64,000 nucleotides of DNA. Source: Candidatus Moraniibacteriota bacterium. Lineage in GTDB: Bacteria; Patescibacteriota; Minisyncoccia; Moranbacterales; UBA2206. The notes beneath the pieces are model-generated. The model was given only the letters and a program-made list of their open reading frames with translations. It ran no database searches and was not told where the DNA came from. The position numbers were made by a program, and so were the translations under genes. Below are positions 1-64,000 of the stretch, piece after piece (within the stretch, counting starts at the first letter, position 1; every line of letters begins with the position of its first letter). Where the stretch lies: contig JBAQNM010000005.1 of the NCBI GenBank assembly GCA_049303795.1, forward strand, positions 35,228 through 99,227, in the 5' to 3' direction.

Positions 1-511
1 GCACGGCTAAACCACCCCCACTAATCAATTGCCCGTAAACTTGATATTTTCGAATAAATTTTTCTCCTAATCCCAAAAGCACTATACCACTAATAATCCC
101 GATCATCACTCGCCCTATTTCACCAATCCAATTATTATCAAAGGCGTATTTGAGAAAAAAAGAAATTCCTAAAACAAGAGCAACCATTCCAATTCTAGCA
201 AACCACTTTCCGCCAATATTCTCTTCTAAATTAGACCTCTTATCTTCTTTTTGTTTTTGTTCTGGCCACATCGAAACAGGTGTCTGATAATCCATATTAC
301 CAGATGATGGAATGTAAGCCGGCGCCGGTGGTGGTGAAACTGGAATTCCCATATTAACAAAAGATTGTGGCATTTCCTTACTAACCCCTATTTCAAGCTT
401 GCTAATTTTAGCGTCTTGCTCATCCAATCTTTGGGCTAATTGCACTATAGCCTGACGAATGTTCTCCAGATTTTGAGAAATTTCGTCTTTTCCATTTTCT
501 TCTTGAGACAT
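1..511 (-). CDS. Partial CDS running off the window start: polytopic membrane protein, possibly DUF2339-like
   Basis: Reverse-strand ATG at 511-509 opens a frame with no stop to position 1. Hand translation MSQEENGKDEISQNLENIRQAIVQLAQRLDEQDAKISKLEIG... gives a coiled N-terminus, a Pro-rich linker (PVSPPPAPAYIP), then hydrophobic helices. Not in the ORF track because the stop lies outside the window. Confidence 0.45.
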   Translation of the reverse strand, partial: MSQEENGKDEISQNLENIRQAIVQLAQRLDEQDAKISKLEIGVSKEMPQSFVNMGIPVSPPPAPAYIPSSGNMDYQTPVSMWPEQKQKEDKRSNLEENIGGKWFARIGMVALVLGISFFLKYAFDNNWIGEIGRVMIGIISGIVLLGLGEKFIRKYQVYGQLISGGGLAV

Positions 512-542
512 ATTTATATACAAAATTAAATTATAACTTATA

Positions 543-992
543 TTAAAAAATAAGACTTCCAGTTCCCCACATAAACCAGAATGAAATTATTAAAAATGGA
601 ACAAGTAGAAATCTACTTATAAAACCATAAAAAATAAATCGTCTTCTATTAAACAAATAACCTGCTATAAAAATTTCAACAATAAAAATAATCATAAACA
701 CAAAACCTAACTCCAAGGTGAGTGCCTCAATAAAAGAAGGAACAAAAAGGCCAAATAAAAAATCTTTCCATTTTTCGGAAGATTTATGATAAGTAATTTT
801 AGCTTTAAAATCCCAAAAATCAATCATTCCAGAAGCCTGCTTTTGCAATTCTCCAGTGCTAGAATAAACATAATCAATCGCTTCTAAAATACTCCCTTCT
901 GGATGAGCAGCTTTTTTTAATTCCTCAATTAAAACTTCCTTTGGATAAGAATTTTTATTTTGTTCAAGATAATTAACTATATTTTGATCCAT
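543..992 (-). CDS. Hypothetical membrane protein (C-terminal hydrophobic helices)
   Basis: 149-aa ORF. The C-terminal half is strongly hydrophobic (FVPSFIEALTLELGFVFMIIFIVEIFIAGYLF...). No recognisable catalytic motif. Confidence 0.5.
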   Translation of the reverse strand: MDQNIVNYLEQNKNSYPKEVLIEELKKAAHPEGSILEAIDYVYSSTGELQKQASGMIDFWDFKAKITYHKSSEKWKDFLFGLFVPSFIEALTLELGFVFMIIFIVEIFIAGYLFNRRRFIFYGFISRFLLVPFLIISFWFMWGTGSLIF

Positions 993-1022
993 GCTTTTCT
1001 AAAAAATAGCTGTAACAAAAAA

Positions 1023-1268
1023 TTAATAATAACTTTTAGCCAAATTTTCCAATATTTTTTTCAGAACTTTATCTGTATAAATATCATACTTACGTGTTGC
1101 GTCTTTAATGTGATCCTCAGCCCATTCAAGATCTTTGTTGATCATATACTCAAAATCCTTTTCAACCTTATCAAGTGCGTTTTTTAACTCCCCTTCTTCT
1201 TCGGGAGTTAAATCCTTCTTGTGTTTTACAGCTTCAATTATAGTTTGTGCTAAATTAGATTGCATCAT
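1023..1268 (-). CDS. Hypothetical small charged protein
   Basis: 81-aa ORF, Lys/Glu-rich and helical-looking. Same strand and tightly spaced with its neighbours. Confidence 0.4.
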   Translation of the reverse strand: MMQSNLAQTIIEAVKHKKDLTPEEEGELKNALDKVEKDFEYMINKDLEWAEDHIKDATRKYDIYTDKVLKKILENLAKSYY

Positions 1269-1292
1269 ATGATTATAAATAAATTTTAAAAA

Positions 1293-1571
1293 TTACAACA
1301 AATTTAAATTCTTACGTAATCTGCGCAGTTCTTCTTCCTTAGATGAATCTTCTTGCGTCACCCTCTCTAGACGCTTCTTTTTTCCATCCAATTCAACTCG
1401 GACACGATCTGCGTCTCTGGTTAATTTTCTGATATCCATATCTAATTGACCTTTTTCATTAGTTAATCTTCTCTTATCGGACTCAATAATCAATATCTCC
1501 ATTTGAATTCGTCTTTTTTGACTTTCTTTGGCAGCCACATCTTGACCACCTGAAATTTTTTGCGTATACAT
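1293..1571 (-). CDS. Hypothetical coiled-coil protein
   Basis: 92-aa ORF, highly charged with heptad-like R/K/E/L pattern (RLERVTQEDSSKEEELRRLRKNL). Packed 14 nt upstream of mnmA on the same strand. Confidence 0.4.
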   Translation of the reverse strand: MYTQKISGGQDVAAKESQKRRIQMEILIIESDKRRLTNEKGQLDMDIRKLTRDADRVRVELDGKKKRLERVTQEDSSKEEELRRLRKNLNLL

Positions 1572-1585
1572 ATTTATCTTTGATT

Positions 1586-2659
1586 TTATCTTATTATCCC
1601 TCCACCCAATATTTCTCCATTTTTATCATAAAACACCGCCGATTGACCTTGCGAAACTGCTCTTTGCGGTTTTTTAAATTCTAGCATATAATTTTTTCCT
1701 GTTTTATTTATTTTTATTATAGCATATTCCAAAAAACTATGGTAACGAATTCTCACTAAAACCGTTAATGGTAATTTAGGGCAATCATCTATCCAGGAAA
1801 TTTGCTTTAAGTTGATTTTAGTTTTAGAAAGTGCCTCATGTATTGAGTTATTTGTCACAATCAATGTGTTTTTTTTCAAATTTTTGTTCACTACAAAATA
1901 TGGTCCAGATCCTCCGATATTAATACCTTTACGTTGTCCGTTGGTATAAAGTAATAGTCCTCGATGTTCACCGATAACAACACCTTCCGTATTCATTATT
2001 TTACCCTTTTTTAATTGAACATTTTTAGCCAAAAATTCCTCCAAATCATTATCATCCATAAAACAAACGTCTTGCGATTCTTCTTTGTTAAAAACTGGCA
2101 AATTAAAATTTTTAGCTAACTCACGAATTTTTTCTTTCGTATAATCGCCCAAAGGTAACAAAATTTTGGCTAATTGCTCTTGCTTTAATCTATAAAGAAA
2201 ATATGATTGATCTTTTTTTTCATCCTTTGCTTGGAATAGGCCATATCTTAATTTTCCTTTTTTGTTTATTCTTTTTATTTTAGCATAATGTCCAGTTGCT
2301 ATATAATCTATTTTTAATTCTTTAGCAGCTTTCAATAATAACTTAAATTTAATATGTTCGTTGCAAAAAATACAAGGATTTGGCGTCCTTCCTTTGGAAT
2401 ATTCATCTAAAAAATATTTAATTACTTTTTTTCTAAATTTTAATTTTGCATCAATAATTTTCAAGGGAACATTTAAAATCTTACAGATTTCTTTTGCATC
2501 AGCCAATGATTTATTTGCTTTATCTTGTTTTTCAGACAATAACAAAAAAGCTGCCTCAACATGGTAGCCATTTGCCTTGAGTAATGCTAGAGTCACAGCA
2601 GAATCTACACCACCAGAAATTCCAACTAAAATTTTCTTCCTATCTTTTTTTTCTAACAT
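1586..2659 (-). CDS. mnmA: tRNA-specific 2-thiouridylase MnmA
   Basis: PP-loop motif ILVGISGGVDSAV at the N-terminus. Conserved CIFCNEHIKF region and C-terminal beta-barrel region typical of MnmA/TrmU. 357 aa. Confidence 0.9.
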   Translation of the reverse strand: MLEKKDRKKILVGISGGVDSAVTLALLKANGYHVEAAFLLLSEKQDKANKSLADAKEICKILNVPLKIIDAKLKFRKKVIKYFLDEYSKGRTPNPCIFCNEHIKFKLLLKAAKELKIDYIATGHYAKIKRINKKGKLRYGLFQAKDEKKDQSYFLYRLKQEQLAKILLPLGDYTKEKIRELAKNFNLPVFNKEESQDVCFMDDNDLEEFLAKNVQLKKGKIMNTEGVVIGEHRGLLLYTNGQRKGINIGGSGPYFVVNKNLKKNTLIVTNNSIHEALSKTKINLKQISWIDDCPKLPLTVLVRIRYHSFLEYAIIKINKTGKNYMLEFKKPQRAVSQGQSAVFYDKNGEILGGGIIR

Positions 2660-2823
2660 ATCACTGTTTCAATTCATTTCCCGCAGGATTAAGCATTTTT
2701 GATTTGGGTGCTGCTTCTAAGATCTCATCCCCAACAGACAAAACTTTCCAAATCATCAAAAATCCCATAATAAGCATTAGAATAATAAGTAGATAATTAT
2801 AATTACTTTGATTAAAATTAAAG

Positions 2824-4689
2824 TTATTCATTATTTTTATTTTTACTTTTATTAATCAAATCTCTAATACCTTCCGAATCAATATTGAGTGGCCTTTTTG
2901 GAGTTTTAAATTTCTTTGGGGCTATATTAGAAATTTGATTAAGACTAATCGTTTTATTATTATAAATTTGGCCCTTTGATTCAAATTTATCAGGAGTTTC
3001 ATTTAATTCTTCCTCTGTTTTCCTGCTAACTACAGACACTGGATCAGGAGCCTCGATTACTTTTTTTTTACTTTCCTGCTCTGTCATCGCTCTTGCCTTA
3101 ATGCGTTGATATTCCTTAAGACATTCCTTGCAAAAAGTTTTACGACTAGGATCAGGCTTGAAAGGAACGGTAATTTTTTCGTCACAAGTATAACAAGTCG
3201 CTTCGAATAATTCCATTTGCGGTTTAATTTCATTTTGAATAAAAGTTTTTTCCGATTGTTTATTTTCCTGAGCTCTCATTTCCTGAGGAATTTGCTGTTG
3301 TTGTTTTGTTTCCGTATTTATGTAGGTTACCTTTTCTGCTGGCCTAATAATTGTCTCCGTTTGATTATTTCGTAAAATATTATTTTCCCCATCAAAACAC
3401 TCCATCCCGCTCCAACGTGCAATTTTATCTGCCACTTCTATGCTTGATTTTCCATATCGTTCACGGGAAATAGCTATTACCTTTTCAACATTCATATCCG
3501 TATCAGAAAGGTCGACCGGCAATAAAGTTCTGGCAGAAAAAGCGTCTCCGGCAATTCCGTCAATCATTAATTTCAGATAAATATCATACTTAGATAGATT
3601 GATAATATCATTCATTAAAAAAACTGGATCAAATTCTTTTTCTAAAGCTTCCGCATCTTCCGCTCCAACTCGAAAAGTCACCATAGTACCAACATTACCA
3701 AAAATGGCGTCCTTAACTGTCGCATTACCATCAAAAATTAATTGATTAATGTATTGATGAGCCAATATTAAACACAAGCGATATTTTCTAGCTTCAGATA
3801 AGATATTAGCAAAAGACTCTGTGGCAAAATTTTGAAATTCATCAACATATAAATAAAAATCCTTACGCTCTTCTTCAGGAACATCTACGCGACTCATTGC
3901 TGCCAATTGAATCTTAGTTATAATCATGCCTCCAAGTAAGCGCATTGCATCTTCTCCCATCCTACCCTTAGACAAATTAACAATTAAAATTTTCTGATTA
4001 TCCATAATCTCACGCATATCAATTGTTGATTTTGGCTGACCAATAATATGCCTCACTAAAGTATAAGACAAAAATTGTCCAACTTTATTTTGGATTGCTG
4101 CCACTGCTTCTTTTCTAAATTTATCATCCCACTTATCAAATTCGTTAATCCAAAAAGCTTTCACCACCGGATCAGTTATTTTTGTATAAATTCTTTTCCT
4201 GAAATTAGCATCAGACATCATACGATTTACCCCCAATAGTGTTGAACCAGGATAATCCAAAAGTGCTAGAATAGCATTATTTAAAATATACTCCATGCGA
4301 GAGCTCCAAACATCCGGCCAGATTTTTTTGAAAACGCCCATCATTCCCGATGCAATAAGATTTTTTTTGTCCGGATCAACTGCTTCCAAAATATTGAAGG
4401 CCACTGGAAATTCAGTATCTGATGGATTAAAATACACAACGTCATTAATGCGATTATTTGGAATTGCTTTCAGCATTTTTTCGGCGAATTCGCCGTGAGG
4501 ATCAACAACACAAAGTCCCTTTCCATTGCGAATATCTTGAATCGCCATATTTTCCAAAAGACTAGATTTTCCCATACCAGTTTTTCCGATAATATACATG
4601 TGCCTTCTGCGATCATCTTCTTTAATACCAAAAATCCGCTCTTGATTTCGAAAGTTTGTTTTGGCAAAAAAATTAATATTACTATTCAT
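2824..4689 (-). CDS. P-loop ATPase of the TraD/VirD4/HerA-FtsK superfamily (type IV secretion/coupling-protein-like DNA-translocase family) with a C-terminal zinc ribbon
   Basis: Walker A IIGKTGMGKSS followed by VVDPHGEF. Walker B-like FYLYVDEFQNF. Conserved AHQY and Arg-finger-like region. C-terminal CYTCDEKI...FCKECL CxxC..CxxC ribbon. No N-terminal TM segments. Confidence 0.6.
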   Translation of the reverse strand: MNSNINFFAKTNFRNQERIFGIKEDDRRRHMYIIGKTGMGKSSLLENMAIQDIRNGKGLCVVDPHGEFAEKMLKAIPNNRINDVVYFNPSDTEFPVAFNILEAVDPDKKNLIASGMMGVFKKIWPDVWSSRMEYILNNAILALLDYPGSTLLGVNRMMSDANFRKRIYTKITDPVVKAFWINEFDKWDDKFRKEAVAAIQNKVGQFLSYTLVRHIIGQPKSTIDMREIMDNQKILIVNLSKGRMGEDAMRLLGGMIITKIQLAAMSRVDVPEEERKDFYLYVDEFQNFATESFANILSEARKYRLCLILAHQYINQLIFDGNATVKDAIFGNVGTMVTFRVGAEDAEALEKEFDPVFLMNDIINLSKYDIYLKLMIDGIAGDAFSARTLLPVDLSDTDMNVEKVIAISRERYGKSSIEVADKIARWSGMECFDGENNILRNNQTETIIRPAEKVTYINTETKQQQQIPQEMRAQENKQSEKTFIQNEIKPQMELFEATCYTCDEKITVPFKPDPSRKTFCKECLKEYQRIKARAMTEQESKKKVIEAPDPVSVVSRKTEEELNETPDKFESKGQIYNNKTISLNQISNIAPKKFKTPKRPLNIDSEGIRDLINKSKNKNNE

Positions 4690-4701
4690 ATGATTTTTAT
4701 A

Positions 4702-5976
4702 TTATTCAATGGGTAGATTAGCAGGGGCCACTCCAAGTCTGGAGGTTGTTTGTGAAATAGCAGGAGATTTAACTGTAATATTAGGAAAGTGATACATTGT
4801 TGCCAATTCCTTAGTAGAAAGGATTAGATTATACCCATCCATATTCCTTCTGCGATATCGATCATATATTTTTCGTTTGCGGAAATCAGCTCTTTGTTTT
4901 GTGAAAAAAATTGTACCAGCTGTTTTACTAACTGCCTCTGGCTTTACTTGATTCAAATTCAAATCATTAAATTGTTTGATTGCGCCAATAAAAGCACCAC
5001 AATAAGCCTTATCAAAACCATCTCTTTTTCCGATATAAATCATACGCATTTTTGTTTTGAAAAAATTTTTTCCTAAATTTTCCTCTACTGCCTTAAGAGT
5101 TTCTCTTTCTACGGGCGAAAGACGCATATCCAAAGGCTGCTCTTCTTTTTTAGCAGAAACCGTTTTAAATTCTACTGGACCTGATAAGGCTGCAAAAAGA
5201 TTTGAAAAAATATCTAATAAATGATCAAGAAAACCCATTGGAGCAGATACTGTTCTGCCTTTTAATTTATCAAGTAGCGCTTTTCCACCTTTAATTGATT
5301 CGCCCTCCTGAATCGGTGTAGACATATACTGTAGCCAGATGTGCTGACCTGGCCCAAGCGTTCCTAATTGCTCAACAAGTGCTGCCATCGGATCAATCAT
5401 TTCTCCTGTAATACTTTCCTCGAATTGGTCATAAGTCTTAATTGGATAATAAGGATCTTTTTGCACAAAATCAAAATCAGTGCCCCACAAATCCCAATCG
5501 CGATTAGGAACAATCTTGGGAAATTTATTATAATAATCCTCTACTTCTAAAATTTGCGCCTCAGGAAATTGAGCATAAATCTGTGCTTCAACCATATTGC
5601 GCCGACTCTTAACGGTTCGAATATAATAATGCACCCGACCTTCTTCTCCTACCAATTCAAAACTAAACGGATCCTGCCTAAAGAATCCGCCTATTTTTTC
5701 ATCAAAAGGATTGGGTGTCATAATAACACCAGCTAGTCCTGTAAAAAATATCTCCATCGGTTTTGGTCCTCGCTCCACATCTCGTGGCGGAATAATCTCC
5801 AGCATTGTCCAGTTATACTTACTGTTATAAGAATTGTCAGCGTAAATAGCAACGTATTCAAACCACATGACATCAAAGATGTACCAAAGAGGCCAAACTA
5901 GAATCGCCCACCAAGCATAATAAAAAACCGTTCCAAAAGATTTAAATACTTCAAAAAAATTTACTGAAATATCCAT
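4702..5976 (-). CDS. Hypothetical N-terminally membrane-anchored protein, co-operonic with the ATPase
   Basis: 424-aa ORF with two N-terminal hydrophobic helices (TVFYYAWWAILVWPLWYIFDVMWF) then a soluble domain. Only 12 nt upstream of the ATPase gene on the same strand. Confidence 0.55.
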   Translation of the reverse strand: MDISVNFFEVFKSFGTVFYYAWWAILVWPLWYIFDVMWFEYVAIYADNSYNSKYNWTMLEIIPPRDVERGPKPMEIFFTGLAGVIMTPNPFDEKIGGFFRQDPFSFELVGEEGRVHYYIRTVKSRRNMVEAQIYAQFPEAQILEVEDYYNKFPKIVPNRDWDLWGTDFDFVQKDPYYPIKTYDQFEESITGEMIDPMAALVEQLGTLGPGQHIWLQYMSTPIQEGESIKGGKALLDKLKGRTVSAPMGFLDHLLDIFSNLFAALSGPVEFKTVSAKKEEQPLDMRLSPVERETLKAVEENLGKNFFKTKMRMIYIGKRDGFDKAYCGAFIGAIKQFNDLNLNQVKPEAVSKTAGTIFFTKQRADFRKRKIYDRYRRRNMDGYNLILSTKELATMYHFPNITVKSPAISQTTSRLGVAPANLPIE

Positions 5977-6025
5977 TTATTTTTTATTTTTAAGCTTATC
6001 TTTTTTAAAACTAAAAATCGAATTT

Positions 6026-7084
6026 TTATCTTTTCAAGCTATACCATTCTCCTTTTCGATTAAATAATTTAGCATTATTTAAATTGATTGCGATTGTTGC
6101 TTTTTTCACTTTTCGCAACTTAAGGACTTCTTGCATAATATCATCTTGTCTTATTGGTTTTCCGTTTTTTTCTAAAATATTTTTCAAAACATCTTTAATT
6201 GCTCCTTTATAATAACCCCATTCACTAAGCGCGTAAATACCCCTTCCAATCAAAACAAACCTGTCGTCCTTGATTAGCTCATTGTGTATAGTTTGCGGGT
6301 GAGCTTTTTTAGCACCTAATTTATGCTTATCAATTAATTTTGTAATTTGCGTAAAATGCAATGGACTGCCTTCTTCTTTTAAAATAAGATAGATTTTCTC
6401 TCTGCTACCGCGAGGATTTATCTCTGGCCAGTCGTGTAAACCCCATTTTTTAAACTGATTACTTTTAACCTTGATTGAGCTTTCTAAAAAATTTAATATT
6501 AGTTTTTTAGAACAATTTGGAAATATAACTGATAATTTTTTAAAAATTTCATCACTAGTCAGTGTCTTCTTTTCTTTTTTCAAGATGTTCTCAGCTTCAG
6601 CAATAACCATTTTTGCTTGACCTAGAATTTCCTTTGAAATTACCCATGATCTTTCAATAATGGTTTTTTCAAAAACAACATGTATTCTTTTGGAATGATT
6701 AACCAAAAAACGCAAAGCATTCTCTTCTCTTGCTAATTTCTTTTGATTCAAATGCGAAACAGCATTGTCCTCTTTTACTATACCACAATTATCCTCAATC
6801 GTAAAAATAAAAATATTTTCAATCTCTCTGAATTCTGCTTCATCACACTTTTTGGCAATATGCTTTTTATAATCAGTGATAATTTGACGTACACGCTCCC
6901 TTGTGACCTTGTGGTCATTTCCAATTTTATCCAAAGTTTGCACGGAAAAATTATCAGCTAAACCAAATCGCTGTTTAAAGATATTTTGTGCTCGCTCTGG
7001 GAAATGAGCCAATAAACTCATTGCCACATTGAAAAATTCAATATTTTCAGCTTTATTAAGCTCTTTTTTAAATTTTGGCTCCAT
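6026..7084 (-). CDS. Putative transcription regulator: sigma-70 region-4-like HTH plus C-terminal HARE-HTH-like winged helix
   Basis: N-terminal ERAQNIFKQRFGL..FSVQTLDKIGNDHKVTRERVRQIITDYKKHI matches the sigma70 region 4 consensus (RFGL...TLEEIG...VTRERIRQIE). C-terminal GSPLHFTQITKLI...HPQTIHNELIKDDRFVLIGRGIYALSEWGY matches the HARE-HTH pattern (G.P..F.EI...I...P..TV...L..D.RF...GRG.Y.L.EW). Confidence 0.6.
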   Translation of the reverse strand: MEPKFKKELNKAENIEFFNVAMSLLAHFPERAQNIFKQRFGLADNFSVQTLDKIGNDHKVTRERVRQIITDYKKHIAKKCDEAEFREIENIFIFTIEDNCGIVKEDNAVSHLNQKKLAREENALRFLVNHSKRIHVVFEKTIIERSWVISKEILGQAKMVIAEAENILKKEKKTLTSDEIFKKLSVIFPNCSKKLILNFLESSIKVKSNQFKKWGLHDWPEINPRGSREKIYLILKEEGSPLHFTQITKLIDKHKLGAKKAHPQTIHNELIKDDRFVLIGRGIYALSEWGYYKGAIKDVLKNILEKNGKPIRQDDIMQEVLKLRKVKKATIAINLNNAKLFNRKGEWYSLKR

Positions 7085-7179
7085 TTATTATTTCTATTTA
7101 GTTAGTTTAGACTTCCGCAAATACTAGCACATATTCAATAAATTTGTCAAGCTTTTATCATTCATGCTATTCTTTTCAC

Positions 7180-8259
7180 ATGAAATATCTACATGCCCTA
7201 AATAAAATCGAAGGTGTCGGTTCAAGAAAAATAAAAAAATTATTGACCTTTTTTAATAGTCAAGAAAATATTTGGAATGCCAATATCTCTGATTTAAAAA
7301 CTGCCTTAGGTGAAAATAAATTGGCGGAAAAAATTTTTAATGAAAAATCAAAGATCGATCCTGACTATGAGTGGGTTAAATTGGAAAAAGAAAATATTCG
7401 CATAATTAAACTCTCTGACCCTGAATATCCCGCTCTTCTTAAAGAAATCCACAATCCACCATATCTCATATACACAAGAGGGAAACTTGATTTTAATCAA
7501 CACCCAACTATTGCTATTGTTGGCTCACGAAAATATTCTTCTTACGGAGCGCAAATTGCCGCTAATTTTTCTCGCGACCTTACAAACGCCGGATTTATCA
7601 TTGTCAGTGGATTAGCATTGGGTATTGATGCAATTGCACATAGAAACGCATTAGATACGAATGGAAAAACAATTGCTGTTTTAGGTAGCAGTATCGATAA
7701 TCAAAATATTTATCCTCGTGCTAATTATCAACTAGCGCAAGATATTATCTTTAAAGATGGATTACTCTTAAGCGACTACCCGCCAGAAACACCAGCTTCA
7801 AGCTTTACTTTTCCCGCTCGTAATCGTCTAATTGCCGGCCTATCTCTAGGAACGCTTATTATTGAAGCAGGAGAAAAGAGTGGCGCACTTATTACTGCTC
7901 GCATGGCGCTCGAAAATAACCGTGAAGTCTTTGCTATTCCTGGCTCTATTTTTTCAGAAAATTCTATCGGCACTAACAATCTAATTAAAAATGGCGCGAA
8001 ATTAGTAACCAATCTAGGCGATATCTTGGAAGAATTAAACTTTTCACTAGAAGAAAAAATCGAAGCTAAGCCTTCAAAAATAGCCGAAAATAAAGAAGAG
8101 GAAGTTTTATTAACTATTCTCTCTGGCAAACCAACTCACATTGACAATATCGGAAAACTATCTAAACTAGGAACTGCCACTACGACATCTGTTCTTACAA
8201 TGATGGAAATTAAAGGCTGGACAAAAAATGTTGGTGGGCAAAATTATATTCTTTTGTAA
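7180..8259 (+). CDS. dprA: DNA processing protein DprA (Smf)
   Basis: Rossmann-like core AIVGSRKYSSYGAQIAANFSRDLTNAGFIIVSGLALGIDAIAHRNAL typical of DprA. The track ORF starts at TTG 7144. The in-frame ATG at 7180 (MKYLHALNKIEGVG...) is the preferred start. Confidence 0.85.
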   Translation: MKYLHALNKIEGVGSRKIKKLLTFFNSQENIWNANISDLKTALGENKLAEKIFNEKSKIDPDYEWVKLEKENIRIIKLSDPEYPALLKEIHNPPYLIYTRGKLDFNQHPTIAIVGSRKYSSYGAQIAANFSRDLTNAGFIIVSGLALGIDAIAHRNALDTNGKTIAVLGSSIDNQNIYPRANYQLAQDIIFKDGLLLSDYPPETPASSFTFPARNRLIAGLSLGTLIIEAGEKSGALITARMALENNREVFAIPGSIFSENSIGTNNLIKNGAKLVTNLGDILEELNFSLEEKIEAKPSKIAENKEEEVLLTILSGKPTHIDNIGKLSKLGTATTTSVLTMMEIKGWTKNVGGQNYILL

Positions 8260-8379
8260 ATTTATACTATACTATAAAAAGAATCACTTTTTAACAAAAG
8301 AGAAGTTGTCCCAGAAAATTGTCAACCAACTTAATAATTAGCAAAATTAAATCAATTAAATCCTAAGTTTTAAAAAATT

Positions 8380-10638
8380 ATGAAATTAATTATCGTTGAG
8401 TCCCCCACTAAAGCCAAAACTATTTCAAAATTTCTTGACAAAAGCTATACTGTCAAATCTAGCTTTGGTCACATCAGAGATTTACCTGAAAAAGAAATGG
8501 GAATTGATATTGATAATAATTTTGAACCTCTTTATGTTATTCCAAGTAAAGCGATTGACCGTGTAGGTGAATTAAAGAAATTAACAAAGAAAGCCGATGA
8601 AGTTATCCTTGCAACTGACGAAGACCGTGAAGGAGAGGCTATTTCATGGCATCTTGTCACAGCCCTGGAATTAAATAAAAAAATGCAAGGTGAAAAAATA
8701 TCAAGAATTGTTTTTCACGAGATCACGAAAAATGCTATCGAAAAAGCTCTATCTACGCCAAGAGAAATAGATCTTAATTTAGTTGATGCTCAACAAGCAA
8801 GACGCGTTCTTGATCGATTGGTTGGCTATGAGCTGTCACCCTTTCTTTGGAAAAAAATTCGACGAGGCCTTAGCGCTGGACGCGTACAGTCAATGGCTTT
8901 GCGTATTATTGTTGAAAGGGAAAAAGAAATTGAAAAATTTAAAAGCGAAAAATTTTGGAATATTAATATCAAATTAAATACGAAAGAGAATTTACCTGAA
9001 AATGAATTTTCCGCTGAACTTGTAAGGGAAAATGACATCAAGATAGAAGCGACAACAACCTTGAAGCTTTTTGCCGGAGATTATAAAATCAGAAAAACCA
9101 TTTTGGATAAGGCGGAAAAGTCCGAAAGTATAATCTCTGATCTTAAAAAATGTCAATATACCGTAGTGAATGTCACAAAAAGAGAAACAAAAAAAACACC
9201 GCCTCCACCATTCACAACTTCTACCTTGCAACAATCCGCTATCAGCAATTTGGGTTACAGCTCAAAGCAAACCATGATGATCGCGCAAAAACTTTATGAA
9301 CAAGGCTTTATTACTTATATGAGAACAGATAGTGTCAATCTTTCTCTAGAATCTTTGATTTCCGCTCAAAAAATAATTCAAAAAACTTTTGGAAAAGAAT
9401 ATTTTCTTGAAACTCCGCGCTATTTTAAAAATAAATCCAAAGGTGCACAAGAAGCCCATGAAGCAATTCGTCCAACCAGTCCAAATAAAACGCCAGAAAG
9501 TTTAGAGGAGACTCTGGAGCCAAACCAATTTAAGCTCTATAGGCTAATCTGGAATCGCATGATTGGATCACAGATGACTCCTGCTATTTTCAACTCTGTT
9601 AAAGTTGATATCGAGGCTTCTGCTAAAAACATAAAAAATACCTACGCCTTGACAGCGAACGGATCAACGCTAACTTTTGACGGTTATCTAAAAATTCATA
9701 GTGGTAAAAAAAGCTCTGAAATAGATTCTTTATTGCCAAAAATGGAAGTTAAAGATATTTTAAATTTAGCTTCTGCTTCATCGGAAGAAAAAAATACCAC
9801 ACAACCTCCTCGCTATAATGAAGCAACGCTTGTTAAGGTTCTGGAAGAATATGGAATTGGTAGGCCCTCTACCTACGCACCAACAATTTCCACTATCATC
9901 GATCGAAAATATATTGACAAGAACGAAGAGAAAAGACTTTATCCTCTGGAAATCGGCACACTTGTTAGCGATGTTTTGACTTTGCACTTTCCTCAAATTG
10001 TTGATATAACCTTTACCGCTACAATTGAAAAAGATTTTGATGAAATTGCTGAGGGGAAAAAAGATTGGGTGCCGGTAATTCGTGAATTCTATGAACCTTT
10101 TCATAAAAATTTACAAAAAAAATCCAAAGAAGTAAAAAAGGAAGAATTTCAAGAGAAGTTAGATAAGAGCTGTCCGGAATGCGGAGGAGATCTCTTGATC
10201 AAATTTGGTCGTTTCGGAAAATTTATCGCCTGTTCTAATTATCCTAATTGTCGCTATACAGAAAAAACAGGAGAAGAAAAAAAACTAGAACAAGAATTTT
10301 CCGGAGAAATTTGCGATAAATGTGGTGCAAAGATGGCTGTTAAGAAAGGTAGATTTGGAACATTTCTTGGTTGTTCAAATTATCCTGCCTGCAAAAATAT
10401 TAAAAGAATTGAAAATAAAACTGGTGTTCTTTGTCCCAAATGCAAAACTGGCGATATCGTAGAAAGAAAATCAAAAAAAGGACGCTCTTTCTATGGTTGC
10501 AATACTTATCCTGCATGTGATTTCTCGCTCTGGAAAAAACCGACTGGCGATGTTTGTCCTAAATGCAACTCACTTTTAGTTTTTGCAGCTAAGGGAGAAA
10601 CTGAGTGTTCCAATAAGGAATGTGATTTTAAGAATTAA
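8380..10638 (+). CDS. topA: DNA topoisomerase I
   Basis: Toprim N-terminus MKLIIVESPTKAKTISKFL. Topoisomerase IA core. Four C-terminal C4 zinc-ribbon repeats (CPECGGDL..CSNYPNC, CDKCGA..CSNYPAC, CPKCKTG..CNTYPAC, CPKCNS). Confidence 0.95.
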   Translation: MKLIIVESPTKAKTISKFLDKSYTVKSSFGHIRDLPEKEMGIDIDNNFEPLYVIPSKAIDRVGELKKLTKKADEVILATDEDREGEAISWHLVTALELNKKMQGEKISRIVFHEITKNAIEKALSTPREIDLNLVDAQQARRVLDRLVGYELSPFLWKKIRRGLSAGRVQSMALRIIVEREKEIEKFKSEKFWNINIKLNTKENLPENEFSAELVRENDIKIEATTTLKLFAGDYKIRKTILDKAEKSESIISDLKKCQYTVVNVTKRETKKTPPPPFTTSTLQQSAISNLGYSSKQTMMIAQKLYEQGFITYMRTDSVNLSLESLISAQKIIQKTFGKEYFLETPRYFKNKSKGAQEAHEAIRPTSPNKTPESLEETLEPNQFKLYRLIWNRMIGSQMTPAIFNSVKVDIEASAKNIKNTYALTANGSTLTFDGYLKIHSGKKSSEIDSLLPKMEVKDILNLASASSEEKNTTQPPRYNEATLVKVLEEYGIGRPSTYAPTISTIIDRKYIDKNEEKRLYPLEIGTLVSDVLTLHFPQIVDITFTATIEKDFDEIAEGKKDWVPVIREFYEPFHKNLQKKSKEVKKEEFQEKLDKSCPECGGDLLIKFGRFGKFIACSNYPNCRYTEKTGEEKKLEQEFSGEICDKCGAKMAVKKGRFGTFLGCSNYPACKNIKRIENKTGVLCPKCKTGDIVERKSKKGRSFYGCNTYPACDFSLWKKPTGDVCPKCNSLLVFAAKGETECSNKECDFKN

Positions 10639-10651
10639 CTCTTAAAAAAAT

Positions 10652-12148
10652 ATGTCTCCAGAAAAAAATATAACGATTGATGATGTTTTAAGAAATGTAA
10701 AATTTGATTTGGATTTTAAGCATGAAGCCTTAATTAGAAGTGCCTATGAAATAGCTGAAAAAGCACATAGGGGACAAAAAAGAAAATCCGGAATAGATGA
10801 TTACATTCAACACCCACTTCACACTGCGCTTAATTTGGCAAAAATCGGACTAGGAGCTAAAACCATTACTGCCGGATTACTACATGACGTTCCGGAGGAT
10901 ACCGATACCAGCTCAAAAGAAATTGAACAAAAATTTGGTAAAGAAATCGCTACATTAGTAGATGGCGTTACAAAATTGGGAAAGATAAAACTACGTGGAA
11001 CAAAAGAAGAACTTTATCTGGAAAATTTACGCAAAATGTTTCTAGCCATGGCTTCTGATATTCGAGTTGTCCTTATTAAACTAGCCGATCGTTTGCATAA
11101 TATGGAGACCTTGCAATATCTTCCTCCGGATAAACAGCAAAGAATCGCCCTGGAAACATTAGAGGTTTTTGCCCCTATTGCCAACCGCCTAGGTATCGGC
11201 GAAATGAAAGCCCGCTTGGAAGATTTATCTTTTCAATATCTCGATCCTGAAAATTATAAACACACAAAAAAATTACTGCATGATCAATATGGACAAAGAA
11301 AGAAAAATATTGATCGTATTGTCGAAAATCTTAAAGAAGAACTTCTCAAAGAAGGTATTCACGTATTGGCTACTTTTGGAAGAACGAAGCATCTCTATAG
11401 CCTATTTCAAAAATTAAAACGACACGACATGGATATTAATAAAATTTATGACTTAATTGGTATCCGCGTTATCGTTCCCGATTTAGCTAATTGTTATGAA
11501 ACACTAGGCATTGTTCATAAAAAATACCGACCACTAGTAGGACGAATTAAAGATTACATTTCACTTCCCAAGCCGAATGGCTATCAATCAATCCACACTA
11601 CTATTTTTGGACCAGAAGGAAGTTTTCTGGAAATTCAAATTCGCACAAAAAAAATGGACGATGAAGCGGAATATGGAATTGCTTCACATTGGATTTACTC
11701 AGAAAAAAAGCGTAAACTGGCGAATTTTTTTCGGAAGAGTAAGCACGTAGTTCCGGATGAAGAATTAATTTGGGTTAAACAATTGCGAGAATGGCAATCC
11801 GATCTTGGAAAAAATGATCAAGAGTTTATGGAGGGATTGCGTATTGATTTTTTCAAAAATCACATATTTGCTTTCACTCCTCAGGGAGATATTATTGACC
11901 TACCAGAAGATGCCACGCCAATTGATTTCGCCTATCGAGTACACAGTGAAATTGGCAATCGAGCAGTTGGCGCTAAAGCTAATGGGAAAATGACTCCCTT
12001 GAATTATAAAATCAAAAATGGAGATGTCGTTGAAATTCTCACTTCACGTGATCACAAAAATCCTAGTTATGATTGGCTCCGATTTGTCAGAACATCACTC
12101 GCCAAAAGTCAAATTAGAAAGTTTTTCAAAAAAGATGGACCGATCTAG
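10652..12148 (+). CDS. rel: Bifunctional (p)ppGpp synthetase/hydrolase, short form (HD + synthetase + TGS, no ACT domain)
   Basis: HD motif LLHDVPEDT. Synthetase motifs DLIGIRVIV and GYQSIHTTI. TGS-like region GDIIDLPEDATPIDFAYRVHSEIG. Ends at 498 aa without the C-terminal regulatory domains. Confidence 0.85.
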   Translation: MSPEKNITIDDVLRNVKFDLDFKHEALIRSAYEIAEKAHRGQKRKSGIDDYIQHPLHTALNLAKIGLGAKTITAGLLHDVPEDTDTSSKEIEQKFGKEIATLVDGVTKLGKIKLRGTKEELYLENLRKMFLAMASDIRVVLIKLADRLHNMETLQYLPPDKQQRIALETLEVFAPIANRLGIGEMKARLEDLSFQYLDPENYKHTKKLLHDQYGQRKKNIDRIVENLKEELLKEGIHVLATFGRTKHLYSLFQKLKRHDMDINKIYDLIGIRVIVPDLANCYETLGIVHKKYRPLVGRIKDYISLPKPNGYQSIHTTIFGPEGSFLEIQIRTKKMDDEAEYGIASHWIYSEKKRKLANFFRKSKHVVPDEELIWVKQLREWQSDLGKNDQEFMEGLRIDFFKNHIFAFTPQGDIIDLPEDATPIDFAYRVHSEIGNRAVGAKANGKMTPLNYKIKNGDVVEILTSRDHKNPSYDWLRFVRTSLAKSQIRKFFKKDGPI

Positions 12149-12259
12149 AAAATTTCTTTAATAAATTCGCTTTTTCTTTGATTTTGTTTCTATCTAATTT
12201 TATTTGAAGAAATACTAAAATAATGTTAAGCTAGTAACAAATCAATAATATAATAAAAA

Positions 12260-13165
12260 ATGTCAGAAATAAAAACAGAAAAAGTCAATTGGATTGACTT
12301 TAGTGAACCCAGCCCAAAAGAAATTTTGGAAATCCAAAAAAGATTCAACCTGCATCCATTAGTCATTGAGGAGTTTTCAACACCAACACTAAGGCCAAAA
12401 GCAGCTGAATATGGCAATTGCATCTATCTTGCTATTCATATTCCCCTTTATGATAATAAAAATAAAACCACCTATCCGGGAGAGTTAGATATCGTAATTT
12501 GCCAAAATAGTCTAATTACAGCTCATGACGTCGAGATCTATCAACTTACTGAATTTTTTGAAAAATTAAAAAAAAGCAAAAAGAAAAGAGAAATATATAT
12601 GAGTCAAAGTCCGGGAGCACTTTTACGGTTTATTCTCGAACTATTGCTCGAGTCATGTTTTCCTCGCCTTGATCATATCTCTAAAAAACTAGACTATGTT
12701 GAAAAAGAAATTTTTGATAGCCATGAGAAAGAAATGGTGTTTGAAATATCCCTTGTCAAAAGAGATATACTCAATTTTAGACGAACAATGAAGCCGCAGA
12801 GAACGGTTTTTGAATCATTAGTGCGAGACAATAAATATATCGAATCGGAATTGCGACCATATTTTCAAGATTTAATTGGAACCAATATACGTATTTGGAA
12901 CATGCTAGAGAGCGCAAAAGAAACAATTGAATCGCTAGAAAGCACAAATAATTCCCTACTTTCAAATCAGCTAGACATGACCATGAAAGTGCTTACAATT
13001 TTTTCAGCCGTAATGCTTCCAATGAGTGTATATTCAAATATTCTGGCAATGAGCGCTGACATTCCTTTTGGCAAAAATCCTCATGCTTTTTGGATTCATC
13101 TAATAATCATGCTTTTTATTTCCGGTATCACTATTTTGATTTTTAAAATGCGTAAATGGCTATAA
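12260..13165 (+). CDS. CorA-family divalent cation transporter homologue with a non-canonical pore motif
   Basis: CorA architecture: soluble N-domain, two C-terminal TM helices and a basic tail KMRKWL. The loop reads YSNILAMSADIPF where CorA has YGMNFxxMPEL, so GMN is replaced by AMS. Confidence 0.6.
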   Translation: MSEIKTEKVNWIDFSEPSPKEILEIQKRFNLHPLVIEEFSTPTLRPKAAEYGNCIYLAIHIPLYDNKNKTTYPGELDIVICQNSLITAHDVEIYQLTEFFEKLKKSKKKREIYMSQSPGALLRFILELLLESCFPRLDHISKKLDYVEKEIFDSHEKEMVFEISLVKRDILNFRRTMKPQRTVFESLVRDNKYIESELRPYFQDLIGTNIRIWNMLESAKETIESLESTNNSLLSNQLDMTMKVLTIFSAVMLPMSVYSNILAMSADIPFGKNPHAFWIHLIIMLFISGITILIFKMRKWL

Positions 13166-13171
13166 ATAAAT

Positions 13172-14626
13172 ATGTTCAAAATTTATAACTCACTAACTAG
13201 AAAAAAGGAAGAGTTTAAACCGATCTACAAAGGTAAGGTTGGTATGTATGTTTGTGGTCCCACCGTCTATGATCACTGCCACATTGGACATGCCCGTGGT
13301 TATGTTTCGATGGATACTTTCAGAAAATATTTAGAATACCTTGGGTATGAAGTTAGATATATCATGAACTACACTGATGTCGGACATTTAGTTAATGATG
13401 CCGAAATTGGTGAAGATAAAATTGAAAAAAAAGCCAAAGCGGAAAAAGTGGATCCGATGGAGATAGTTGAAAACTACATCAACTCAGCTAAAGAAGATTT
13501 CAAAGCACTAAATGTCAAACCTGCCAATTTTAATCCCCGCCCAACTCAATACATTGCTCAAATAATTAAATTTATTGAGGATTTAATTCAAAAAGACTAC
13601 GCTTATGAAGCTAATGGTTCGGTTTATTTTTCTGTAAATAAATTTCCTGAATATGGAAAGCTTTCTGGAAGAAAAACTGAAGAATTGATTGAAGGTGCGC
13701 GTGTAGAAGTCAACCTAGAAAAGAAAAATCCACTTGATTTTGCCGTTTGGATAAAAGCTGATAATGAACATATCTTGAAATGGCCAAGTCCTTGGAGCAC
13801 TGGATACCCAGGATGGCACATCGAATGCTCTGTTATGTCCTGTGACTTATTAGGACAGGATACTTTTGACATTCATGGCGGAGGTAATGAAAACATTTTT
13901 CCTCATAATGAAAATGAGATTGCTCAAAGTGAAGCTTATATTGGAAAAAAAATGGCCAATTATTGGACTCTCTGGAATATGGTCAATATTAATGGCGAAA
14001 AAATGTCCAAATCAAAAGGCAATCATACTTCAGTAAAAGATATCTTGAAAGAATATGATCCAATGGTGATTCGGCTTTGGATTTTAAGCTCTCATTATAG
14101 AAGTATTGTTAATTATACCTCGAGCGTCCTTACTCAAGCACAAACTAACCTGCAAAAAATCACTGATTGGGTAAATAAATTAAAAAATCTGGGGATTGAA
14201 AAATCAGACGAAAAAATTAACATCTCAAAATATCAAGAAAAATTTGAGGAAGCAATGAATGATGATCTTAATACTCCTATTGCTCTTTCTGTTTTGTATG
14301 AGCTCATAACTGAAAGCAATAGCTTGATCGCTAATGACAAGCTAAATAAAGAAAGCACTGAAAATATCTTAAAATTTTGGGAAAAAATAAATAAGGTTTT
14401 TGGATTAATTTTGAAAACTGATGAAATCAAAGAAATTCCAAAAGAAGTCATAGTATTATCGGAAGATAGAAAAAAAGCTCGTGAAAATAAAGATTTTCAA
14501 CTATCTGACGAACTGAGAAATAAAATTGAAAATCTAGGCTATTTCATTGAAGATTTAAAAGATAATAATTATTTAATTAAACCTGCCCACAATGCTTCGC
14601 CTAGCGATGCAGACGGGAAACAATAA
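13172..14626 (+). CDS. cysS: Cysteinyl-tRNA synthetase
   Basis: HIGH-type motif CGPTVYDHCHIGHARGY and KMSKSKGN. Zn-binding Cys in WHIECS. 484 aa. Confidence 0.95.
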   Translation: MFKIYNSLTRKKEEFKPIYKGKVGMYVCGPTVYDHCHIGHARGYVSMDTFRKYLEYLGYEVRYIMNYTDVGHLVNDAEIGEDKIEKKAKAEKVDPMEIVENYINSAKEDFKALNVKPANFNPRPTQYIAQIIKFIEDLIQKDYAYEANGSVYFSVNKFPEYGKLSGRKTEELIEGARVEVNLEKKNPLDFAVWIKADNEHILKWPSPWSTGYPGWHIECSVMSCDLLGQDTFDIHGGGNENIFPHNENEIAQSEAYIGKKMANYWTLWNMVNINGEKMSKSKGNHTSVKDILKEYDPMVIRLWILSSHYRSIVNYTSSVLTQAQTNLQKITDWVNKLKNLGIEKSDEKINISKYQEKFEEAMNDDLNTPIALSVLYELITESNSLIANDKLNKESTENILKFWEKINKVFGLILKTDEIKEIPKEVIVLSEDRKKARENKDFQLSDELRNKIENLGYFIEDLKDNNYLIKPAHNASPSDADGKQ

Positions 14627-14627
14627 T

Positions 14628-14828
14628 ATGGGTGATTTTTGTAATTGCTCCCAATGTCCACATCATTGCGGAGGAGATGAAGAAGATGATACCATCAAGG
14701 ATTTTCTTGATAATAAAATAGGTAGCCAAGAGGAGGCCACTAAAAAAGTAGAGGCTCTAAAAAAAGATATCAAAAAAATTGGTTTTAAAATAAAAAAAAC
14801 AAAGGACGGATTGAAGGTCTCCCAATAA
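14628..14828 (+). CDS. Small acidic Cys-motif protein translationally coupled to cysS (hypothetical)
   Basis: ATG at 14628, 1 nt after the cysS stop. Encodes MGDFCNCSQCPHHCGG (CxCxxCxxxC) then an acidic/Lys-rich tail, 66 aa. The track ORF is longer (from 14592) but overlaps cysS. Confidence 0.35.
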   Translation: MGDFCNCSQCPHHCGGDEEDDTIKDFLDNKIGSQEEATKKVEALKKDIKKIGFKIKKTKDGLKVSQ

Positions 14829-15127
14829 CTTAACCAGCAAGATAACAGAATGGAAAAATCAACACGAACATATTCATTATTATTATTATTTGCCATAATA
14901 CTAATAGTTTTAATATTTGCAGAAATATTTTGTTTATCCGCATACGATCAGCAATGTAAAATCGGATTTTTCTCAAAAATCAACATTATCAACTATCCAA
15001 GCCTTTTTGATGCTATTTTTAACGCATCCCATATTAAATAAGCGATTGCTCATCCAAACACTATAAATCAAAAATTATTCAAATAAAGGAGTCTCGCTTA
15101 AGTAAAACTCCTTGTAAGTTTTTAATT

Positions 15128-16081
15128 ATGAAAAACTTTTGGCAAAAAATTCAAAGACCAATTCTAGCATTGGCACCGATGGCAGGAATCACTGATAGTG
15201 CTTTTCGCCAAATTTGTCGGGAAAATGGTGCGGATATTACCTATTCTGAAATGGCTAGTGTTAGTGCTTTATTTTATAAACCACAGAAAACGCTAGACTT
15301 GATTCGCTTCAACAAAAAAGAACAACCCTATGTAGTACAATTATTTGGTAAGGATCCCCAGCATTTTGCTGTTGCTACAAAAATAATAACAGAAAAAGTT
15401 AAGCCTGATGGCATTGATATTAACTTTGGCTGTCCGGCTAAAAAAGTTTTTGGTCACGGAAGCGGTTGTGCTTTAATGCCTCAACCAGAACTGGCGCGTC
15501 AAATAATTTCAGCTGTTTGTGAAAATACAAAGTTACCTGTTTCCATTAAAATTCGTGCTGGTGTGAAAAATTTTAATGCACTTGAGTTTATTGAAAAAAC
15601 CAAAGACCTCCCCTACTGCGCAGTAATGGTTCACGGCAGAACATATGAGGGTGGTTTTTCAGGAGAAGTTGATTGGAAAATAATTTCCAAAATAAAAAAA
15701 ATGGTTCCAGAAAAAATTATTCTTGGTAATGGCGGAATCACAACACCAGAAACTGCCTTGGAAATTCTACAAAAATATCCGGAAATTAATGGACTCGGAA
15801 TTGCTCGAGGTGTTTGGGGCAGACCCTATCTTTTTTCTGAAATAAAAGAATTTTTTGAAAATAAAAAACACACCGTTTACGATTTTAAAAAAATAAAAAA
15901 AATCATGATTCGCCATGCCAAACTAATTTTTGCCGATAAGAAAGATTTTGGTCTTTTCGAAATCAGAAAACATCTCGTTTGGTATATCAAAGGCTTTTCC
16001 GGCGCATCCGAATTGCGCAAAAAACTAGTTCGCGCTGAAAGCGTTGAGGAAATTAAAGAGATTCTTAATCAGAACCACTGA
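15128..16081 (+). CDS. dus: tRNA-dihydrouridine synthase
   Basis: ALAPMAGITDSAFRQICRENGADITYSEM and the FGCP..K TIM-barrel FMN site conserved in the Dus family. Ends with a TGA stop. Confidence 0.9.
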   Translation: MKNFWQKIQRPILALAPMAGITDSAFRQICRENGADITYSEMASVSALFYKPQKTLDLIRFNKKEQPYVVQLFGKDPQHFAVATKIITEKVKPDGIDINFGCPAKKVFGHGSGCALMPQPELARQIISAVCENTKLPVSIKIRAGVKNFNALEFIEKTKDLPYCAVMVHGRTYEGGFSGEVDWKIISKIKKMVPEKIILGNGGITTPETALEILQKYPEINGLGIARGVWGRPYLFSEIKEFFENKKHTVYDFKKIKKIMIRHAKLIFADKKDFGLFEIRKHLVWYIKGFSGASELRKKLVRAESVEEIKEILNQNH

Positions 16082-16100
16082 CCTGCCGGCAGGCAGGTTT
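16082..16100 (+). terminator. Hairpin immediately after dus stop (CCTGCC-GGCA-GGCAGG) with a short T-run
   Basis: 6-bp GC stem and 4-nt loop at 16082-16097, followed by TTT. Weak U-tract. Confidence 0.35.
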
Positions 16101-16157
16101 GCACTTATAATGATTATTTTTATATTACAGTATGTTGTTGTAATAATAATTTATTTG

Positions 16158-16201
16158 TAAATAAAAATAGGAGCGCCCCCTGATGATTCCAGGAAGCGCT
16201 C
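16158..16201 (-). terminator. Intrinsic terminator of the 35-aa small ORF
   Basis: On the minus strand, GAGCGCUUCC-(11 nt)-GGGGGCGCUC forms a 10-bp stem with two G.U pairs, followed by CUAUUUUUAUUU. Confidence 0.45.
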
Positions 16202-16223
16202 TTGCTTATTGATCTGAATTTTT

Positions 16224-16331
16224 TTACCTTAAAATTATTGGTGCATAATACGCCAACAAAAATAAGACGACAAAACCTACGAAACAAATTGTGCAGTTCT
16301 TAGCTGCTTTTTTTCCTCGTTCATCAAGCAT
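16224..16331 (-). CDS. Unannotated 35-aa single-TM small protein with canonical RBS and terminator
   Basis: Reverse-strand ATG at 16331 is preceded by GAGGAGG with a 5-nt spacer. Encodes MLDERGKKAAKNCTICFVGFVVLFLLAYYAPIILR. Followed by a 10-bp stem hairpin plus U-tract (16158-16201 on the minus strand). Below the 60-aa cutoff of the ORF track. Confidence 0.4.
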   Translation of the reverse strand: MLDERGKKAAKNCTICFVGFVVLFLLAYYAPIILR

Positions 16332-16421
16332 GGACACCTCCTCATTTTTGTTTACTTGTTTGAAATTATTTAACTTCCTCTTTTACACACAATCATTGCA
16401 CAAACTGGGCATAAGTGCAAG

Positions 16422-16450
16422 TTGCTCATTTAACCTTGTCTTGATATAAT
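16422..16450 (+). promoter_or_regulatory. dnaB promoter with extended -10
   Basis: TTGCTC (16422-16427), 17-bp spacer, TGaTATAAT (16442-16450). Only about 9 nt between the -10 and the dnaB ATG, so a near-leaderless transcript. Confidence 0.5.
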
Positions 16451-16459
16451 AAAAAAGTT

Positions 16460-17824
16460 ATGGCAAATCAAAACAACGAAAATCTAAAAATTCCCCCTCA
16501 AAATGTCGAAGCGGAAAAGTCCGTACTTGGCGCTTTAATGCTGGATAAAGACGCTATTATTAAGGTCGCTAATGTCATTCGCTTAGGAGATTTTTATAAA
16601 GATTCTCATAATCTTATTTATGAAACAATGCTTGATCTTTATGAAAAACGTGAACCAATCGATGTTTTAAGTCTTTCTAATCGCTTGGAAGAAAAAGATC
16701 AACTAGAAAAAATTGGTGGCTCTAGTTATCTTGCTATGCTAGTCAATTCTGTTCCATCAAGTTCGAATATTTTGCACTATGCCAAAGTTGTTCAAAAAAA
16801 ATCCACTTTACGTCGCTTGATTGAAACTGCCAGCGAGATACTTGAACTGGGATACAAAGAGGAGGAAGATGTTGAAAAACTTCTCGATCAAGCTGAACAA
16901 AAATTATTTGCTGTTTCTCAAAAATTCATGAAACAAGATTTCATTCCAATGAAATCCATTCTCGAATCAGCCTTTAACCGTATAGATGAACTGCACAAAG
17001 GTGATCACAAAATGCGTGGCATCCCTACTGGCTACCCTGATCTAAACAATATCTTAGCTGGTTTTCAAAAATCTGATTTAGTTATTCTGGCTGCTCGTCC
17101 TAGTATTGGAAAATCTACACTAGCAATGGATTTTGCACGAAATATCGCCGTTAAAGAAAAGATTGGCGTTGGGGTTTTTTCTCTAGAAATGTCAGCTGAT
17201 CAATTAATCGACAGAATGCTCGCTGCTCAATCAGGAGTTGATTTATGGCGCTTACGAACGGGGAAGTTAAAAACTGGCGAAGGCGATGATGATTTTCAAA
17301 GAATTGGCGAAGCAATGGGAGTACTCTCAGAAGCAAAAATTTTCATTGATGATTCTGGTTCAGCTAATGTTATGGAGGTTCGCACTATGGCAAGAAGGTT
17401 GCAACTGGAGCATGGCGTAGGCTTAATCATTATCGATTATTTACAATTAATGGAAGGCCGTTCAACTGGCGGTGATAATCGGGTTAATGAAATATCTGAA
17501 ATTTCTCGATCTCTGAAACAACTTGCTCGTGAATTGAATGTGCCTGTGATTGCTTTGTCCCAATTATCTCGCGCTGTTGAATCACGTAGTCCGCAAATCC
17601 CTAAACTTTCTGATCTTCGTGAATCAGGTTCTATTGAGCAAGACGCTGACATTGTGCTTTTCCTTTATCGTGAAGACCGCGAGAAACCAGATACGCCAAA
17701 CAAAAATATCGTAGAAGTGCACATCGCAAAACACCGAAATGGGCCGGTCGGTAAAATATCTCTCTATTTCGACGAAAGTTCAGCCACATTTAAATCACTT
17801 GAACGAGTTCATTCGGAGCAATAA
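16460..17824 (+). CDS. dnaB: Replicative DNA helicase DnaB
   Basis: N-terminal DnaB domain (PPQNVEAEKSVLGALM). Walker A ARPSIGKST. Walker B IIIDYLQLM. RecA-like C-domain with SQLSR motif. Confidence 0.9.
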   Translation: MANQNNENLKIPPQNVEAEKSVLGALMLDKDAIIKVANVIRLGDFYKDSHNLIYETMLDLYEKREPIDVLSLSNRLEEKDQLEKIGGSSYLAMLVNSVPSSSNILHYAKVVQKKSTLRRLIETASEILELGYKEEEDVEKLLDQAEQKLFAVSQKFMKQDFIPMKSILESAFNRIDELHKGDHKMRGIPTGYPDLNNILAGFQKSDLVILAARPSIGKSTLAMDFARNIAVKEKIGVGVFSLEMSADQLIDRMLAAQSGVDLWRLRTGKLKTGEGDDDFQRIGEAMGVLSEAKIFIDDSGSANVMEVRTMARRLQLEHGVGLIIIDYLQLMEGRSTGGDNRVNEISEISRSLKQLARELNVPVIALSQLSRAVESRSPQIPKLSDLRESGSIEQDADIVLFLYREDREKPDTPNKNIVEVHIAKHRNGPVGKISLYFDESSATFKSLERVHSEQ

Positions 17825-17835
17825 AAAAACAAAAA

Positions 17836-18423
17836 ATGTACCCAAAATCTTTCAAAAAATTAATTGATAATTTTGCAGCTCTTCCAGCTATTGGACCAAA
17901 GATGGCAGAGCGCTTAGTTTTATTCTTGTTTAAACAGGATTCTCAAAAACTAGCTGAATTTGCTAGGAGTCTTGAGGATTTTAAAAAAAATCTACGTCAT
18001 TGTAAAAAATGTTTCAATATAAGCGAAGAAGAGTTTTGCACTGTCTGTCGCGATTCCAATCGTGATCAAAAAACCATCTGTGTCGTGGAAGATACTTTAG
18101 ACATTTTTGCTATTGAAAAAACTAAAAAATACACAGGAATCTACCACGTACTTGGTGGCGTGCTCAATCCTATAAAATCAATTGAAACTGGAAATCTTCG
18201 CTTCAAAGAACTAGAAAAAAGAATTCAAATAGAAAAAACCGAGGAAGTGATTTTAGCTACCAATCCCACAACCGAAGGAGACGCTACTGCTCTATATATA
18301 ATGCGCCTCCTAAAGCCAACTGGAATCAAAACAACACGCTTTGCTCGTGGACTATCCACAGGAGCAGATATTGAACACGCTGATGAGCTAACACTCAGTT
18401 CAGCGATCTTAAATCGAAAATAG
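17836..18423 (+). CDS. recR: Recombination protein RecR
   Basis: HhH N-terminus LPAIGPKMAERL. C4 zinc finger CKKCFNISEEEFCTVC. Toprim domain VVEDTLDIFAIE. Confidence 0.9.
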   Translation: MYPKSFKKLIDNFAALPAIGPKMAERLVLFLFKQDSQKLAEFARSLEDFKKNLRHCKKCFNISEEEFCTVCRDSNRDQKTICVVEDTLDIFAIEKTKKYTGIYHVLGGVLNPIKSIETGNLRFKELEKRIQIEKTEEVILATNPTTEGDATALYIMRLLKPTGIKTTRFARGLSTGADIEHADELTLSSAILNRK

Positions 18424-18455
18424 TAGGCCTTATTTTCTAGACCTATAAATAACCA

Positions 18456-18490
18456 CAAAAAAACTCGACCGTATTGGCCGAGTTTTTTTA
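18456..18490. terminator. Bidirectional intrinsic terminator between convergent recR and rplU
   Basis: AAAAAAA-CTCGACC-GTATT-GGCCGAG-TTTTTTT. 7-bp stem (G.U on the minus-strand transcript) flanked by A7 and T7. Confidence 0.6.
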
Positions 18491-18501
18491 TAATAATCTT
18501 T

Positions 18502-18810
18502 CTAAGCAATTTTGGTTATTTCTACTTCCGTAAAGATTTGACGATGTCCAAATTTAACATGATATCTTTTTTTCGCCTTAAACTTCACACCAGTCACCTT
18601 ATCACCTTGCTCTGTACGCAAAATCTTGCCTTCTACGACTGCTCCAGCTAGAAAGGGGGCTCCGACCTTAACATCCGTCTCATCGCCCATAAAAAGCACT
18701 TCTGGAAAAACAACCGTGCTTCCCACTTCTCCTTCAATTTTTTCAATTTTAACTTTATCTCCGACCTTAACTTGGTATTGCTTTCCTCCGGTTTTAATGA
18801 TTGCCAACAT
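18502..18810 (-). CDS. rplU: 50S ribosomal protein L21 (bL21)
   Basis: MLAIIKTGGKQYQVKVGDKV...KFKAKKRYHVKFGHRQ is the canonical bL21 sequence. Confidence 0.9.
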   Translation of the reverse strand: MLAIIKTGGKQYQVKVGDKVKIEKIEGEVGSTVVFPEVLFMGDETDVKVGAPFLAGAVVEGKILRTEQGDKVTGVKFKAKKRYHVKFGHRQIFTEVEITKIA

Positions 18811-18849
18811 ATAAATTTCAAAATATTTGATTAAATTTCAACTCTTGTT

Positions 18850-18878
18850 AATATAGCGTATTTAACTATAACTGTCAA
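18850..18878 (-). promoter_or_regulatory. rplU promoter
   Basis: On the minus strand: TTGACA (18878-18873), 17-bp spacer, TATATT (18855-18850). About 33 nt before the rplU start. Confidence 0.55.
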
Positions 18879-18909
18879 ATTGAAGCTAGAAAAAATAAAA
18901 AAATGCTTC

Positions 18910-18938
18910 TGGACAAAATCTTAATCTCCAGCTAATAT
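18910..18938 (+). promoter_or_regulatory. Promoter of the PEGA-protein gene
   Basis: TGGACA (18910-18915), 17-bp spacer, TAATAT (18933-18938). ATG at 18945, so a very short leader. Confidence 0.45.
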
Positions 18939-18944
18939 TTAATT

Positions 18945-20411
18945 ATGGAAAAAATTAAAAGAACTTTATTTTTTTGGTCGTTAGTGCTAATTTTTTGCAT
19001 AGTTACGCCAATTATTGTATTTCAAGCTAAAGGCTACCGCTTTGACTGGCATCGAGGCGTTTTTGTTTTTAGCGGAACGATTTCTTTTAAGGCCAACCCG
19101 CAAAACATTTCAGCCCAATTAAATGGAGTCCTAAGCGAAAATAAAAGGATAAACCGAATAAACGGTGCTTTTAACATTTCAGGACTATTGCCAGATGATT
19201 ATAATTTAAAAATTTCAGCTCCGGACTTTTATCCTTGGGATAAAAAAATCGATGTTCATAGCGGGATCACTTCTGAATTTTGGAATGTCGTTCTTACTAG
19301 GACTAACTATGAGTCAACTAAATATGAAGCGACACTAGGTATTGAAAAATTTTTCACCTCACCAAAAAATGATTTTATGGCCTATACGCAGACCACCGAC
19401 AATGAATTATCTGTGAAAATACTTGAGCTAGACAATTCGAATATAGTTGGCACCTACTTACTCCCAGATTGGAAATTACTTGCAGATGAGAAAAAAGAAA
19501 ATATTGAATGGTCACCAGAAGAAAATTATCTCTCTGTTCCAGTTGAAAATAATGCCACCAGCAATTATTACATAATTGATTTGTCAGCAAAAAATCTTAC
19601 AAATTTGAATGAATTTTTTGGCAAAAATGATATAAAAAATGTTCGTTGGGATCCTAAAGAAAAAGGCTATTTCTTTTTTCTTGATAACAACACTCTTTTT
19701 CGTGGAAACATTTCAGATAAAAATTATCTAGCTATTATCGCGGAAAATACGTCCGCCTTCGAACTCTCTTATGATTCTGTCTATTATATACAACTGCCAA
19801 ACAACCTCATATTCAAAACGAGCTTAGACGGCAAAAAAGAAAGAACCCAAATAACTGACAATTTTCCCGGGGCTGCAGATTCAATAATCAGTCGCATAAT
19901 TATTTATGACGAGTCAAGAATTGCTTTCTTAGATCAAGCAAAAAATTTATTCATCTATAATAATGCAACTCGCGATGAATATTTTAAGTTAATTGGTAAT
20001 AACGTTTTAGAAATGCATTTTTCTAACGACGGAAAAAAACTTCTATTCTGGACTGCCAATGAAATATCTGTTTATTTTACTCGAGATTGGGATGTGCAAC
20101 CAATTCGTAAAGAAAATGACTTGCAAAATATCACCCGCTACTTTGAACCATTACAAAATATTCAATGGTATAAAGATTATGAGCATGTTATTTTTTCTGT
20201 CGGAAAATATACCAAACTTATCGAACTGGATCCACGTGATCATCGAAATTGTTCAGACTTAATCAACACTGAAATAGAAAGTCCTTTTATAAATTATAAT
20301 CACGGACTAGAAAAATTATTTTTTACCAACATTGAAAATGGACAGCTAATTTTGAATTCAATCAATTTTCCTGAAGCAACAACCATTCTTGATACTTTTG
20401 TTGGTGGATAA
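18945..20411 (+). CDS. Exported or membrane-anchored PEGA-domain protein with beta-propeller-like repeats
   Basis: N-terminal signal/anchor LFFWSLVLIFCIVTPII. PEGA-like segment (ISFKANPQNISAQLNGVL...YNLKISAPDFYPWDKKIDVHSGI). Then repeated W..E/D..YL motifs (WSPEENYLSV, WDPKEKGYFFF) suggesting a TolB/WD-like propeller. Confidence 0.6.
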   Translation: MEKIKRTLFFWSLVLIFCIVTPIIVFQAKGYRFDWHRGVFVFSGTISFKANPQNISAQLNGVLSENKRINRINGAFNISGLLPDDYNLKISAPDFYPWDKKIDVHSGITSEFWNVVLTRTNYESTKYEATLGIEKFFTSPKNDFMAYTQTTDNELSVKILELDNSNIVGTYLLPDWKLLADEKKENIEWSPEENYLSVPVENNATSNYYIIDLSAKNLTNLNEFFGKNDIKNVRWDPKEKGYFFFLDNNTLFRGNISDKNYLAIIAENTSAFELSYDSVYYIQLPNNLIFKTSLDGKKERTQITDNFPGAADSIISRIIIYDESRIAFLDQAKNLFIYNNATRDEYFKLIGNNVLEMHFSNDGKKLLFWTANEISVYFTRDWDVQPIRKENDLQNITRYFEPLQNIQWYKDYEHVIFSVGKYTKLIELDPRDHRNCSDLINTEIESPFINYNHGLEKLFFTNIENGQLILNSINFPEATTILDTFVGG

Positions 20412-20442
20412 TAAAAAACGCTAGCAAAGGCTAGTGTTTTTT
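20412..20442. terminator. Bidirectional terminator between the PEGA gene and the glycan-cluster gene
   Basis: AAAAAA-CGCTAGC-AAAG-GCTAGTG-TTTTTT. 7-bp stem with one G.U, flanked by A6 and T6. Confidence 0.55.
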
Positions 20443-20492
20443 AAAATTTGCACCAATCGCAAATTTTTTTATTCAAAATTTTCCGATATATT

Positions 20493-21863
20493 CTATTGAT
20501 TTTCACTTAGAATCCAGTCTTTATTTAGATCAACCTGATAGGTAGTTTTGTTTTGGCTTTTATAAATAATAATGATCTCGCCTTTGACATCACCTGAGCC
20601 AGATTGTCTTTGAATAAGTAAATCATAATTTTCCACTGCATTTTGCGGCAATGTGTAGTAAAATTCTATTGTTTTAGTTTGCCCAAGCGGAACACCCACT
20701 AATGTTCCAACGAATTTCTTCTCCAAATCTTCTCCAAATTTTTTTTCTCCCAAATCTTTTGAGTCAGTAAGCCAACTACCCTTCGGGGTATAGACGCGTA
20801 AATATGTCAAATAATCTTTTGTCATCCAATCTTTTTCTTTAGCTGTGTGCTGATAAGTAATTTTTAAACTTGCCTTTGGCATATCGCCTGACAAATCAAC
20901 TGTATACACAAAGGATCTTCGCATATAATAATCACTTTTCCAAGCGCCCATATTTGCATCCACCATCATCAAATAGTCACTTGTCCAATTTTTCCTCACA
21001 CTACCATCCCACTCAGCCTTTTTAGCCTGATTTTCCAATTCAACATCCTTAAAATAAAGCTGGATATCCTTGCGATTCAAATCATCCAAAATAACTTCCG
21101 CTAATTTAATTTTCTGCGAAATACTCATCGAAAAAACTTTATTTTGAATTTCCTTAGCTAATAAATTCATCACGCTCTTTCTCTCTCCTTCTTTAATCCC
21201 CTGATTAATATAACCTTGTTCAACTTGATGCTCTAAGGTCAAAACAGCATCTTCGCTATCATAGGTGCCTGGAAATCCTTCAATTTCAATTGGTCCGGTG
21301 ACTTTTAAAAACGACGTCAACACATTACTATTAATCGCAATGATGCCATCAAAATTTTCTTGTCCTTGCCCCATTTTATAAAATTCCTCCGCTTTTTTAG
21401 CATTTTCCAAAAAATCAGGAGACCAGTTGGAGTCACGCAATTTCCAAGAAGATACTCGTAGCGTTTCTTTTATTGGATATGGAGGCAAAACATCATCAGG
21501 AATGCGTCCATCGAAATTAGAAAGGTCATGAGTTTGCAACTCTAAGATCTGACCGTCCTTCATCTTTAAAATTCCAAACGAACCTATATAGCCTCCTCCG
21601 GGACGAAGTTCCATATTGTTTTGAAAAAGCAACATAAAAGTTTTTTCTTTTCCATCTTTTTGAAAAAGATATTCAGCAAAACTGGACATGGTTTTAAATT
21701 TGGCTTTCTTAAGCTCATCAATTGGTAAGAAATCAATAACTGAGTTAATTAAACCAAAATTAGTAGTATTTCTGATTTGCCAAAAAAAACACCAACCGGT
21801 CAAGAAAATAACCGAAATTGACCAGAAAATAATCCAGAATTTTTTTGAGTATTTTTTTGCCAT
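20493..21863 (-). CDS. Hypothetical membrane-anchored extracytoplasmic protein, first gene of the glycan cluster
   Basis: 456-aa ORF with one N-terminal TM (FWIIFWSISVIFLTGWCFFW) then a large soluble domain. No catalytic motif recognised. Adjacent to two GT4 genes on the same strand. Confidence 0.55.
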   Translation of the reverse strand: MAKKYSKKFWIIFWSISVIFLTGWCFFWQIRNTTNFGLINSVIDFLPIDELKKAKFKTMSSFAEYLFQKDGKEKTFMLLFQNNMELRPGGGYIGSFGILKMKDGQILELQTHDLSNFDGRIPDDVLPPYPIKETLRVSSWKLRDSNWSPDFLENAKKAEEFYKMGQGQENFDGIIAINSNVLTSFLKVTGPIEIEGFPGTYDSEDAVLTLEHQVEQGYINQGIKEGERKSVMNLLAKEIQNKVFSMSISQKIKLAEVILDDLNRKDIQLYFKDVELENQAKKAEWDGSVRKNWTSDYLMMVDANMGAWKSDYYMRRSFVYTVDLSGDMPKASLKITYQHTAKEKDWMTKDYLTYLRVYTPKGSWLTDSKDLGEKKFGEDLEKKFVGTLVGVPLGQTKTIEFYYTLPQNAVENYDLLIQRQSGSGDVKGEIIIIYKSQNKTTYQVDLNKDWILSENQ

Positions 21864-21884
21864 ATATAATTATTACTTTTAATA

Positions 21885-23018
21885 TTATTTACTTTTTCTA
21901 TCCTGAACTTCTCTATATAATTTTTCAATTCGTAAAACAATTTTATCCCAATCATAAAGCTCCTGAGCTAATGCTCGACTATCTTCACCAGCCTTTTTGG
22001 CCAACTCTGGATTGTTTAGAGCAAACAGTAATTTATCTCCCAAATCTTTCTCATCCTTGTTATGAAAGACAAAGCCAGTACCCTTTAAAACATCTGTGTT
22101 TTCTGGAATATCACTAATCAAAATAGCCTTCCCATAACCCATCGCCTCCAAAAGTGCCAGCGACATCCCCTCTGACTCAGATGGTTGAATAAAAAGAAAA
22201 CAATGCGAAAAAAGTTGTTCTAATTTTTTTCCGCTAACCGTACCGGTAAAAATAATATTTTTATTATTTTTGGCTAAATCTTTAAGGTAACCAACATACT
22301 CGTCTGTAAAAGATCCGTCACCCGCTATTACTAATTTTTTTCCTTGATTTAAATTTTTCTCACAAAGTTTATTGAATGCATTGATTAGATAATGCACGCC
22401 TTTGTGCCTAATCAGACGACTCGCTGAAAGAATATATTCATTTTTTTGCAAATTCCAATTAGCCAATGCATCGTGATTAGGATTAAACCTAATTTCTGCA
22501 CCATTAGGAATAATTACAGGACTACTTCCATATTTTTCTTTAGCATGATCATAAAGCATTTGGCTAATTGCAATCGTCTCATCAGGAATGGTACAGGTTA
22601 ATTTTTCTGAAAAACGCAAATAAGCTCGCGCAAAAACACCCCATTTTTTATGAAAGTAATCTTGGCATTGAAAAGTAGAGATAATTACAGCTTTTATTTT
22701 CAGTATTTTTGGAATTATACTTAAAGATGTCGGTCCAATTGAGTGATAATGAATAACGTCATAATTCTGAAATAATGCATGCATTGTAGCAAAAAAAGTA
22801 TGACTAATAGCATCTAAATTCTTTGTTGGAATACTAGGCAAGTGAATAAGTTTTGCGCCTTCATATTCATGCAAATTTTTGTCTGTATAATTATTTCTCA
22901 CATAAACAAAGACCTCATGACCATTTCTTGCCATTCTTGTCGCCACTTCTTCAACATAGCGTTCAACTCCGCCTGTCTTTACCGGTATTCCTTTTTGCCC
23001 AATATAAGCTATTTTCAT
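21885..23018 (-). CDS. Glycosyltransferase family 4 (GT-B, retaining)
   Basis: N-terminal GGVERYVEEVATRMARNGHEV. C-terminal EGMSLALLEAMGYGKAILISD (EX7E-type motif). Confidence 0.8.
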   Translation of the reverse strand: MKIAYIGQKGIPVKTGGVERYVEEVATRMARNGHEVFVYVRNNYTDKNLHEYEGAKLIHLPSIPTKNLDAISHTFFATMHALFQNYDVIHYHSIGPTSLSIIPKILKIKAVIISTFQCQDYFHKKWGVFARAYLRFSEKLTCTIPDETIAISQMLYDHAKEKYGSSPVIIPNGAEIRFNPNHDALANWNLQKNEYILSASRLIRHKGVHYLINAFNKLCEKNLNQGKKLVIAGDGSFTDEYVGYLKDLAKNNKNIIFTGTVSGKKLEQLFSHCFLFIQPSESEGMSLALLEAMGYGKAILISDIPENTDVLKGTGFVFHNKDEKDLGDKLLFALNNPELAKKAGEDSRALAQELYDWDKIVLRIEKLYREVQDRKSK

Positions 23019-23064
23019 GATCTAAATTTAACTGTTTTTAACTAACAAATATAGCATTTTTAGG

Positions 23065-24255
23065 CTAATTTGTCAACTCCTTAAAAATACTACCAATTTT
23101 TTTAGTATATTCATCAGCCGTAAAATCACCGGCGCGCTGTATAGCGTTTTGAGAGAATATTTCACATAGATTGTCATCCTGAGTTAATAGGTCTAATTTT
23201 TCTTTAAACTGGGCTGGGTCTTGGCATAAAAATCCGGTTTTATTGTTTTCGATTATCTCACTATATGCTCCCGTATCATAACCAATAAAAGGCTTTCCAA
23301 AACTCAAAGCCTCAAGCGCAATCAAACCAAATGTTTCCGGCAACTTTGAGCCGGAAACAATAAATCTGGCGTTTTCGATATACTTTTTCAAGTCAACCTT
23401 ATTAAGTGCACCTAAATATTTTATTTGGCTGTGTTTTTTAAACTCAAAACCGTCCTCAAGCACGCCAGCCAAATACAGCCTGATATTCTTGTTATTTTCA
23501 AATAAATCAATTAGTTCAAAAACATTTTTATCCTCCGCTATCTTGCCAAAATAAAATGCATATTTTTCAGTTTTAACTTCAGGCTCATTATTTTTTTCCG
23601 TCGGCAAAAGGAAATGTGGCAAAACAATTATTTTATTTTCAGCAATTCCATCAGCCACTAATTTATTTTTCAAAAACACACTGGGACAAATATATTTATC
23701 AATATTTTTAGCATAAATATCCAAATATTTATGCAATAAAAACTCTGAAAGTACTAAAAAACTTTTTAAGAAAGAATTTTTAAAACTCTTATTGTAAATA
23801 AATTTCCAATATCTATGTTCGCCAAGTTGTTCCCAATTTTGCAACAAATAATTCGGACAGATCAATTTATAATCATGCACCGTCATCACAATGGGAATAT
23901 TTTTCTTCTTTATTTCACTAAGAATTGATGGGGAAATTTGATGGTAGATATTATGAATATGCACGATATCCGGCTGAAAATCGGCTAGCAATTTTCTGAT
24001 TTTTATTTTCGCCTCAAAAGAATAGAACATGCGAAAAACACCTTTTATTCTTTGCCAAAAAGTTGAATCATTTTGATTGTATCCGACATAACTGACAAAA
24101 TATTTTTGCCAAGGAGAAAATAAATTATGAGGACTTTTCATCGAAAAAATCGCCACACTATGTCCAGCTAATTTAAGCAAAGAAACAACATCCAAAAAAT
24201 GCCTATCTGCTCCGCCTTTTGCATAATTAAATTTATTGATTTCTAATATTTTCAT
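23065..24255 (-). CDS. Glycosyltransferase family 4 (GT-B)
   Basis: N-terminal GGADRHFLDVVSLLKLAGH. C-terminal ETFGLIALEALSFGKPFIGYDTGAYSEII. Confidence 0.8.
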   Translation of the reverse strand: MKILEINKFNYAKGGADRHFLDVVSLLKLAGHSVAIFSMKSPHNLFSPWQKYFVSYVGYNQNDSTFWQRIKGVFRMFYSFEAKIKIRKLLADFQPDIVHIHNIYHQISPSILSEIKKKNIPIVMTVHDYKLICPNYLLQNWEQLGEHRYWKFIYNKSFKNSFLKSFLVLSEFLLHKYLDIYAKNIDKYICPSVFLKNKLVADGIAENKIIVLPHFLLPTEKNNEPEVKTEKYAFYFGKIAEDKNVFELIDLFENNKNIRLYLAGVLEDGFEFKKHSQIKYLGALNKVDLKKYIENARFIVSGSKLPETFGLIALEALSFGKPFIGYDTGAYSEIIENNKTGFLCQDPAQFKEKLDLLTQDDNLCEIFSQNAIQRAGDFTADEYTKKIGSIFKELTN

Positions 24256-24899
24256 ATTTTTTCTTTTTCATCAATAAAAACAATAAAATCTACTGTAAAA
24301 AATAATAACTTGTTTTTTATAATCTGATAATTTTTAATTCCAGCTTCTTTTAAAAGACTTTTAACCTGACTGATTGTTAAAAGGTGCATATAATCCCCTG
24401 ATGCCCAACCTTTTCCAATCAGGCACAAAAATTTATCAAAATATTTTTTTGCTAAAAATATGTGCATGAGCGGAATATGCGTATGCACCTCAAAAGGAAA
24501 ATTTCTATTTGGCGTGGTCAGAAAAACTTTTCGCGAAACCCTAACTATTTCTCTCAAAAAATTAACCTGTTTTTCTGCGTCACCCACATGTTCCAAGGTA
24601 GCATTTGACCAAGCAACATCAAATTGATTATCAATAAAAGGCATTTTAATTCCATTATAAGTGACGACACTGACAAGTGGGTAATTTTTATGAAATTTTT
24701 CAGAGCTATCCACGCCAAGTGCGGTAATATTTTCTGGAAAAGGATACTTTTTTTCAATAAAATTATCCATAGCACTATATTCTTCGTTAGAAAAGCCCAC
24801 ATCTAAAATCTTGATCTTAGCATCAATTTTAATTAGACTCTGAAATTTTTTCCATTTCCGGTTTCGATTAAAGGCAGAAATTTTATGAGCGATTGACAT
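24252..24899 (-). CDS. Class I SAM-dependent methyltransferase
   Basis: KILDVGFSNEEY motif I and FDVAWSNATLEHVGDAEKQVNFLREIVRVSRKVFLTTPN (Methyltransf_11-like). 4-nt overlap with the upstream GT4. Confidence 0.7.
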   Translation of the reverse strand: MSIAHKISAFNRNRKWKKFQSLIKIDAKIKILDVGFSNEEYSAMDNFIEKKYPFPENITALGVDSSEKFHKNYPLVSVVTYNGIKMPFIDNQFDVAWSNATLEHVGDAEKQVNFLREIVRVSRKVFLTTPNRNFPFEVHTHIPLMHIFLAKKYFDKFLCLIGKGWASGDYMHLLTISQVKSLLKEAGIKNYQIIKNKLLFFTVDFIVFIDEKEKI

Positions 24900-24938
24900 A
24901 ATTTTTTTATTTACAGAACTTACGCGTTTGACGAGAAA

Positions 24939-26375
24939 TTATTCTTGATTAAATTTTATCTCTGGCAAAATTCTAGCCAAACCAAGCATTATCCACAAAA
25001 AAAGATTTAACGTATTGGTTTCCATATAAGGCTGAAATAAAGAAGCAACAAGGAACAAAGACAAACAACCCATTAGAGCGTATTTATAAACATTTCGGGA
25101 GCTATTTCCATTATCCAATTTAATGAGCTTTCTTACAACTAAAAAAACAAAATAAAGAAATATTCCCAGTCCAAAAAATCCCAACTGAACAATCATTACA
25201 AAATAGGAATTATGCATTTCTCGTACATTAATTATGGCCTGATAACCTTTTTTTTCCACAAAAATCTTTTGTCCAGTGCCATTTCCCAGTATGAAATTTT
25301 TTCCATATTTTTCATAAGCACTTTTCCAAACCAAAATTCGCCAAGAAGCGCTTTCATCTTCTTCCAGTGAGGCCAGTGAACCACCACGAGTAACAATAAC
25401 CACCCGAGATTTATTAATAATCTCATTAACTTTCGAATTGGGAGCCATCCAGGATATATATAAGGCAATAAAGATTGCTAATGAGAAAAAGATTGAGATG
25501 CTGGCAACTATTTTTATAAACTTTATTTTCTTATCTCTAGTCAGAAAGAAATAAACGATTGCCAGGCTAGCAAAAATACTCAGCCATAAATGTCGCATCA
25601 TTGTGCCAACAATACCAATAATCCAAATAATGCTAAGCGCCATTTTCCAATCAAATTGAAGAAATTTTTTCTTTTGTTCAAAAATCAATTTTGCAAAAAG
25701 CGCAAAAAGAGCAAAGCTGACAAATAGCCCATGTGTGAAAGCTAGAAGCCTTAATCCCGGCGTAAGTTCGCTCCAAATACCTTTTCCCAAAATAAGTCCA
25801 GCAATAATAAATCCAACAATACTAATCGCGCCAGCCAAGAAAAATTTTGCCAGTCTTTTAAAATCAACCTCAGTTCTAATTAGAAAAAAAACAATAAAAT
25901 ATAACAGCCCATAAAAAGCCACACTTTTCAATGAACTAAAAGCCAGAGAAAAATCCGCTTTCAAAAAAAAGATGCTAACAAAAAAATATAAGATGTTTAA
26001 AATAATAAACCCGATCAAAATCCAGTCTACGCGCTTCTTCTTAAGGCCAGCCAAGCATTGTGTCAATATTCCCAAAATAGTGCCAATTATTAAAATATCT
26101 AAAGGATAAATTCGATAGCCGATTTTCCCGATTGTAAACGGTGTCAATGTAAAATTAAGTTCAAAAATCATCGTTAAAAAAATGATTGCGTAGAGACCGC
26201 TCCGCGGATAAAAAAATGCAACCAAAAAACTCACCCCCATCGCAACCAAATATAAAGGTAAAATAAAACCAATGAATAAATTTACAATAAGAAACAATGA
26301 TACTAAAATAATCAAGAAAATCGCGCTCAACGCTTCTATATGAATATTCAATTTTTGATTGGTATTTTTAAACAT
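24939..26375 (-). CDS. O-antigen ligase/polymerase-like polytopic membrane protein (Wzy_C-like)
   Basis: 478 aa with at least 10 predicted TM helices and a large extracytoplasmic loop near the C-terminus. Located in a glycan-synthesis context. Confidence 0.5.
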   Translation of the reverse strand: MFKNTNQKLNIHIEALSAIFLIILVSLFLIVNLFIGFILPLYLVAMGVSFLVAFFYPRSGLYAIIFLTMIFELNFTLTPFTIGKIGYRIYPLDILIIGTILGILTQCLAGLKKKRVDWILIGFIILNILYFFVSIFFLKADFSLAFSSLKSVAFYGLLYFIVFFLIRTEVDFKRLAKFFLAGAISIVGFIIAGLILGKGIWSELTPGLRLLAFTHGLFVSFALFALFAKLIFEQKKKFLQFDWKMALSIIWIIGIVGTMMRHLWLSIFASLAIVYFFLTRDKKIKFIKIVASISIFFSLAIFIALYISWMAPNSKVNEIINKSRVVIVTRGGSLASLEEDESASWRILVWKSAYEKYGKNFILGNGTGQKIFVEKKGYQAIINVREMHNSYFVMIVQLGFFGLGIFLYFVFLVVRKLIKLDNGNSSRNVYKYALMGCLSLFLVASLFQPYMETNTLNLFLWIMLGLARILPEIKFNQE

Positions 26376-26380
26376 ACGGC

Positions 26381-27037
26381 CTAAGCTTTATTTTTACGAT
26401 CCCTTAAATAATGATAAATTTCTTTAATATAAGGAACTGATCCAAAAATATATCTAGCTTTTCTGAAGTAATATTTTTTTCTAAGGCTGCTAATTGTTTT
26501 TGCATCGCCCAAAAGGACAATGTGACTTTCAAAATCACTGATAAAAAATGTTTTGCCAAATTTCTTGAAATCTTTTTTTACCCACTCCGCCAAATGTGTT
26601 TCATATTGATTAGAAAAAACTTCTTTTTGATCTCCAATATTTTTCGGCACTGAGATCAAAACAGCCTTATTTTTTGAAAGTATTTTTTTAATCAAATCGG
26701 ATCCGGCTTTTTTTTCAAAATGCTCCAAGACATCAATCAAAAGCACGAGGTCATAGGAGTTTTTCAAATCGTTGATGATTTTAGTTGCGTCGCCAATATG
26801 AATTTCATCATAGATAAATCGATGTAACGGTGTGATGTAGCTTTCAAAAACTTCCACTCCGTCAATCTTTCTTTTAAAATCAGAATATTTCTCTCGCCCA
26901 TCCCACAGCTCCAAATATTCACGACACAAAACACCATATTTACCGAAACCAACGCCAATATCCAAGATGGAATTGGGATTATGGGAGATAATCGCTTCGA
27001 TAATTTTAGAAATTTGATAATTTTGACTGGTTGGCAT
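26381..27037 (-). CDS. Class I SAM-dependent methyltransferase
   Basis: ILDIGVGFGKYGVL motif I. DLVLLIDVLEHFEKK post-I/motif II pattern. 218 aa. Confidence 0.7.
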   Translation of the reverse strand: MPTSQNYQISKIIEAIISHNPNSILDIGVGFGKYGVLCREYLELWDGREKYSDFKRKIDGVEVFESYITPLHRFIYDEIHIGDATKIINDLKNSYDLVLLIDVLEHFEKKAGSDLIKKILSKNKAVLISVPKNIGDQKEVFSNQYETHLAEWVKKDFKKFGKTFFISDFESHIVLLGDAKTISSLRKKYYFRKARYIFGSVPYIKEIYHYLRDRKNKA

Positions 27038-27093
27038 TGAATTTATCGGCTCATTTAACTATTTATTATAACAAAAAAGTATACCACATTTCA

Positions 27094-27135
27094 GAAAAAA
27101 AAGCAAGCCTCGGACCGTTAGGTCGCAAGACTTGC
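27094..27135 (-). terminator. Terminator downstream of the island small secreted-protein gene
   Basis: Minus strand: GCAAG[UCUUGC GACC-UAAC-GGUC CGAGG]CUUGC then U8. Confidence 0.4.
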
Positions 27136-27189
27136 AATTGGGGGAGGTTTTCCTCCGAGTTGATTGTTTTTCAGGTTGCGCCCGCTGCT

Positions 27190-27573
27190 TTACTTTGTAA
27201 GTTGCGGAAAAATGTATGCGCAGCCCGATTCGCCGCAGGTAACCGTCAAATGACCACCGGGCCGGAAACTCGGAGTAATCATCTGGTACCACGTTCCTTC
27301 CGAGTCCTTCCAGAGGAAATTGAAGGCTTGGCCGCGATCCAGCTTGAAGCTGGTTTTCGCGCCGATTTTGTCCGGTGCCACACCGCGGACCTCGTCGTAA
27401 ATTTCTACGGTAACCAGGGTTGCACCGGCCGGCATGGGCGATATGGTCGTGTTTCCGTTTTCGTCACATGAAACGGTGACATCAACGTACTTGGCCGTCG
27501 CAAACGCGCTCCCGGTCACCAGCGTCATTAAACTCAAAAAAATCAGTACTGTCATCAATGCGGTTTTTTTCAT
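27190..27573 (-). CDS. Small secreted protein (signal peptide) encoded in the GC-rich island
   Basis: ATG at 27573 preceded by GAGGAGAC with a 7-nt spacer. Signal peptide MKKTALMTVLIFLSLMTLVTGSAFA. Four Cys in the mature part. A sigma70-like promoter is upstream and a compound hairpin plus U8 downstream. Confidence 0.55.
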   Translation of the reverse strand: MKKTALMTVLIFLSLMTLVTGSAFATAKYVDVTVSCDENGNTTISPMPAGATLVTVEIYDEVRGVAPDKIGAKTSFKLDRGQAFNFLWKDSEGTWYQMITPSFRPGGHLTVTCGESGCAYIFPQLTK

Positions 27574-27644
27574 GATACCTGTCTCCTCGTGTTGTTGGGT
27601 TTGTGTTTTTTGTTGTTAGTGTGCTTTCCATTCCTGAATATTGT

Positions 27645-27672
27645 ATTATACACAATCCCCACCAAAAGTCAA
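27645..27672 (-). promoter_or_regulatory. Promoter of the island small secreted-protein gene
   Basis: Minus strand: TTGACT (27672-27667), 16-bp spacer, TATAAT (27650-27645). The -35 sits in the loop of a CCCCAC/GTGGGG hairpin. Confidence 0.5.
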
Positions 27673-27749
27673 GTGGGGTAAAAACTATATATATCAACGA
27701 GCACTAGGTGCCCGATTTAGATATTGGGATTTTTCTTTTGGATTAAATA

Positions 27750-27838
27750 CTCGCCCACCACTCCAGCTCGTTATCCATCAAAAGAAAAATAATTTGTTAC
27801 ACCAAATGCCTGATAAGCTCGCCCACCACTCCAGCTCG
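27750..27838. repeat. Two copies of a 21-bp direct repeat CTCGCCCACCACTCCAGCTCG (27750-27770 and 27818-27838), 68-bp period
   Basis: Exact 21/21 match. The flanks after each copy are also similar (TTATCCAT versus CCTTATCAAT). Lies in GC-rich intergenic DNA of the island. Confidence 0.5.
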
Positions 27839-27899
27839 CCTTATCAATGCTATCGGTTTTTTTCCTGACGAAACGTCAGATTCGTTTCAGATCAACTTC

Positions 27900-29390
27900 C
27901 TAATAATTCAGAAGCTGTTTATTGGCGGGGATAACTTCCCGCATCTCTTGCACCATATAGGTGCTCTGAAAACGATTTTTCAATTCAACCCGGAGAAATA
28001 CTCCAGCGACCGTACTTCCAACTTCTTCGGAAATGTCGCTGTCCAAACAATAGTCCATGTTCGGCCCAAAGATGAGCCAATTATTGTATCTAAGTTCGGC
28101 GTTCAGGTTTGCACCCAAACGGTTTTCTTCCGGTTGATAACCGACCTGGACACCCAAGCGGGTTGCCCAGTTTTTATTCAGATCTCTGTGAATTTTTGCT
28201 CCCACATTGAACTGAGTAATGTCGGTTGCCTTATCGCCATCCCACGTTGAGTCAAAATTCTCACTAACATCAAACGTGGCTTCCGAATACAGAAGATACA
28301 TGTAGTCGGGATGAAACCGCCGCAGATAGTCCGCATAAGCTCCAATCAACATATGATCCTCTGTCTTCTTATATCCCACAGAATGGTTTTTGCCACTCAT
28401 ATGTTCGTACATGCCGCGGAGCAAAAACTCAAACTGATGGGGATAACCCTCATCAGTCATTCCACTCCAAATGAACCCAGCTTCTGGCCCAATCCCGGCA
28501 TTGTTCCAGCGATAACCAGAGTCGGTTTTTCCATCGTTACCGATAGCATACGCACCAACCACTGGGGTCAAAGTTCCGCCGAAGACCTGCTGTTCATTCT
28601 GGCAGTTTCGCAGGTAATACTTATACTGCAAGTACCACCAATCTCCATTGGACTCATCAGCTTTCCAAATTCCGCCACCCGCATCAAAAGTTTGTTCCTT
28701 GAAGCAGGTTTTTTCGATCTCCTTGGAAATGAAAATCGGCTGGAGCTCTTCCTTTTCAGAAATCGCCTCAACTTTTTTCCCTGGTTCCGGTATCAAAACC
28801 TTTGCAGGTTCTTTCCACCAGACCCAGTTTCCACACTTTAAGACTTTGGCAACGTGATAATCAAGAACGCCATAATCTTTCGATGTGTATATCATGCACT
28901 TCGGAAAATCGGTCAAAACATTTTTTGCAATCTTGTTTTTCCCGAAAGTGACCGCCTCAAGCCTTTTACCACTTGAGATATTTTTCCACTCAAAAACGCC
29001 ATTTTTGATATTCGTCAGAGCTGCTTTTTTCACAAATTCAGGAATCTCAAAATGGCTAATTGCCCACTCTGTCGATCCCGTATATTTGTCAGCTCCGACA
29101 CGTTGCCAAACCATTCCGTTAATACTAACCGGTTTTGATTTGGAAACTTTCTTTGCCGTTTTTACTCGCACGCTTCTCTCGGGCAAATTGATTTTCTGCC
29201 CGATCAGAATGTGCCTAGGGTTAGAAATTTGAGGATTAACTGCCTTCAGAGAAGCCAGCGTCACCCCATTTTTTTGAGCGATTCCCCAAAGGGTCTCGCC
29301 CGCCTTTACCCGATATTCCGCTGCTGCGATGGCTGTGCTCGAAAAGAGCATTACCACGAGCAACGAAATACCTAACCAGAATTTCTTCAT
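27900..29390 (-). CDS. Secreted LysM-domain protein with a large C-terminal beta-rich domain
   Basis: Signal peptide MKKFWLGISLLVVMLFSSTAIAA. LysM motif YRVKAGETLWGIAQKNGVTLASLKAVNP..ILIGQKINLP. C-terminal about 400 aa of unknown fold ending in an aromatic residue. Confidence 0.75.
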   Translation of the reverse strand: MKKFWLGISLLVVMLFSSTAIAAAEYRVKAGETLWGIAQKNGVTLASLKAVNPQISNPRHILIGQKINLPERSVRVKTAKKVSKSKPVSINGMVWQRVGADKYTGSTEWAISHFEIPEFVKKAALTNIKNGVFEWKNISSGKRLEAVTFGKNKIAKNVLTDFPKCMIYTSKDYGVLDYHVAKVLKCGNWVWWKEPAKVLIPEPGKKVEAISEKEELQPIFISKEIEKTCFKEQTFDAGGGIWKADESNGDWWYLQYKYYLRNCQNEQQVFGGTLTPVVGAYAIGNDGKTDSGYRWNNAGIGPEAGFIWSGMTDEGYPHQFEFLLRGMYEHMSGKNHSVGYKKTEDHMLIGAYADYLRRFHPDYMYLLYSEATFDVSENFDSTWDGDKATDITQFNVGAKIHRDLNKNWATRLGVQVGYQPEENRLGANLNAELRYNNWLIFGPNMDYCLDSDISEEVGSTVAGVFLRVELKNRFQSTYMVQEMREVIPANKQLLNY

Positions 29391-30340
29391 GGCTTGTCGC
29401 TCCTTTCGTTTAACAGTTTGATGTTTGCCGAATTACGTTTTTTGATTTCGTTTTCGGCGAGTTTTAACAGATATTCGTTGGCAAATGATTGTTCCCTCCT
29501 TGAAACTTCGGAGGAAAAATCTCTGCCTTTTGACGGCGCGCCAGTCGCGCGAATTAAATCCATCGCGAAACCGGCTGAGGTTGCTATGGCACTGCCTATT
29601 GGATTCACACCAACTTGAACAACAAATTTTCCAGTTCCTATAAGTTTTTGAAAATAGGTACTTTGTGGATTCTGTCCTCGAATAAGTGCCACTTCCTTAA
29701 ATCCATAGGGAGAAATAAGATAACCCTCCGGAAACTGGATTTGATTCCAGCTCCGAATTACTTCCTGAAAGCCTTTAATCCCTGTGAGTGAGCTGATTTT
29801 GAAATCCACCCCATCATCGATTTTATTGGCCTCCACAATTTTTTCCTTACGATAAACGTGATCCGTTAAAAATTTTTCCCGCTCAACTGGAATTTCCTTT
29901 TCAAACGGACTATAAATATAATTCATGTCCGTAGAAAGAATCACCAGCTGTCCGTCAGAAACATCGCCATCAAGCACCGCGGTTCCGAAATAATATCCCG
30001 AAGGATGCATTCCGGAAAACAGTATTTGTCCGAACGACTCCGAGCCATCATTTCTGATGACCCAAACGTTCCAGCGCAATGTGCCCAGAAAATATTCTCC
30101 ACCCAGAAGCCGTTTTGGAAAAACGACTGAATAAGTCGAAATGTCTCCTCTGCAAATCGCTGGCGTCGGCTCAAGCCCTAACGTCTGATGGGGCTTGATC
30201 AGCATTTGAATTTCGCCTTTTTCAGGCTGCTGATCCTGGACCGTTTTAATGTTTTTCATTTTCAGTCCGGTCGCACAACCCGTAAGGGCAACGACCAGCA
30301 ATAATAAAACAAAAACCTGCAAACTTTGATTTTTTTTCAT
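29387..30340 (-). CDS. Lipoprotein (hypothetical)
   Basis: Signal peptide with lipobox LLLLVVALTGCATG. 317 aa. 4-nt overlap with the LysM gene, so likely co-transcribed. Confidence 0.7.
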   Translation of the reverse strand: MKKNQSLQVFVLLLLVVALTGCATGLKMKNIKTVQDQQPEKGEIQMLIKPHQTLGLEPTPAICRGDISTYSVVFPKRLLGGEYFLGTLRWNVWVIRNDGSESFGQILFSGMHPSGYYFGTAVLDGDVSDGQLVILSTDMNYIYSPFEKEIPVEREKFLTDHVYRKEKIVEANKIDDGVDFKISSLTGIKGFQEVIRSWNQIQFPEGYLISPYGFKEVALIRGQNPQSTYFQKLIGTGKFVVQVGVNPIGSAIATSAGFAMDLIRATGAPSKGRDFSSEVSRREQSFANEYLLKLAENEIKKRNSANIKLLNERSDKP

Positions 30341-30399
30341 GGATCAACCCCTCCTGATATAATTGTTTTGGATCCGAATTGATCCATTTTTTTGTTTAT

Positions 30400-30448
30400 A
30401 GGACTTACGCATTTGCAATGAAAATTTCTTGGCAAATGCGTAAGTCCT
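30400..30448. repeat. 17-bp perfect inverted repeat AGGACTTACGCATTTGC / GCAAATGCGTAAGTCCT with a 15-nt loop at the island's right boundary
   Basis: Arms 30400-30416 and 30432-30448 are exact reverse complements. No U-tract follows on either strand. A second imperfect 10-bp hairpin is at about 30497-30520. Confidence 0.5.
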
Positions 30449-30534
30449 AATCTATTTCAAACTATTTGATTGTTAAGTTGCAGTCATAACTGTTTCATGC
30501 TAATCCCGATGAATCGAGATTAGACAAAAAACAA

Positions 30535-31275
30535 CTATCCTAAATTATTTCCTGATAATCGATTTTTCCAATATTCGCTGTCAGCTGATAAATCATCCAT
30601 TGGCTTAGGCGAAACATTATGCACAAAAGCGTTCTCACCAAAAGATGTAAATTTAGTTTTGTTTTTAGAATATTCTGATTTATAGCAAACTAGCATAAAT
30701 GTTAGGAAAATACCAATCACAAAACCGCCCAAACTAACCAATAAAATCTGAGTAAACGTTGGGTTTTTTTCCACAATCGGCCCACTCAAAACTCTAATCT
30801 CAACATTCTGTCCTTGTCCTAAAAATAAAGAATATTTATTTGTTAAGACATTAACAATAGAGTTAGAAATTTCTGCTACTTGTTTTTGCGAATTAGTAAA
30901 GACTTTAACCGTAATAATTCCAACATTGGCATTTTTTTCTAATTGTACATTTTTTTGCCACTCTTTCAGACGCTCCGCTTTATCAGCAGGTAGAAAATTC
31001 GATGAAACCATGTTAGTATTCTTGATTTCTTCTAAAAACTTTTCACTGTAAACCGATTCCATCAAGATTCCACTTAAATAATCAGAAGATTTAGAAAGTG
31101 CATAGTAATCAGAGAAGCCTTGTTGGTTTTGAACAACCAAAAGATCGGTATTTCCCCGGTAACTTTTTTGAGTGTAAACCAGAACAGCAAAAGACATTGC
31201 CCCAACAAGTAACCCCACTAAAAGCATCCCTTTATAGCTATTTTTGGCTAATCCAAGCATTTTTTCAAATGTCAT
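30535..31275 (-). CDS. Wzz/CapA-like polysaccharide co-polymerase (chain-length determinant) candidate
   Basis: 246 aa. N-terminal TM (GMLLVGLLVGAMSFAVLVY). Extracytoplasmic domain. C-terminal TM (ILLVSLGGFVIGIFLTFMLVCY) plus a short tail. This is the PCP-2b-like topology. Confidence 0.45.
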   Translation of the reverse strand: MTFEKMLGLAKNSYKGMLLVGLLVGAMSFAVLVYTQKSYRGNTDLLVVQNQQGFSDYYALSKSSDYLSGILMESVYSEKFLEEIKNTNMVSSNFLPADKAERLKEWQKNVQLEKNANVGIITVKVFTNSQKQVAEISNSIVNVLTNKYSLFLGQGQNVEIRVLSGPIVEKNPTFTQILLVSLGGFVIGIFLTFMLVCYKSEYSKNKTKFTSFGENAFVHNVSPKPMDDLSADSEYWKNRLSGNNLG

Positions 31276-31342
31276 AATATTTATCTAAATATGATTAAAT
31301 CTAACAGCAGATAATAGCACTAAAAGCGATTTTTGTCAAACG

Positions 31343-31376
31343 AAAAATCCCCAGAATAAAACACTGGGGATTTTTG
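31343..31376. terminator. Bidirectional terminator after the DUF4349-like gene
   Basis: AAAA-ATCCCCAG-AATAAAACA-CTGGGGAT-TTTT. 8-bp perfect stem flanked by A and T runs. Confidence 0.6.
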
Positions 31377-31400
31377 CTAAGACTAGCTTTTTAAGCTAAT

Positions 31401-32408
31401 TTATTTTTGATTTGTGATTTTAATGGTATTTTCTTCTTTCTTTTTAAGAATTTTTCTGAAAACCGCTCGACCGATTATAAAAATAATCCAGAAAAGAATC
31501 AGATAGAGGATTAAAACTGGAAGAACTGATATTATAAACGCGATTAGAAAGTCAATGAAATTCTGCACCTTAACTACAAGCGATCTAACTGCTTCTTTGA
31601 CAACTTGAATCGGACGCCATGAATCAGAAGGTGGTGTTATGTTCGGATCCTCAGAAAGATTAATCATTATCGTTGACATATCAGTTTGAGAAGCAAGATA
31701 TCGCAGCCGCCCCTGAAGAGATTCGATATTCCCTCTCACTCTGGAAAGTGCCTGAGTAACTTCAATAATATCACTGATCTTTTCTGCTTGATCGAGAACT
31801 TTTTGATAAGCTACTTCTTCAGCTTGCTTATTTTTAATTTGTCCTTCAAGATCTTGGTATTGCTCTGTCACATCCTGTCCGCTCGTTGATTCACGAAGAA
31901 CAGCTACTGCAACTTGCTTTGCTTCTGAATAGGTTTTTTCGAAATTAGCGACAGGAACTTTAACGGAAAGCGTTCCGCTTTTTTGATCTTGATTATTTTT
32001 AGAAAAATTGGAAGAAAAAATATCTCCACTGTTATTTTTAGCTATTTTTTCAATAGCGATAACTGCTTCATCAACACTGTCAACTTTTAATGTAAGATTA
32101 CCATTTTTAATAATTTTTTTATCCACAATTTCTGGAGATTCTGTTTCTTGATAATTCTCAGATAAAGAATTATCAACAACTGCCATTTTTTCCGCACTTC
32201 CAGAAGAAAGAGGATTATTAAATGACATTGAGCGCGAAGGAAGACCTGCAACTGAATTATCATAACCCATTCCACCCGTCATTGTCATAGTATTTCTCGA
32301 AAGAGATCCTATGATAGAAATAAGTACAACTAAAATTAAAACAAAAACACCAATTGATGTTGCAATAATTTTTGTTTTATTTTTTTTCACTTTTTCTGTT
32401 TTTTTCAT
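31401..32408 (-). CDS. Membrane-anchored coiled-coil protein, DUF4349-like architecture
   Basis: N-terminal TM. Central coiled-coil segment (QDLEGQIKNKQAEEVAYQKVLDQAEK...LQGRLRYLASQTD). C-terminal pair of TM helices (FIDFLIAFIISVLPVLILYLILFWIIFIIG). Confidence 0.45.
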   Translation of the reverse strand: MKKTEKVKKNKTKIIATSIGVFVLILVVLISIIGSLSRNTMTMTGGMGYDNSVAGLPSRSMSFNNPLSSGSAEKMAVVDNSLSENYQETESPEIVDKKIIKNGNLTLKVDSVDEAVIAIEKIAKNNSGDIFSSNFSKNNQDQKSGTLSVKVPVANFEKTYSEAKQVAVAVLRESTSGQDVTEQYQDLEGQIKNKQAEEVAYQKVLDQAEKISDIIEVTQALSRVRGNIESLQGRLRYLASQTDMSTIMINLSEDPNITPPSDSWRPIQVVKEAVRSLVVKVQNFIDFLIAFIISVLPVLILYLILFWIIFIIGRAVFRKILKKKEENTIKITNQK

Positions 32409-32457
32409 TTTTTTATATTAATTTTTAACTGGATTTATTATACCACAACTAATTATT

Positions 32458-32500
32458 TATGAAAATAGCGCTTTCAAATTTCACTTCGAAAGCGCTATTG
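32458..32500 (-). terminator. atp operon terminator after atpC
   Basis: ATAGCGCTTTC-(12 nt)-GAAAGCGCTAT forms an 11-bp perfect stem. On the minus strand it is followed by UUUUCAUAAAU. Confidence 0.6.
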
Positions 32501-32516
32501 GGAAAACATAAGAATA

Positions 32517-32957
32517 CTACTCCATTCTCATGCCACCTCTCGTACGATGTCTCCTTGCCACTTTAATTCGAGCAGATTCTTTTTGAATAGCGGCAGCAAC
32601 ACGAGCATATTCATTTTCGTCCATTGAAACTCTTTGATTCTTGAGTTCTTCGGCTTTTTTTCGTCCTTCCTCAGCACGCTTCAAATCAATCTCCTCCGCT
32701 CGTTCTGCTGTATCAGCCAAAACAACAAGTTCATTGCCATGAAATTCAATAAAACCGCCGGAAATTGAAAGAAATATTTCTTTGTCATTCTTCTTAAGCA
32801 TCATCTCTCCGGCTTTAAGACTAGCAATATAGCTCCTATGATTTGGCAAAATTGTTATTTCTCCATCAGTGGTCGGCAAAGTCGCCTGATCAATCTCATC
32901 TTCAAAAACGGTTTTTTCTGGAGTGACTATTTTAAATTTTATTTTTAAATCTGTCAT
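32517..32957 (-). CDS. atpC: F1Fo ATP synthase epsilon subunit
   Basis: FKIVTPEKTVFEDEIDQATLPTTDGEITILPNHRSYIASLKAGEM...ISGGFIEFHGNELVVLAD is the canonical epsilon beta-sandwich. ATG at 32957, 11 nt after the atpD stop, is preferred over the track's TTG at 32993, which overlaps atpD. Confidence 0.85.
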   Translation of the reverse strand: MTDLKIKFKIVTPEKTVFEDEIDQATLPTTDGEITILPNHRSYIASLKAGEMMLKKNDKEIFLSISGGFIEFHGNELVVLADTAERAEEIDLKRAEEGRKKAEELKNQRVSMDENEYARVAAAIQKESARIKVARRHRTRGGMRME

Positions 32958-32967
32958 AAATTTTTTA

Positions 32968-34359
<1,392 letters not shown>

Positions 34360-34450
34360 TTAAATTTTTACTTTATTACAATTTATTAAATTCTAATCAC
34401 TAGCTATTTGCTTTATTTTAGCCAAATATTCACTGATTAGGATTTAAGGG

Positions 34451-34479
34451 TTGACTCTTTAGCAAACTTGGAGTATATT
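34451..34479 (+). promoter_or_regulatory. Promoter of the orphan small gene in the atpG-atpD gap
   Basis: TTGACT (34451-34456), 17-bp spacer, TATATT (34474-34479). Confidence 0.6.
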
Positions 34480-34541
34480 TACATGATTTAATTCCATGTA
34501 ATTAATTTCACAAAAATTCTTTAAGAAAAGGAGATGTGACT

Positions 34542-34706
34542 ATGAAAAATTTTATTATTGGATTAGGATTGGGACATGCGTTGGAAGCACTTTATGTACT
34601 TACAATGAATGTGCCACGTGAAAGTTTGGTCACCATTGCAGTATGCTGCTTTGCAATTTCGGCAGCATTAATTTTCTCAAAATTTAGGGAAAAAATATTT
34701 GGTTAA
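34542..34706 (+). CDS. Orphan 54-aa small hydrophobic protein gene with its own promoter, RBS and terminator, antisense within the atp operon gap
   Basis: TTGACT-17-TATATT promoter at 34451-34479. AAGGAG 8 nt before ATG 34542. ORF MKNFIIGLGLGHALEALYVLTMNVPRESLVTIAVCCFAISAALIFSKFREKIFG. Then a 12-bp stem hairpin plus T8 (34732-34772). Confidence 0.6.
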   Translation: MKNFIIGLGLGHALEALYVLTMNVPRESLVTIAVCCFAISAALIFSKFREKIFG

Positions 34707-34731
34707 ACTTAATACATTATTTTTTCCCGAA

Positions 34732-34772
34732 GCCGCTGACTCATCTATACCATGAGTTGGCGGTTTTTTTTA
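34732..34772 (+). terminator. Intrinsic terminator of the orphan small gene
   Basis: GCCGCTGACTCAT-CTATACC-ATGAGTTGGCGG forms a 12-bp stem (two G.U pairs) followed by T8. Confidence 0.7.
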
Positions 34773-34795
34773 TTTTCAATTTTCCAAAGAACTTC

Positions 34796-34900
34796 TATTG
34801 TCTGAACCACTGATTAGCATGTGATTATCCTGATTACACTGAAATTTTAATTCAGTGAAATCATGTGAGCTCATGTGATAATCAGTGGTTCAGATTATTG
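34796..34900. mobile_element. MITE-like element: 16-bp perfect terminal inverted repeats flanking about 62 bp, bracketed by TATTG direct repeats, abutting the atpG stop codon
   Basis: TIRs TCTGAACCACTGATTA (34801-34816) and TAATCAGTGGTTCAGA (34879-34894). TATTG at 34796-34800 and 34896-34900. The interior holds nested palindromes and three CATGTGA copies. No other copy seen in the window. Confidence 0.35.
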
Positions 34901-35854
34901 TTCAAGCGCCGCCATCCCCGCACTAATCTCCGCAATCTCTTGAGTAATTTTCATTTGACGAATTTGATTGTAGGCCAAAGTGAAATCATCGGCCATTTCT
35001 TTGGCAGCGTCCGTAGCGTTTCGCATGGCAACCATTCGAGCGGATTCTTTAGAAGCATTGGATTCCAAAATTGCATGATAGATCTGCATTTCAATGAGAC
35101 GTGGGATAATGTGATCCAAAACTTCCGCTGGACTTGGTTCAACCTTATATTCAGATTTTGGCTTCTTAAGTCCATATTCTTCCGCCAAAACATCCATCTC
35201 AGCCAATTGTTTTTCTAAGTCAATTTTTGAAAGTGGCAAAATTTGGCGCACTTTTGTTTCTTGCTTGATAGCGGAAACATAATCGGTATAGAAAATAACT
35301 ACCTTGTCATATTTTTTGGCTAGATAATCATCAATTACGACTTTCCCCACCGCTCGCACGGCTTCAAATTTTGGCAGATAGGTCAAATCATTAAACGAAG
35401 CAACAATTTCATTGCCAGTTCTCTTGACTACATTCTCCCCTTTTCTACCCACAGTAATAAAATCGATTTTCAATTCTTCATCAGTAATTTTTGATTCAAT
35501 TTTTTTGGTGCCGATTCGATTTATTTTCAAATTTTTTGGGTTAGCCAATTCTTCTTTGATTTTTTTGGTCAGTTGAGAATTGAATGATCCACAAAGTCCA
35601 CGGTTCGAAGTAATGGCAATGGCCAAAACACTTTTCACTTCGCGTACTTCCAAAAGTCCACCTTGTTTTTTTTCAAACGAACGCGCCAAGTTTGTGAGCA
35701 CACTCCAAGCACTATGAGCATACGGACGAATTGCCAGCACACTCGAAATAGCCCGGCGCATTTTTGCCGCACTCACCATTTCCATCGCCCGAGTAATTTT
35801 TCCAGTGTTCTGGATGGATTTTATTCGTCTTTTGATTTCTTTACCTGAAGCCAT
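34895..35854 (-). CDS. atpG: F1Fo ATP synthase gamma subunit
   Basis: N-terminal MASGKEIKRRIKSIQNTGKITRAMEMVSAAK and C-terminal ITQEIAEISAGMAALEQ helices typical of gamma. 319 aa. Confidence 0.9.
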   Translation of the reverse strand: MASGKEIKRRIKSIQNTGKITRAMEMVSAAKMRRAISSVLAIRPYAHSAWSVLTNLARSFEKKQGGLLEVREVKSVLAIAITSNRGLCGSFNSQLTKKIKEELANPKNLKINRIGTKKIESKITDEELKIDFITVGRKGENVVKRTGNEIVASFNDLTYLPKFEAVRAVGKVVIDDYLAKKYDKVVIFYTDYVSAIKQETKVRQILPLSKIDLEKQLAEMDVLAEEYGLKKPKSEYKVEPSPAEVLDHIIPRLIEMQIYHAILESNASKESARMVAMRNATDAAKEMADDFTLAYNQIRQMKITQEIAEISAGMAALEQ

Positions 35855-35874
35855 AAAATAATTTAATAAAATTA

Positions 35875-37383
35875 TTAGTTTCCGTTTTGATATATATCCT
35901 TAAAATCTTTAATCACTTTTTCCAGTTTTTCGATTATATCTTGGGTCAATTCTTTCTTCTCGGCAATCAATGTCAAAACTTCCTTGGCGCTGGAATCTAA
36001 ATATCTTTGGAAATCCGCTTCCCAAGCCTTTATCTTTGAAACTTCCACGTCATCCAAAAATCCGTTCGTGAGAGCATAGAGAATCGCTACCTGGTTTTCC
36101 ATTAGCATCGGTGCATATTGATCTTGTTTCAAAATTTCCACTGTTCTTCGGCCTCGTTCAATTTGGCGACGAGTGTTTTCATCGAGATCTGATCCAAATT
36201 GCGCAAAAGCTTCCAATTCTCGAAATTGCGCCAAGTCCAAACGAAGTTTTCCGGCCACTTTTTTCATCGCCTTAGTTTGCGCGGCTGATCCCACTCGAGA
36301 AACAGATAGCCCCACGTTCAAGGCTGGACGAATTCCTTTATAGAAAAGATCGGATTCCAAATAAATTTGCCCGTCAGTAATGGAAATAACATTAGTTGGA
36401 ATGTAGGCTGAAACATCACCTGCTTGTGTTTCAATGATTGGTAAGGCCGTGATTGATCCACCACCAAAATCTTTGTTTAGTTTAGCACTTCGCTCAAGAA
36501 GTCGAGAATGCAAATAGAAAACATCTCCTGGATAGGCTTCGCGTCCTGGTGGGCGCTTCAAGATCAAAGAAATTTGACGATAACTCCAAGCATGCTTGGA
36601 AAGATCATCGTAAATTACCAAAACATCTTCGCCTTTATCCATAAAATATTCTCCCAATGCGCAACCGGAATATGGAGCAACAAAAGAAAATGCCGCTGGA
36701 TCAGAAGCACCCGCCAAAACAATCGTGGTATATTCCATTGCACCTTTCTTTTCAAGTTCCGCAACAATTCGAGCAATCTTAGATTCTTTTTGCCCAATGG
36801 CCACATAGATGCATTTCATATTTTGACCTTTTTGATTGATAATTGCATCAATCGCAATGGCAGTCTTTCCAGTTTGGCGATCCCCAATGATAAGTTCGCG
36901 TTGTCCGCGTCCAACTGGGATCATCGCATCAATAGCCTTGATTCCGGTTTGCACTGGTTGATTAACAGATTGTCGAGTGATAACTCCCGGAGCAATTTTT
37001 TCAATTGGATAAAATTTATCAGAAACGATTTCTCCTTTGCCATCAATCGCTTGCCCCAAAGGATTGATTACTCGGCCGATCATATTTTCGCCTACAGGAA
37101 TCGACAAAATTTTTCCAGTTGATTTTACCTGATCACCTTCTTTGATTCCTGAGAATTCGCCCAAAATCATCGCACCGATTTGACCCTCTTCCAAGTTGAG
37201 CGCCACACCAAAAATTTCATTTGGAAACTCCAGCATTTCCGAAGCCATCACATCAGAGAGGCCAGAAATTTTGGCCACGCCGTCTCCAACTTCAAGCACC
37301 GTTCCAACTTTTTCAATTTGTGATTTATTTTCGAAACCTTCGATTTGTTTTTTCAACTGATCGATAATATAATTTTTATCCAT
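35875..37383 (-). CDS. atpA: F1Fo ATP synthase alpha subunit
   Basis: Walker [10 protein letters not shown]. 502 aa. Conserved alpha C-terminal helical domain. Confidence 0.95.
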
Positions 37384-37403
37384 AAAAATATATTTTTAAA
37401 ATT

Positions 37404-37805
37404 TTACTTAGTTAATTCTTTATTTAACTTTCTTAATTGCCCCTTAATACTCTGATCCAGAATATCGTCGCCCACTCTAATAATTATCCCCCCAACAACA
37501 TTCTCATCAATTTTTCTATTAATTAAAACTTTTTCTACTTTATATTTTCTTTTAATATATTCTTCAATTTTTTTCTCAGTCTCATCGTCCAGTTTTTCCC
37601 TGCTTATCAACTCCGCCTCAGCAACCTTATTTTTAATATTCCAAATACCATTAAAACTTTCCAAAATTTTTGGAAATAATTTACTTTGCCTATTTTTTCG
37701 AACAATTTGAGTAAAATTAAATACAGTCTTATCTACTTCTTGCGATGACTTATTTTCAGTTAACTCATAAAGGGTTCTCGCATATTGATTGGCAGTAATT
37801 TTCAT
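37404..37805 (-). CDS. atpH: F1Fo ATP synthase delta (OSCP) subunit, compact 133-aa form
   Basis: N-terminal ANQYARTLYEL and C-terminal VVGGIIIRVGDDILDQSIKGQLRKL match the delta/OSCP signature. Position between atpF and atpA. Confidence 0.7.
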   Translation of the reverse strand: MKITANQYARTLYELTENKSSQEVDKTVFNFTQIVRKNRQSKLFPKILESFNGIWNIKNKVAEAELISREKLDDETEKKIEEYIKRKYKVEKVLINRKIDENVVGGIIIRVGDDILDQSIKGQLRKLNKELTK

Positions 37806-37919
37806 AAACTATTTTTAATATCTTTATTATTCTTTCAATTCCTTTTTTTATTTTTTCTTTAAAATATCGTAACAGAGCACCTATTTATTATTTAGTAAAA
37901 TCACATAAAAGTCAACCTT

Positions 37920-38414
37920 CTAAATTTTCTCTTCTACGATCTTATCGATAGCCTCTTTATCATTCAATTTATCGATATTTTTTGTAATAATTTTTTCAGT
38001 AGCCAGCATTACAAGCCCTGCCACCTCACCTTTTGCCTCGTTTATTATTCTATTTTTCTCTTGAAGCGCTTTTTTCTCAGATGATTCCAATATTCTTCGT
38101 GATTCATCTTCGGCTTTTTTTATTATCTCTTCCTGATTTCTTTGTGCCAGTTCCGTAGAAGAACTCACTATTTTTTGTGCCTCTTTTTTAGCAGAAACAA
38201 TAATCTCCTTTTCTTTTTGATTAGCTTTTTCCAGTTTATCTTCAACTAGCCTTGCATTATTAAGCCCTCCTTCTATTTTTTTTCTTCGCTCATCAATAAA
38301 CTTTATAATTGGTCCGTATCCAAATTTATGCAATATCCAAACTAACAGACCAAAATTAATAAGTTGCGCCAATAAAATTTTCCAATTTAATCCCAAAGCT
38401 TCAAAAAGTTTCAT
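37920..38414 (-). CDS. atpF: F1Fo ATP synthase subunit b
   Basis: Single N-terminal TM (LLAQLINFGLLVWILHKFGY) then a long charged helix. 164 aa. Positioned between atpE and atpH. Confidence 0.8.
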   Translation of the reverse strand: MKLFEALGLNWKILLAQLINFGLLVWILHKFGYGPIIKFIDERRKKIEGGLNNARLVEDKLEKANQKEKEIIVSAKKEAQKIVSSSTELAQRNQEEIIKKAEDESRRILESSEKKALQEKNRIINEAKGEVAGLVMLATEKIITKNIDKLNDKEAIDKIVEEKI

Positions 38415-38496
38415 GTTTTTTTCTTAAAATATTATTATTAAAAAATAAATTAGTTCAGCCTTTTTTATTTCTAAAAAAAGCTAGACTATTTATCTC

Positions 38497-38733
<237 letters not shown>

Positions 38734-38762
38734 TTAAATTAATTATTTATTATTATTTAAAA

Positions 38763-39521
38763 TTAAACCCTAACCTCTTCTCTTTTCTCTTTTTTTTCAA
38801 TTTCACAGGCCATAGAAATAAATATCAGTGTCAAAAGAGAAAAAACAAATGCTTGAATAACAGCCGTCAGAAGTCCCAAAAAAGCAAATGGCAATGGAAT
38901 AATAAAGGGGGCGAGAAAAAGAATCACCGATCCCAAAACTTCACCAGCAAAAATATTTCCAAAAAGTCTGAATGACAAGGAAAGAACCTTGGCTATCTCT
39001 CCAATTAAATCCATAATGCCTAAAACAAAAGCCAGGGGGCTTTTAAAGTTGATGAATTTACCAATATAACCAAATGGGCCATGCACGAAAATTGTGACTA
39101 TTTGAACAGTTATAATCGATATCATTGTCAGAACAAATACCATACCATAATCTGACATAATCGCTCTAAATGGAACGATATCTCCATTTTTAGTGTGAAT
39201 CAAGACTGCGGCTTGTCCTGGAATAAATGTGATGAGATTGGCAAAAACAATAAAAATAAACATAGTAAAGATCAAAGGGAAAACCCTTCGCGCCTTCTCT
39301 TTGTTTCCCATGATACTTTCAACCAACCTCATCCCCTCTTCGATGAGAAGCTCTAGGACAGCCTGCGCTCTTCCAGGAACTGCCTTAAGAGAAAAACGCA
39401 TAGCCAGTGTGATAACAATCAAAATTACACTTAAAATAACTGACCAAAATAAAGTATTAGTCACCGGCAAAGAGCCTAGATTGAAAAGTATTTGAGGAGC
39501 AAGAGATATGTCTAGTTTCAT
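38763..39521 (-). CDS. atpB: F1Fo ATP synthase subunit a
   Basis: Conserved FRLFGNIFAGEVL with the essential Arg. 252 aa polytopic. Confidence 0.9.
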   Translation of the reverse strand: MKLDISLAPQILFNLGSLPVTNTLFWSVILSVILIVITLAMRFSLKAVPGRAQAVLELLIEEGMRLVESIMGNKEKARRVFPLIFTMFIFIVFANLITFIPGQAAVLIHTKNGDIVPFRAIMSDYGMVFVLTMISIITVQIVTIFVHGPFGYIGKFINFKSPLAFVLGIMDLIGEIAKVLSLSFRLFGNIFAGEVLGSVILFLAPFIIPLPFAFLGLLTAVIQAFVFSLLTLIFISMACEIEKKEKREEVRV

Positions 39522-39527
39522 ATAAGA

Positions 39528-39782
39528 TTATTTCTTAGTTGCTTTGCTTTTATCTAGAACCATCTTTTTTGATAAAACATTTCGCTTTTTGAAAAGCAAG
39601 ACATTTGAAACCAAAAAAGAAATTCCGATGCTTATAAGTAAAAATTTCGGACTGGAGTTAAAATTTCTATCTGCGACGTAACCGATTACTCCCAAAAAAA
39701 TCATTGGACCAAAAATATACATACCGCTATATGTCGCTACTTTAAAAAATATCTTCATAACTTTTTCGTCTTTAAAAAACAT
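39528..39782 (-). CDS. AtpZ/AtpI-like small membrane protein (ATP synthase protein I family)
   Basis: 84 aa with two TM helices. GPMIFLGVIGYVADRNFN pattern. Immediately upstream of atpB. Confidence 0.5.
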   Translation of the reverse strand: MFFKDEKVMKIFFKVATYSGMYIFGPMIFLGVIGYVADRNFNSSPKFLLISIGISFLVSNVLLFKKRNVLSKKMVLDKSKATKK

Positions 39783-39857
39783 CGTTAGCGGTTTTAAAAA
39801 ATAAAAAAAACAACTACCAGAATAAACAATAGTAGTGTTTTTGGAGAATTAAAAAAA

Positions 39858-39887
39858 ATATTACCAAAAAAAATTAGTTCCTGTGAA
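39858..39887 (-). promoter_or_regulatory. Candidate promoter of the canonical atp operon
   Basis: Minus strand: TTCACA (39887-39882), 18-bp spacer, TAATAT (39863-39858). About 70 nt before the atpZ-like start. Confidence 0.4.
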
Positions 39888-39964
39888 TGTTAAAAAGCGA
39901 TAAAATAAGCCTACGTTACAACTTAATTTATGATACTCCTAAACCTTTTATCCGTCAACAATGA

Positions 39965-40003
39965 CAAAAAAACGGTGTCTTGGAAATAATACCAAAACAC
40001 CGC
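39965..40003 (-). terminator. Terminator at the end of the Ehr-like operon, before the canonical atp operon
   Basis: Minus strand: CGGUGUUUUGG-UAUUAUUU-CCAAGACACCG then UUUUUUUG. 10-bp stem with one mismatch. Confidence 0.55.
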
Positions 40004-40038
40004 AAAACTATACTCTGTATAGCGTTATCTAAGCGAAG

Positions 40039-40959
40039 TTAATCAAAGCGGACAAATTGAATCTTTGTATCATTATCAATTAGTCGGGCATAAACCTTAA
40101 CAACCCTCACATGAGGATATTTTTTAAGAATTTTATGCTCAAATATATACATTTGATTTCGCTGAAATATTTCTTCGTCAAACCCATTGAGAGATTTGAT
40201 AATCCCCTTATATGCACCACAATCAGCATGCTGCAATATATAGACAGTTTTACATCCATGCCTTTCGATTGCCACCTTGAGCGCCTTCCAGGAAACCATC
40301 GCTCCTTTCAAAAAACTCTGCGCAGATCCGGGTATTCCAACAAGATCAAGTGCTTGAATTTTAAATGAATCACGAATACAAAGTCGCGATTCTTTTCTAA
40401 ATCTAAAATCCAAGCACAGAACTAAAACCGCCTCACATTTATATACGCCTCTAAACCAATAAGGAGCAACCATTCTAACCGACTCCTTGCCATTATCAAA
40501 AACTTCAACTAGTTCAACTTCGGTGTTTTCTCTTATCAAGCGAGCATATATCGCTCGAACCTCTTTTTTCGGATAATCTCTCCTGATTTTTAACATTGAT
40601 GCAATGAGGCCTTTTTTGTGAAAATAATCCTCCTCAAAACCACTATCAAATCTCGTAGATCTCCCGCCGTTGTGAAAATCTACATGCTGGAAAAGAGTAA
40701 CGAGTTCTATGTTGTGTTTTTCTATTGAAAGCTTGAGTGTTTCCAGAACAGTATTACTTTCAGAAAGAAAGTTTTTTGAAAAAGCCGGAATTCCCAATAA
40801 GTCGAAAGATCTTACCCCAAGTGAATAATCCATGCATTGAAGCATTACCGAAGAAAAATTGAAACTAATCGGCATTGCCATAATTGCTTTGCAATTATGT
40901 ATTTTTTTGTACAAAAACGGAACTGTCGCCAATACTTCTCCATTCAGATTATTATCCAA
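40039..40959 (-). CDS. Tandem-duplicated beta-carbonic-anhydrase-like protein: degenerate N-terminal half, apparently intact C-terminal zinc site
   Basis: Internal repeat, N-terminal half versus C-terminal half: LGIPAFSKNFL...LKLSIEKHNIELVTLFQHVDFHNGG...VRAIYARLIRENT versus LVGIPGSAQSFL...LKVAIERHGCKTVYILQHADCGAYKG...VVKVYARLIDNDT. The C-terminal half has CLDFR (CxDxR) and, 62 residues later, HADCG (HxxCG). The N-terminal half has these ligands replaced (MAMPISF, HVDFHNGG). TTG start with GAAGGAG 7 nt upstream. Confidence 0.5.
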   Translation of the reverse strand: MDNNLNGEVLATVPFLYKKIHNCKAIMAMPISFNFSSVMLQCMDYSLGVRSFDLLGIPAFSKNFLSESNTVLETLKLSIEKHNIELVTLFQHVDFHNGGRSTRFDSGFEEDYFHKKGLIASMLKIRRDYPKKEVRAIYARLIRENTEVELVEVFDNGKESVRMVAPYWFRGVYKCEAVLVLCLDFRFRKESRLCIRDSFKIQALDLVGIPGSAQSFLKGAMVSWKALKVAIERHGCKTVYILQHADCGAYKGIIKSLNGFDEEIFQRNQMYIFEHKILKKYPHVRVVKVYARLIDNDTKIQFVRFD

Positions 40960-41070
40960 TTCAACGCTCCTTCTTTATCATCATTTGTTAAATAACCAAA
41001 TTGAAAACTATGCCCAATGCATAGTCTCCCCCTTCTTCTATTTTAAATTAATATTTTCTAATTTTCATAT

Positions 41071-42633
41071 CTACAAATCGTTTCCGGAATACGACAAATT
41101 CAAACTCTTATTGATAAGCGGAAAATCAGGCACGATGTTGCCCGGTCCCATAATGCCAAAAAGTGCCCAATTACAAAAGGATGGATCACGCGGATAGCAT
41201 CTTTCGATCACACCATTCTTAATTTGCAAGGCACAGATTATTTCTCCTCTCCAAGATTCCACGGCACCAATCGCAAAACCATTCTTAACTTCGCATTTTT
41301 CAAAAACATCTCCTTCTCCTATTTTTTCCACTAAAGTTTTGAGTAAAATTATCGATTGTTCAATTTCTTTTATTCTCATTCTATAGCGAGCAAAAACATC
41401 AGTGCTTTTTTTGGTAATAACTTTAATTGGGAACTCTGCATATGAAGCATAAGGATGATCTCTTCTGACATCACGATCAACTTTGGAAGCACGCGCCGGT
41501 AAACCGACAGCCCCAAAAGCCTCAGCTGCCTCCTTGGGAAGTTCGCCCGTGTATTGCAACCGATCCAAAAAGCCCTCGCTATCCAGAGCAATTTCCACAA
41601 TTTTGTCTATTTCCTTAAAAACCCCTTGCGACACCACTAGTATTTTTTCTAAATTCTCCTTCTTAATATCACCTTTCATTCCTCCTGGAACAATCATCCC
41701 CCGCCAAAAACGATTACCACAAATATCAGCTGACAAGCGCATCATCCTTTCTTTAATGCGAAATCCATTGGCGGCGATAAAACTATACCCTGTTCCCATT
41801 CCTCCAATATTAGAAAGATCATGTGCATGCATTGTAATTCTTTCACATTCAGTGAGGATGGCTCGCAAAATTTGTGCTCTTTTTGGCACCGTGCAGTCGC
41901 TAATTTTCTCCACCGCTTGCGCATAGGCCAAAGAATGTGAAGCACTCATATCGCCAGAAATTCTTTCAATAAAGGGCAAAGCCTCGTTGATATTTTTTCC
42001 TTCCAATAATTTCTCCACTCCCTTATGAGTAAAAAATAATTTTCCTTCCAAAGTCAAGATTCTTTCTCCTGCCACATTAAAACAAAAATGTCCCGGCTCA
42101 ATAATACCAGCATGAATCGGTCCGACAGGAATTTCCATCACTCCCTCGCCTGTTACATGATGCATCGGATAAGGAACATTATCCTTGGACAATTTCGTAT
42201 TCCACTGAAAATCTTTTCTTAAGGGGTGTGTATTTTCTGGGATATTTTCATGATGCACCAATCTTCGCAGATCCGGATGTCCCACTGGCGTGATACCAAA
42301 CATATCGCGCAAATATCTTTCATACCAATGAGTTGCCATGATTGTTTTTGTCAAAGCCGGATACTGCGGATCGCTAGCCGGCACTTCGGCTGAAATTTTC
42401 AGCCATTTGCTTTCCTGATCCAAACTAAAAACAACGTGCACGACAAAATTTCCGGTTTCCTTGCGATTATCTGTTCCGAAAAGAAGAGACAGTGGAAGTT
42501 TATCCTCCTGGAATAACTCGGTGGAGATTTGCGCTAAATCGTTTCGAGAAACTTTAATACTCACCAAATCACTCCCTTCCTCAATACTAAGAATTTTTTC
42601 TTTGAATTTTTTAATAATTTCTTGAGTTTTCAT
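41071..42633 (-). CDS. Fused NuoC/NuoD-type large subunit of a group-4-hydrogenase-related (Ehr-like) complex, lacking [NiFe]-binding cysteines
   Basis: N-terminal NuoC-like part. Then GPIHAGIIEPGHFCFNVAGERILTLEGKLFFTHKGVEKLLE, the HycE/NuoD signature. Candidate L1 position reads ERISGDMSASHSLAY (no CxxC). C-terminal DPSFCNWA has one Cys instead of DPCxxC. Confidence 0.75.
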   Translation of the reverse strand: MKTQEIIKKFKEKILSIEEGSDLVSIKVSRNDLAQISTELFQEDKLPLSLLFGTDNRKETGNFVVHVVFSLDQESKWLKISAEVPASDPQYPALTKTIMATHWYERYLRDMFGITPVGHPDLRRLVHHENIPENTHPLRKDFQWNTKLSKDNVPYPMHHVTGEGVMEIPVGPIHAGIIEPGHFCFNVAGERILTLEGKLFFTHKGVEKLLEGKNINEALPFIERISGDMSASHSLAYAQAVEKISDCTVPKRAQILRAILTECERITMHAHDLSNIGGMGTGYSFIAANGFRIKERMMRLSADICGNRFWRGMIVPGGMKGDIKKENLEKILVVSQGVFKEIDKIVEIALDSEGFLDRLQYTGELPKEAAEAFGAVGLPARASKVDRDVRRDHPYASYAEFPIKVITKKSTDVFARYRMRIKEIEQSIILLKTLVEKIGEGDVFEKCEVKNGFAIGAVESWRGEIICALQIKNGVIERCYPRDPSFCNWALFGIMGPGNIVPDFPLINKSLNLSYSGNDL

Positions 42634-42644
42634 AAAAAATTTTT

Positions 42645-44123
42645 CTATTTAATGAATAAGAAGGTGCTTACTATATTTTCAATCAACTCTATTGAGCTTC
42701 CAATTGTGAACCACCAAGCTAAAAATATCAGAATTATAATTTCTATAACAATTATCGTGTGAGTACTATTCCATTTTTCTTTTTTAATTTTATCCTCCTC
42801 TTTTTCCTCTTGAGTATCAAAAACCATACTAACCGTCAAGAGTAACATCGCATAAGCAATTATTCCCAGAGCAATAAACAAGAAAATGGAAAGCACTGGA
42901 TAAAGAACAATCGCTTGTGAAAAAATTCCATATTCACTTACAAATAGGGCGGACGGTGGAATGGCAATAATCGCTACGATACCAAGAATAAAAAGAATGC
43001 TAGTATATTTTGAATACTTAAACATGTTTTTTATCTTGAATACTTTTGTTGTTTTCCACTTAAGCAAAATCTCGCCTGCTCCGAAAAATAAAGCTGACTT
43101 AGCAAAAGTGTGACCAATCATATGCATAACTCCAGCCATTGCGCCTACAGGAGAAAGTCCCAAGGAAAAAACAACCAAACCCATATGCTCAACACTGGAA
43201 TAAGCTAACATTCTTTTGTAATTCTTTTGAATAAGTATCATAAAAGTTGCCAGTAGTATAGAAAAAAATCCGAAAATCAAAAATAAATTATTAGTCCAAG
43301 CTGGATCCATAAAAGCACTGTCAGTGATAAATTTGAAACGTAAAATAGCATACAAAGCAACATTCAATAACACGGCGGAAAAAATAGCGGAGATCGGAGA
43401 TGGAGCTTTACTATGAGCATCCGGAAGCCAAGTATGCATTGGTGCCAAACCAACTTTTGTGCCAAAACCGATAAACAGAAAAATGAAAGCTAATTTTAGA
43501 ATATCTTTTGGAATAAGATGGGCGTTTTTAGTTAGATTATCCAAAAGGAAAATATTTCCTTCCTCCATTCCACCAACATGAGCGCCATAGCTAAAAAGCA
43601 AAATACCAATCAATCCCAAACTAATACCAGTTGAGCAAAGAACCATATATTTCCAAGCCGCTTCCATGCTTATTTTCTTGCGATATAATCCGACTAAGAA
43701 AGTTGAGGAAAGAGTTGTTCCCTCCAAAAACAACCAGAGCAAAAGAGTATTATTTACCAAAACAGTCAAGATCATGCACAAAACAAACAATTGAAACAAG
43801 ACAAAATATTTTTTATAGTCTGAAAAATTAATTACTTTTTCCTCATACTCATGCCCAATATAACGAACACTGACAATTGTAGAAAAAATATAAATAATGG
43901 AAATAAGCGTTATCATTAATGCTGAAAAATAATCCAGTTGCCACCAAGAACCAACTATTTTATTTTGAGAAAGAAATAGAAAAAATAAAGCAGAAAAAGA
44001 TAGTGCTGACCCGCCAATTAAAGAAAAAAATAAATTGCTCCATCTTACTATTTTTTCAGTTTTTGCCACTGCTGAAAAAATGGCGGCTAATATAAATGGG
44101 ATAATTAAAATAGTCATATTCAT
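42645..44123 (-). CDS. Proton-pumping antiporter-like subunit (NuoM/NuoN/MrpD/HyfD family)
   Basis: 492 aa with 14 predicted TM helices. GLAPMHTWLPDAHSKAPSPISAIFSAVLLNVALYAILRF core motif of the Proton_antipo_M family. Confidence 0.8.
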   Translation of the reverse strand: MNMTILIIPFILAAIFSAVAKTEKIVRWSNLFFSLIGGSALSFSALFFLFLSQNKIVGSWWQLDYFSALMITLISIIYIFSTIVSVRYIGHEYEEKVINFSDYKKYFVLFQLFVLCMILTVLVNNTLLLWLFLEGTTLSSTFLVGLYRKKISMEAAWKYMVLCSTGISLGLIGILLFSYGAHVGGMEEGNIFLLDNLTKNAHLIPKDILKLAFIFLFIGFGTKVGLAPMHTWLPDAHSKAPSPISAIFSAVLLNVALYAILRFKFITDSAFMDPAWTNNLFLIFGFFSILLATFMILIQKNYKRMLAYSSVEHMGLVVFSLGLSPVGAMAGVMHMIGHTFAKSALFFGAGEILLKWKTTKVFKIKNMFKYSKYTSILFILGIVAIIAIPPSALFVSEYGIFSQAIVLYPVLSIFLFIALGIIAYAMLLLTVSMVFDTQEEKEEDKIKKEKWNSTHTIIVIEIIILIFLAWWFTIGSSIELIENIVSTFLFIK

Positions 44124-44145
44124 AAAAAATTGGATGTTAAAAAAA

Positions 44146-45747
44146 TTATTGTTCGGTTAATTCACATAAATCTTCCGTATCCGCGCTTCCGCATAAATCA
44201 TTTATTTGACCGCTTAGTATCGATAAAATATAGGCCGTGGCCACCGTTACAGTAAAGATGCCAAATTCAATCATGATTGGCAATGAGCCCACGGTTGCCA
44301 AAACAAAAATAGCAATCCCGTTTTCTATCACTAGGAGTCCAACGACTTGAGAGAAAATATTTCTTTTAACAATCATCATCGTTATGCCTAAAAGAATTGA
44401 AGTGACTGAAGCATAAAGTAATGAATCCCATTCTACTAACCCCACGACAGAAACATTTCCCAAAATAAAATAACTCGCGATTAAAATAATAATGGCTAAA
44501 AAATAACTCTTTCCTGGACGTAAAAAAGAAGGCAGATTTGTTAGACTTTTCTTAGCATGACTGGAATGATTAATCACATAAGGCACAACTAAAACTTTGA
44601 TTACGATTGTGAAAATGGCAAATATCCATAAATGAATTTTTTCTTCTTCACCTACCAAAGAAATGAGTCCCCAAGCAATTCCAGCAATAGCCAAAGACGA
44701 AAAAGCATAATAACGCAAAATCGCTCTCAAGCGGACTCGACCGAAAAGAAGCACGATGCAAACTACAGTAAAAAGAGAAAACAAAGCGTGGCATTGCAAA
44801 GATATTTTCATAAATGTTGTCAGAAAAGCCACGATCATTCCCAAAAATGCCACAGCAAAAGCCACGGAAAAATATTCTGACATTCTGTAAAATCGCATCT
44901 TAACCAAAACAGATTCCAAGAAAGCCAAAAATCCCATTGCCACAATAATTTTTATCAACGCAAAAAATAAACTGCTCATAAAAATACCCGCACTCCAAGA
45001 GGATACTCCCATTAAAGTTCCGGGGAAGATAAAATTAGCCACTAGCAAAGAAAAAACTGTCAATTTTATAGCAGAGGCATATTCCAATAAAGCCAGATAC
45101 TTGCCGGAATATTCCAGTATCATCGCTTCATGCACCATTGTGAGCTCTAAATGAGTAGCGGGATTGTCCACGGGATAACGAGCATTTTCTGCCAACGCCA
45201 CTAAAATCAAAGCAATGATTGTCAAAATTAAATATGGCTCAAAAAAATCGATTCGATCAAGAAGCATTCCGTTAATGGTTGACTCTTTAGTGACAAAACT
45301 AATCGTAGAAAAAACCATAATTATCACCGGCTCCAAAAGAGCACTGATAGTCATTTCCCGACTTGAACCCATTCCGCCAAAAGCGCTACCAGCATCCAAT
45401 CCCCCCAACACTAAAAATATTGACCCAACAGACAACACTCCCGCTACCACTAAAAAATCACTGAGAGCCATTCCGCTAGCATTAGTAAAAATAAGCGGGA
45501 GAATCACCACCAAAAAAACTGCGCTTCCGAAAACCACAAACGGCACTATCCGAAAAACCCAAGAAGTCACATTTGATATGACCATTTCCTTTTTTAGTAA
45601 AGTAGCAAAAGTAACATATGGCAAAAAAGGCGAAGCACCTTTTCTCCCCTGAAGACGAGCTTTGAGAAAACGGACCAAGCCTGAAGCGAAAGGAGCGACA
45701 GCTAAAATGAAAATAATTTGAATTAATGTAGAAATTACTATGTTCAT
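44146..45747 (-). CDS. HycD/NuoH-like membrane subunit fused to an additional C-terminal membrane domain (HyfE-like?)
   Basis: N-terminal LVRFLKARLQGRKGASPFLPY matches the NuoH/HycD RMQ.R.GP motif. 533 aa is about 220 aa longer than NuoH, with an extra polytopic C-terminal half. Confidence 0.65.
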   Translation of the reverse strand: MNIVISTLIQIIFILAVAPFASGLVRFLKARLQGRKGASPFLPYVTFATLLKKEMVISNVTSWVFRIVPFVVFGSAVFLVVILPLIFTNASGMALSDFLVVAGVLSVGSIFLVLGGLDAGSAFGGMGSSREMTISALLEPVIIMVFSTISFVTKESTINGMLLDRIDFFEPYLILTIIALILVALAENARYPVDNPATHLELTMVHEAMILEYSGKYLALLEYASAIKLTVFSLLVANFIFPGTLMGVSSWSAGIFMSSLFFALIKIIVAMGFLAFLESVLVKMRFYRMSEYFSVAFAVAFLGMIVAFLTTFMKISLQCHALFSLFTVVCIVLLFGRVRLRAILRYYAFSSLAIAGIAWGLISLVGEEEKIHLWIFAIFTIVIKVLVVPYVINHSSHAKKSLTNLPSFLRPGKSYFLAIIILIASYFILGNVSVVGLVEWDSLLYASVTSILLGITMMIVKRNIFSQVVGLLVIENGIAIFVLATVGSLPIMIEFGIFTVTVATAYILSILSGQINDLCGSADTEDLCELTEQ

Positions 45748-47735
45748 AAGGCAAATATTAAAGTGATAGTTAGGGCAAGCAAAAGAAACAAAATATAATA
45801 TTGAATTCGACCACTCTGGATAAAGCGAATCTTTTCCGCCATCAAGAATAATCCCCTTGCGATCGGAGCATACAGCGCATCACTCCAAATTGAACGAATA
45901 GACAATTGAAATTTATATTTTCTAATCCATTGATTTGTTTCTATTACAGCATCTGATTGCATAACTTTTTTTCTGCCAATAAAAGTAAGAAAGAAAAATC
46001 TTATCGGTGCAGAAAAAGCCGTAGCGCTATATTGCATAGTAGCATCAATCGGTTGACCGCAATCCCAAGTATTATAAAATCTTTCTTTTTTATTTTTTAA
46101 TAAAATTTTCTGAAAAACATAAATTAATATTCCAAAAATAATGATAACCGCACTAATTGAGAGCGAAGAAATATTCACTGGAATTTCAGAAAAAGAAACT
46201 TGACTTGAAAACGAAGACTGGATATGTGAAACGATATTGGTAATGAAAAAATTAGCCAAAATTGCAAAAATAATCAATCCGCCAGCTAAAAACAATATTG
46301 GCAAGATCAAAAGAAAATCCAAATTTTCTTTTCTTTTTTCCATATGAGTATTATGAGGTAATCCCAACATCGAGATGCCAAATATTTTTATCATGGCAAA
46401 AATAGCTAACCCGCTGATCATCGCCACTAGAGAAAGGGTGGTAATTAGTAGCATAACGGTATTTGAACTAATTCCCGGTTCGTTCATTAAAGCTAGGATA
46501 TTTTGAATTAAACCCCATTCTCCATAAAAAGTTCCGAATGCTGGTAATGGCAAAGATCCCAAAATAGACAAAAGAAAAACAAAACTAAAGATAGGCATTA
46601 ACTTGGCGATACCACCCATCACTTCCAAGCTTTTAGTATGCACCCTATTTATTATCACTCCACTGGAAAGAAAAAGAGCAGTTTTAAACAAAGCGTGATT
46701 CATCGCATGAAAAATTGCAAAAGCGATTATGGAGTACGCGATTATTTGATAATCTTTCAGGGCTAGCAAATAAATAGCTAAACCTAGCATTGTAAAAATA
46801 ATTCCCATGTTTTCTATACTGCTATAAGCAAAAGCTTTTTTAATATCTCTTTCCACTACCGCATATAAAACGCCAATCACTCCCGACAAAAGACCTAGGA
46901 TAAGTACGATAATGCCTGCCCATCCGGGGATGCAACAGAAATTCAAAATAATCATAATAAAGCCATAGACAGCCACTTTCAACATCAGTCCACTCATCAT
47001 TGCTGAAATATTACTTGGTGCTTGAGGATGAGCCTCAGGAAGCCAAACATGAAAAGGCACCAATCCTGCCTTGGAACCAAAACCAAAAACAAATAAAAGA
47101 AAAGCTAAATTCAAAAGTCCCGGAGATAGATTCCGAGAAGCCTCATTAATATTGTCAAAATTAAAAATAAACTCTCCAGAGCCCAAAATCAAAAATCCAC
47201 CCAAAATTGCTGAGGCCCCCAAATGAGTCATTATGAAGTATAAAAAAGCCGCCTTGATTGATTCAGGTTTTTTATCAGAGAAAACCAAGAAAAATGAAGT
47301 TATCGACATTACCTCCCAAAAAAATAAAAAAGCGAAAGAGTTGTTAGAAAGCAACACCCCTTGCATACCCAAGACAAATCCGGACATCAAAAATTGAACT
47401 GTGCGAGGGTTATAATCGTTCTTATAAAGCTCAAGGTAGCGCAAACTATAAATTCCCACCAAAGAGGAAACTCCACTTATGATAGCGAAGAAAATAGCAC
47501 TCACAAAATTCAATCTCGGAGCAAACTCAAAAAACCAATTAAAATTAAACAGTGTGAAATTGCCAGTGGAAAAGAAAAATAAATATCCTAAAGAAGACAA
47601 AAATCCAATTCCATTGGAAAGGATGAATAATTTTGTTCCGCCATTAAAAGGCTTGCCAAAAAAAGCTAGCACAGCCGACGAGATCAAGCCAATCAAATAG
47701 ATTCCTATTCCAAAAATAATATAATTTTCCAACAT
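45744..47735 (-). CDS. Proton-pumping antiporter-like subunit, long form (NuoL/MrpA/HyfB family)
   Basis: 663 aa. GLVPFHVWLPEAHPQAPSNISAMMSGLMLKVAVYGFIM core. Long C-terminal extension as in NuoL/MrpA. 4-nt overlap with the next gene. Confidence 0.8.
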   Translation of the reverse strand: MLENYIIFGIGIYLIGLISSAVLAFFGKPFNGGTKLFILSNGIGFLSSLGYLFFFSTGNFTLFNFNWFFEFAPRLNFVSAIFFAIISGVSSLVGIYSLRYLELYKNDYNPRTVQFLMSGFVLGMQGVLLSNNSFAFLFFWEVMSITSFFLVFSDKKPESIKAAFLYFIMTHLGASAILGGFLILGSGEFIFNFDNINEASRNLSPGLLNLAFLLFVFGFGSKAGLVPFHVWLPEAHPQAPSNISAMMSGLMLKVAVYGFIMIILNFCCIPGWAGIIVLILGLLSGVIGVLYAVVERDIKKAFAYSSIENMGIIFTMLGLAIYLLALKDYQIIAYSIIAFAIFHAMNHALFKTALFLSSGVIINRVHTKSLEVMGGIAKLMPIFSFVFLLSILGSLPLPAFGTFYGEWGLIQNILALMNEPGISSNTVMLLITTLSLVAMISGLAIFAMIKIFGISMLGLPHNTHMEKRKENLDFLLILPILFLAGGLIIFAILANFFITNIVSHIQSSFSSQVSFSEIPVNISSLSISAVIIIFGILIYVFQKILLKNKKERFYNTWDCGQPIDATMQYSATAFSAPIRFFFLTFIGRKKVMQSDAVIETNQWIRKYKFQLSIRSIWSDALYAPIARGLFLMAEKIRFIQSGRIQYYILFLLLALTITLIFAL

Positions 47736-47741
47736 ATAGTT

Positions 47742-48284
47742 TTATTTTATTCTTCCGTCTTTTAAAGCGTTTAGAATTCCAGTTAAAATATCTGTCGGTG
47801 TCGGAGGATCGCCTGGAATTTTAATATGCACCGGAATCACATTTTCCACCGGCCCCACTACCGCATAGGAATCCTTCCAAATTCCTCCATCGCAAGCTCC
47901 ATCTCCAATAGCCACCACAATACAAGGCTTTGGGACAGCTTCATAGGTCGTCAGCAAGGCTCTTTCAAGATTTCTAGTTACTGAACCACTAACAAACAAA
48001 ATATCGGCGTGACGCGGAGATGCTACAAAACTCAAACCAAATCTATCAATATCATAATAAGCATTGCCAAGAGCAGTCAGTTCTATCTCTTCAGCATTTG
48101 TCGAACCGGCGTCCACTGCTCGAATACGCAATGATCTGCCACCATAAAGATTTTTGATAATATCTTTTATTTCTTTTCCGGTTTTTTCAAAAGTAGCTTT
48201 TTTTTCGGATAAGAAAAAATCCTCTTTCTTTTGGGTAACTTTTTTTCCAAACAATAATATATTTATTAGTCCTAAAGTTTTCAT
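47742..48284 (-). CDS. NuoB/hydrogenase-small-subunit-like protein lacking 3 of 4 Fe-S cysteine ligands
   Basis: RFGLSFVASPRHADILFVSGSVTRN...PKPCIVVAIGDGACDGG is strongly NuoB-like. The CCxxE motif reads AVDAGSTNAEE and PGCPP reads PGDPP. Confidence 0.8.
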   Translation of the reverse strand: MKTLGLINILLFGKKVTQKKEDFFLSEKKATFEKTGKEIKDIIKNLYGGRSLRIRAVDAGSTNAEEIELTALGNAYYDIDRFGLSFVASPRHADILFVSGSVTRNLERALLTTYEAVPKPCIVVAIGDGACDGGIWKDSYAVVGPVENVIPVHIKIPGDPPTPTDILTGILNALKDGRIK

Positions 48285-48366
48285 AATATCAATTTAATTC
48301 AAAACAAATAAAAAAGCGGTGTCAACCGAAATAATAAGCTATGCTATTTTTCATCAATCAACTACT

Positions 48367-48394
48367 ATATTACTCTTCCGAATAAAAATGTCAA
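48367..48394 (-). promoter_or_regulatory. Candidate promoter of the Ehr-like operon in the atpF2-nuoB-like gap
   Basis: Minus strand: TTGACA (48394-48389), 16-bp spacer, TAATAT (48372-48367). Confidence 0.45.
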
Positions 48395-48458
48395 TATTTA
48401 TAAAAAACAAAAACTTTTCATCACAAACATACTCCAATACGTTTCCATTCCAAGCCCC

Positions 48459-48947
48459 CTAGAGCATAGCTTTTTCAATTATTTCTTTGTCTTTTTGAGA
48501 ATCTAATTTTTCATAAATTATTTTTTCCGTAGCCACTATAACTAAATTAGCAATCTCCGCTCTTACTTCAGAAAGCATTTTTGTCTTCTCTTGATCAATA
48601 TTCTCCTTAGCATCTTCAATCATTTTCTTATTCTGTTCTTTTGCCTGATTTAGCACATCTTCAGAAATCCTGATCGCATCCTCCCTGGATTTTTTGATAA
48701 TTTCCTGCGCTTCCTTCTTGGCTACTGTTAATACTTCTTTTTCCTGTAAAGTTATTTCTTCTAATTTTTCCGAGGCCTCCTTGGAATCTTTGAGACCTTT
48801 CTCGATCTTTCTTGTTCTGTCGTTGAGTGTTTTTAGAATCGGTTTATAGGCGAATTTATACAACACTAAAAGAACAATGATAAAATTTACCATTTGTGCC
48901 AGAAGCAAATTAATCTCAATGTGAAATGTTTTTATTAGTTCATCCAT
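48459..48947 (-). CDS. Second copy of F-type ATP synthase subunit b
   Basis: 162 aa. N-terminal TM (LLAQMVNFIIVLLVLYKFAY) then a long charged helix. Same LLAQ..NF..L motif as atpF at 37920-38414. Confidence 0.7.
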   Translation of the reverse strand: MDELIKTFHIEINLLLAQMVNFIIVLLVLYKFAYKPILKTLNDRTRKIEKGLKDSKEASEKLEEITLQEKEVLTVAKKEAQEIIKKSREDAIRISEDVLNQAKEQNKKMIEDAKENIDQEKTKMLSEVRAEIANLVIVATEKIIYEKLDSQKDKEIIEKAML

Positions 48948-49024
48948 AAAAATAAATTTATAATTTTTAATTCTATAACAATCTCATTTCGATTCCGTCG
49001 AAACGGAACCAAAGAAAACTACTA

Positions 49025-49249
<225 letters not shown>

Positions 49250-49328
49250 TTATTTTAGAAGTCGACTCGATTTTTTATTTTAAAGTCGCTTGAAAAATAA
49301 AATTTAAAAAAATTAATTAACTAAAAAA

Positions 49329-50180
49329 TTAATGCTCTGCGTGACTTTCTGAGGCTATTGTCATAAAAACCATTGTGAGTATCGCAAATATGAGAGCCTG
49401 AATTATTCCAACAATTATCTCTAAAAACATAAATGGTAACGGCAGAAAATAAGCAAAAATAGCCATCATCGAAGCTAAAAGTACTTCGCCAGCAAAAATA
49501 TTTCCAAAGAGCCTGAAGGTAAGAGAGGCTGTTTTTGCCACCTCGCCAATAAGCTCCACAATACCCACAAAAGCTTTAATTGGATTGACAAGTATTATGG
49601 AAAAATCTTTTTTTATCTTTCCTGGAATTTCCAAGAATGCTTCAAAATTAATAAATTTATTCAGATGTTTCCAAATTCCAATTGCTAGAATTCCCGCAAT
49701 ATGAGAAGCAACAATTGCGAAAAGTGCCAAAGCCAATGTAGTGTTGATGTCGGCCGTAGCCCCTCGAAGAATCGGCACAAAAACTCTATGCACTCCGTCA
49801 ACTTCGTTAAAACCGATTGTTCCAAAGCCTGGCAAAAGCCCGAGCCAATTATTCACTAAAATAAATAGAAAAAGGGCTAGCGAAATTGGCAGAAACTTTT
49901 CAGTCTTTTTCCTCTCTCCGGTGATGCTATCTCCCAACTCTAAGGCTTTTTCAAGAATTATTTCAAAAATATTTTGAATTCCATCAGGAATCCTTTTGAG
50001 TTTTTTGCCGGCTAGAATGAAAACAACAACTAGAATAAAAACTGCTATCCAGCCAGAAATCAAAGAATTGGTAACAACAAATTCGCCAATATGAAAAACC
50101 GGCTCAGCAAATAAAGTTGCCTCGTGAGAAAACTCCTGATTCAAATTTCCATTATTATTTTGTGGTTGATGTTCTGCCAT
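49329..50180 (-). CDS. Second copy of F-type ATP synthase subunit a
   Basis: FRLFGNIFAGEVLLASMMAIFAYFLPLPF with the essential Arg. 283 aa. Confidence 0.85.
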   Translation of the reverse strand: MAEHQPQNNNGNLNQEFSHEATLFAEPVFHIGEFVVTNSLISGWIAVFILVVVFILAGKKLKRIPDGIQNIFEIILEKALELGDSITGERKKTEKFLPISLALFLFILVNNWLGLLPGFGTIGFNEVDGVHRVFVPILRGATADINTTLALALFAIVASHIAGILAIGIWKHLNKFINFEAFLEIPGKIKKDFSIILVNPIKAFVGIVELIGEVAKTASLTFRLFGNIFAGEVLLASMMAIFAYFLPLPFMFLEIIVGIIQALIFAILTMVFMTIASESHAEH

Positions 50181-50183
50181 ATA

Positions 50184-50465
50184 TTATTTTTTTGATATTA
50201 CATTCTTTCTTTTTTCCTCATCCTTATTCTCGATTCTTTTCATCTCCTTAATTGCATCTCTTGTTATTCCCACTGTTGAAATAATAAAAGCAAATCCGAT
50301 ACAAAGAAGAAATAGCCATGGCTCAGTTTTATATTTTTTATCCAACCACCTACCAATAAAAAGAGCAAAAATAACTGGCCCTGCAATCCAACCAGAAAGT
50401 CGATAAAATAAAACCAAACCTGGCTGCCACCAAGGCGCCGTAGATTTTTGTTTTTCTTTTTCCAT
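50184..50465 (-). CDS. AtpZ/AtpI-like small membrane protein preceding the second Fo gene set
   Basis: Start taken at internal MEKEKQK. WWQPGLVLFYRLSGWIAGPVIFALFIGRWLDKKY resembles the AtpZ pattern of 39528-39782. The track ORF extends to 50528. Confidence 0.45.
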   Translation of the reverse strand: MEKEKQKSTAPWWQPGLVLFYRLSGWIAGPVIFALFIGRWLDKKYKTEPWLFLLCIGFAFIISTVGITRDAIKEMKRIENKDEEKRKNVISKK

Positions 50466-50579
50466 ATTGAAAAAATATTTAGTATATAAATCAATATATA
50501 TTGTGAAGCAGGATTGCGAAAATGTCAATGGTCTGAAATTTTTTAAAATCCTTTTTTAGGTTTCGCTAAGCATGAAAAT

Positions 50580-51410
50580 TTATATTCCAAAGAGTTTTCT
50601 GGCATTTTTAGTTGTCACATCCGCAACTTCTTCTAATGAAATTTCCTTAATCTGACTTATTTTTTGCGCCACATACTTCACATAAATCGGCTCGTTTCGC
50701 TCACTTTTTTTTGGCACAGGAGTAAGATAAGGACAATCCGTTTCTAGGATAATATTTTGCAAATCAATCTCGTGAATAAGTTTATCATAACTTATCCCAT
50801 AAGTGATTATGCCATTAAGTCCGATTTTATACCCGAGTTCAATAAATTTTTTGGCGGTTTTGTGACTTCCTACAAAACTATGGATTACGCCTTTTTTTTC
50901 AACTGGGTTTTTTTCTAGTATTTCATATAAATCATCATACGCGTCCCAACAATGAATCATAATCGGTTTTTCCACAACATTCGCCAACTTGATAAATTCC
51001 AAAAATATTTCTTTTTGCTTGGTTTTCAATTTCTCTATTTCATCACCATCATCGAAATGATGATAATCCAAACCAACCTCTCCAATTGCCACTACTTTTG
51101 GATTTTTTGCTAACTCCAAATATTTCTCTTTTTCAAAAATTTCTCCGGTAGTTTCAATTTCCACCTCCTCGATTTCATTCGGGTCATGATAGGAAAATTT
51201 TTGCGCCTGAAGATGAAGAGGATGGATTCCCACAGCCGCCCAGACTCCGGTTTCATATTTTTCAGCATATTCCACCGCTCGAACACTTGTCGAATATTGC
51301 GAACCAATATTAATAATAAAAACACCCTCTGCGAGAGTTTTTTTTATCACTTCATCCGCGTCATTTTTATAGGCGGAAAAATTCAAGTGGGCATGAGTGT
51401 CGATTAGCAT
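50580..51410 (-). CDS. tatD: TatD-family metal-dependent hydrolase (DNase)
   Basis: MLIDTHAHLNF N-terminus, GLDYHH and C-terminal TDCPYL motifs of the TatD TIM-barrel. Confidence 0.9.
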   Translation of the reverse strand: MLIDTHAHLNFSAYKNDADEVIKKTLAEGVFIINIGSQYSTSVRAVEYAEKYETGVWAAVGIHPLHLQAQKFSYHDPNEIEEVEIETTGEIFEKEKYLELAKNPKVVAIGEVGLDYHHFDDGDEIEKLKTKQKEIFLEFIKLANVVEKPIMIHCWDAYDDLYEILEKNPVEKKGVIHSFVGSHKTAKKFIELGYKIGLNGIITYGISYDKLIHEIDLQNIILETDCPYLTPVPKKSERNEPIYVKYVAQKISQIKEISLEEVADVTTKNARKLFGI

Positions 51411-51413
51411 AAA

Positions 51414-51863
51414 TTAAATTCCAATAATTCTAACTTTCTTATAACTCGCAAAAGCTTCTTTTTTATTTTTAATTCTATCATTCAAAGTGAAAATATAAAT
51501 CTGATCAAAGCCAAGATAATAGGCTTTCACTAAATTATCTGCATTAATAAAACACTCTACATTGCCAGCCATAAGCACCGGGATTACTAATTTTATATTT
51601 TTATTCTCTAATTTCTTTTGCAGATTATTTTTTTCTTTCTTCAAGACATTTTTGACAATCTCCTTTTCTTCCTTGTCTTTTGTAACTCTCCCGTATTCAC
51701 AATATTTTATCTCGTACCCTGCCTTCACCAAGGCGCTACTAATTTGCGTTCCGCCACCACAAATAACCACAACGTTATTTTCTTTCGCCTTATCTTTTAC
51801 AAATTCAATAAATTTTTCATTATTCAAAACATCGCCTGACGCTTTAATTAGAATGTTTTTCAT
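51414..51863 (-). CDS. Minimal amino-acid-kinase-fold protein (149 aa), function unclear
   Basis: ILIKASGDVL and VVVICGGGTQIS resemble the AAK N-lobe (K.GG / vHGGG). VIPVLMAGNVECFINADNLVKAYYLGFDQIYIFTLND resembles the nucleotide-lobe region. Far shorter than PyrH/ArgB. Confidence 0.45.
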   Translation of the reverse strand: MKNILIKASGDVLNNEKFIEFVKDKAKENNVVVICGGGTQISSALVKAGYEIKYCEYGRVTKDKEEKEIVKNVLKKEKNNLQKKLENKNIKLVIPVLMAGNVECFINADNLVKAYYLGFDQIYIFTLNDRIKNKKEAFASYKKVRIIGI

Positions 51864-51870
51864 ATGAAAA

Positions 51871-53289
51871 TCATTTTATCCTTTGAAATAATATTTCAGT
51901 TTTTTTATTTTCTAACGCCTGCTTTATTTTTTCCGAAGTCTCCGGCATAAGTGGAGCTAGTGATTGCGAAATTAAATTCAAATCTTCCAAAAGCTTTTTC
52001 ATCACCTCTTCGAATTTTTCCGAGTTCTCTTTTATTAACTTCCAAGGCTTATTATCATCAATATATTTATTTGCTTCAGTAATTTTTTTCCAAATATATT
52101 CCAACACTTGGCCAAGTTCCATTTTTTCAATCAATTTTCCAAAAGCTAAATTTTCAACTTCAGATAATTCAAGTTTTGGATTATAATCCAATCCCTCTCC
52201 AAGCTTAATTACTCTAGAAACTAAATTCCCCAATCCATTCGCCAAATCCGCATTATATTTTTCAATCATTCCATTCCAATTTAAATCGCTATCTTCACCG
52301 AAGCTACCAAAGGCTAAAAGAAGATATCTCGCGCCATCTATGCCGAATTTTTCCACCATTTCATAGGGCGAAATGACATTACCCAAACTCTTACTCATCT
52401 TTTGACCATTGACTGTAATAAAACCATTCACAAAAATTTGTGTGGAAGCAGGAAGATTGACTGACATAAGCATAGCTTGCCACATAGCAGCTTGCGGACG
52501 AAGATTATCCTTTCCACACACTTGAACTCCTGGCCACCATTTTTCAAAACTTTCCAAATTTTCCGGCCAGCCAATAGCAGAAATATAATTTACCAATGCA
52601 TCAAACCAAACATACATGACTTGATTTTCATCATTGGGTACCGGCACACCCCATGGCATTTTATCCTTTAATCTCGAAATGCTAAAATCCTGAAGACCTC
52701 CTTCTAAAAAAGATTTGGCCTCGTTGAATCTTTTTTTTGGAAATACAAGTTTCGGATTGCTTTTGTATAATTCGGCTAATTTTTCTTGAAAAGCGCTATA
52801 GCGAAAAAAATAATTTTCTTCTTCTATAATTTCCAATTCCATATTTGGATGATCTGGACATTTCTCATCAACCAACTCTGAATCAGTTTTTTCCAATTCA
52901 CAGCCTACGCAATATTTTATTTTATAATTCTTTTTATAGATATACCCGTTTTTATCGCAAATCCTCCAAAATTCCTGCGCCGCCTTTATGTGTTTTTCAT
53001 CTGTTGTTCGAATAAAATTATTATAACTCAAATTGAGTGCTATTTTTAATTTATCGAATTCTAATGCTTTTTTATCACAATACTCCTGTACATTCATTCC
53101 TAATTCTTCTGCTTTTCGAAAAATCTTTAGCCCATGTTCATCGGTTCCAGTGTTAAAAAAAACCTCATCGCCATTAGCCCCATGAAAGCGCGCCATAACA
53201 TCTGCCTCAATAATCTCTCTAGCAAATCCAACATGCGGATCAGCATTAATATAGGGCAGTGTTGTTGTGATATAAAATTTATTCTTCAT
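51871..53289 (-). CDS. metG: Methionyl-tRNA synthetase (short form)
   Basis: TTLPYINADPHVGFA (HIGH-region variant). KMSKSLGN. Zn knuckle CVGCELE..CPDH. 472 aa. Confidence 0.9.
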   Translation of the reverse strand: MKNKFYITTTLPYINADPHVGFAREIIEADVMARFHGANGDEVFFNTGTDEHGLKIFRKAEELGMNVQEYCDKKALEFDKLKIALNLSYNNFIRTTDEKHIKAAQEFWRICDKNGYIYKKNYKIKYCVGCELEKTDSELVDEKCPDHPNMELEIIEEENYFFRYSAFQEKLAELYKSNPKLVFPKKRFNEAKSFLEGGLQDFSISRLKDKMPWGVPVPNDENQVMYVWFDALVNYISAIGWPENLESFEKWWPGVQVCGKDNLRPQAAMWQAMLMSVNLPASTQIFVNGFITVNGQKMSKSLGNVISPYEMVEKFGIDGARYLLLAFGSFGEDSDLNWNGMIEKYNADLANGLGNLVSRVIKLGEGLDYNPKLELSEVENLAFGKLIEKMELGQVLEYIWKKITEANKYIDDNKPWKLIKENSEKFEEVMKKLLEDLNLISQSLAPLMPETSEKIKQALENKKTEILFQRIK

Positions 53290-54103
53290 TTTTTTTCAAA
53301 TTTAATTTACCTTTTATCTTTTCTTGTTGGCCTTGCACAATTTCCAGAAAATTTAACATACCCAAACCAAAAACAAAATATCCTGCCATCCAAATGACAT
53401 CTATGGCCATTTTAAGCATAGCATTTATATCATATGCGTCTTTATTGGCTGAAAAAAGAACATCCGCCACAAGCAAAATTGAATAACTAAGCGTGGTGAG
53501 AATCCATGGACTAAACATTTTTCCGCCTTTATACTCAATTGTTATTACCAAAATCAAAAAACATCCAAAAATCAAAATTAGATCTCCAATCCCATACAAC
53601 ATCGAAACAACATTACTAGCCAAACTATCTTCAGGAATATAGGCACTGTAAACTCCATAATAAAAAACTACTCCGGCTGAAATTGAAAGAAGAAAAATAA
53701 ATGGCAAAAATTTCTTGAAAAACCACAATGACCATTTAATCTTTTCTGACCTAATTTTTAATATTATTCCGACTAATGATATCGGATAAACCCCTAAAAA
53801 GAAGAAATCAGCCAGGGAAGGATATGGCTCTATTTTAAAAACATACACAAAGAAAAACCAGACGATTTCTCCAATGCTAAATAACAGCATGCCCAAAACA
53901 AGAAAAAGAATAGAAAAACCTAGTAGGTTCTTTGTTCCTAGATTTTTAAGCAATAAATTACCAACTAAGAAGGCAGAGATTGGAGCAATAAGATAAAGCG
54001 CATCCACTATTATTCCCCAGCTCTCTTGGTCTTGAGAGTAAAATAAGCAATGTAATGCTAATATTACCAGGAAAAATATTGTATATATAAAGGTTTTTTT
54101 CAT
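53279..54103 (-). CDS. Hypothetical polytopic membrane protein (7-8 TM)
   Basis: 274 aa, hydrophobic throughout, no catalytic motif. 11-nt overlap with the metG start. Confidence 0.5.
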   Translation of the reverse strand: MKKTFIYTIFFLVILALHCLFYSQDQESWGIIVDALYLIAPISAFLVGNLLLKNLGTKNLLGFSILFLVLGMLLFSIGEIVWFFFVYVFKIEPYPSLADFFFLGVYPISLVGIILKIRSEKIKWSLWFFKKFLPFIFLLSISAGVVFYYGVYSAYIPEDSLASNVVSMLYGIGDLILIFGCFLILVITIEYKGGKMFSPWILTTLSYSILLVADVLFSANKDAYDINAMLKMAIDVIWMAGYFVFGLGMLNFLEIVQGQQEKIKGKLNLKKNEE

Positions 54104-54321
54104 ATTTTTTTATTTATTATGTTTTTTACTTCTTTTAATTGCTTCTCAGCACTTTTAGGGCCCACCAACTCAAGCAATAGCTCCCCAAGAGAACTTAGAA
54201 TTATATCTGGACTTTTATTACGATAAAACTCCCGATAATAGCCGGCTGTCATTTCTCCCAAATTGGAAGAAATTATCTCGCAAGCCTTACTAATTATAAT
54301 TTCACCATTCTGCTCGCTCAT
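54100..54321 (-). CDS. Hypothetical small protein
   Basis: 73-aa ORF with a 4-nt overlap (ATGA-type coupling) with the downstream membrane protein gene. Confidence 0.4.
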   Translation of the reverse strand: MSEQNGEIIISKACEIISSNLGEMTAGYYREFYRNKSPDIILSSLGELLLELVGPKSAEKQLKEVKNIINKKI

Positions 54322-54448
54322 ATTCTTTAATTTAATAAAAAATTATTTTACCCTATTTTTTATATATAATTATCAATTTCAATATATAGCTATTTGTTTA
54401 ATTTTACTTCACTAAAAATATAATTGCAAATAAAAAAATTACCCGATT

Positions 54449-55141
54449 TCAATAAACAATAACCACAAACTCCCCTTTTACTTTTCCAGTATTTTCCATA
54501 AAATATCCTAGAACCTCATCGACATTTCCCCGCACAATCTCTTCAAACATTTTCGTAAGCTCCCTGCCAATAATAATTTTCTTTTCCGGTGCGAGAGTTT
54601 TTAATAATTCCAGATTCTTAATCACGCGATGAGGAGATTCAAAATAACTAACCGGATATTCTTGAGCAATCACTTCTTTGAAAAAAGTTTCTCGTCCTTT
54701 TTTGTGCGGGGGAAAACCTAAAAATACAAAACGGGTTAAATCAATCCCGGAAACACTCGCCAGAGTTGTCAGCGCTGAGACTCCGGGAATCGGGATAACC
54801 ACAATATTATTTTTCACAGCAGATTCCACCAACTGATTGCCTGGATCAGAAATTCCAGGCGTTCCAGCATCCGTTATTAGCGCTAAATTCTTTCCTGCAA
54901 TTAACTCTGAAATCAAATAATCTAATTTTGGTACTGGCTTTACTGCGCCTTTATTTCTTTGAAATTGGTAGAAAGACGTTGCTTGAGAGGCAATCGCATA
55001 ACGATCAAAAAGTTTTTTTGATGTTCGCGTATCCTCACACACAATCAAATCAACCTTTTGCAAAGTTTCTACTGCTCTATGCGTTATATCCGCTAGATTG
55101 CCAATTGGCGTCGCAACAATGTATAATATACCTGTATCCAT
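54449..55141 (-). CDS. rsmI: 16S rRNA (cytidine1402-2'-O)-methyltransferase RsmI
   Basis: ILYIVATPIGNLADITHRAVETLQKVDLIVCEDTRTSKKL tetrapyrrole-methylase-fold signature of RsmI. Confidence 0.85.
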   Translation of the reverse strand: MDTGILYIVATPIGNLADITHRAVETLQKVDLIVCEDTRTSKKLFDRYAIASQATSFYQFQRNKGAVKPVPKLDYLISELIAGKNLALITDAGTPGISDPGNQLVESAVKNNIVVIPIPGVSALTTLASVSGIDLTRFVFLGFPPHKKGRETFFKEVIAQEYPVSYFESPHRVIKNLELLKTLAPEKKIIIGRELTKMFEEIVRGNVDEVLGYFMENTGKVKGEFVVIVY

Positions 55142-55181
55142 AATTAAAGTTTAGCTTAAAATAAACATCTTATCAACTATT

Positions 55182-55652
55182 ATGATCCTTACTACTCACG
55201 CCTTGACCGGTGCCGTTATTGGAAAGAATATTAGCAACCCATGGATTATCATTATTCTATCACTAATTATCCACTTTATCATGGATAGCTTTCGGCATGG
55301 AGAATATTTCGATTCGCGCACCGCTACAATAAAAGATACTGCTTGGAAAATAATTCTAGACCTATCTTTTAGCGGAGTAATAATCTTGAGCTTTTTGTTT
55401 TTCTATAAACCAGATTTTCATATCACTAGAAATGTCTTGTTAGGTTCTTTTTTTTCCATATTCCCCGATCTCCTCACTGTCCTTTTTTGGAAATTCAAAT
55501 GGAGTTTTTTAGGTAGAATAAAAAATTTCCATGCTTTTTGTCATCGCTATTCAAGATTTCCGGCTTTTTCACATGAGCGTCAGTGGACACTTAGAAATGC
55601 TCTTAATGACATTCTACTTTCTCTTATAGCTCTAGTATTTATTTTTTTGTAA
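55182..55652 (+). CDS. Membrane-bound metal-dependent hydrolase-like protein (DUF457/YdjM-like)
   Basis: N-terminus MILTTHALTGAVIG and His-rich polytopic body (HFIMDSFRHGEY) resembling the YdjM family. Confidence 0.45.
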   Translation: MILTTHALTGAVIGKNISNPWIIIILSLIIHFIMDSFRHGEYFDSRTATIKDTAWKIILDLSFSGVIILSFLFFYKPDFHITRNVLLGSFFSIFPDLLTVLFWKFKWSFLGRIKNFHAFCHRYSRFPAFSHERQWTLRNALNDILLSLIALVFIFL

Positions 55653-55671
55653 TTCTTAGTCGAATTTAAAT

Positions 55672-56697
55672 CTAATTCTTTTCCGCTATTACATCAGAAA
55701 TAAAAAGACTAATCGCCGTTGCGGCCGGAACAGCGATGATTGCACCCAGCGCTCCAGCCAACTTGAAACCAATCAAAATTGCCACAATCGTCGCAACCGG
55801 GTTAAGTCCAACGGCTTTTTTCATTACTTGAGGAACTAAGACATGACTTTCAAATTGTTGGGCAATAAAATAAACTAACATCGCTAGAAATCCCACGGTT
55901 GGAGAGATCAAAAATCCCAAAATTATTCCAGGAACAGCGGAAATGATTGGTCCAACATAAGGCACAACCTCGAGTACTCCAGCAAATATTGCTAAAATTA
56001 AAGCATAAGGAATTCCAATCATATAGAGCCCAATGAAATCCAAAATAGCTATCGTAATCATCAAAAATAATTGTCCGGCCATCCAATTACCAATCTTACT
56101 TTCCACGCGATTAGTCAGATCGGCCGCGTATTCCTTTTTTTTCTCCGGAGCAATTGAAACAATGAATTTTTTTATTCCATCCTCTTCCATTACCATATAG
56201 AAAGCCATCGAAAAAACCACGATAGCAGAAATAACACCAGAAAAAACACCTACTGTTGTAGAAAAAATCTTTTGAGGAATATTAGAAAAACTATCTCCAA
56301 GATTATTTAACATATTTTGAAAATAATGTTTCAATCCATCTGCTTGGAAAATTCCACCAGTCTCACTAACAGAATTTCCCGCTTCGCTAAAATATTGAGC
56401 AGAGCTTTGAGAAAAATCCTGGAATTGCGTCACAATAGGCGGAATAAGAAAGGAAATTATCAAACTAACTATGGAAAATAGAACTATGTAAATAAACATC
56501 GCCCCAATTGATCTGGGAATTTTCTTTTTTTGCAAGAAATCTACAACCGGATCAATTGATGCAGCAATAATAACTGCAAGGAAAAGTAAAACAACAACTT
56601 CCCGCACTAAAAATAAAAACCATAGACCTAAGAGAATTAATATAGTCTTCAAGATAATGCCAGTTGAAATATCGACTTTTCTAGAATTTGTTTCCAT
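55672..56697 (-). CDS. AI-2E family transporter (PerM/UPF0118)
   Basis: 341 aa with 8 TM. Characteristic VLEVVPYVGPIISAVPGIILGF segment. Confidence 0.65.
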   Translation of the reverse strand: METNSRKVDISTGIILKTILILLGLWFLFLVREVVVLLFLAVIIAASIDPVVDFLQKKKIPRSIGAMFIYIVLFSIVSLIISFLIPPIVTQFQDFSQSSAQYFSEAGNSVSETGGIFQADGLKHYFQNMLNNLGDSFSNIPQKIFSTTVGVFSGVISAIVVFSMAFYMVMEEDGIKKFIVSIAPEKKKEYAADLTNRVESKIGNWMAGQLFLMITIAILDFIGLYMIGIPYALILAIFAGVLEVVPYVGPIISAVPGIILGFLISPTVGFLAMLVYFIAQQFESHVLVPQVMKKAVGLNPVATIVAILIGFKLAGALGAIIAVPAATAISLFISDVIAEKN

Positions 56698-56717
56698 TTT
56701 TTTACATCATTAAAAAA

Positions 56718-57986
56718 TTATAGCTTTAATATCTTCTCCAGTTTTTTCTCGTTCTTGTGCGGTCCAATAATCGCCAAATTGATTTTTTCCACACGAAAAA
56801 CATCTTTTGCTACCTCAAGAATATCATCAACTGTCACACTATCAATTCGCTTGAAAATTTCATTCTTCCTCAAAATCTCCCTCCTGGAAATTTCCTGACC
56901 GATAAAAAACATCGCCACCTCATCTGATGCCTCCATGCCCATTACCATTTTTCCTTTAATATATTCCTTGGCCTTGGAAAGCTCTTTTTCGCTCACTTTT
57001 TCTGTTGCAATTTTTGCATATTCTCCCAAAATAGTTTTAATTGCCAATTCCAAATTTTTATGCTCAACACCGGCCTGGGTTGCGATATAGCCACAATCAT
57101 CAAAAGCCTCGGTGCTTGTTCTGACATAATACGCCAGGCCTTTTCTTTCTCGCACTTCAATAAAAAGACGACTCGACATGTTACCACCCAAAATCACAGA
57201 AAGAAGTGATAAAATGAATCTTTTTTCACTAAATATGTCATAAGCACGCACGCCAAGCACTAGCTGTGTTTGATCAGTTTTTTTAAATTTTATTTTCACC
57301 GCCGGCGCTTTTTGCTTCTCTATTACTTTTTTAATTTTTGGCTTAGCCCCTTCCTGCATTTCGGCAAAATACTTTTTTATTTGAGAAGTTATTTTCTTGT
57401 CATCAAATTTTCCCGCCACACAAACTACGGTATCATTAGACAGATAGAATTTTTTCATATAAGCCAAAAAATCTTTGCGCTTAAAATTTGAAATGGTTTT
57501 TTTATAACCAATAATACTTCGCCCCAGATTATTTTCAGGGTAAAGCAACTCTTCGAAAACATCACCAACATTGCGCATTGGCATATCTTCATACATATTC
57601 AATTCCTGCAAGATTGTGCCTTTTTCTTTTCCAATCTCAATCTCCTCAATCTTAGAATTCAAATACATATCCGAAACAACATCCAAGGCAGTATCAATAT
57701 GTTTCGCATCAACCTTAACATAGTAACCAGTAACATCTTTCGAGGTAAAGGCGTTAAACTCGCCACCAATCGCATCCAATTCTTCAGAAATTGCCAAAGC
57801 CGTTGGGCGCTTTTTAGTACCTTTGAAAAACATATGCTCAATAAAATGGGACAGTCCGGCTTCTTTTTCACTTTCATAACGCGAACCAACACCAACCATT
57901 GCAACAACTGTTACTGTTTGCGTTTCTTGCATTGGCGCAGTAATAATTCGCAAATTATTTTTCAGAGTTATTTTTTTATAATTCAT
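56718..57986 (-). CDS. M16-family zinc peptidase (pitrilysin/insulinase-like)
   Basis: Inverted zinc motif HFIEHMFFKGT (HxxEH) plus downstream Glu. 422 aa. Confidence 0.8.
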   Translation of the reverse strand: MNYKKITLKNNLRIITAPMQETQTVTVVAMVGVGSRYESEKEAGLSHFIEHMFFKGTKKRPTALAISEELDAIGGEFNAFTSKDVTGYYVKVDAKHIDTALDVVSDMYLNSKIEEIEIGKEKGTILQELNMYEDMPMRNVGDVFEELLYPENNLGRSIIGYKKTISNFKRKDFLAYMKKFYLSNDTVVCVAGKFDDKKITSQIKKYFAEMQEGAKPKIKKVIEKQKAPAVKIKFKKTDQTQLVLGVRAYDIFSEKRFILSLLSVILGGNMSSRLFIEVRERKGLAYYVRTSTEAFDDCGYIATQAGVEHKNLELAIKTILGEYAKIATEKVSEKELSKAKEYIKGKMVMGMEASDEVAMFFIGQEISRREILRKNEIFKRIDSVTVDDILEVAKDVFRVEKINLAIIGPHKNEKKLEKILKL

Positions 57987-57990
57987 ATTT

Positions 57991-59388
57991 TTAATATTTT
58001 TCGATTAATTTTATAAGCAACCGCAGTGGAGTGCCGGCAGCACCCTTCGAAAGAAATTCATCATTAACCGCTGTCATCTTAGGCGCAATATCAATATGAA
58101 CCCACTCTTTGAAATTTTTAGAAAACTGATAGAGAAACATTGCTCCCATAGTCGCCCCACCCAAACGTGAATTTCCCTGACTTTTAATATTTGCCCAATC
58201 TCCATTAATCCCTTTTATATCAGCTTCATATTCATCCCAAAGTGGAAGTGGCCAAACATAATCACCACTAGCCTCTCCAGTCTCTCTGACAAGCTCAATC
58301 AATTTTTCATTTTTGGAAAAAATTGCCGATGCTCTTTCTCCTAAAGCAATCATTGATGCGCCCGTGAGCGTTGCGACGTCAACAACTAATCGAGGATTAT
58401 ATCTCTCAGCATAAGTTAGGGCGTCTGCTAGAATTATTCGGCCTTCCGCATCAGTATTGAGCACCTCAATTGTCTTTCCCGACATTGATTTCAAAACATC
58501 TCCCGGTCGATAGCTCTCTCCAGAAAGTGAATTCTCAGCCGCCGGAATGATTCCAATAAGTCTTTTTTTGAGTCCTAGTTTTGCTGCTGTTATGACAGCA
58601 TAAGCAACAGCTGCTCCACCCGACATATCCATGTGCATATCAGACATAGAATTATCAGGCTTCAAATTGAGACCACCAGTATCAAAAGTTATCGCCTTAC
58701 CAACAAGCACGATCGGATTTTCTTCTTGTTTTCCGACATATTCCAAAATGATAAACTTCGGTTTTTCCAATGAACCTTTCGCCACACCAAGAATTGCTCC
58801 CATTCCGAGTTTTTTCATCTCTGGCTCATCTAAAACTTTAATTTTTATTTTTGTGCCCTTGATTGCTTGTTTAATATCTTTAGCCAAAAGATTAGGTGTC
58901 ATATCTCCTCCTGGAGTATTAACCAGCTCTCTCAAAGCATTAGTCTCCTCTCCAATCAATTGTCCTTTCTTAATTGAAGCAGAAAGATTATTATCTTTTC
59001 CAGAAAAAATAATTCTAATTTCTTCAATAAACTTCCAGCCTTCCTCCGGTTTAGTTTTATATTTCACAAACTCATAATTGGCCATTTCAAAATTTACCGC
59101 TAAAATTTCTCCGATTTCCGATTCACTCAAATTAGCTTTTAAATCTAGGATATCCTTGAAATTTAATGCAATTTTTTTGATACTATTTTTCTTGGCAAAA
59201 AAAACGATCTGTCGTGCCAAAATGACTAGCTGTCTTCGAGAAATTTTTTCCTTAACTTGCAATTTTATTTCCAAAATTTCTTCTCCATTTTTTCCAACCA
59301 CAAAGCGACTTTCGGAAATTTTTTGATTAAACTTTATCTGAACAAAACCATTGTTAATCCGATCGTTTTTCGTTATTAGCATTTTCAT
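57991..59388 (-). CDS. pepA: Leucyl aminopeptidase (M17)
   Basis: NTDAEGRIILADAL signature and conserved metal ligands (DTGG, D..E). 465 aa. Confidence 0.9.
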   Translation of the reverse strand: MKMLITKNDRINNGFVQIKFNQKISESRFVVGKNGEEILEIKLQVKEKISRRQLVILARQIVFFAKKNSIKKIALNFKDILDLKANLSESEIGEILAVNFEMANYEFVKYKTKPEEGWKFIEEIRIIFSGKDNNLSASIKKGQLIGEETNALRELVNTPGGDMTPNLLAKDIKQAIKGTKIKIKVLDEPEMKKLGMGAILGVAKGSLEKPKFIILEYVGKQEENPIVLVGKAITFDTGGLNLKPDNSMSDMHMDMSGGAAVAYAVITAAKLGLKKRLIGIIPAAENSLSGESYRPGDVLKSMSGKTIEVLNTDAEGRIILADALTYAERYNPRLVVDVATLTGASMIALGERASAIFSKNEKLIELVRETGEASGDYVWPLPLWDEYEADIKGINGDWANIKSQGNSRLGGATMGAMFLYQFSKNFKEWVHIDIAPKMTAVNDEFLSKGAAGTPLRLLIKLIEKY

Positions 59389-59507
59389 AATAAAAAATTA
59401 TTTACTTAAAACTAGCTTGATTATACCTCATGCTAACACAAATACTATAGCTTTTCAAGCTTTAATTTCATATGGCTTAGTAATAAAAATAATGCTAAAA
59501 TACTGAT

Positions 59508-60188
59508 ATGAAAAAAATAATCCTAGCGACAACACTCATCCTAGTTTTGATATTGATTTTTGTATTTTCAATAATCATAAATTTTAAAAATGAGACGAAA
59601 AGTAATCCCGCAATTCCGCAAGAGAAAGAGCAGGAAAGTCTCGATCAAAACACTAAGGAAGAAAAAACAAATATTCCCGTAGTCATAAACATCCCACTTG
59701 ATAATGCACTAGCAAGAATCACTAAAAAACCTTTCGGCATAAAAGTCAGCCCAAGCAATTCCCCGGTAACACCTGAAAAATTTTCCGGCTTCCACACTGG
59801 AACAGATTTTGAAATATTTGAAAGTGAAAAAGAGCAAGACGTCCAAGTGAGAGCTATTTGTGATGGAGAAATCATTCAAAAAACTTCTGTTGGTGGGTAT
59901 GGAGGAGTAATCATTCAAAAGTGCCAACATGAAAACAATTCCGTTCTAGTTCTTTATGGCCACATTCTGCTTGATTCTTCCACGCAAGAAAAAGAAGTTA
60001 AGAAAGGAGATTTCCTAGCACTATTATCCCCTGCCAACAGCCCACAGTCAGGATATGAACGGAAACATCTTCACTTGGGAATAATCAAAGGAGAAAAAAT
60101 AGACTATCACGGTTATGTTCAAACAGAAAAAGAGCTTTCTAATTGGATTGATTCGGAAATAATTTTGCAAAAAGAATTACGTAATTAA
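59508..60188 (+). CDS. M23-family (LytM-like) peptidase with N-terminal membrane anchor
   Basis: N-terminal TM. HTGTDFEI (HxxxD) and KHLHLGI (HxH) zinc motifs. Confidence 0.75.
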   Translation: MKKIILATTLILVLILIFVFSIIINFKNETKSNPAIPQEKEQESLDQNTKEEKTNIPVVINIPLDNALARITKKPFGIKVSPSNSPVTPEKFSGFHTGTDFEIFESEKEQDVQVRAICDGEIIQKTSVGGYGGVIIQKCQHENNSVLVLYGHILLDSSTQEKEVKKGDFLALLSPANSPQSGYERKHLHLGIIKGEKIDYHGYVQTEKELSNWIDSEIILQKELRN

Positions 60189-60224
60189 TTACGTAATTCT
60201 TTTTTCGTCTTACTTAGGCAATTA

Positions 60225-61601
60225 CTATTTCAGTTTTTCCTCAAAATACTTTGATAGTTCCAAAATAGCAATTCTTTCTTGTGTCATTGTGTCGCGGTCA
60301 CGCACTGTGACAGCTTGATCATCGAGCGTTTCAAAGTCAACTGTCACGCAATATGGCGTCCCAATCTCGTCTTGCCTGCGATAACGTTTACCAACATTAC
60401 CGTTATCATCAAATTCGCACATAAAATTCTCGCTTAGATTTCCAAAAATTTCCTTGGCTTTTAATACTAACTCCGGTTTATTTTTCATCAAAGGAAAAAT
60501 AGCCACTTTGATTGGCGCAACTGCATTGGGAAATTTCATCACGACCCTCTCTTCTCCGCCCTCTAATTTTTCTTCGGAATAACCAGCACAAATAGCCGTC
60601 AAAATTAACCTATCTAGACCAACCGTTGGCTCCAGGACATGCGGAGTATATCTCTTGTTATTTACGGGATCAAAATAATCCAGCTTTTGTCCGGAAAACT
60701 TGGAATGTTGCGTTAAATCAAAATCGCCTCGATGCGCCAAACCAAATAACTCCCCAAATCCGAATGGAAAGTTATACTCAACATCAATTGTTTTCTTGGA
60801 ATAATGTGAAAGTTTGGCTTTTGGATGTTCATAGCGTTGCAAATCTTCCTTCTTCGCTCCAAGAGACAGTGCAAATTCTTCTTGTTCATCCAACCATTTA
60901 TTAAATAAAGGTTCCCAATCGGTTTCCGGTTCAATAAAATATTCGATTTCCATTTGTTCGAACTCGCGAATGCGAAAAATAAAATTGCGCGCTACAATTT
61001 CATTGCGAAAAGCTTTTCCGATTTGCGCAATTCCAAAAGGAATTTTCACCCGCATTGAATCAATAACATTCTTATAATCTGAAAAAATTGCACCGGCCGT
61101 TTCCGGTCGTAAATAGATTGGACCATCCACGCTATTCATCTCAGTTTGAAACATTTGACTCATATTTCTAACTTCTGTCCAATCAGACTTTCCACATTCA
61201 GGGCATTTGAGTCCTGCTTGCAAAGTCTTGGTCATTTTTTCCAATTCCCCTTCCATATCTTCTCCAGTCAATTCCTTCACGACATGATCAGCTCTAAATC
61301 TTTTTTTGCATTTCTTACAGTCCACTGAAGCATCATTAAAGCCTCCAATATGACCTGAGGCTTCCCAAAGTTTTGAATTAAGTAGGATTGGACCATCCAT
61401 ACCAACAATATCTGGCCGCTTTTGGACAAACTTCTTCCACCACATTTTCTTAATGTTATTTTTCAGCTCTGTACCATAAGGACCATAGCTATAGGAGTTA
61501 GCCAGACCACCATAAATTTCCGACGTCGGAAAAATAAAACCCTTTCTCTTGCAAAATGATACAATTTTCTCCATTTTTGATTGCTCTTTTTCTTGTGACA
61601 T
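60225..61601 (-). CDS. glyQS: Glycyl-tRNA synthetase, alpha2 dimeric type
   Basis: N-terminal IVSFCKRKGFIFPTSEIYGGLANSYSYGPYG. Class II motifs. C-terminal anticodon-binding domain. 458 aa. Confidence 0.9.
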   Translation of the reverse strand: MSQEKEQSKMEKIVSFCKRKGFIFPTSEIYGGLANSYSYGPYGTELKNNIKKMWWKKFVQKRPDIVGMDGPILLNSKLWEASGHIGGFNDASVDCKKCKKRFRADHVVKELTGEDMEGELEKMTKTLQAGLKCPECGKSDWTEVRNMSQMFQTEMNSVDGPIYLRPETAGAIFSDYKNVIDSMRVKIPFGIAQIGKAFRNEIVARNFIFRIREFEQMEIEYFIEPETDWEPLFNKWLDEQEEFALSLGAKKEDLQRYEHPKAKLSHYSKKTIDVEYNFPFGFGELFGLAHRGDFDLTQHSKFSGQKLDYFDPVNNKRYTPHVLEPTVGLDRLILTAICAGYSEEKLEGGEERVVMKFPNAVAPIKVAIFPLMKNKPELVLKAKEIFGNLSENFMCEFDDNGNVGKRYRRQDEIGTPYCVTVDFETLDDQAVTVRDRDTMTQERIAILELSKYFEEKLK

Positions 61602-61634
61602 AATATTATTTTTATAAGACTAATTAACTATAAT

Positions 61635-64000
61635 TTACCTTTGTAATAAAAATTTCATTTCTCTGTTGAAATTTATAATCTCTTGCTGAATTACGTTGAT
61701 GATCATCTTGTCACTACTGCCTTGAATGTTATATCTTCCTTCTCTGGTTAACATTCCCCTGTCCAGATTATCAAAAATCGTTCTCCTTGGCGCATCTAAA
61801 TCACTTTCATTATATTCCGTCCCATTTTCATTCACAACATTAGTACTATCAAAAACTGATTTAGCATTTACTGAATCAGCTAGGTTTCCTGTTGGTGGTT
61901 TCAGATATAGATTGTGAATTTTAGTAAAAATATTAACCAACTCTGGATTTATTTGTTCATAAAAACTTTCGGGTTTAATCCTGATTTCTCCCATATATTT
62001 TTGGATAGAATCATATTCAAGTCCATAGCTTTTTATCACACTGCTAAATCTTTTTTGGTTCTGTCTTTTATCCTGTTGTTCTTCAGAATCTTCTGTGATA
62101 GTTTCATTTTCAATAAAATTATCATTATGATCTTTGGCCTCGCTCAATATTTTCTTTTGCATTTTTACAAAATTATATATCATTTCCCAAATTTTTTGAT
62201 CCTTAATTTCTGATCTCACTAATTCACGACTATTGCAGAAAGTTTTGAAAACTTCAATATTCTCAAGTTCATCTGATAAAAATTCCAATTCAATCATTTC
62301 TGGAGTGATCGCAGTATATTTATCCAAAGCTTGTTTTGCCATATTTAAATTAAAAATAGACACTACACATCTCTCAAATGGCTCCGCCCTGTCAATCGAA
62401 AGAGAACGAAATTCCGTAACTTCCGTTTTTTCAGTAAAAACTTTGTCACAATCATTTCCCTTTGCCCTGATATTTGATTGCCTGTTAATTTGACTCACTA
62501 ACTTTCCAGCATTTATTCCTCCCAAGTCAGCCGCCACAATAACATTCTGGATAAAATCAGCATAAGCATCTTTTTTGATGCCATACTCCCCTCCTAAAGA
62601 AATATGAAAACTTCTAGAGCCTCTCTCGTAATCAGTATCTGAAAATGTATGTTCAAAATTCAAATCTACAAAATCCAAATCATTCAAAAGTTTCATCTCT
62701 AAAAGCACCAAATATGGATTGTCGGTTGGCCTTGTCGCAATTTCATGAATAGCATCATTTCCCTTAGCGATTCCGCTGTAACAAGATAATATCTCAATAT
62801 CTTTCTTATAGTCGCTCGCTGTTCTTTTTTTATAGCCTTCAGCAATTGATGTAGTCACCTCATATTCCATACCGATAGAAGTTCGAAGTCCCTCTGGAAT
62901 ATTTTCCTTTCTATATAAATCAATAACTGAATTATATTTATTCAATTTCTCATAAACACTCTCTAAAATTGCTTTGATATTATTTTCTGTCTTGGCATAA
63001 TAAGCTGTGTTAATTTCTCTGGCAATTAACAATGTTAAAATTGTTTTACCTTTTTCGCTGATTTCGTTTTCGTTGACAAAATTTTTAAATGTTTCTCCGA
63101 TCGGCACTTCGCTGTCAACCAATTGATCCAGCATTTCAAAATTACCCTTACTGATTACCAAAGAAAATATCTCGCCCAATTGCAATACAGTGCTTCTCTC
63201 GCTTTCCCTGGTTATTCGATCAACTGAAGTAGCATAAAATTCACTTAATTTTTCACTATTTTCCGTTCCACTTAAAATCGCCAAAGCTATGTTGGTTCCA
63301 AACTTTTTAAATGTTTGAACGATGTCTTTATTAAGATACGAAAAACGTTTTTCATCTTCTTGGAACCATTCTTTCGTCCATGGGATTGGCTCAGTTATGA
63401 GACCACGATCTTTTTCAATTTCAATAAGCGCTTCGTTTTCTCCCAAGTAATCACAAAAATTTTCTTTATTAATTGGAAGGCCTTCTATATTTTTCACGTC
63501 CACCAATCCTGCCTCCAAACAAATCTTGAAAGTTGAAAGATACAAAGCTCTTTCACCTGAATCAATAATAATTCGCTCTAAATTACCTATAAAAAAATTA
63601 TGATCAATTGCGCTATCTATAATCTTGCCTAATTGTAATATCTGCTCACCATTGATTTTTCCTATACAAGACAATTTATCATATCTATAAATATTATTTA
63701 TTCCGCTAAATTTTCCAGAAAAAATTCCTACCTGTTTTGCCTTGAAAAATGTCTCCTGATCATTAAACCAACCCATAATTGATTTATTTTCCTCATTTTC
63801 TGCACCCCCGCAATGCGAATTAATCGCCAACTGCAACATATCCAAATTTTCATTAACTAATAAAAATTGTAAAAAACTTTCATTTTTAAGTATATATTCA
63901 ATTGTTTCATATTTATAAAGATTCGATTCACGCCAACCAGTTAGTAGTCCCATTTCTTTTGCTTTGGAAAAAGTTTCCGGATCATCAGACCAAGCCAACG
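61635..64000 (-). CDS. Large hypothetical protein (at least 788 aa), N-terminally partial at the window edge, with N-terminal W.DDPETF.KAK repeats
   Basis: ORF open to the window end. The track start is a TTG at 63998, so the true start is probably outside the window. Repeats MAWSDDPETFSKAKEMGLLTG and MGWFNDQETFFKAKQVGIFSG. No catalytic motif recognised. Confidence 0.6.
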   Translation of the reverse strand, partial: LAWSDDPETFSKAKEMGLLTGWRESNLYKYETIEYILKNESFLQFLLVNENLDMLQLAINSHCGGAENEENKSIMGWFNDQETFFKAKQVGIFSGKFSGINNIYRYDKLSCIGKINGEQILQLGKIIDSAIDHNFFIGNLERIIIDSGERALYLSTFKICLEAGLVDVKNIEGLPINKENFCDYLGENEALIEIEKDRGLITEPIPWTKEWFQEDEKRFSYLNKDIVQTFKKFGTNIALAILSGTENSEKLSEFYATSVDRITRESERSTVLQLGEIFSLVISKGNFEMLDQLVDSEVPIGETFKNFVNENEISEKGKTILTLLIAREINTAYYAKTENNIKAILESVYEKLNKYNSVIDLYRKENIPEGLRTSIGMEYEVTTSIAEGYKKRTASDYKKDIEILSCYSGIAKGNDAIHEIATRPTDNPYLVLLEMKLLNDLDFVDLNFEHTFSDTDYERGSRSFHISLGGEYGIKKDAYADFIQNVIVAADLGGINAGKLVSQINRQSNIRAKGNDCDKVFTEKTEVTEFRSLSIDRAEPFERCVVSIFNLNMAKQALDKYTAITPEMIELEFLSDELENIEVFKTFCNSRELVRSEIKDQKIWEMIYNFVKMQKKILSEAKDHNDNFIENETITEDSEEQQDKRQNQKRFSSVIKSYGLEYDSIQKYMGEIRIKPESFYEQINPELVNIFTKIHNLYLKPPTGNLADSVNAKSVFDSTNVVNENGTEYNESDLDAPRRTIFDNLDRGMLTREGRYNIQGSSDKMIINVIQQEIINFNREMKFLLQR

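Follow-up and report, generated by a model that had tools for sequence, protein, structure and literature searches.

What does an ATPase of the type IV coupling protein (T4CP) kind do when its gene shares an operon with those of an anchored protein and a DNA-binding protein, divergent from dprA? We addressed this question for a three-gene operon in the window, that is, the whole 64-kb stretch of DNA analysed, which is chromosomal and comes from Patescibacteria (Moraniibacteriota). The genes are co-directional, and all open reading frames, motifs and domains (Table 1) lie exactly where the initial annotation, made from the sequence alone, had placed them. They are separated by 49 bp (gene 1/gene 2) and 12 bp (gene 2/gene 3), and no credible internal terminator was found inside the operon. 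The promoter ahead of gene 1, here sigHARE, is the top-scoring promoter-like site within 2400-7500 (10 of 12 matches, with the TG). In 66 of 70 related loci, the 150 nt preceding sigHARE contain TTGACA (CTTGAC in 57 of the 70 and GACAAA in 61), which clusters 60-72 nt ahead of the start codon, a phylogenetic footprint that points to a conserved promoter. Short gaps, the lack of a credible terminator and this footprint bear out the tight operon proposed at the outset. The dprA gene (7144-8259; Pfam DNA_processg_A, 3e-79) starts more probably at ATG 7181 than at TTG 7144.

Table 1. Features of the operon, with positions in the window.
Feature	Position	Strand	Basis or motif
Operon promoter, sigma-70-type	7121..7150	-	TTGACA, 18-nt spacer, extended -10 TGnTAGTAT
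Gene 1, sigHARE, 352-aa sigma-70 region 4 and HARE-HTH DNA-binding protein	6026..7084	-	Pfam, NCBIfam
Sigma-70 region 4 HTH, gene 1 residues 24-70	6875..7015	-	Pfam Sigma70_r4 2e-7
HARE-HTH winged helix, gene 1 residues 231-289	6218..6394	-	Pfam HARE-HTH 6e-11
Gene 2, 424-aa DUF8128 (PF26449) protein, N-terminal half of split T4CP	4702..5976	-	Precomputed Pfam tag
Predicted N-terminal membrane anchor, hydrophobic, aromatic-rich, gene 2 residues ~16-44	5845..5931	-	Hydropathy, AF2 helices
Conserved C-terminal tail (proposed ATPase docking segment), gene 2 residues 389-424	4705..4812	-	KELATMYHFP ... APANLPIE; invariant columns
Gene 3, 621-aa soluble T4CP-type ATPase	2824..4689	-	Pfam, NCBIfam, PDB sequence matches
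Motor domain, gene 3 residues ~18-415	3445..4638	-	Near-invariant across 68 homologues
Walker A, G35-KTGMGKS-42, then VVDPHGE	4564-4587	-	Motif in gene 3 motor
Walker B, F278-YLYVDE-284	3838-3858	-	Motif in gene 3 motor
Treble-clef zinc ribbon, C499-x2-C502-x17-C520-x2-C523	3121..3195	-	Pfam zf_Tbcl_2 3e-8 (residues 493-526); TIGR04272 1.4e-8

In the gene 3 product, a motor (NBD and all-alpha domain) is followed by a linker of low complexity, the treble-clef zinc ribbon and a tail rich in charged residues; the Walker A motif with its DPHGE and the C-terminal CxxC..CxxC ribbon are present as first quoted. It matches TrwB_AAD_bind (1.9e-14), DUF87 and TraG-D_C in Pfam and the TraD and VirD4-like families in NCBIfam, and its top PDB sequence matches are TrwB, in an alignment spanning both Walker motifs, and DotL. 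Neither an FtsK_SpoIIIE or gamma-domain Pfam match nor a CagE_TrbE_VirB match was found. Within the FtsK-HerA superfamily, Pfam, NCBIfam, PDB and structure matches all assign the ATPase to the T4CP branch (TraD/VirD4/TrwB), as had been suspected, and not to an AAA family unrelated to DNA translocation. The zinc ribbon is retained in 57 of 68 homologues, including 27 of the 38 distant ones, and its presence showed no correlation with that of sigHARE across loci. The ATPase indeed lacks an anchor of its own, as no TM-like segment was found in it (maximum KD19 1.15), and its first residue aligns with residue 239 of TrsE/VirB4, the start of the motor.

The anchor was proposed to come from the gene 2 product, initially described as a membrane protein. 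That description fits one N-terminal stretch only, which is weakly hydrophobic by Kyte-Doolittle (KD19 maximum 1.33) and modelled by AF2 as helices 7-25 and 27-45; the remainder is a large soluble domain. Across the DUF8128 family, at least one clear TM-like segment lies within the first 90 aa in 125 of 143 representatives, and 133 of the 143 have none beyond that point, so that the protein is best described, from its sequence, as bitopic or anchored with a large soluble domain. In its AF2 model (pLDDT 71.5), comprising the anchor and an alpha/beta domain, the best 13 Foldseek matches in the PDB are all TrwK/VirB4, a likeness to the VirB4 N-domain at the level of fold only (TM ~0.3-0.37); no sequence-level signal was found to TrsD, TrsE or the Embleya VirB4-like protein. 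With hhalign, the DUF8128 profile does match conjugative T4CPs of Embleya/Streptomyces over their first ~400 aa (P 93-95%, E 7e-9 to 3e-7), while reversed and unrelated controls were negative (E 0.2-0.8). The DUF8128 tail contains ELAxxxHFP in 127 of 150 representatives and a terminal PxNLP-type motif in 128 of 143, separated by a variable linker of 19-270 aa, and the Embleya T4CP carries the same two motifs.

The two halves also occur as one chain. At one locus (L135), a single ORF carries DUF8128 and the motor, with the junction ...EEMASFWHMP..APPPTNMP-KEGIVLGRASYRDEESTVRMTRDDRRRHVYTIGKSGSGKS; in such fusions the tail motifs lead straight into the motor N-terminus. Judged by domain content, single-chain fusions of ~850 aa form a large family, PF26449 and T4CP domains being present in all 120 clusters among those listed, with no zinc-finger Pfam family listed for these fused paralogs. 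In AF2 models of moderate confidence (pLDDT 71-76, pTM 0.54-0.69), the motor of a fused relative superposes on TrwB with TMt 0.60-0.66 and an rmsd of ~5 A over ~410-450 aligned columns (chains of 411-427 residues), practically the full length of soluble TrwB. Residues ~511-625 of the model form an all-helical insertion, and Foldseek aligns the model with full-length VirB4/TrwK over ~910-950 columns (E 2e-12). Because of the fusions and of the N-domain homology to long T4CPs, we read genes 2 and 3 as one T4CP split into two genes. The 424-aa protein thus stands as the likely source of the anchor, and the domain composition that had seemed unusual is mostly that of an existing T4CP subtype in split form.

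The first gene of the operon is of a different nature. Besides the domains in Table 1, sigHARE matches RNAP delta in NCBIfam (4e-10), and its PDB sequence matches are confined to sigma region 4. Sigma region 2 is absent, and sigHARE is therefore not a sigma factor. In S. epibionticum, its orthologue SEML1_0294, which shares the sigma-r4 and HARE architecture and has three consecutive winged-helix domains by DPAM, is encoded directly upstream of SEML1_0293, a fused 921-aa T4CP-like protein whose motor begins at about residue 400 (PMC10633639). Both genes are flagged core and Patescibacteria-enriched, and in Tn-seq SEML1_0294 is essential whereas SEML1_0293 is non-essential, its reads falling about 4-fold (PMC10633639 Tables S1/S2). 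The 'regulator' label given to sigHARE is accordingly too narrow: as its orthologue is essential and that of the ATPase is not, sigHARE does more than serve the ATPase, and the common operon may be its only tie to it.

The module of the window belongs to the same family as SEML1_0293/0294 and the orphan T4CPs of Patescibacteria (Quinonero-Coronel et al. 2025, PMC12102498); neither that paper nor the one on S. epibionticum (Wang et al. 2023, PMC10633639) describes the half with DUF8128, the dichotomy of split and fused forms, the linkage to sigHARE or a function. The ATPase adjoins DUF8128 in 76 of 76 Moranbacteria-level loci and in 48 of 66 loci at ~30% identity, a very strong linkage, DUF8128 standing without an adjacent ATPase in 15-18 distant loci. 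sigHARE lies directly upstream of DUF8128 in 71 of 72 close loci and 32 of 61 distant ones, being missing from that position in about half of the latter. With 76/76 and 71/72 assessable related loci, the recurrence of the three-gene array is far above chance.

This distribution bears on whether the module is the remnant of a mobile or conjugative element, or an anti-phage defence system resembling MADS mad8 or HerA. The top PADLOC match is mad8 (2.6e-17), HerA matches are weak, relatives of the motor 31-41% identical to it are found on plasmids, and MzaA matches sigma region 4. However, no further defence gene, and no MPF, relaxase, integrase or tRNA gene, was found near the module, whose window neighbours are housekeeping genes (mnmA, dprA, topA, relA, corA, cysS, dnaB and ATP synthase). 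GC content is uniform across the region; order, strand and sequence are kept at housekeeping level in all 76 species-level genomes, the identity of the module proteins across relatives resembling that of topA and relA. DUF8128 has no relatives among 72,556 plasmids and 2.9 M viral contigs, and the intact, near-invariant catalytic motifs indicate a gene that is not decaying. The module is a vertically inherited, conserved core feature of Patescibacteria, and this non-mobile context effectively refutes the remnant or defence reading, which we consider extremely improbable.

The position beside dprA had also suggested a competence function, in which the split T4CP would act in the cytoplasm as an ATP-driven functional analogue of ComFA, pulling in ssDNA that enters through ComEC and handing it to DprA. 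The com components named as CPR-conserved are ComEC, DprA and ComFC, 'ComFA' being absent from the main text of PMC10633639, and none of ComEC, ComF, DprA and the T4CP-like gene is essential in the Tn-seq of S. epibionticum (PMC10633639). The module is divergent from dprA in the window and in 25 of 64 close loci, the Saccharibacteria gene block of S. epibionticum reads dprA-topA-sigHARE-T4CP, and comEC, followed by pilM, lies directly downstream of DUF8128 in two loci (L138 and L148). Nevertheless, dprA is found within 3.5 kb upstream in 0 of 44 distant loci, comEC adjoins the module in only those 2 of ~66, and other neighbours (secA-secD-secF, murB, dus-dnaG-rpoD and glycosyltransferases) are more frequent, so that the adjacency looks like backbone synteny. 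Adjacency of dprA and topA is, moreover, common in bacteria generally, and we know of no T4CP that acts with ComEC. A search of the 64-kb window for comEC, pilus, T4SS or relaxase genes found none. Adjacency to dprA is lineage-restricted synteny, not conserved coupling, and a competence motor appears quite improbable in spite of the Saccharibacteria block and the two comEC loci.

Another explanation makes the split T4CP the trans-acting substrate receptor of a chromosomal, pilus-bearing T4SS that delivers protein effectors to the host, with sigHARE an unrelated transcription factor. The gene for a T4CP often lies at a distance from virB4; in Patescibacteria, VirB4 occurs in 80% of genomes and 5,713 VirD4-like T4CP homologues in 2,918 of 3,035 (96%), and the near-absence of relaxases argues against classical DNA conjugation (PMC12102498). 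Outside the CPR, moreover, both halves have T4CPs of monoderm T4SS clusters as their closest relatives. Yet just 148 of the 5,713 homologues lie near virB4 (PMC12102498), and the T4SS genes of S. epibionticum are essential whereas its sigHARE-linked T4CP-like gene is not. That genome encodes a second, essential T4CP-like paralog, SEML1_0142, which is a better candidate for a T4SS partner, and the pairing with a DNA-binding protein and a zinc ribbon would be left unexplained. We regard this receptor role as unlikely, although it keeps an appreciable chance.

The account that we favour, and hold to be probable, is a core operon in which the multi-winged-helix sigHARE accompanies a monoderm 'long N-domain' T4CP split in two, which may work at the membrane in the handling of DNA or nucleoprotein. 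A hydrophobic helix or hairpin at its N-terminus would hold the DUF8128 protein in the cytoplasmic membrane, with the VirB4-N-like alpha/beta domain on the cytoplasmic side. The tail of this protein (ELATxxHFP ... PPxNLP), which in fused relatives is covalently continuous with the first motor strand, would in the split form dock the soluble ATPase and so reconstitute the T4CP. With intact Walker A and B motifs and an all-alpha domain, the motor may oligomerise, probably as a hexamer by analogy with TrwB, engage its substrate at the expense of ATP and feed it toward a membrane conduit. As the foremost candidate for that substrate we tentatively suggest DNA or a DNA-protein complex, for which sigHARE and the tethered zinc ribbon could serve as nucleic-acid or adaptor modules. 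The conduit, encoded outside the locus, might be the chromosomal Patescibacteria T4SS or ComEC.

Among known systems, sigHARE joins modules of RNAP delta (HARE-HTH) and sigma-70 (region 4), from which it differs by lacking the acidic tail and sigma region 2 and by having three winged helices. The ATPase shares the ASCE P-loop superfamily with FtsK/SpoIIIE and HerA, hexameric pumps of which FtsK is membrane-tethered and has a winged-helix DNA reader (gamma domain), but its HerA matches are weaker than its T4CP ones, and S. epibionticum has a canonical, essential FtsK. The layout of N-domain and RecA-like motor is shared with VirB4/TrwK (with VirB3), and TrsD/TrsE of pSK41/pGO1, naturally split with a VirB4-N-like gene just upstream of the ATPase, offer a precedent, although the motor alone is nearer to T4CPs than to VirB4. 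With VirD4, TrwB, TraD and DotL, the module shares a motor with Walker motifs and an all-alpha insertion (best matches TrwB, Cagbeta and DotL) and, by gene order, an anchor N-terminal to it. It differs from these T4CPs in that anchor and N-domain form a separate polypeptide, in having a large domain of VirB4-N type where a simple 2-TM stub would be usual, in the added C-terminal ribbon, in the lack of a nearby T4SS or relaxase, and in being a chromosomal core gene set across a phylum. The long conjugative T4CPs of actinobacteria, such as those of an Embleya sp. NBC_00896 plasmid (812 aa, WP_331738717) and Streptomyces sp. BHT-5-2, are collinear with it: a TM anchor, a ~350-aa domain matched by the DUF8128 profile and ending in PELAALAHLP...PPxxIP, and then a motor 32% identical to that of the window. 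These are single-chain proteins within a T4SS cluster (VirB4-like ATPase, PrgI-family, replication-relaxation and NlpC-P60 cell-wall hydrolase), whereas the window encodes an orphan T4CP in two pieces, with a zinc ribbon and with sigHARE as partner. Members of the same family are the orphan Patescibacteria T4CPs, mostly far from virB4 (PMC12102498), and SEML1_0293/0294 (PMC10633639), which share with the window the order from sigHARE to T4CP and the proximity of dprA and topA, the S. epibionticum protein being fused and that of the window split and furnished with a zinc ribbon.

The three co-directional ORFs of the operon lie on the minus strand exactly where the initial annotation had placed them, separated by spacers of 49 and 12 bp, with mnmA as the downstream neighbour and an even GC content over the region. 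The domain calls made there for gene 1 (hereafter sigHARE, a protein with sigma-70 region 4 and HARE-HTH domains), gene 3 (the ATPase) and dprA were each matched by Pfam, and the motifs GKTGMGKS, VVDPHGE and CxxC-x17-CxxC (C499-C523) are all present in the ATPase translation. The best sigma-70-like site of the region is located directly upstream of sigHARE. In 66 out of 70 related loci, the 150 nt preceding sigHARE contain TTGACA, which clusters 60-72 nt ahead of the start codon; CTTGAC is there in 57/70 and GACAAA in 61/70. Terminator-like sites within the operon fall inside coding sequence (6 vs 2.6 +/- 1.5 expected) and were not taken as real. The dprA ORF is listed from a TTG codon at 7144; the ATG at 7181 (+; MKYLHALNK...) is the likelier start and would give a 96-bp divergent intergenic region containing the operon promoter.

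Coordinates of the operon and of other features in the window
Feature	Position	Strand	Description
Small ORF	1293-1571	-	92 aa; highly charged, coiled-coil-like
Gene 3 (ATPase)	2824-4689	-	621-aa ORF
Gene 2 (DUF8128)	4702-5976	-	424-aa ORF
Gene 1 (sigHARE)	6026-7084	-	352-aa ORF
Sigma-70-like site	7150-7121	-	TTGACA-18-TGnTAGTAT
dprA	7144-8259	+	Divergent from operon; DNA_processg_A and DprA_WH (Pfam)
ORF	18945-20411	+	488 aa
DUF4012 and GT4 genes	20493-23018	-	~15 kb from operon
Complex-I-like gene run	41071-47735	-	
Fused 30kDa+49kDa/NiFe-hydrogenase-large-subunit-like protein	within 41071-47735	-	520 aa
NADHdh	within 41071-47735	-	533 aa
Two Proton_antipo_M/Mrp-type subunits	within 41071-47735	-	492 and 663 aa
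ORF	61635-63998	-	787 aa; TTG start

The remaining genes of the window are housekeeping genes, including topA, relA/spoT, corA, cysS, dnaB and those of an F-type ATP synthase and a complex-I-like module, as well as aminoacyl-tRNA synthetases and glycosyltransferases. The complex-I-like run is unusual, as Patescibacteria genomes normally lack respiratory complexes. The 488-aa and 787-aa ORFs have no Pfam family at E<=1e-5, and the 92-aa ORF just downstream of mnmA, kept in at least 36 related loci, is probably a real small gene. No integrase, relaxase, VirB4/VirB6, comEC or pilin gene was found in the 64-kb window, which leaves it without the partner comEC or pilus genes that the initial annotation had proposed to look for; searches of the window for tRNA genes and integration hallmarks were also negative.

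The initial annotation had proposed to compare the ATPase with TraD/TrwB, VirB4, HerA and FtsK; by sequence it falls in the type IV coupling protein (T4CP) branch. Pfam retrieved TrwB_AAD_bind (1.9e-14, residues 24-344, above the gathering score), DUF87, TraG-D_C and a treble-clef zinc finger (residues 493-526), while the NCBIfam matches (TraD, VirD4-like CD1115, TrbC and CedD) were all far under their equivalog cut-offs. Its closest solved relatives by sequence are TrwB (1e9r/1gl6), the top PDB match, in which both Walker motifs align, and DotL. It carries the TrwB-type P-loop NBD. HerA-type signals consisted of weak DUF87 and PADLOC HerA matches limited to the P-loop, and the window contains no HerA-NurA or defence partner gene. 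None of its proteins matched the Pfam families FtsK_SpoIIIE, Ftsk_gamma or FtsK_4TM.

Across 68 homologues, residues 1-415 of the ATPase, the Walker motifs included, are near-invariant, followed by a variable linker, a zinc ribbon (present in 57 out of 68, with no correlation with an upstream sigHARE; OR 1.05, p = 1) and a variable charged tail. Residue 1 aligns with residue 239 of TrsE, the pSK41 VirB4 homologue, which corresponds to the motor start. As initially annotated, the ATPase lacks its own transmembrane anchor, no TM-like segment being found. Relatives on plasmids are 31-41% identical and come from Actinobacteria, Firmicutes, a roseobacter and haloarchaea. One of them, on the non-mobilizable Sulfitobacter mediterraneus plasmid NZ_CP081110 (locus L165, 6935-8122), is a stand-alone 395-aa T4CP motor without an N-domain, 41% identical to the window ATPase and flanked by transposases, which shows that this clade has soluble motors of the T4CP type outside Patescibacteria as well.

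The 424-aa protein encoded by gene 2 had no match in Pfam, NCBIfam or PADLOC profile searches, nor by sequence among solved structures (best E 1.1). Precomputed annotation assigns its whole family to PF26449, named DUF8128 by another tool. The family comprises 2,480 representatives at 50% identity (E<=1e-3), with a mean column identity of 67% in Moranbacteria. Its members run from an N-terminal helix or hairpin through an alpha/beta domain to an ELAxxxHFP motif (127 out of 150 representatives), a low-complexity linker of 19-270 aa and a terminal PPxNLP-type motif (128 out of 143). The initial description as a membrane protein holds insofar as there is an N-terminal hydrophobic stretch, but only one, rather weak and aromatic-rich. 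When the AF2 model (pLDDT 71.5, pTM 0.69) was compared with the PDB using Foldseek, TrwK/VirB4 from the R388 T4SS took all of ranks 1-13 (E 7e-5 to 1e-3), with unrelated folds beginning at E>0.02. The VirB4 N-domain families of Pfam and NCBIfam (CagE_TrbE_VirB and TraC_F_IV) gave no match. Similarly, hhalign comparisons of a shallow DUF8128 alignment with pSK41 TrsD and TrsE gave no signal, and a deep profile reached only E 0.2-0.7 against TrsD, TrsE and a VirB4-like protein of Embleya. Any likeness between DUF8128 and VirB4 therefore stays at the level of the predicted fold.

Clustering of all ORFs from 160 related loci joined the DUF8128 and ATPase families through a single 854-aa ORF (locus L135, 14096-16660), in which DUF8128 spans residues 27-408 and the T4CP motor 411-836. 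At the junction (...EEMASFWHMP...APPPTNMP-KEGIVLGRASYRDEESTVRMTRDDRRRHVYTIGKSGSGKS), the DUF8128 C-terminal motifs continue directly into the motor N-terminus. The top 150 DUF8128 representatives included no ATPase fusions and only low-complexity linkers. Among proteins of ~850 aa, PF26449 and T4CP domains occur together in all 120 clusters listed (72-100% identical), which come from Magasanikbacteria and other Patescibacteria; the fusion is, thus, no assembly artefact. Split and fused forms exist side by side. For the fusion, AF2 gave a model (pLDDT 75.9) that aligned with VirB4/TrwK over their full length (~910-950 columns; ranks 1-10, E 2e-12 to 3e-10), whereas TrwB, Cagbeta, DotL and HerA matched the motor half only. 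The collinear alignment with VirB4 places DUF8128 at the position of the VirB4 N-domain. Against TrwBdeltaN70 chains (411-427 residues), ~410-450 columns aligned (TMt 0.60-0.66, rmsd ~5 A), and the model contains an all-helical insertion at residues ~511-625, corresponding to the T4CP all-alpha domain. Given 46% identity to this fused relative, we infer that the window ATPase carries the same predicted insertion.

A monoderm T4SS cluster of Embleya encodes a PrgI-family protein, a VirB4-like ATPase (TraG P-loop/AAA_10/TraC), a replication-relaxation protein, NlpC/P60 and an 812-aa plasmid T4CP whose C-terminal half is a motor related to the window ATPase. The DUF8128 profile aligned with its N-terminal half, including PELAALAHLP...PPARIP (hhalign E 3.6e-5). 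A deeper profile matched three T4CP N-domains from Embleya and Streptomyces over 317-375 columns (P 93-95%, E 7e-9 to 3e-7), compared with 0.77 for a reversed template, 0.17 for an unrelated profile and 0.2-0.7 for VirB4-like proteins. The ending that marks the long-N-domain subtype, ELAxxxH(F/L)P ... PPxx(L/I)P right before the motor, is found here as well, split over two genes in the window. Judged from these profile matches and their negative controls, the gene pair is a long-N-domain T4CP split between N-domain and motor. DUF8128 is the T4CP N-domain, probably VirB4-N-like in its predicted fold, and the earlier guess that gene 2 supplies the anchor was right: the anchor, in cis in the fused relatives, is provided in trans by the upstream gene. 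Only with the upstream DUF8128 gene included does the sigHARE-linked copy amount to a complete T4CP.

Linkage was assessed in a close set of 80 species-level genomes (Moranbacteria-level, 43-78% identity) and a distant set of 80 metagenome loci (~30% identical to the window protein). The ATPase gene lies directly downstream of DUF8128 in all 76 assessable close loci, and sigHARE directly upstream in 71 out of 72. In the distant set, the ATPase adjoins DUF8128 in 48 out of 66 loci (and is nearby in three more), and sigHARE is directly upstream in 32 out of 61. The commonest upstream neighbours in the distant set are secA-secD-secF (~37 loci) and murB, and the alternative downstream neighbours are GT4 and DUF4012, dus-dnaG-rpoD, DUF6580, or comEC followed by pilM (two loci). 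No T4SS or relaxase family was present among the annotated recurrent neighbour clusters of the 160 related loci.

A link to competence had been suggested by the divergent dprA. This gene lies within 3.5 kb upstream in 25 out of 64 close loci, and comEC adjoins the module in two loci, but dprA is near in none of 44 distant loci. The neighbours named above for the distant set are all backbone genes. We read the adjacencies, including that of dprA, as synteny rather than functional coupling, and dprA suggests a competence link only weakly. In S. epibionticum, the order dprA-x-topA-x-sigHARE-T4CP is also found, with dprA five genes away. In loci L138 (2997-6846) and L148 (5429-9115), the gene directly after DUF8128 is a split comEC, with Competence+DUF4131 in one ORF and the metallo-beta-lactamase part in a separate one; pilM and a response regulator gene come next. 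GT4 and then DUF4012 lie directly downstream of DUF8128 in several distant loci (e.g. L092, L110 and L137), and their presence near the operon in the window probably reflects, once more, an old synteny of the backbone. Some distant Patescibacteria encode a SecD with an inserted PPIC-type peptidyl-prolyl isomerase domain (L082, 2948-5032; L086, 4792-6924).

The surroundings of the fused paralog were similar in three loci (L162, 7506-12266; L164, 7505-12070; L135, 12497-17156). An ORF of 163-164 aa with no Pfam match, its N-terminal half variable and charged and its C-terminal half conserved, lies 1-4 bp upstream of the fused gene; dnaX and a Peptidase_C39_2 gene come after the fusion, and a DUF8128 gene standing alone is found a few kb off. 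The 164-aa ORF has no similarity to sigHARE. In L164, on a 1-Mb Patescibacteria contig, a reverse transcriptase gene (RVT_1) beside a bAvd gene (14932-16349), resembling the pair of a diversity-generating retroelement, separates dus from the lone DUF8128 gene.

The initial annotation had also considered a defence or conjugation remnant. The operon is neither mobile nor defensive: two scans of 2.9 M viral contigs and a search of 72,556 plasmids turned up no DUF8128 relative, its conservation is on par with that of topA and relA, and its catalytic motifs are intact. The best PADLOC match of the ATPase was mad8 (2.6e-17), and MADS membership was rejected, as there is no other MADS component, gene 2 has no PADLOC match and the context is core housekeeping. 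The PADLOC matches of sigHARE were weak and non-MADS (MzaA, 1.2e-4; PDC-M38B, 0.0095). Replacement of FtsK is ruled out by S. epibionticum, which has a canonical, essential FtsK (Wang et al. 2023, PMC10633639).

In sigHARE, Pfam detected Sigma70_r4 at residues 24-70 and HARE-HTH at 231-289. A sigma factor of the sigma-70 family was rejected, as only region 4 is present with no match to region 2; NCBIfam sigma models scored far under their cut-offs, and PDB matches were limited to residues 22-78. Published data on S. epibionticum (Wang et al. 2023, PMC10633639) bear on both genes. SEML1_0293, a 921-aa 'T4SS DNA-binding domain' protein with T4CP domains from ~402, was non-essential in Tn-seq, though normalised reads dropped from 5,817 to 1,372. 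Directly upstream, SEML1_0294 (349 aa, Sigma70_r4 27-72, HARE-HTH 225-283, three winged helices) was essential. Both are flagged as core and Patescibacteria-enriched, with no discussion in the text of that study. With sigHARE essential but the ATPase dispensable, another role must exist for sigHARE too, probably in transcription at large or in the nucleoid. The T4CP module is tied to a conserved promoter and to sigHARE, a DNA-binding protein specific to Patescibacteria that S. epibionticum cannot do without. A second T4CP-like paralog, SEML1_0142, is essential and preceded by a small essential ORF, SEML1_0141 (PMC10633639), which the order of small ORF, fused T4CP and dnaX on Magasanikbacteria-type contigs parallels.

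Much of bacterial diversity belongs to Patescibacteria, yet most core genes enriched in this phylum lack an explanation. Orphan T4CP homologues in this phylum are already published: 5,713 VirD4-like proteins in 2,918 out of 3,035 genomes, of which only 148 are encoded near virB4 (Quinonero-Coronel et al. 2025, PMC12102498). T4CP-like ATPases are present in ~96% of Patescibacteria genomes, at ~2 copies each and almost never beside a T4SS, and the only paper on them left their function open (PMC12102498). The literature searched contained no paper on PF26449, nothing relevant on HARE-HTH with sigma domains in Patescibacteria, and no DUF8128 assignment, split/fused relationship, VirB4-N-like fold or conserved sigHARE operon with a footprinted promoter.

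Mechanistically, the DUF8128 subunit would be membrane-anchored with its domain on the cytoplasmic side, and its tail would dock the soluble motor, re-creating the contiguous protein of the fusions. The motor may oligomerise as TrwB does and use ATP to engage and feed the substrate. A T4CP all-alpha domain, a tethered zinc ribbon and a co-transcribed multi-wHTH protein suggest that this substrate would most likely be DNA or nucleoprotein, with a distant T4SS or ComEC as candidate conduits. We consider it unlikely that the split T4CP and essential sigHARE form a machine for DNA handling that is shared by the whole phylum and works without a T4SS, its motor tethered to the membrane, exapted from conjugation and serving either ComEC DNA import (functionally replacing ComFA in Patescibacteria) or the pumping of chromosomal or host-derived DNA across the membrane. 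If true, a coupling protein would for the first time have a housekeeping role outside conjugation. As S. epibionticum is genetically tractable and the orthologue dispensable, hypotheses of DNA uptake, DNA transfer and T4SS coupling are directly testable.

On the same unlikely reading of an exapted machine, and given the N-domain's probable VirB4-like fold, the module could also stand between VirB4 and canonical T4CPs in evolution. Compared with classical T4CPs, the window module is homologous and would work alike, but its anchor is not in cis and it has no T4SS or relaxase context within the 64-kb window. The most fitting place for it is among the long-N-domain T4CPs of monoderms, as a split, orphan and chromosomal variant.

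Follow-up and report, generated by a model that had tools for sequence, protein, structure and literature searches.

The spacer between the ATP synthase genes atpG and atpD of a Candidatus Moraniibacteriota (CPR/Patescibacteria) genome probably carries an autonomously expressed orphan gene for an accessory membrane protein, and we favor reading this gene, from its sequence, as the variable cargo of a conserved, "moron"-like antisense expression slot. In this slot, the cargo is preceded by a palindrome, a promoter, a leader, and an SD sequence and is followed by a terminator tail; these elements are conserved in position, and the cargo between them varies. The slot is located where atpG meets atpD, a junction that is a hot spot for insertions across the Patescibacteria.

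A predicted antisense transcription unit between atpG and atpD

The window, meaning the whole 64-kb stretch of DNA analyzed here (its locus is labeled WIN), contains a complete F1Fo operon on the minus strand, composed of atpB (38763-39521), atpE (38497-38724), atpF (37920-38414), atpH (37404-37805), atpA (35875-37383), atpG (34895-35854; ATP synthase gamma, PF00231), atpD (32968-34347; ATP synthase beta), and atpC, with its end at 32517. The genes flanking the slot are atpG upstream and atpD downstream, and the spacer between them (34348-34894) is 547 nt long. The initial annotation had described a promoter-SD-ORF-terminator unit lying antisense to the atp operon in this spacer, and every element of it was located at 34451-34775 on the plus strand. 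The local GC skew inverts across the unit and takes the sign of plus-strand coding.

The sigma-70-type promoter, TTGACT-17-TATATT (34451-34479, plus strand), has its -35 hexamer at 34451-34456 and its -10 hexamer at 34474-34479, separated by a 17-nt spacer. It matches the consensus at 10 of 12 positions and is one of eight equally good sites in the 8 kb scanned. Promoters of the form TTGACT(T)TTT...TGGAGTATAAT or TGnTATAAT also precede the antisense ORFs of L006, L009, L119 (two copies), L099, L093, L021, and other loci, and the TTGACT...TGnTATAAT form agrees with the general promoter consensus of the window genome and with some phage promoters; by itself, the promoter sequence is not diagnostic of the slot. 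On the atp strand, no promoter-like site was detected within 34348-34894, and neither a scan nor inspection by eye between the palindrome and the ATG of atpD gave a convincing sigma-70-like atpD promoter.

With the transcription start site placed by inference, the predicted 5' UTR (34486-34541, plus strand) is approximately 55 nt long and carries the SD sequence AAGGAG at 34528-34533, 8 nt before the ATG at 34542. This SD is an atypical signal in the genome and is probably meaningful, because an SD is missing from the A/T-rich upstream region of every one of the eight atp genes, that of atpD included, and an SD-like 4-mer was found in just 2 of 49 long ORFs. The motif UUCUUU (34517-34522) can pair with AAAGGA over the SD to give a weak 6-bp hairpin, which may damp translation, and a UUCUUU...AAAAGGAGA layout is also present in L009, L119a, and L093. 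As a whole, the leader is predicted to fold weakly (-7 kcal/mol, z 0.44), and masking of the SD appears to be weak.

At the 3' side, a hairpin formed by GGGAAAAAAUA...UAUUUUUUCCC spans the stop codon (34684-34731, plus strand; inverted repeat I3) and is part of the MFE fold of the whole transcript. It is followed by an intrinsic terminator (34729-34775, plus strand) with a stem at 34729-34767, comprising 12 core pairs or 16 with the extension, and a T8 run at 34764-34771. The predicted folding energy of the terminator is -21.6 kcal/mol (z -6.9) for the plus strand and -14.1 kcal/mol for the atp strand, where two G-U pairs become A-C mismatches. Because the atp-strand fold is weaker, contains an internal loop, and lacks a U tail, the terminator is strand specific and would stop the antisense transcript only. 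The mutual antisense RNA initially proposed for the unit and the operon holds solely with respect to read-through RNA of the spacer; it does not extend to the atp coding sequence, as the transcript would terminate 127 nt short of atpG.

Two further inverted repeats border the unit. A 62-nt imperfect palindrome (34386-34447; inverted repeat I2), with 25-nt arms TTAAATTCTAATCACTAGCTATTTG and CAAATATTCACTGATTAGGATTTAA, ends 3 nt upstream of the -35 hexamer and has a predicted folding energy of -16.5 to -17.1 kcal/mol (z about -4.1), whichever strand is folded. On the atpG side, the conserved terminator tail TTTTTTTTATTTTCAATTTTCCAAAGAACTTCTATTG (34764-34800, plus strand), which has a single occurrence in the window, is followed by a 94-nt, REPIN-like long hairpin (34801-34894; inverted repeat I1) that starts right after the atpG stop codon, with a predicted fold of -42 to -48 kcal/mol (z about -9). 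This hairpin may act as a back-up to the terminator, because UUAUUGUU comes after it on the plus strand. Both long imperfect palindromes are intergenic, as in REP/REPIN-type repeats. The palindrome, the tail, and the 94-nt hairpin each have one copy in the 64-kb window, with extra copies at other atp junctions of relatives. In an Rfam search of 34200-35000 in E-value mode, the only matches were of the miRNA-hairpin type; they fell on the long hairpin and stayed below threshold.

The 54-codon ORF and its predicted product

The ORF (34542-34703, with the stop codon TAA at 34704-34706, plus strand) encodes a protein of 54 amino acids, MKNFIIGLGLGHALEALYVLTMNVPRESLVTIAVCCFAISAALIFSKFREKIFG, predicted to be a two-helix membrane hairpin. 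In a MAG of Ca. Moraniibacteriota it is annotated as WAV31_01905, a hypothetical protein, and the WAV31_01905 cluster is recorded on four contigs of up to 355 kb. Six same-species contigs carry the ORF, with identical copies on the four shown; same-species contigs have zero SNPs in the gap, and all 10 differences of L004 fall in atpD.

The chance of an open 54-codon frame is approximately 1.3% per frame. Scored against the long ORFs of the genome, the codon usage of the ORF gave log-odds of +11.8 bits in frame, compared with -40 to +0.2 bits in the other five frames. Native 54-codon windows scored 15.9 ± 5.5 bits, and stop-free random ORFs of the same composition scored about -3 ± 5.7 bits, with 0.2 to 0.4% of them reaching 11.8. 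The ORF has a GC content of 0.35 and native codon usage, and its GC1/GC2/GC3 values of 0.41/0.37/0.26 follow the coding-type pattern GC1 > GC2 > GC3. By these measures the ORF looks translated, and the unit exceeds chance expectation. Two TM segments were predicted; two hydrophobic 19-mers arise in 1.6 to 5% of matched random ORFs, and at least one TM segment arises in 27 to 44% of T-rich random ORFs, so a hydrophobic look is common by chance. AlphaFold2, run on the single sequence, predicted helices at residues 2-23 and 26-53 with a Val-Pro junction (mean pLDDT 82.6). Tryptic coverage of the protein is expected to be poor, with MKNFIIGLGLGHALEALYVLTMNVPR as the suitable target peptide.

The homologue search proposed in the initial annotation returned the protein itself only. 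Its sole match among 5.8 billion protein clusters in a word-indexed search was itself, and an exhaustive phmmer search of 1.84 billion representatives gave the same result. No matches were obtained in NCBIfam, PHROGs, PADLOC, or PDB sequences, and a Pfam scan with E-values up to 10 gave only a sub-threshold match to Herpes_U26. Neither Pfam nor NCBIfam linked the peptide to the ATP synthase accessory families (AtpI, PF03899; AtpZ/ATPase_gene1, PF09527), and no toxin family or PADLOC model was matched. The only weak match, to the 490-aa protein P0002 (E 2.4e-4), was rejected as spurious; it is a repetitive Ig-like protein aligned over 33 residues at 30% identity. As judged from these searches, the 54-aa protein is a species-only orphan.

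Long atpG-atpD gaps across Patescibacteria

AtpG-anchored scans of genome and metagenome collections yielded 160 loci, including 84 Patescibacteria loci with both genes. In this set, the atpG-atpD spacer was at least 200 nt long in 41 loci and shorter than 200 nt in 43; it reached at least 400 nt in 33 of the 84, with a maximum of 2275 nt. Each of the other six atp junctions was at least 400 nt long in only 0 to 4 of the same loci. A long gap is thus typical of Patescibacteria, and the atpG-atpD junction is a specific insertion hot spot because the other atp junctions are rarely expanded. The gap of approximately 550 bp had been called unusual, which is right for bacteria in general but not for Patescibacteria, given the 41 of 84 loci at or above 200 nt.

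Nearly all near-consensus promoters in the long gaps are antisense. ORFs of at least 45 aa with an SD and ATG, sought in 41 distinct long gaps, comprised 23 in antisense and 5 in sense orientation, a count that comes from related, non-independent loci, so that its significance is overstated. A promoter-like site precedes 22 of the 23 antisense ORFs, and the products of 17 contain one or more TM segments or a signal peptide. Terminators were detected in 5 of the 23 by a strict perfect-stem finder, which missed those seen by eye in L006, L009, and L085.

An all-against-all BLASTP comparison of 90 gap ORFs revealed no shared family among the antisense cargo; the families that recur in the gaps in this comparison, DUF559 and four-helix-bundle proteins, are on the sense strand only. 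The antisense cargo matched no Pfam families except for one weak PQ-loop match. The sense-strand gap genes encode DUF559 endonucleases, four-helix-bundle (IVS-type) proteins, and a NUDIX protein, and these insertions look selfish.

Conserved signals around changing cargo in close relatives

The closest relative, L005 (AtpG 95%), has an atpG-atpD gap of 62 nt without a cassette, whereas L006 (AtpG 93%) and L085 (AtpG 90%) carry a cassette at the same position as the window. The question raised at the outset of whether this junction is short in relatives therefore has a divided answer: L005 conforms, but L006 and L085 do not, and long gaps are common. The promoter-palindrome block of L006 and L085 is 91 to 94% identical to that of the window over 80 to 101 nt, and the tail TTTTTTTATTTTCAATTTTCCAAAGAACTTCT is 95 to 97% identical in both. 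The similarity between the window and L006 ends just past the -10 hexamer and restarts at the T-tract of the terminator; the terminator stem is common to L006 and L085. Between these signals, L006 encodes a 94-aa protein with two TM segments and L085 a 136-aa signal-peptide protein found in its own species only, both unrelated to the 54-aa protein of the window. The block is also kept in L009, L021, L119, and L122, with still other cargo. Shorter matches to the tail occur in L021, L012 (in an atpH-atpA cassette), L119, L122, and L017.

At the 4-fold degenerate sites of atpA, atpG, and atpD, the window is 51 to 68% identical to L006 or L085 and 19 to 40% identical (saturated) to L009 or L119, where the block is approximately 73% identical. 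The block is conserved above neutral expectation. Because its identity exceeds that of the 4-fold sites, the non-coding signals appear to be under purifying selection, or to have been shared recently, the ORF itself having been replaced. Conservation across relatives extends to the non-coding signals but not to the ORF, the pattern that the initial annotation had named as speaking against its own reading. That the signals are more conserved than the ORF also fits a function at the level of transcription.

For the palindrome alone, identity to the window is 91 to 94% in L006 and L085 and approximately 73% in L009 and L119. A covariance model of the palindrome (R1), built from seven loci, matched only beside antisense promoters in atp gaps, an apparent atp-operon specificity of the slot that is biased by the sampling route, as all sampled loci were atp-centered. 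The matches are in the atpG-atpD gaps of WIN, L006, L085, L009, L122, L021, and L119 and in the atpH-atpA gaps of L119 and L012. The palindrome is 3 to 6 nt from the -35 hexamer in 8 of 9 cases and 22 to 150 nt from the downstream start codon (atpD or atpA), and it is on account of these distances that we assign it to the antisense promoter. Compensatory changes affect 4 to 6 of its pairs on both strands, and RNAalifold likewise found covariation on both strands (-8.8 versus -12.5 kcal/mol). The palindrome may be an operator, or an RNA or DNA hairpin.

A unit acting at the transcription level, with an incidental ORF, is possible but unlikely. Its strong antisense promoter, convergent with atpBEFHAG, would meet read-through polymerases, or its RNA would pair with spacer RNA, thereby uncoupling or tuning atpDC relative to the upstream genes, and atpA likewise where a cassette lies upstream of atpA. 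The conservation of block and tail far above neutral expectation, with the ORF replaced, agrees with such a function, but each cargo comes with an SD, an ATG, and an ORF of up to 173 aa filling the transcript, and the window ORF uses native codons. The module is directly upstream of the genes for the three-copy catalytic subunits, namely, atpD and, in L119 and L012, atpA, although L005 and about half of the phylum are without any cassette. Tuning is also made feasible by the terminator and hairpin being one-way, which would allow atp-sense read-through, and is consistent with our not finding a sigma-70-like atpD promoter in the gap; however, it is the antisense -35 hexamer, and not the start of atpD or atpA, from which the palindrome keeps a near-constant distance.

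The atpH-atpA gaps of L119 and L012 each contain a second complete antisense cassette, and that of L119 sits after a long hairpin homologous to 34801-34894. Other homologues of the 94-nt hairpin were found after atpG in L118 and approximately 2.1 to 2.3 kb upstream of atpG in L085 and L101. The promoter-palindrome ends of the two L119 cassettes are 91 to 92% identical to each other and 73 to 77% identical to those of other species, and the two tail copies are 100% identical over 23 nt. Such closeness within one genome is what a small mobile or copy-and-paste element could leave, and the whole module, from long hairpin to palindrome, might be or have been one (of the MITE, REPIN, or IS200/IS605-PATE type), which would bear passenger genes and insert at hairpins between the genes of the atp operon; we regard this origin as possible but distinctly unlikely. 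Hairpin-forming repeats do stand at both ends and share CTAATCAGTG in the window, yet the two ends are alike over about 10 nt at most, and in L119 not at all. The hairpin occupies different atp junctions in different genomes, but each repeat occurs once in the 64-kb window, with neither a transposase nor a recombinase linked to it. Recent spread, and not selection, could account for conserved ends around variable cargo; however, comparison with L005 defines no target-site duplication or clean empty/filled boundary, and the module is co-positioned in WIN, L006, and L085, which fits descent over repeated insertion. A scan of viral contigs for the promoter and tail motifs matched three generic strong phage promoters and no cassette.

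Comparison with known systems

Phage "morons," in the concept of Hendrix and Juhala, are reportedly autonomous promoter-ORF-terminator insertions, usually of deviant composition. The window unit resembles them in having its own promoter, ORF, and factor-independent terminator, in lying between genes that are directly adjacent in relatives, and in carrying cargo that differs by genome, frequently a small protein, either secreted or in the membrane, that has no assigned function. Unlike morons, it is in a housekeeping operon of a CPR bacterium and not in a prophage, its flanks being atpG and atpD with no phage family matched; its base composition and codon usage are native; and its promoter side and tail are conserved across species, with the ORF alone changing and the orientation consistently antisense.

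REP, REPIN, and BIME elements share with the locus the long imperfect inverted repeats between operon genes that recur at other junctions of related genomes, but here the repeats are single copies in 64 kb, no RAYT-type transposase was seen, and the palindrome is fixed beside a promoter. As in integron gene cassettes, the ORF is exchanged between conserved boundaries, one of which is an imperfect palindrome; unlike those cassettes, the unit has its own promoter and terminator, with the palindrome upstream of the promoter and not downstream of the ORF, and neither attC core sites (by eye) nor an integrase (in an unsystematic look) was identified. In cyanobacteria and chloroplasts the atp operons are split, with the beta and epsilon genes transcribed apart. 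The break in continuity just before the beta-subunit gene is similar here, but the genes stay adjacent, and the break, which is polymorphic among close relatives, holds an antisense gene. No published description of this slot arrangement was found in the literature searched.

The initial annotation had also suggested a type I toxin-antitoxin pair, in which a small hydrophobic peptide toxin would be curbed by antisense RNA from atp read-through. The unit is like hok/sok, tisB/istR, and fst/RNAII in its small hydrophobic peptide (54 aa), its self-contained intergenic layout with a long leader, and its possible full overlap with any atpG-to-atpD read-through RNA. Such a module is nevertheless very unlikely, because the opposite strand within 34348-34894 revealed nothing that could serve as a dedicated promoter of an antisense RNA, leaving operon read-through as the only possible source of antisense RNA, and because the cargo elsewhere is secreted or soluble. 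The slots of relatives hold a secreted 136-aa protein, a 4-TM 173-aa protein, a PQ-loop-like protein, and soluble proteins, which are not toxin-like. Most known type I toxins have one TM helix, whereas two are predicted here; the SD is strong, and the 6-bp hairpin that can mask it appears to do so poorly; and the peptide matched no toxin family or PADLOC model.

The other role initially suggested, that of an ATP synthase micro-protein or regulator (an AtpI/AtpZ-type assembly factor or an AtpTheta-type inhibitor), is highly improbable even though a membrane-hairpin protein is encoded within the atp operon, for the peptide is on the strand opposite to the atp genes, has no homologue anywhere searched and no Pfam or NCBIfam match to accessory families, is missing in L005, and is replaced by unrelated proteins behind the same promoter block in L006 and L085.

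Proposed mechanism and implications

For the orphan membrane-protein gene in its antisense slot, we propose that sigma-70 RNA polymerase would start near 34486 and that ribosomes would load at AAGGAG for SD-dependent translation. The product would enter the membrane as a hairpin of helices, its two termini facing inward, a topology suggested by the basic C-terminal tail SKFREK. The one-way terminator and the 94-nt hairpin would keep antisense transcription out of atpG, and atp-sense transcription would still read through the unit to atpD. The protein would have an accessory role, dispensable for ATP synthase, and is probably not a part of the enzyme; a dedicated ATP synthase role is unlikely because the closest relative is without the unit and others carry unrelated proteins. 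The slot would persist and turn over, tolerated between two very conserved genes, with its signals kept by selection.

A broader proposal, which we advance only tentatively and with some doubt, is that Moraniibacteriota keep a selected antisense expression slot in the ATP synthase operon, upstream of atpD and sometimes of atpA, in which the signals are preserved and the ORF changes again and again, through replacement or new birth. Such a slot would be a nursery or exchange site for orphan membrane proteins, a transcription-level tuning device for the catalytic subunits, or both.

For annotation, a long atpG-atpD spacer should be taken as normal in Patescibacteria, usually with a small antisense gene. 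Small orphan membrane proteins of unknown origin abound in CPR genomes, and here one occupies a defined slot open to comparison between species, with expression signals conserved beyond the synonymous sites of an essential operon and coding content that differs in every species examined. The locus offers a concrete setting in which to study the origin or exchange of orphan genes in reduced genomes, as well as any effect that antisense units in an essential operon have on subunit stoichiometry. Its interest would be higher if the slot turned out to serve, under selection, as a place where cassettes are exchanged, to give rise to genes de novo, or to regulate expression of the catalytic subunits.

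Translation and promoter signals in the window

None of the eight atp genes (window 32500–39600) carries a Shine–Dalgarno (SD) motif, and the regions upstream of all of them are A/T-rich, for example, aaaaatattATG. Across the window, an SD-like 4-mer precedes just two of the 49 long ORFs. A promoter-like TTGACT-17-AATAAT sequence lies on the minus strand at 37887–37915, in the atpF–atpH spacer and in the sense orientation, and could serve the atp operon as an internal promoter. On the same strand, three successive genes at about 27190–30340, each with a strong SD and a signal peptide, encode proteins of 127 aa (GC 0.52), 496 aa (LysM-like; GC 0.45), and 317 aa (a lipoprotein; GC 0.43). One of the three has a TTGACT-16-TATAAT promoter and a long leader. 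The trio is GC-richer than the remaining window (about 0.30–0.40) and looks like an acquired island.

Palindrome, hairpin, and strain variation in atp operons

A 62-nt palindrome at 34386–34447 adjoins the antisense −35 element and is conserved, with compensatory changes. In two genomes, a second copy (L119, 2262–2328; L012, 2134–2199) lies inside an additional antisense cassette that sits upstream of atpA. The palindrome may act as an operator or a recombination site, or may form an RNA hairpin.

A 94-nt near-perfect hairpin at 34801–34894 (−42 to −48 kcal/mol) begins at the base following the atpG stop codon. Its homologues are found 3′ of atpH in L119, 3′ of atpG in L118, and approximately 2.1 to 2.3 kb upstream of atpG in L101 and in the close relative L085; L005, another close relative, keeps a single arm, joined to its own stop codon. 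The hairpin resembles a REPIN, although it is present as a single copy within the 64-kb window.

In the atpH–atpA cassette of L119 (1717–1950), the module composed of the tail (the conserved sequence at the cassette terminator) and the terminator is tandemly duplicated. Each copy is adjoined by a GGTTCAAGTC hairpin that has a likeness to a tRNA T-arm.

The same-species locus L004 represents a strain variant in SRR28062869 and departs from the window at 10 positions, all within 82 nt of atpD (33826–33907), and at no others across the 1.6 kb compared. The differences are spaced by multiples of three and therefore fall at the same codon position; this cluster looks like a short recombination tract.

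A similar unit on a viral contig

The IMG/VR viral contig L165 contains, at 894–960 and in order, TTGACTTTTTCCGAAATTTGGAGTATAAT, a short leader, GAAAAGGAGA, and ATG. The promoter, leader, and SD style are almost identical to those of the atp cassettes, and a second unit of similar kind lies 330 nt downstream; neither a palindrome nor a tail accompanies them.

Cargo of antisense and sense insertions

Three antisense cargo proteins from the atpG–atpD junction (L110, L035, and L122) have in common a (V/I)NTWL(S/K)ENP motif, after which comes a hydrophobic strand at the C-terminus. Besides a paralogue pair within L011, this motif is the sole sign that any antisense cargo family recurs. In another two cargo proteins (L011 and L110), a signal peptide is combined with a His-rich stretch and a TM segment at the C-terminal end. 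Other Patescibacteria have sense-oriented insertions at their atp junctions, with products that include DUF559 endonucleases, four-helix-bundle proteins of the 23S-IVS type, and one NUDIX protein; the insertions occur at atpG–atpD (L009, L124, L097/L098, and L014), atpD–atpC (L031, L033, and L036), atpE–atpF (L088), and atpA–atpG (L113). These sense-strand insertions are selfish-looking genes and form a class separate from the antisense orphans.

Follow-up and report, generated by a model that had tools for sequence, protein, structure and literature searches.

A six-gene cluster within a 64,000-nucleotide stretch of DNA (the window) encodes a member of the CPR branch of the energy-converting-hydrogenase-related (Ehr) family, whose members are descendants of group-4 (Hyf-type) membrane hydrogenases minus the [NiFe] site. 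It lies inside an atp operon, and we consider there to be about an even chance that the complex is a redox-independent cation/proton translocator working in one circuit with the F-type ATPase. The Ehr class was reportedly described by Marreiros et al. in 2013, and reviews up to 2023 contain no experimentally based function for any Ehr. A CPR-specific Ehr clade has already been published as cysteine-less (Jaffe et al. 2020, PMC7304191); the main text of that paper makes no mention of Fe–S loss, gene order, the HyfC–HyfE fusion or embedding among atp genes.

Organisation of the cluster

An ORF scan of the window recovered six minus-strand ORFs at 40039–48284, and profile matches bear out the original prediction that they form a six-gene Ehr-like operon, with each ORF and assignment standing as proposed. 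The genes and the signals that bound them are as follows.

48367..48394, minus strand: promoter-like site TTGACA-16-TAATAT (consensus scan only)
47742..48284, minus strand: NuoB/HyfI-like small subunit, 180 aa (PF01058, E 1e-23)
45744..47735, minus strand: HyfB/NuoL/MrpA-like antiporter-type subunit, 663 aa (PF00361 and PF00662; NF005086, hydrogenase 4 subunit B, E 6e-140)
44146..45747, minus strand: fusion of HyfC/HycD/NuoH-like and HyfE/NuoK-like parts (PF00146, E 8e-28; NF008556, E 9e-17)
42645..44123, minus strand: HyfF/NuoM/MrpD-like antiporter-type subunit, 492 aa (PF00361; NF005044, hydrogenase 4 subunit F, E 1e-102)
41071..42633, minus strand: fused NuoC-NuoD, HycE/HyfG-type large subunit, 520 aa (PF00329, PF00346 and PF00374)
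40039..40959, minus strand: tandem beta-carbonic-anhydrase-like protein, 306 aa (PF20393, Pro_CA_2, in two stretches)
39972..40003, minus strand: intrinsic-terminator-like hairpin, 12-bp stem and T-run (consensus scan)

The third protein had been described as a HycD/NuoH-like subunit with an extra membrane domain; the fusion is confirmed, and the extra domain can now be identified as HyfE. PF00146 spans residues 9–306 of the NuoH-like part (aa 1 to about 310), residues 332–530 match HyfE (NF008556, with PF00420 weak) in the HyfE/NuoK-like part (aa about 332–533); beyond the inner CPR clade, HyfC and HyfE are encoded by separate genes. The promoter-like site falls within the 174 bp that separate atpF (b1) from the NuoB-like gene, and the hairpin, which is the strongest in the 13.5-kb region scanned, begins 36 nt past the stop codon of the carbonic anhydrase (CA) gene. 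Together they bound a single predicted transcription unit of six genes, in which the CA gene would be co-transcribed with the Ehr genes here. The five- or six-gene cluster was found again in dozens of genomes by synteny comparison, so the pattern is not due to chance. The host had been thought CPR-like, which agrees with the 100% identity of the CA protein to a protein of a Candidatus Moraniibacteriota MAG; this is a tiny-genome groundwater bacterium.

Loss of the metal ligands

The ligand columns of the large subunit were read from its alignment to E. coli HycE (7z0s_E, E 8e-75). The L1 motif of HycE, RVCGICgfAHS, corresponds to R224-I-S226-G-D228-M229-S-A-S-H233, and the L2 motif, SLDPCYSCTD, to S510-L-N-L-S514-Y-S-G517-N-D at the extreme C-terminus; relative to HycE and MbhL all four [NiFe] cysteine positions are replaced (S226, M229, S514 and G517), as they are across the clade. 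The original prediction was right in describing a Cys-less L1 and wrong in taking DPSFCNW as the equivalent of DPCxxC, which is instead NLSYSG. DPSFCNW (residues 483–489) aligns with 'aatyanw' of HycE and was rejected as the L2 motif, a mis-mapping that leaves the conclusion of ligand loss as before. The metal-ligand cysteines were also checked for a shift in position, and since none of the eight cysteines of the large subunit is kept among the aligned relatives there are no shifted [NiFe] ligands. The Ehr signature in this subunit, R-I-S226-G-D228 ... H233 and N512-L-S514-Y-S-G517-N-D, is kept in most of 150 cluster representatives, and the pocket in place of the NiFe site (E179, S226, D228, H233, N512 and S514) is invariant down to 38% identity.

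The NuoB-like protein was aligned to MbhJ, HycG and the PSST subunit of complex I. Here GSCNGCDIE corresponds to G-S-T62-N-A-E65-E-I-E, AIGAC to AIGDG129 and PGCPP to PGD159PP, and the four proximal [4Fe-4S] cysteines are thereby replaced by T62, E65, G129 and D159, as had been claimed; C131, near G129, is Cys or Ile in relatives. Column by column, the alignments sustain the view that the complex cannot bind [NiFe] or the proximal cluster in the usual way. The predicted lack of a NuoI/HycF ferredoxin gene also holds, as a motif scan found none and the genes are spaced too closely to accommodate one; an ORF with two CxxCxxCxxxC motifs was absent from the operon and from within 1.5 kb of it at all Fe–S-less loci searched. 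ORFs and profile search revealed no oxidoreductase gene in the operon, and neither hyp maturation genes nor a gene for a C-terminal endopeptidase were seen among the ORFs scanned in the window, which covers 64 kb of a contig of at least 355 kb. With the ligands lost and neither a ferredoxin nor any other subunit for electron input, the peripheral arm is without a known redox cofactor, and these sequence comparisons support the conclusion that the complex is not a conventional redox enzyme.

It might still be a redox enzyme if the Ser/Asp/His/Asn pocket held an unrecognised cofactor or substrate, or if electrons came from a partner encoded elsewhere. The invariance of the pocket would fit such a role, and the Fe–S ligands and 2x[4Fe-4S] modules found among non-CPR Ehr (see below) suggest that the ancestral Ehr was probably redox-active; a formate dehydrogenase has been proposed as the partner for the Ehr of Margulisbacteria (PMC6349859). 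In the present clade, however, every Fe–S ligand is replaced by Thr, Glu, Gly or Asp and no ferredoxin-like ORF is found, so that no electron path connects a donor with the pocket. As the operon also lacks an oxidoreductase gene, and as the Fe–S ligands were lost where atp linkage was gained, we regard a redox role as improbable.

Classification and closest known systems

A neighbour-joining tree of 209 large subunits with a HycE-like root, which is rough, being distance-based and without support values, groups all 172 Cys-less large subunits in one clade and leaves the 30-odd Cys-bearing (CCCC) ones outside it; the large subunit of the window belongs to a CPR subclade of 20 members within the Cys-less clade, in agreement with Jaffe et al. 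2020, whose CPR-specific clade includes it. Checked for placement among bona fide Mbh/Hyc hydrogenases, it falls outside them and with the Cys-less sequences, which upholds the Ehr assignment. The composition is likewise that of an Ehr, with a group-4/NuoD-type large subunit without NiFe ligands accompanied by NuoB-, NuoH- and NuoL/M-type partner genes.

For every subunit of the complex, the best sequence matches come from formate hydrogenlyase (Hyc; PDB 7z0s) and hydrogenase 4 (HyfABCDEFGHI) of E. coli, namely HyfB, HyfC/HycD, HyfE, HyfF, HyfG/HycE and HyfI/HycG, and the fused NuoC-NuoD large subunit and the GPxHxxxxEPGHF loop are common to both. In contrast to these systems, the complex lacks NiFe ligands, Fe–S ligands, the HyfA/HyfH ferredoxins and HyfD; no formate dehydrogenase genes are in view within the 64 kb of the window. 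It differs from group 4 [NiFe]-hydrogenases in general in having neither L1/L2 cysteines, small-subunit [4Fe-4S] cysteines nor a ferredoxin-like subunit. Complex I (Nuo/Nqo) shares the NuoH coupling loop and homologues of the NuoB, C, D, H, K-like and L/M subunits, whereas the complex described here is without the N2 cluster in NuoB, the quinone Tyr/His of NuoD and NuoA, J, I, E, F and G. An alignment to Nqo4 puts Gly227 and Ile178 of the large subunit at the quinone-ligand positions, which are Tyr87 and His38 in the structure from T. thermophilus.

The likeness to Mrp and to the Mbh/MBS arm (PDB 6cfw, 6u8y and 7qru) lies in a pair of MrpA/D-type subunits that carry the TM5 Glu, TM7 Lys and TM12 Glu/Lys, and the best solved matches of HyfF include MbhH, MbsH and MrpD. 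The buried Glu/Lys of antiporter-type subunits are present and the MrpA–G set is incomplete: MrpB, E, F and G gave no profile matches, and a NuoK/MrpC-like domain was detected. Compared with Mrp the complex adds a highly conserved NuoH-like subunit and a full NuoB/NuoCD cap. Mrp needs no redox input, and we infer that the window complex may be Mrp-like in its action.

Ion-path residues and selection

Residues E141, K222, K253, K351 and E406 of HyfB never vary within the CPR clade, and in other Ehr their conservation is 93% or higher. E134, K223, K342 and E397 of HyfF are invariant, with Asn254 at the TM8 Lys position, as in most Ehr, and in the HyfC–HyfE fusion D118, E139, K228, K266 and E278 (HyfC) and E475 and E494 (HyfE domain) are invariant or nearly so. 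An alignment of the NuoH-like part with HycD and MbhM extends over the E-rich TM5-6 loop (..HLELTMVHEAMILEYSG..). As judged from these alignments, the antiporter-like, NuoH-like and NuoK/HyfE-like parts keep the buried Glu/Lys/His of the complex I, Mbh and Mrp ion paths.

Estimated against the L100 locus, dN/dS is 0.07–0.13 for all five Ehr subunits and about 0.1 across 2,386 codons, the lowest values belonging to the two cofactor-less peripheral subunits (0.07 for the NuoB-like protein and 0.08 for the large subunit). By this estimate the Ehr genes are intact, under strong purifying selection and no relic. That the peripheral subunits are the most constrained, and the buried charged ion-channel residues invariant, is apparently new.

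Linkage to ATP synthase genes

The cluster had been placed next to Fo genes, which is true and an understatement, as the cluster lies within an atp operon that also contains a second, divergent Fo/delta set.

48459..50528, minus strand: native Fo genes upstream of the cluster, atpI-like, a (283 aa), c (70 aa) and b (162 aa) (ORFs)
37404..39782, minus strand: second Fo/delta set, atpI-like, a (252 aa), c (75 aa), b (164 aa) and delta (133 aa)
32517..37383, minus strand: native F1 genes alpha, gamma, beta and epsilon, completing the operon (ORFs; identity to L102)

The native a, c and b subunits are 83, 97 and 73% identical to those of the relative L102, with which MetRS-TatD-atpI synteny is also common, and alpha, gamma, beta and epsilon are 93, 96, 93 and 83% identical to the same source; the native c subunit is H+-type (..AFAEAVAIY..), without the E..ESTxxY pattern. 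The second stator/Fo set lies downstream of the CA gene, and its a, c, b and delta are merely 31, 48, 39 and 49% identical to the genes of relatives (a1/a2 32%, c1/c2 49% and b1/b2 38% between the two sets). Its c2 subunit is Na+-type (..GPAIGEG.. / ..ITESTGIY..), with the Na+-binding c-rings of A. woodii, F. nucleatum and I. tartaricus as best solved relatives. The insertion of an Ehr operon, a CA gene and a second Na+-type Fo/delta set in a native atp operon appears not to have been described before.

A comparison of ligand columns across the family found that non-CPR Ehr keep the small-subunit Fe–S ligands, some with a fused or adjacent 2x[4Fe-4S] module, and that the ligands are lost only in CPR clades. 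Atp genes directly flank 10 of the 15 distinct loci in the Fe–S-less clade of the window, leaving one third without an atp neighbour, and two of six in a second Fe–S-less clade, compared with none of about 60 Fe–S-retaining loci. Fe–S ligand loss thus coincides with gained atp linkage, and both its restriction to CPR clades and the adjoining of ATP synthase genes by Fe–S-less clades alone seem to be new observations. Three arrangements occur: the Ehr operon follows atpC, runs on the opposite strand between atpD and atpC (L013) or, as in the window, separates atpF from atpH. Other Ehr (Nitrospira, Acidobacteriota, Thaumarchaeota, Firmicutes and others) share the group-4-type large subunit without CxxC pairs and the NuoB-, NuoH- and NuoL/M-like partners; they differ in keeping Fe–S ligands, often with a ferredoxin module, and in the order HyfB-C-E-F-LSU-NuoB, never beside atp genes, whereas the window has NuoB first, HyfC and HyfE fused and a position inside the atp operon.

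Tight embedding in atp operons, and the duplicated stator set accompanying Ehr in this genome, could also mean that the complex serves the ATP synthase in an accessory or structural capacity, acting in assembly, anchoring or Fo regulation, or that it is a decaying relic without transport. Such explanations sit poorly with the low dN/dS, with invariant buried charged residues that would have no role outside ion translocation, and with the third of loci away from atp genes, and we consider them very improbable.

A proposed redox-independent ion translocator

Ligand loss, kept ion paths and atp linkage together support the earlier suggestion of an ion- or CO2-linked membrane machine rather than a redox enzyme. 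As a translocator, the complex would be driven by, or would interconvert, ion gradients, being in effect a Mrp/Mbh-type membrane arm that shares a circuit with the F-type ATPase whose operon houses its genes. Na+/H+ exchange is plausible, because Ehr travels here with an extra Na+-type Fo/delta set; in a fermenter that lacks a respiratory chain, it would convert between the sodium and proton gradients that the ATPase builds up or draws on. The only hint of the ion specificity of Ehr is the neighbouring c subunit of this one genome. The NiFe-replacing pocket, the beta1-beta2 loop and the NuoH loop might, as a guess, serve not as a redox site but as a gate or coupler that responds to protonation or to ions.

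Simple antiporters of the Mrp kind work without a peripheral arm, and it counts against a translocator that this arm is the most conserved part of the complex. The replacement of the HyfF TM8 lysine by Asn, the third of clade loci without an atp neighbour and the approximately half without an adjacent CA also count against it, as does a possible non-cysteine cofactor or soluble redox partner encoded beyond the 64-kb window.

The carbonic-anhydrase-like protein

The description of the sixth product as a tandem carbonic-anhydrase-like protein is well founded. It matches PF20393 at 60.6 bits (cut-off 30), and a 23-sequence alignment reveals an internal duplication, in which the C-terminal half carries C182-x-D184-x-R186 ... 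H244-x-x-C247-G-A-Y, invariant in the 23 homologues, and the N-terminal half is degenerate, with PISFNF and QHVDFH at the motif positions. The predicted Cys-His-Cys zinc site and Asp-Arg dyad, as expected of a beta-class CA, are intact in the C-terminal half only. The AF2 model (pLDDT 90.6) has a beta-CA fold, and its best Foldseek matches are 1ddz, the internally duplicated Porphyridium beta-CA, and CsoSCA (2fgy/9g4t), with a probability of 1.00 and a TM score of about 0.5.

In 6 of 15 clade loci the Ehr operon is bordered by CA-like genes, which belong to two beta-type families, and in the window the CA gene is within the predicted Ehr transcription unit. These associations would suit a vectorial carbonic anhydrase, in which the CA docks on the complex and ion flow through the antiporter-like subunits makes CO2 hydration or HCO3- dehydration directional, resulting in inorganic-carbon accumulation or, conversely, in an ion gradient from CO2/HCO3- disequilibrium. 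The complete active site of the C-terminal half and the modelled resemblance to pseudo-dimeric beta-CAs are consistent with this, as is a SulP/STAS transporter or malic enzyme downstream of the operon in clade II. For the coupling of a CA to NuoL-type subunits there are two precedents, DAB1 (preprint 10.64898/2026.05.01.722082) and CupA of the cyanobacterial NDH-1MS (PMC6981117), in which, as in the window, genes for a protein with a beta-CA-type zinc site and for NuoL-type proton-translocating subunits lie side by side. DabA (PF10070), which pairs with one DabB, and CupA are, however, dedicated and strictly co-encoded, whereas the CA here belongs to PF20393, with no PF10070 match or Cup homologue in the profile search, is interchangeable with other classes, and would dock only hypothetically. 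About half of the clade's loci have no adjacent CA, and Ehr-locus CA genes vary in kind and position; this swapping among Pro_CA_2, CsoSCA-like, gamma and iota classes, with shifts in position, speaks for soluble CA activity as the requirement, and against a specific docking partner. We therefore consider a vectorial CA unlikely, if less so than a redox role.

With the translocator as the preferred reading, the CA would supply or remove H+ and HCO3- for the ATPase/antiporter circuit, to which it would be tied by physiological coupling and not as a fixed subunit. In relatives, CA genes fill the slot after atpC in seven of seven sampled atp operons without Ehr; being anchored to the atp operon even there, the CA is not demonstrably an Ehr subunit. 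That four unrelated classes (Pro_CA_2, CsoSCA-like, gamma and iota) fill this slot, with or without Ehr, is apparently also a new finding.

Gene organisation and family placement

The six consecutive open reading frames at 40039-48284 on the minus strand are separated by intergenic gaps of -4 to 111 bp, and all are of the kinds first proposed for them, as judged by profile matches in Pfam and NCBIfam.

Genes of the operon at 40039-48284, minus strand, with supporting profiles
Gene 1: NuoB/HyfI-like small subunit; PF01058
Gene 2: HyfB/NuoL-like; PF00361 and PF00662, 'hydrogenase 4 subunit B' (E 6e-140)
Gene 3: HyfC/NuoH-like (PF00146), fused at its C-terminus to a HyfE domain; NF008556 (HyfE) and, weakly, PF00420 (NuoK) match residues 332-530
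Gene 4: HyfF/NuoM-like; NF005044, hydrogenase 4 subunit F (E 1e-102)
Gene 5: fused NuoC and NuoD large subunit; PF00329, PF00346 and PF00374
Gene 6: tandem carbonic anhydrase (CA)-like protein; PF20393 'putative carbonic anhydrase', in two stretches

A promoter-like site lies upstream of gene 1 and a strong terminator-like hairpin 36 nt past the stop codon of the CA gene, both being consensus matches only, and an Rfam scan of the whole window (1-64000) returned no family at gathering score, tRNAs, rRNAs and riboswitches included. The CA protein is 100% identical to one annotated from a Candidatus Moraniibacteriota metagenome-assembled genome (MAG), and relatives of the large subunit at 61-94% identity occur in Moranbacteria, Falkowbacteria and other Parcubacteria.

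A neighbour-joining tree of 209 large subunits rooted on HycE-like proteins, which is a distance tree without support values, places all 172 cysteine-less sequences in one clade and the window's protein within a 20-member CPR subclade of it. Its sister group comprises Acidobacteriota, Chloroflexia, Rokubacteria and Binatia, and the NuoB-first gene order is common to both. As originally predicted, the complex belongs to the energy-converting-hydrogenase-related (Ehr) family. The Ehr class and its CPR clade are already known, the latter having been published as a monophyletic, cysteine-less group (Jaffe et al. 2020, PMC7304191), and reviews still call the function of Ehr unknown. All sequences compared here are MAGs or metagenome contigs, some of whose taxon labels may be wrong, and locus counts rest on small, non-random samples; a metagenome scan with a single protein as query returned only 11 close loci.

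Loss of cofactor ligands

Over its full length the large subunit aligns with Escherichia coli HycE (7z0s_E, E 8e-75). It aligns with MbhL and Nqo4 too, and none of the four Ni/Fe cysteines is present. The HycE motif RVCGICgfAHS corresponds to R-I-S226-G-D228-M229-S-A-S-H233, and SLDPCYSCTD corresponds to S-L-N512-L-S514-Y-S-G517-N-D at the extreme C-terminus. The proposed absence of [NiFe] ligands therefore stands, but DPSFCNW, which had been read as the second motif, aligns instead with HycE 'aatyanw'. Shifted cysteine ligands were ruled out, as none of the protein's cysteines is conserved. Most of 150 cluster representatives carry replacement motifs of their own, R-[IV]-S-G-D-x-[ST]-x-[AS]-H at the first position and SFNLSY[SA]GNDL at the second, and cysteine-bearing relatives (RICGVC ... 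ELCYSC) turn up at 38-43% identity.

At all four positions where MbhJ, HycG and complex I PSST have a ligand cysteine, the NuoB-like protein carries another residue (T62, E65, G129 and D159), which bears out the expectation that the proximal Fe-S cluster could not be bound. A shifted cysteine was rejected here as well, since the only one near the third ligand position varies between Cys and Ile. The reported lack of a NuoI/HycF ferredoxin gene also held, a search for ferredoxin-type reading frames at the operon, hidden ones included, having found none.

Comparison of the small subunits of 95 loci showed that GSCNxCExE, GxC and PGCPP are kept in every non-CPR Ehr, 14 of 70 of which also have a 2x[4Fe-4S] module, standing alone or fused to NuoB. 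In the window's clade these motifs become GSTNAEEIE, GDGA[CI] and PGDPP, and in a second Fe-S-less clade (clade II; contigs labelled Daviesbacteria, Falkowbacteria, Saccharibacteria, 'Endomicrobiales' and 'Thermoleophilia') they become GS[TD]NACEQE, GDDAIDGG and PGDPP. The tree keeps these two clades apart, yet the PGDPP and GD[GD]A replacements are common to both. Because the non-CPR members retain the ligands and both CPR-type clades are without them, complete loss of cofactor ligands is derived, and belongs to the CPR-type branches. The complex could still be a cryptic redox enzyme with an unrecognised cofactor or partner, a reading that we regard as very unlikely, there being no electron wire of any kind.

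Linkage to the ATP synthase operon and two Fo sets

Genes for ATP synthase directly flank the Ehr operon in 10 of the 15 distinct loci of the window's clade, usually in the order atpA-G-D-C and then NuoB, an order found also at one clade II locus (L017). On a Daviesbacteria contig of clade II (L013:2983-21394) Ehr, encoded on the opposite strand, separates atpD from atpC, and the atp operon so split represents a third, independent arrangement. No atp neighbours were found at the approximately 60 Ehr loci that keep Fe-S ligands.

The arrangement in the window is unique among the loci examined. Genes for MetRS, TatD, atpI1, a1, c1 and b1 precede Ehr, which runs from NuoB to the large subunit and CA and is followed by atpI2, a2, c2, b2 and delta, then alpha, gamma, beta, epsilon and a DUF4349 protein. 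A single F1 gene set is thus accompanied by two Fo/stator sets, and the native delta is missing.

Fo/stator sets in the window's atp operon
48459-50528: native set, a1-c1-b1
37404-39782: divergent set, atpI2-a2-c2-b2-delta

A relative with a plain, Ehr-free atp operon (L102) has the same upstream synteny.

Identity of the window's ATP synthase subunits to those of L102
Native Fo set: a1 83%, c1 97%, b1 73%
F1: alpha 93%, gamma 96%, beta 93%, epsilon 83%
Divergent set: a2 31%, c2 48%, b2 39%, delta 49%

The native atp operon therefore holds an inserted block of Ehr, CA and a foreign stator/Fo set, the last of which has taken the place of the native delta. A recent duplication or assembly artefact was ruled out as the source of the two sets, which are only 32-49% identical. 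The c2 subunit carries ..GPAIGEG.. and ..ITESTGIY.., and among solved structures its best relatives are c subunits that bind Na+, those of A. woodii, F. nucleatum and I. tartaricus; c1 carries ..LAIGKIG.. and ..AFAEAVAIY.. and is without the Ser/Thr pattern; from established knowledge of c-ring ion sites, we take the former to be Na+-type and the latter H+-type.

In several relatives, too, the atp/Ehr/CA gene string ends with a gene for a DUF4349 membrane protein (window 31401-32408; L032:11613-12566; L086:11678-12634; L103:19060-20037). Integrase, reverse-transcriptase and Y1 transposase genes border the atp operons of relatives (L105:6000-9701 and the JGI 3300075153 locus), and may explain the frequent rearrangement of this neighbourhood.

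Carbonic anhydrases beside the operon

The window's CA-like protein is an internal duplication in which only the second half carries the beta-CA motif (C182-x-D184-x-R186 ... H244-x-x-C247-G-A-Y). Its AlphaFold model (pLDDT 90.6) best matches the folds of the internally duplicated Porphyridium beta-CA and carboxysomal CsoSCA. The atp operons of relatives, none with Ehr at the locus, were sampled through a1 or CA homologues (n=7).

CA-type genes flanking Ehr in the window's clade
After the large subunit: tandem Pro_CA_2, window and L004
After the large subunit: CsoSCA-like, L001
Before NuoB: CsoSCA-like, L084, L093 and L100 (L100:3209-4231)

CA-type genes just after atpC at loci without Ehr
L102:18003-18425: iota-CA family, SgcJ/EcaC with (H)HHSS motif
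L103:17501-18966, L104:18855-19834, L106:3189-4662, L107:9060-10930 and one JGI contig: Pro_CA_2, single and tandem
L105:17607-18748: Pro_CA_2 and gamma-CA-like (CcmM/Cam models, E 1e-43 to 1e-46)

The notion that Ehr always carries a CA was rejected, as only 6 of 15 clade loci have a CA-type gene beside it, as was the notion that the CA is specific to Ehr, since such a gene follows atpC in all seven operons without Ehr. The CA is thus anchored to the ATP synthase operon, and four unrelated classes (Pro_CA_2, CsoSCA-like, gamma-CA-like and iota-CA) occupy the slot after atpC in the related Moraniibacteriota sampled, where they replace one another. This speaks for CA activity being required near the ATPase, not for a dedicated Ehr subunit. 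It also bears on a vectorial CA of the DAB/CupA kind, for which those two systems offer precedents; with the CA interchangeable between classes and independent of Ehr, we think this unlikely.

A 185-aa protein after the operon in L002 and L003 was considered as a short beta-CA (CGD ... HYPC) and left unassigned, scoring 3.4 bits with the Pro_CA_2 HMM and matching nothing in Pfam/NCBIfam. One relative with no Ehr at its atp locus encodes, between atpC and the tandem CA, a 265-aa protein (L107:9060-9857) that has beta-CA-like zinc motifs (VCSDGR and HEECGA), is likewise without a Pfam/NCBIfam match and may be a further divergent CA family. In clade II the large-subunit gene is followed by one for a SulP/STAS anion transporter (L028:11519-13180, contig labelled Endomicrobiales) or for malic enzyme (L019:11628-12776, Saccharibacteria), both tied to bicarbonate/CO2 chemistry.

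Selection and ion-translocating residues

Compared with its orthologue in a close relative (L100), the operon gives dN/dS ratios that are approximate, dS being near saturation: 0.07 for the NuoB-like protein, 0.08 for the large subunit, 0.11 for HyfF, 0.12 for HyfB and 0.13 for HyfC-E. The strongest constraint falls on the two subunits that lost cofactors, and pseudogene or relic status is ruled out by these values.

Buried charged residues invariant within the window's clade and nearly so across all Ehr
HyfB: E141, K222, K253, K351, E406
HyfF: E134, K223, K342, E397 (the TM8 Lys position is Asn, as in most Ehr)
HyfC: D118, E139, K228, K266, E278 and an E-rich TM5-6 loop
HyfE domain: E475, E494

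The ion-translocating apparatus is thus intact and under constraint. An accessory or relic of the ATP synthase is highly improbable, given that transport residues are under selection.

A proposed redox-independent ion translocator

The complex combines the absence of Ni/Fe and Fe-S ligands and of an electron-input subunit with recurrent genetic linkage to F1Fo and CA. We give about an even chance to its being a redox-independent cation/proton translocator in one ion circuit with the F-ATPase. Its probable task would be Na+/H+ exchange, or interconversion of proton and sodium gradients. In this model the residues of the old NiFe pocket (E179, S226, D228, H233, N512, S514) would serve as a coupling element sensitive to protonation or ions, with H+/HCO3- buffered or supplied by the CA.

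In complex I and related enzymes, the way in which the peripheral arm powers ion translocation is still debated and, to our knowledge, all studied members use redox chemistry. CPR Ehr, keeping the whole coupling apparatus under strong selection without cofactor ligands, offers a natural 'redox-free' version for studying coupling. It is also relevant to membrane energisation in CPR bacteria, which possess an F-type ATPase and lack a respiratory chain. A bolder proposal, which we hold to be improbable, is that it is a complex-I-type converter moved from a redox to a non-redox driving reaction, with Na+/H+ translocation coupled to events at the old NiFe pocket, be they protonation, binding of ions or CO2/HCO3- chemistry, and that Ehr, a Na+-capable F-ATPase and CA form a minimal chemiosmotic circuit. 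If true, respiration-less, host-dependent bacteria could make or use an ion gradient, and the Fe-S loss coinciding with recruitment into atp operons would mark the switch.

These suggestions are drawn by comparison of metagenome-assembled sequences, and offer testable leads for a protein family that has been a functional puzzle since 2013: the link of Fe-S loss with atp genes, the Na+-type Fo set alongside Ehr in the window, and the four-class CA at the atp operon. The searchable literature, which misses many subscription papers, yielded no account of a derived, Fe-S-less small subunit, Fe-S loss coinciding with atp linkage, the HyfC-HyfE fusion, Ehr insertion with a Na+-type Fo/delta set, or the multi-class slot after atpC and CA-atp operon link in CPR.

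Further observations

Two Nitrospirota contigs (L026:4826-19895 and L082:10-14024) carry two complete Ehr operons in tandem, with Fe-S ligands intact in both. In the window, local GC rises to 0.44 at 27900-30000, from approximately 0.34 elsewhere, coinciding with the gene for a 496-aa LysM-domain protein that is syntenic in L106 and L107, two of the relatives with no Ehr at the atp locus.
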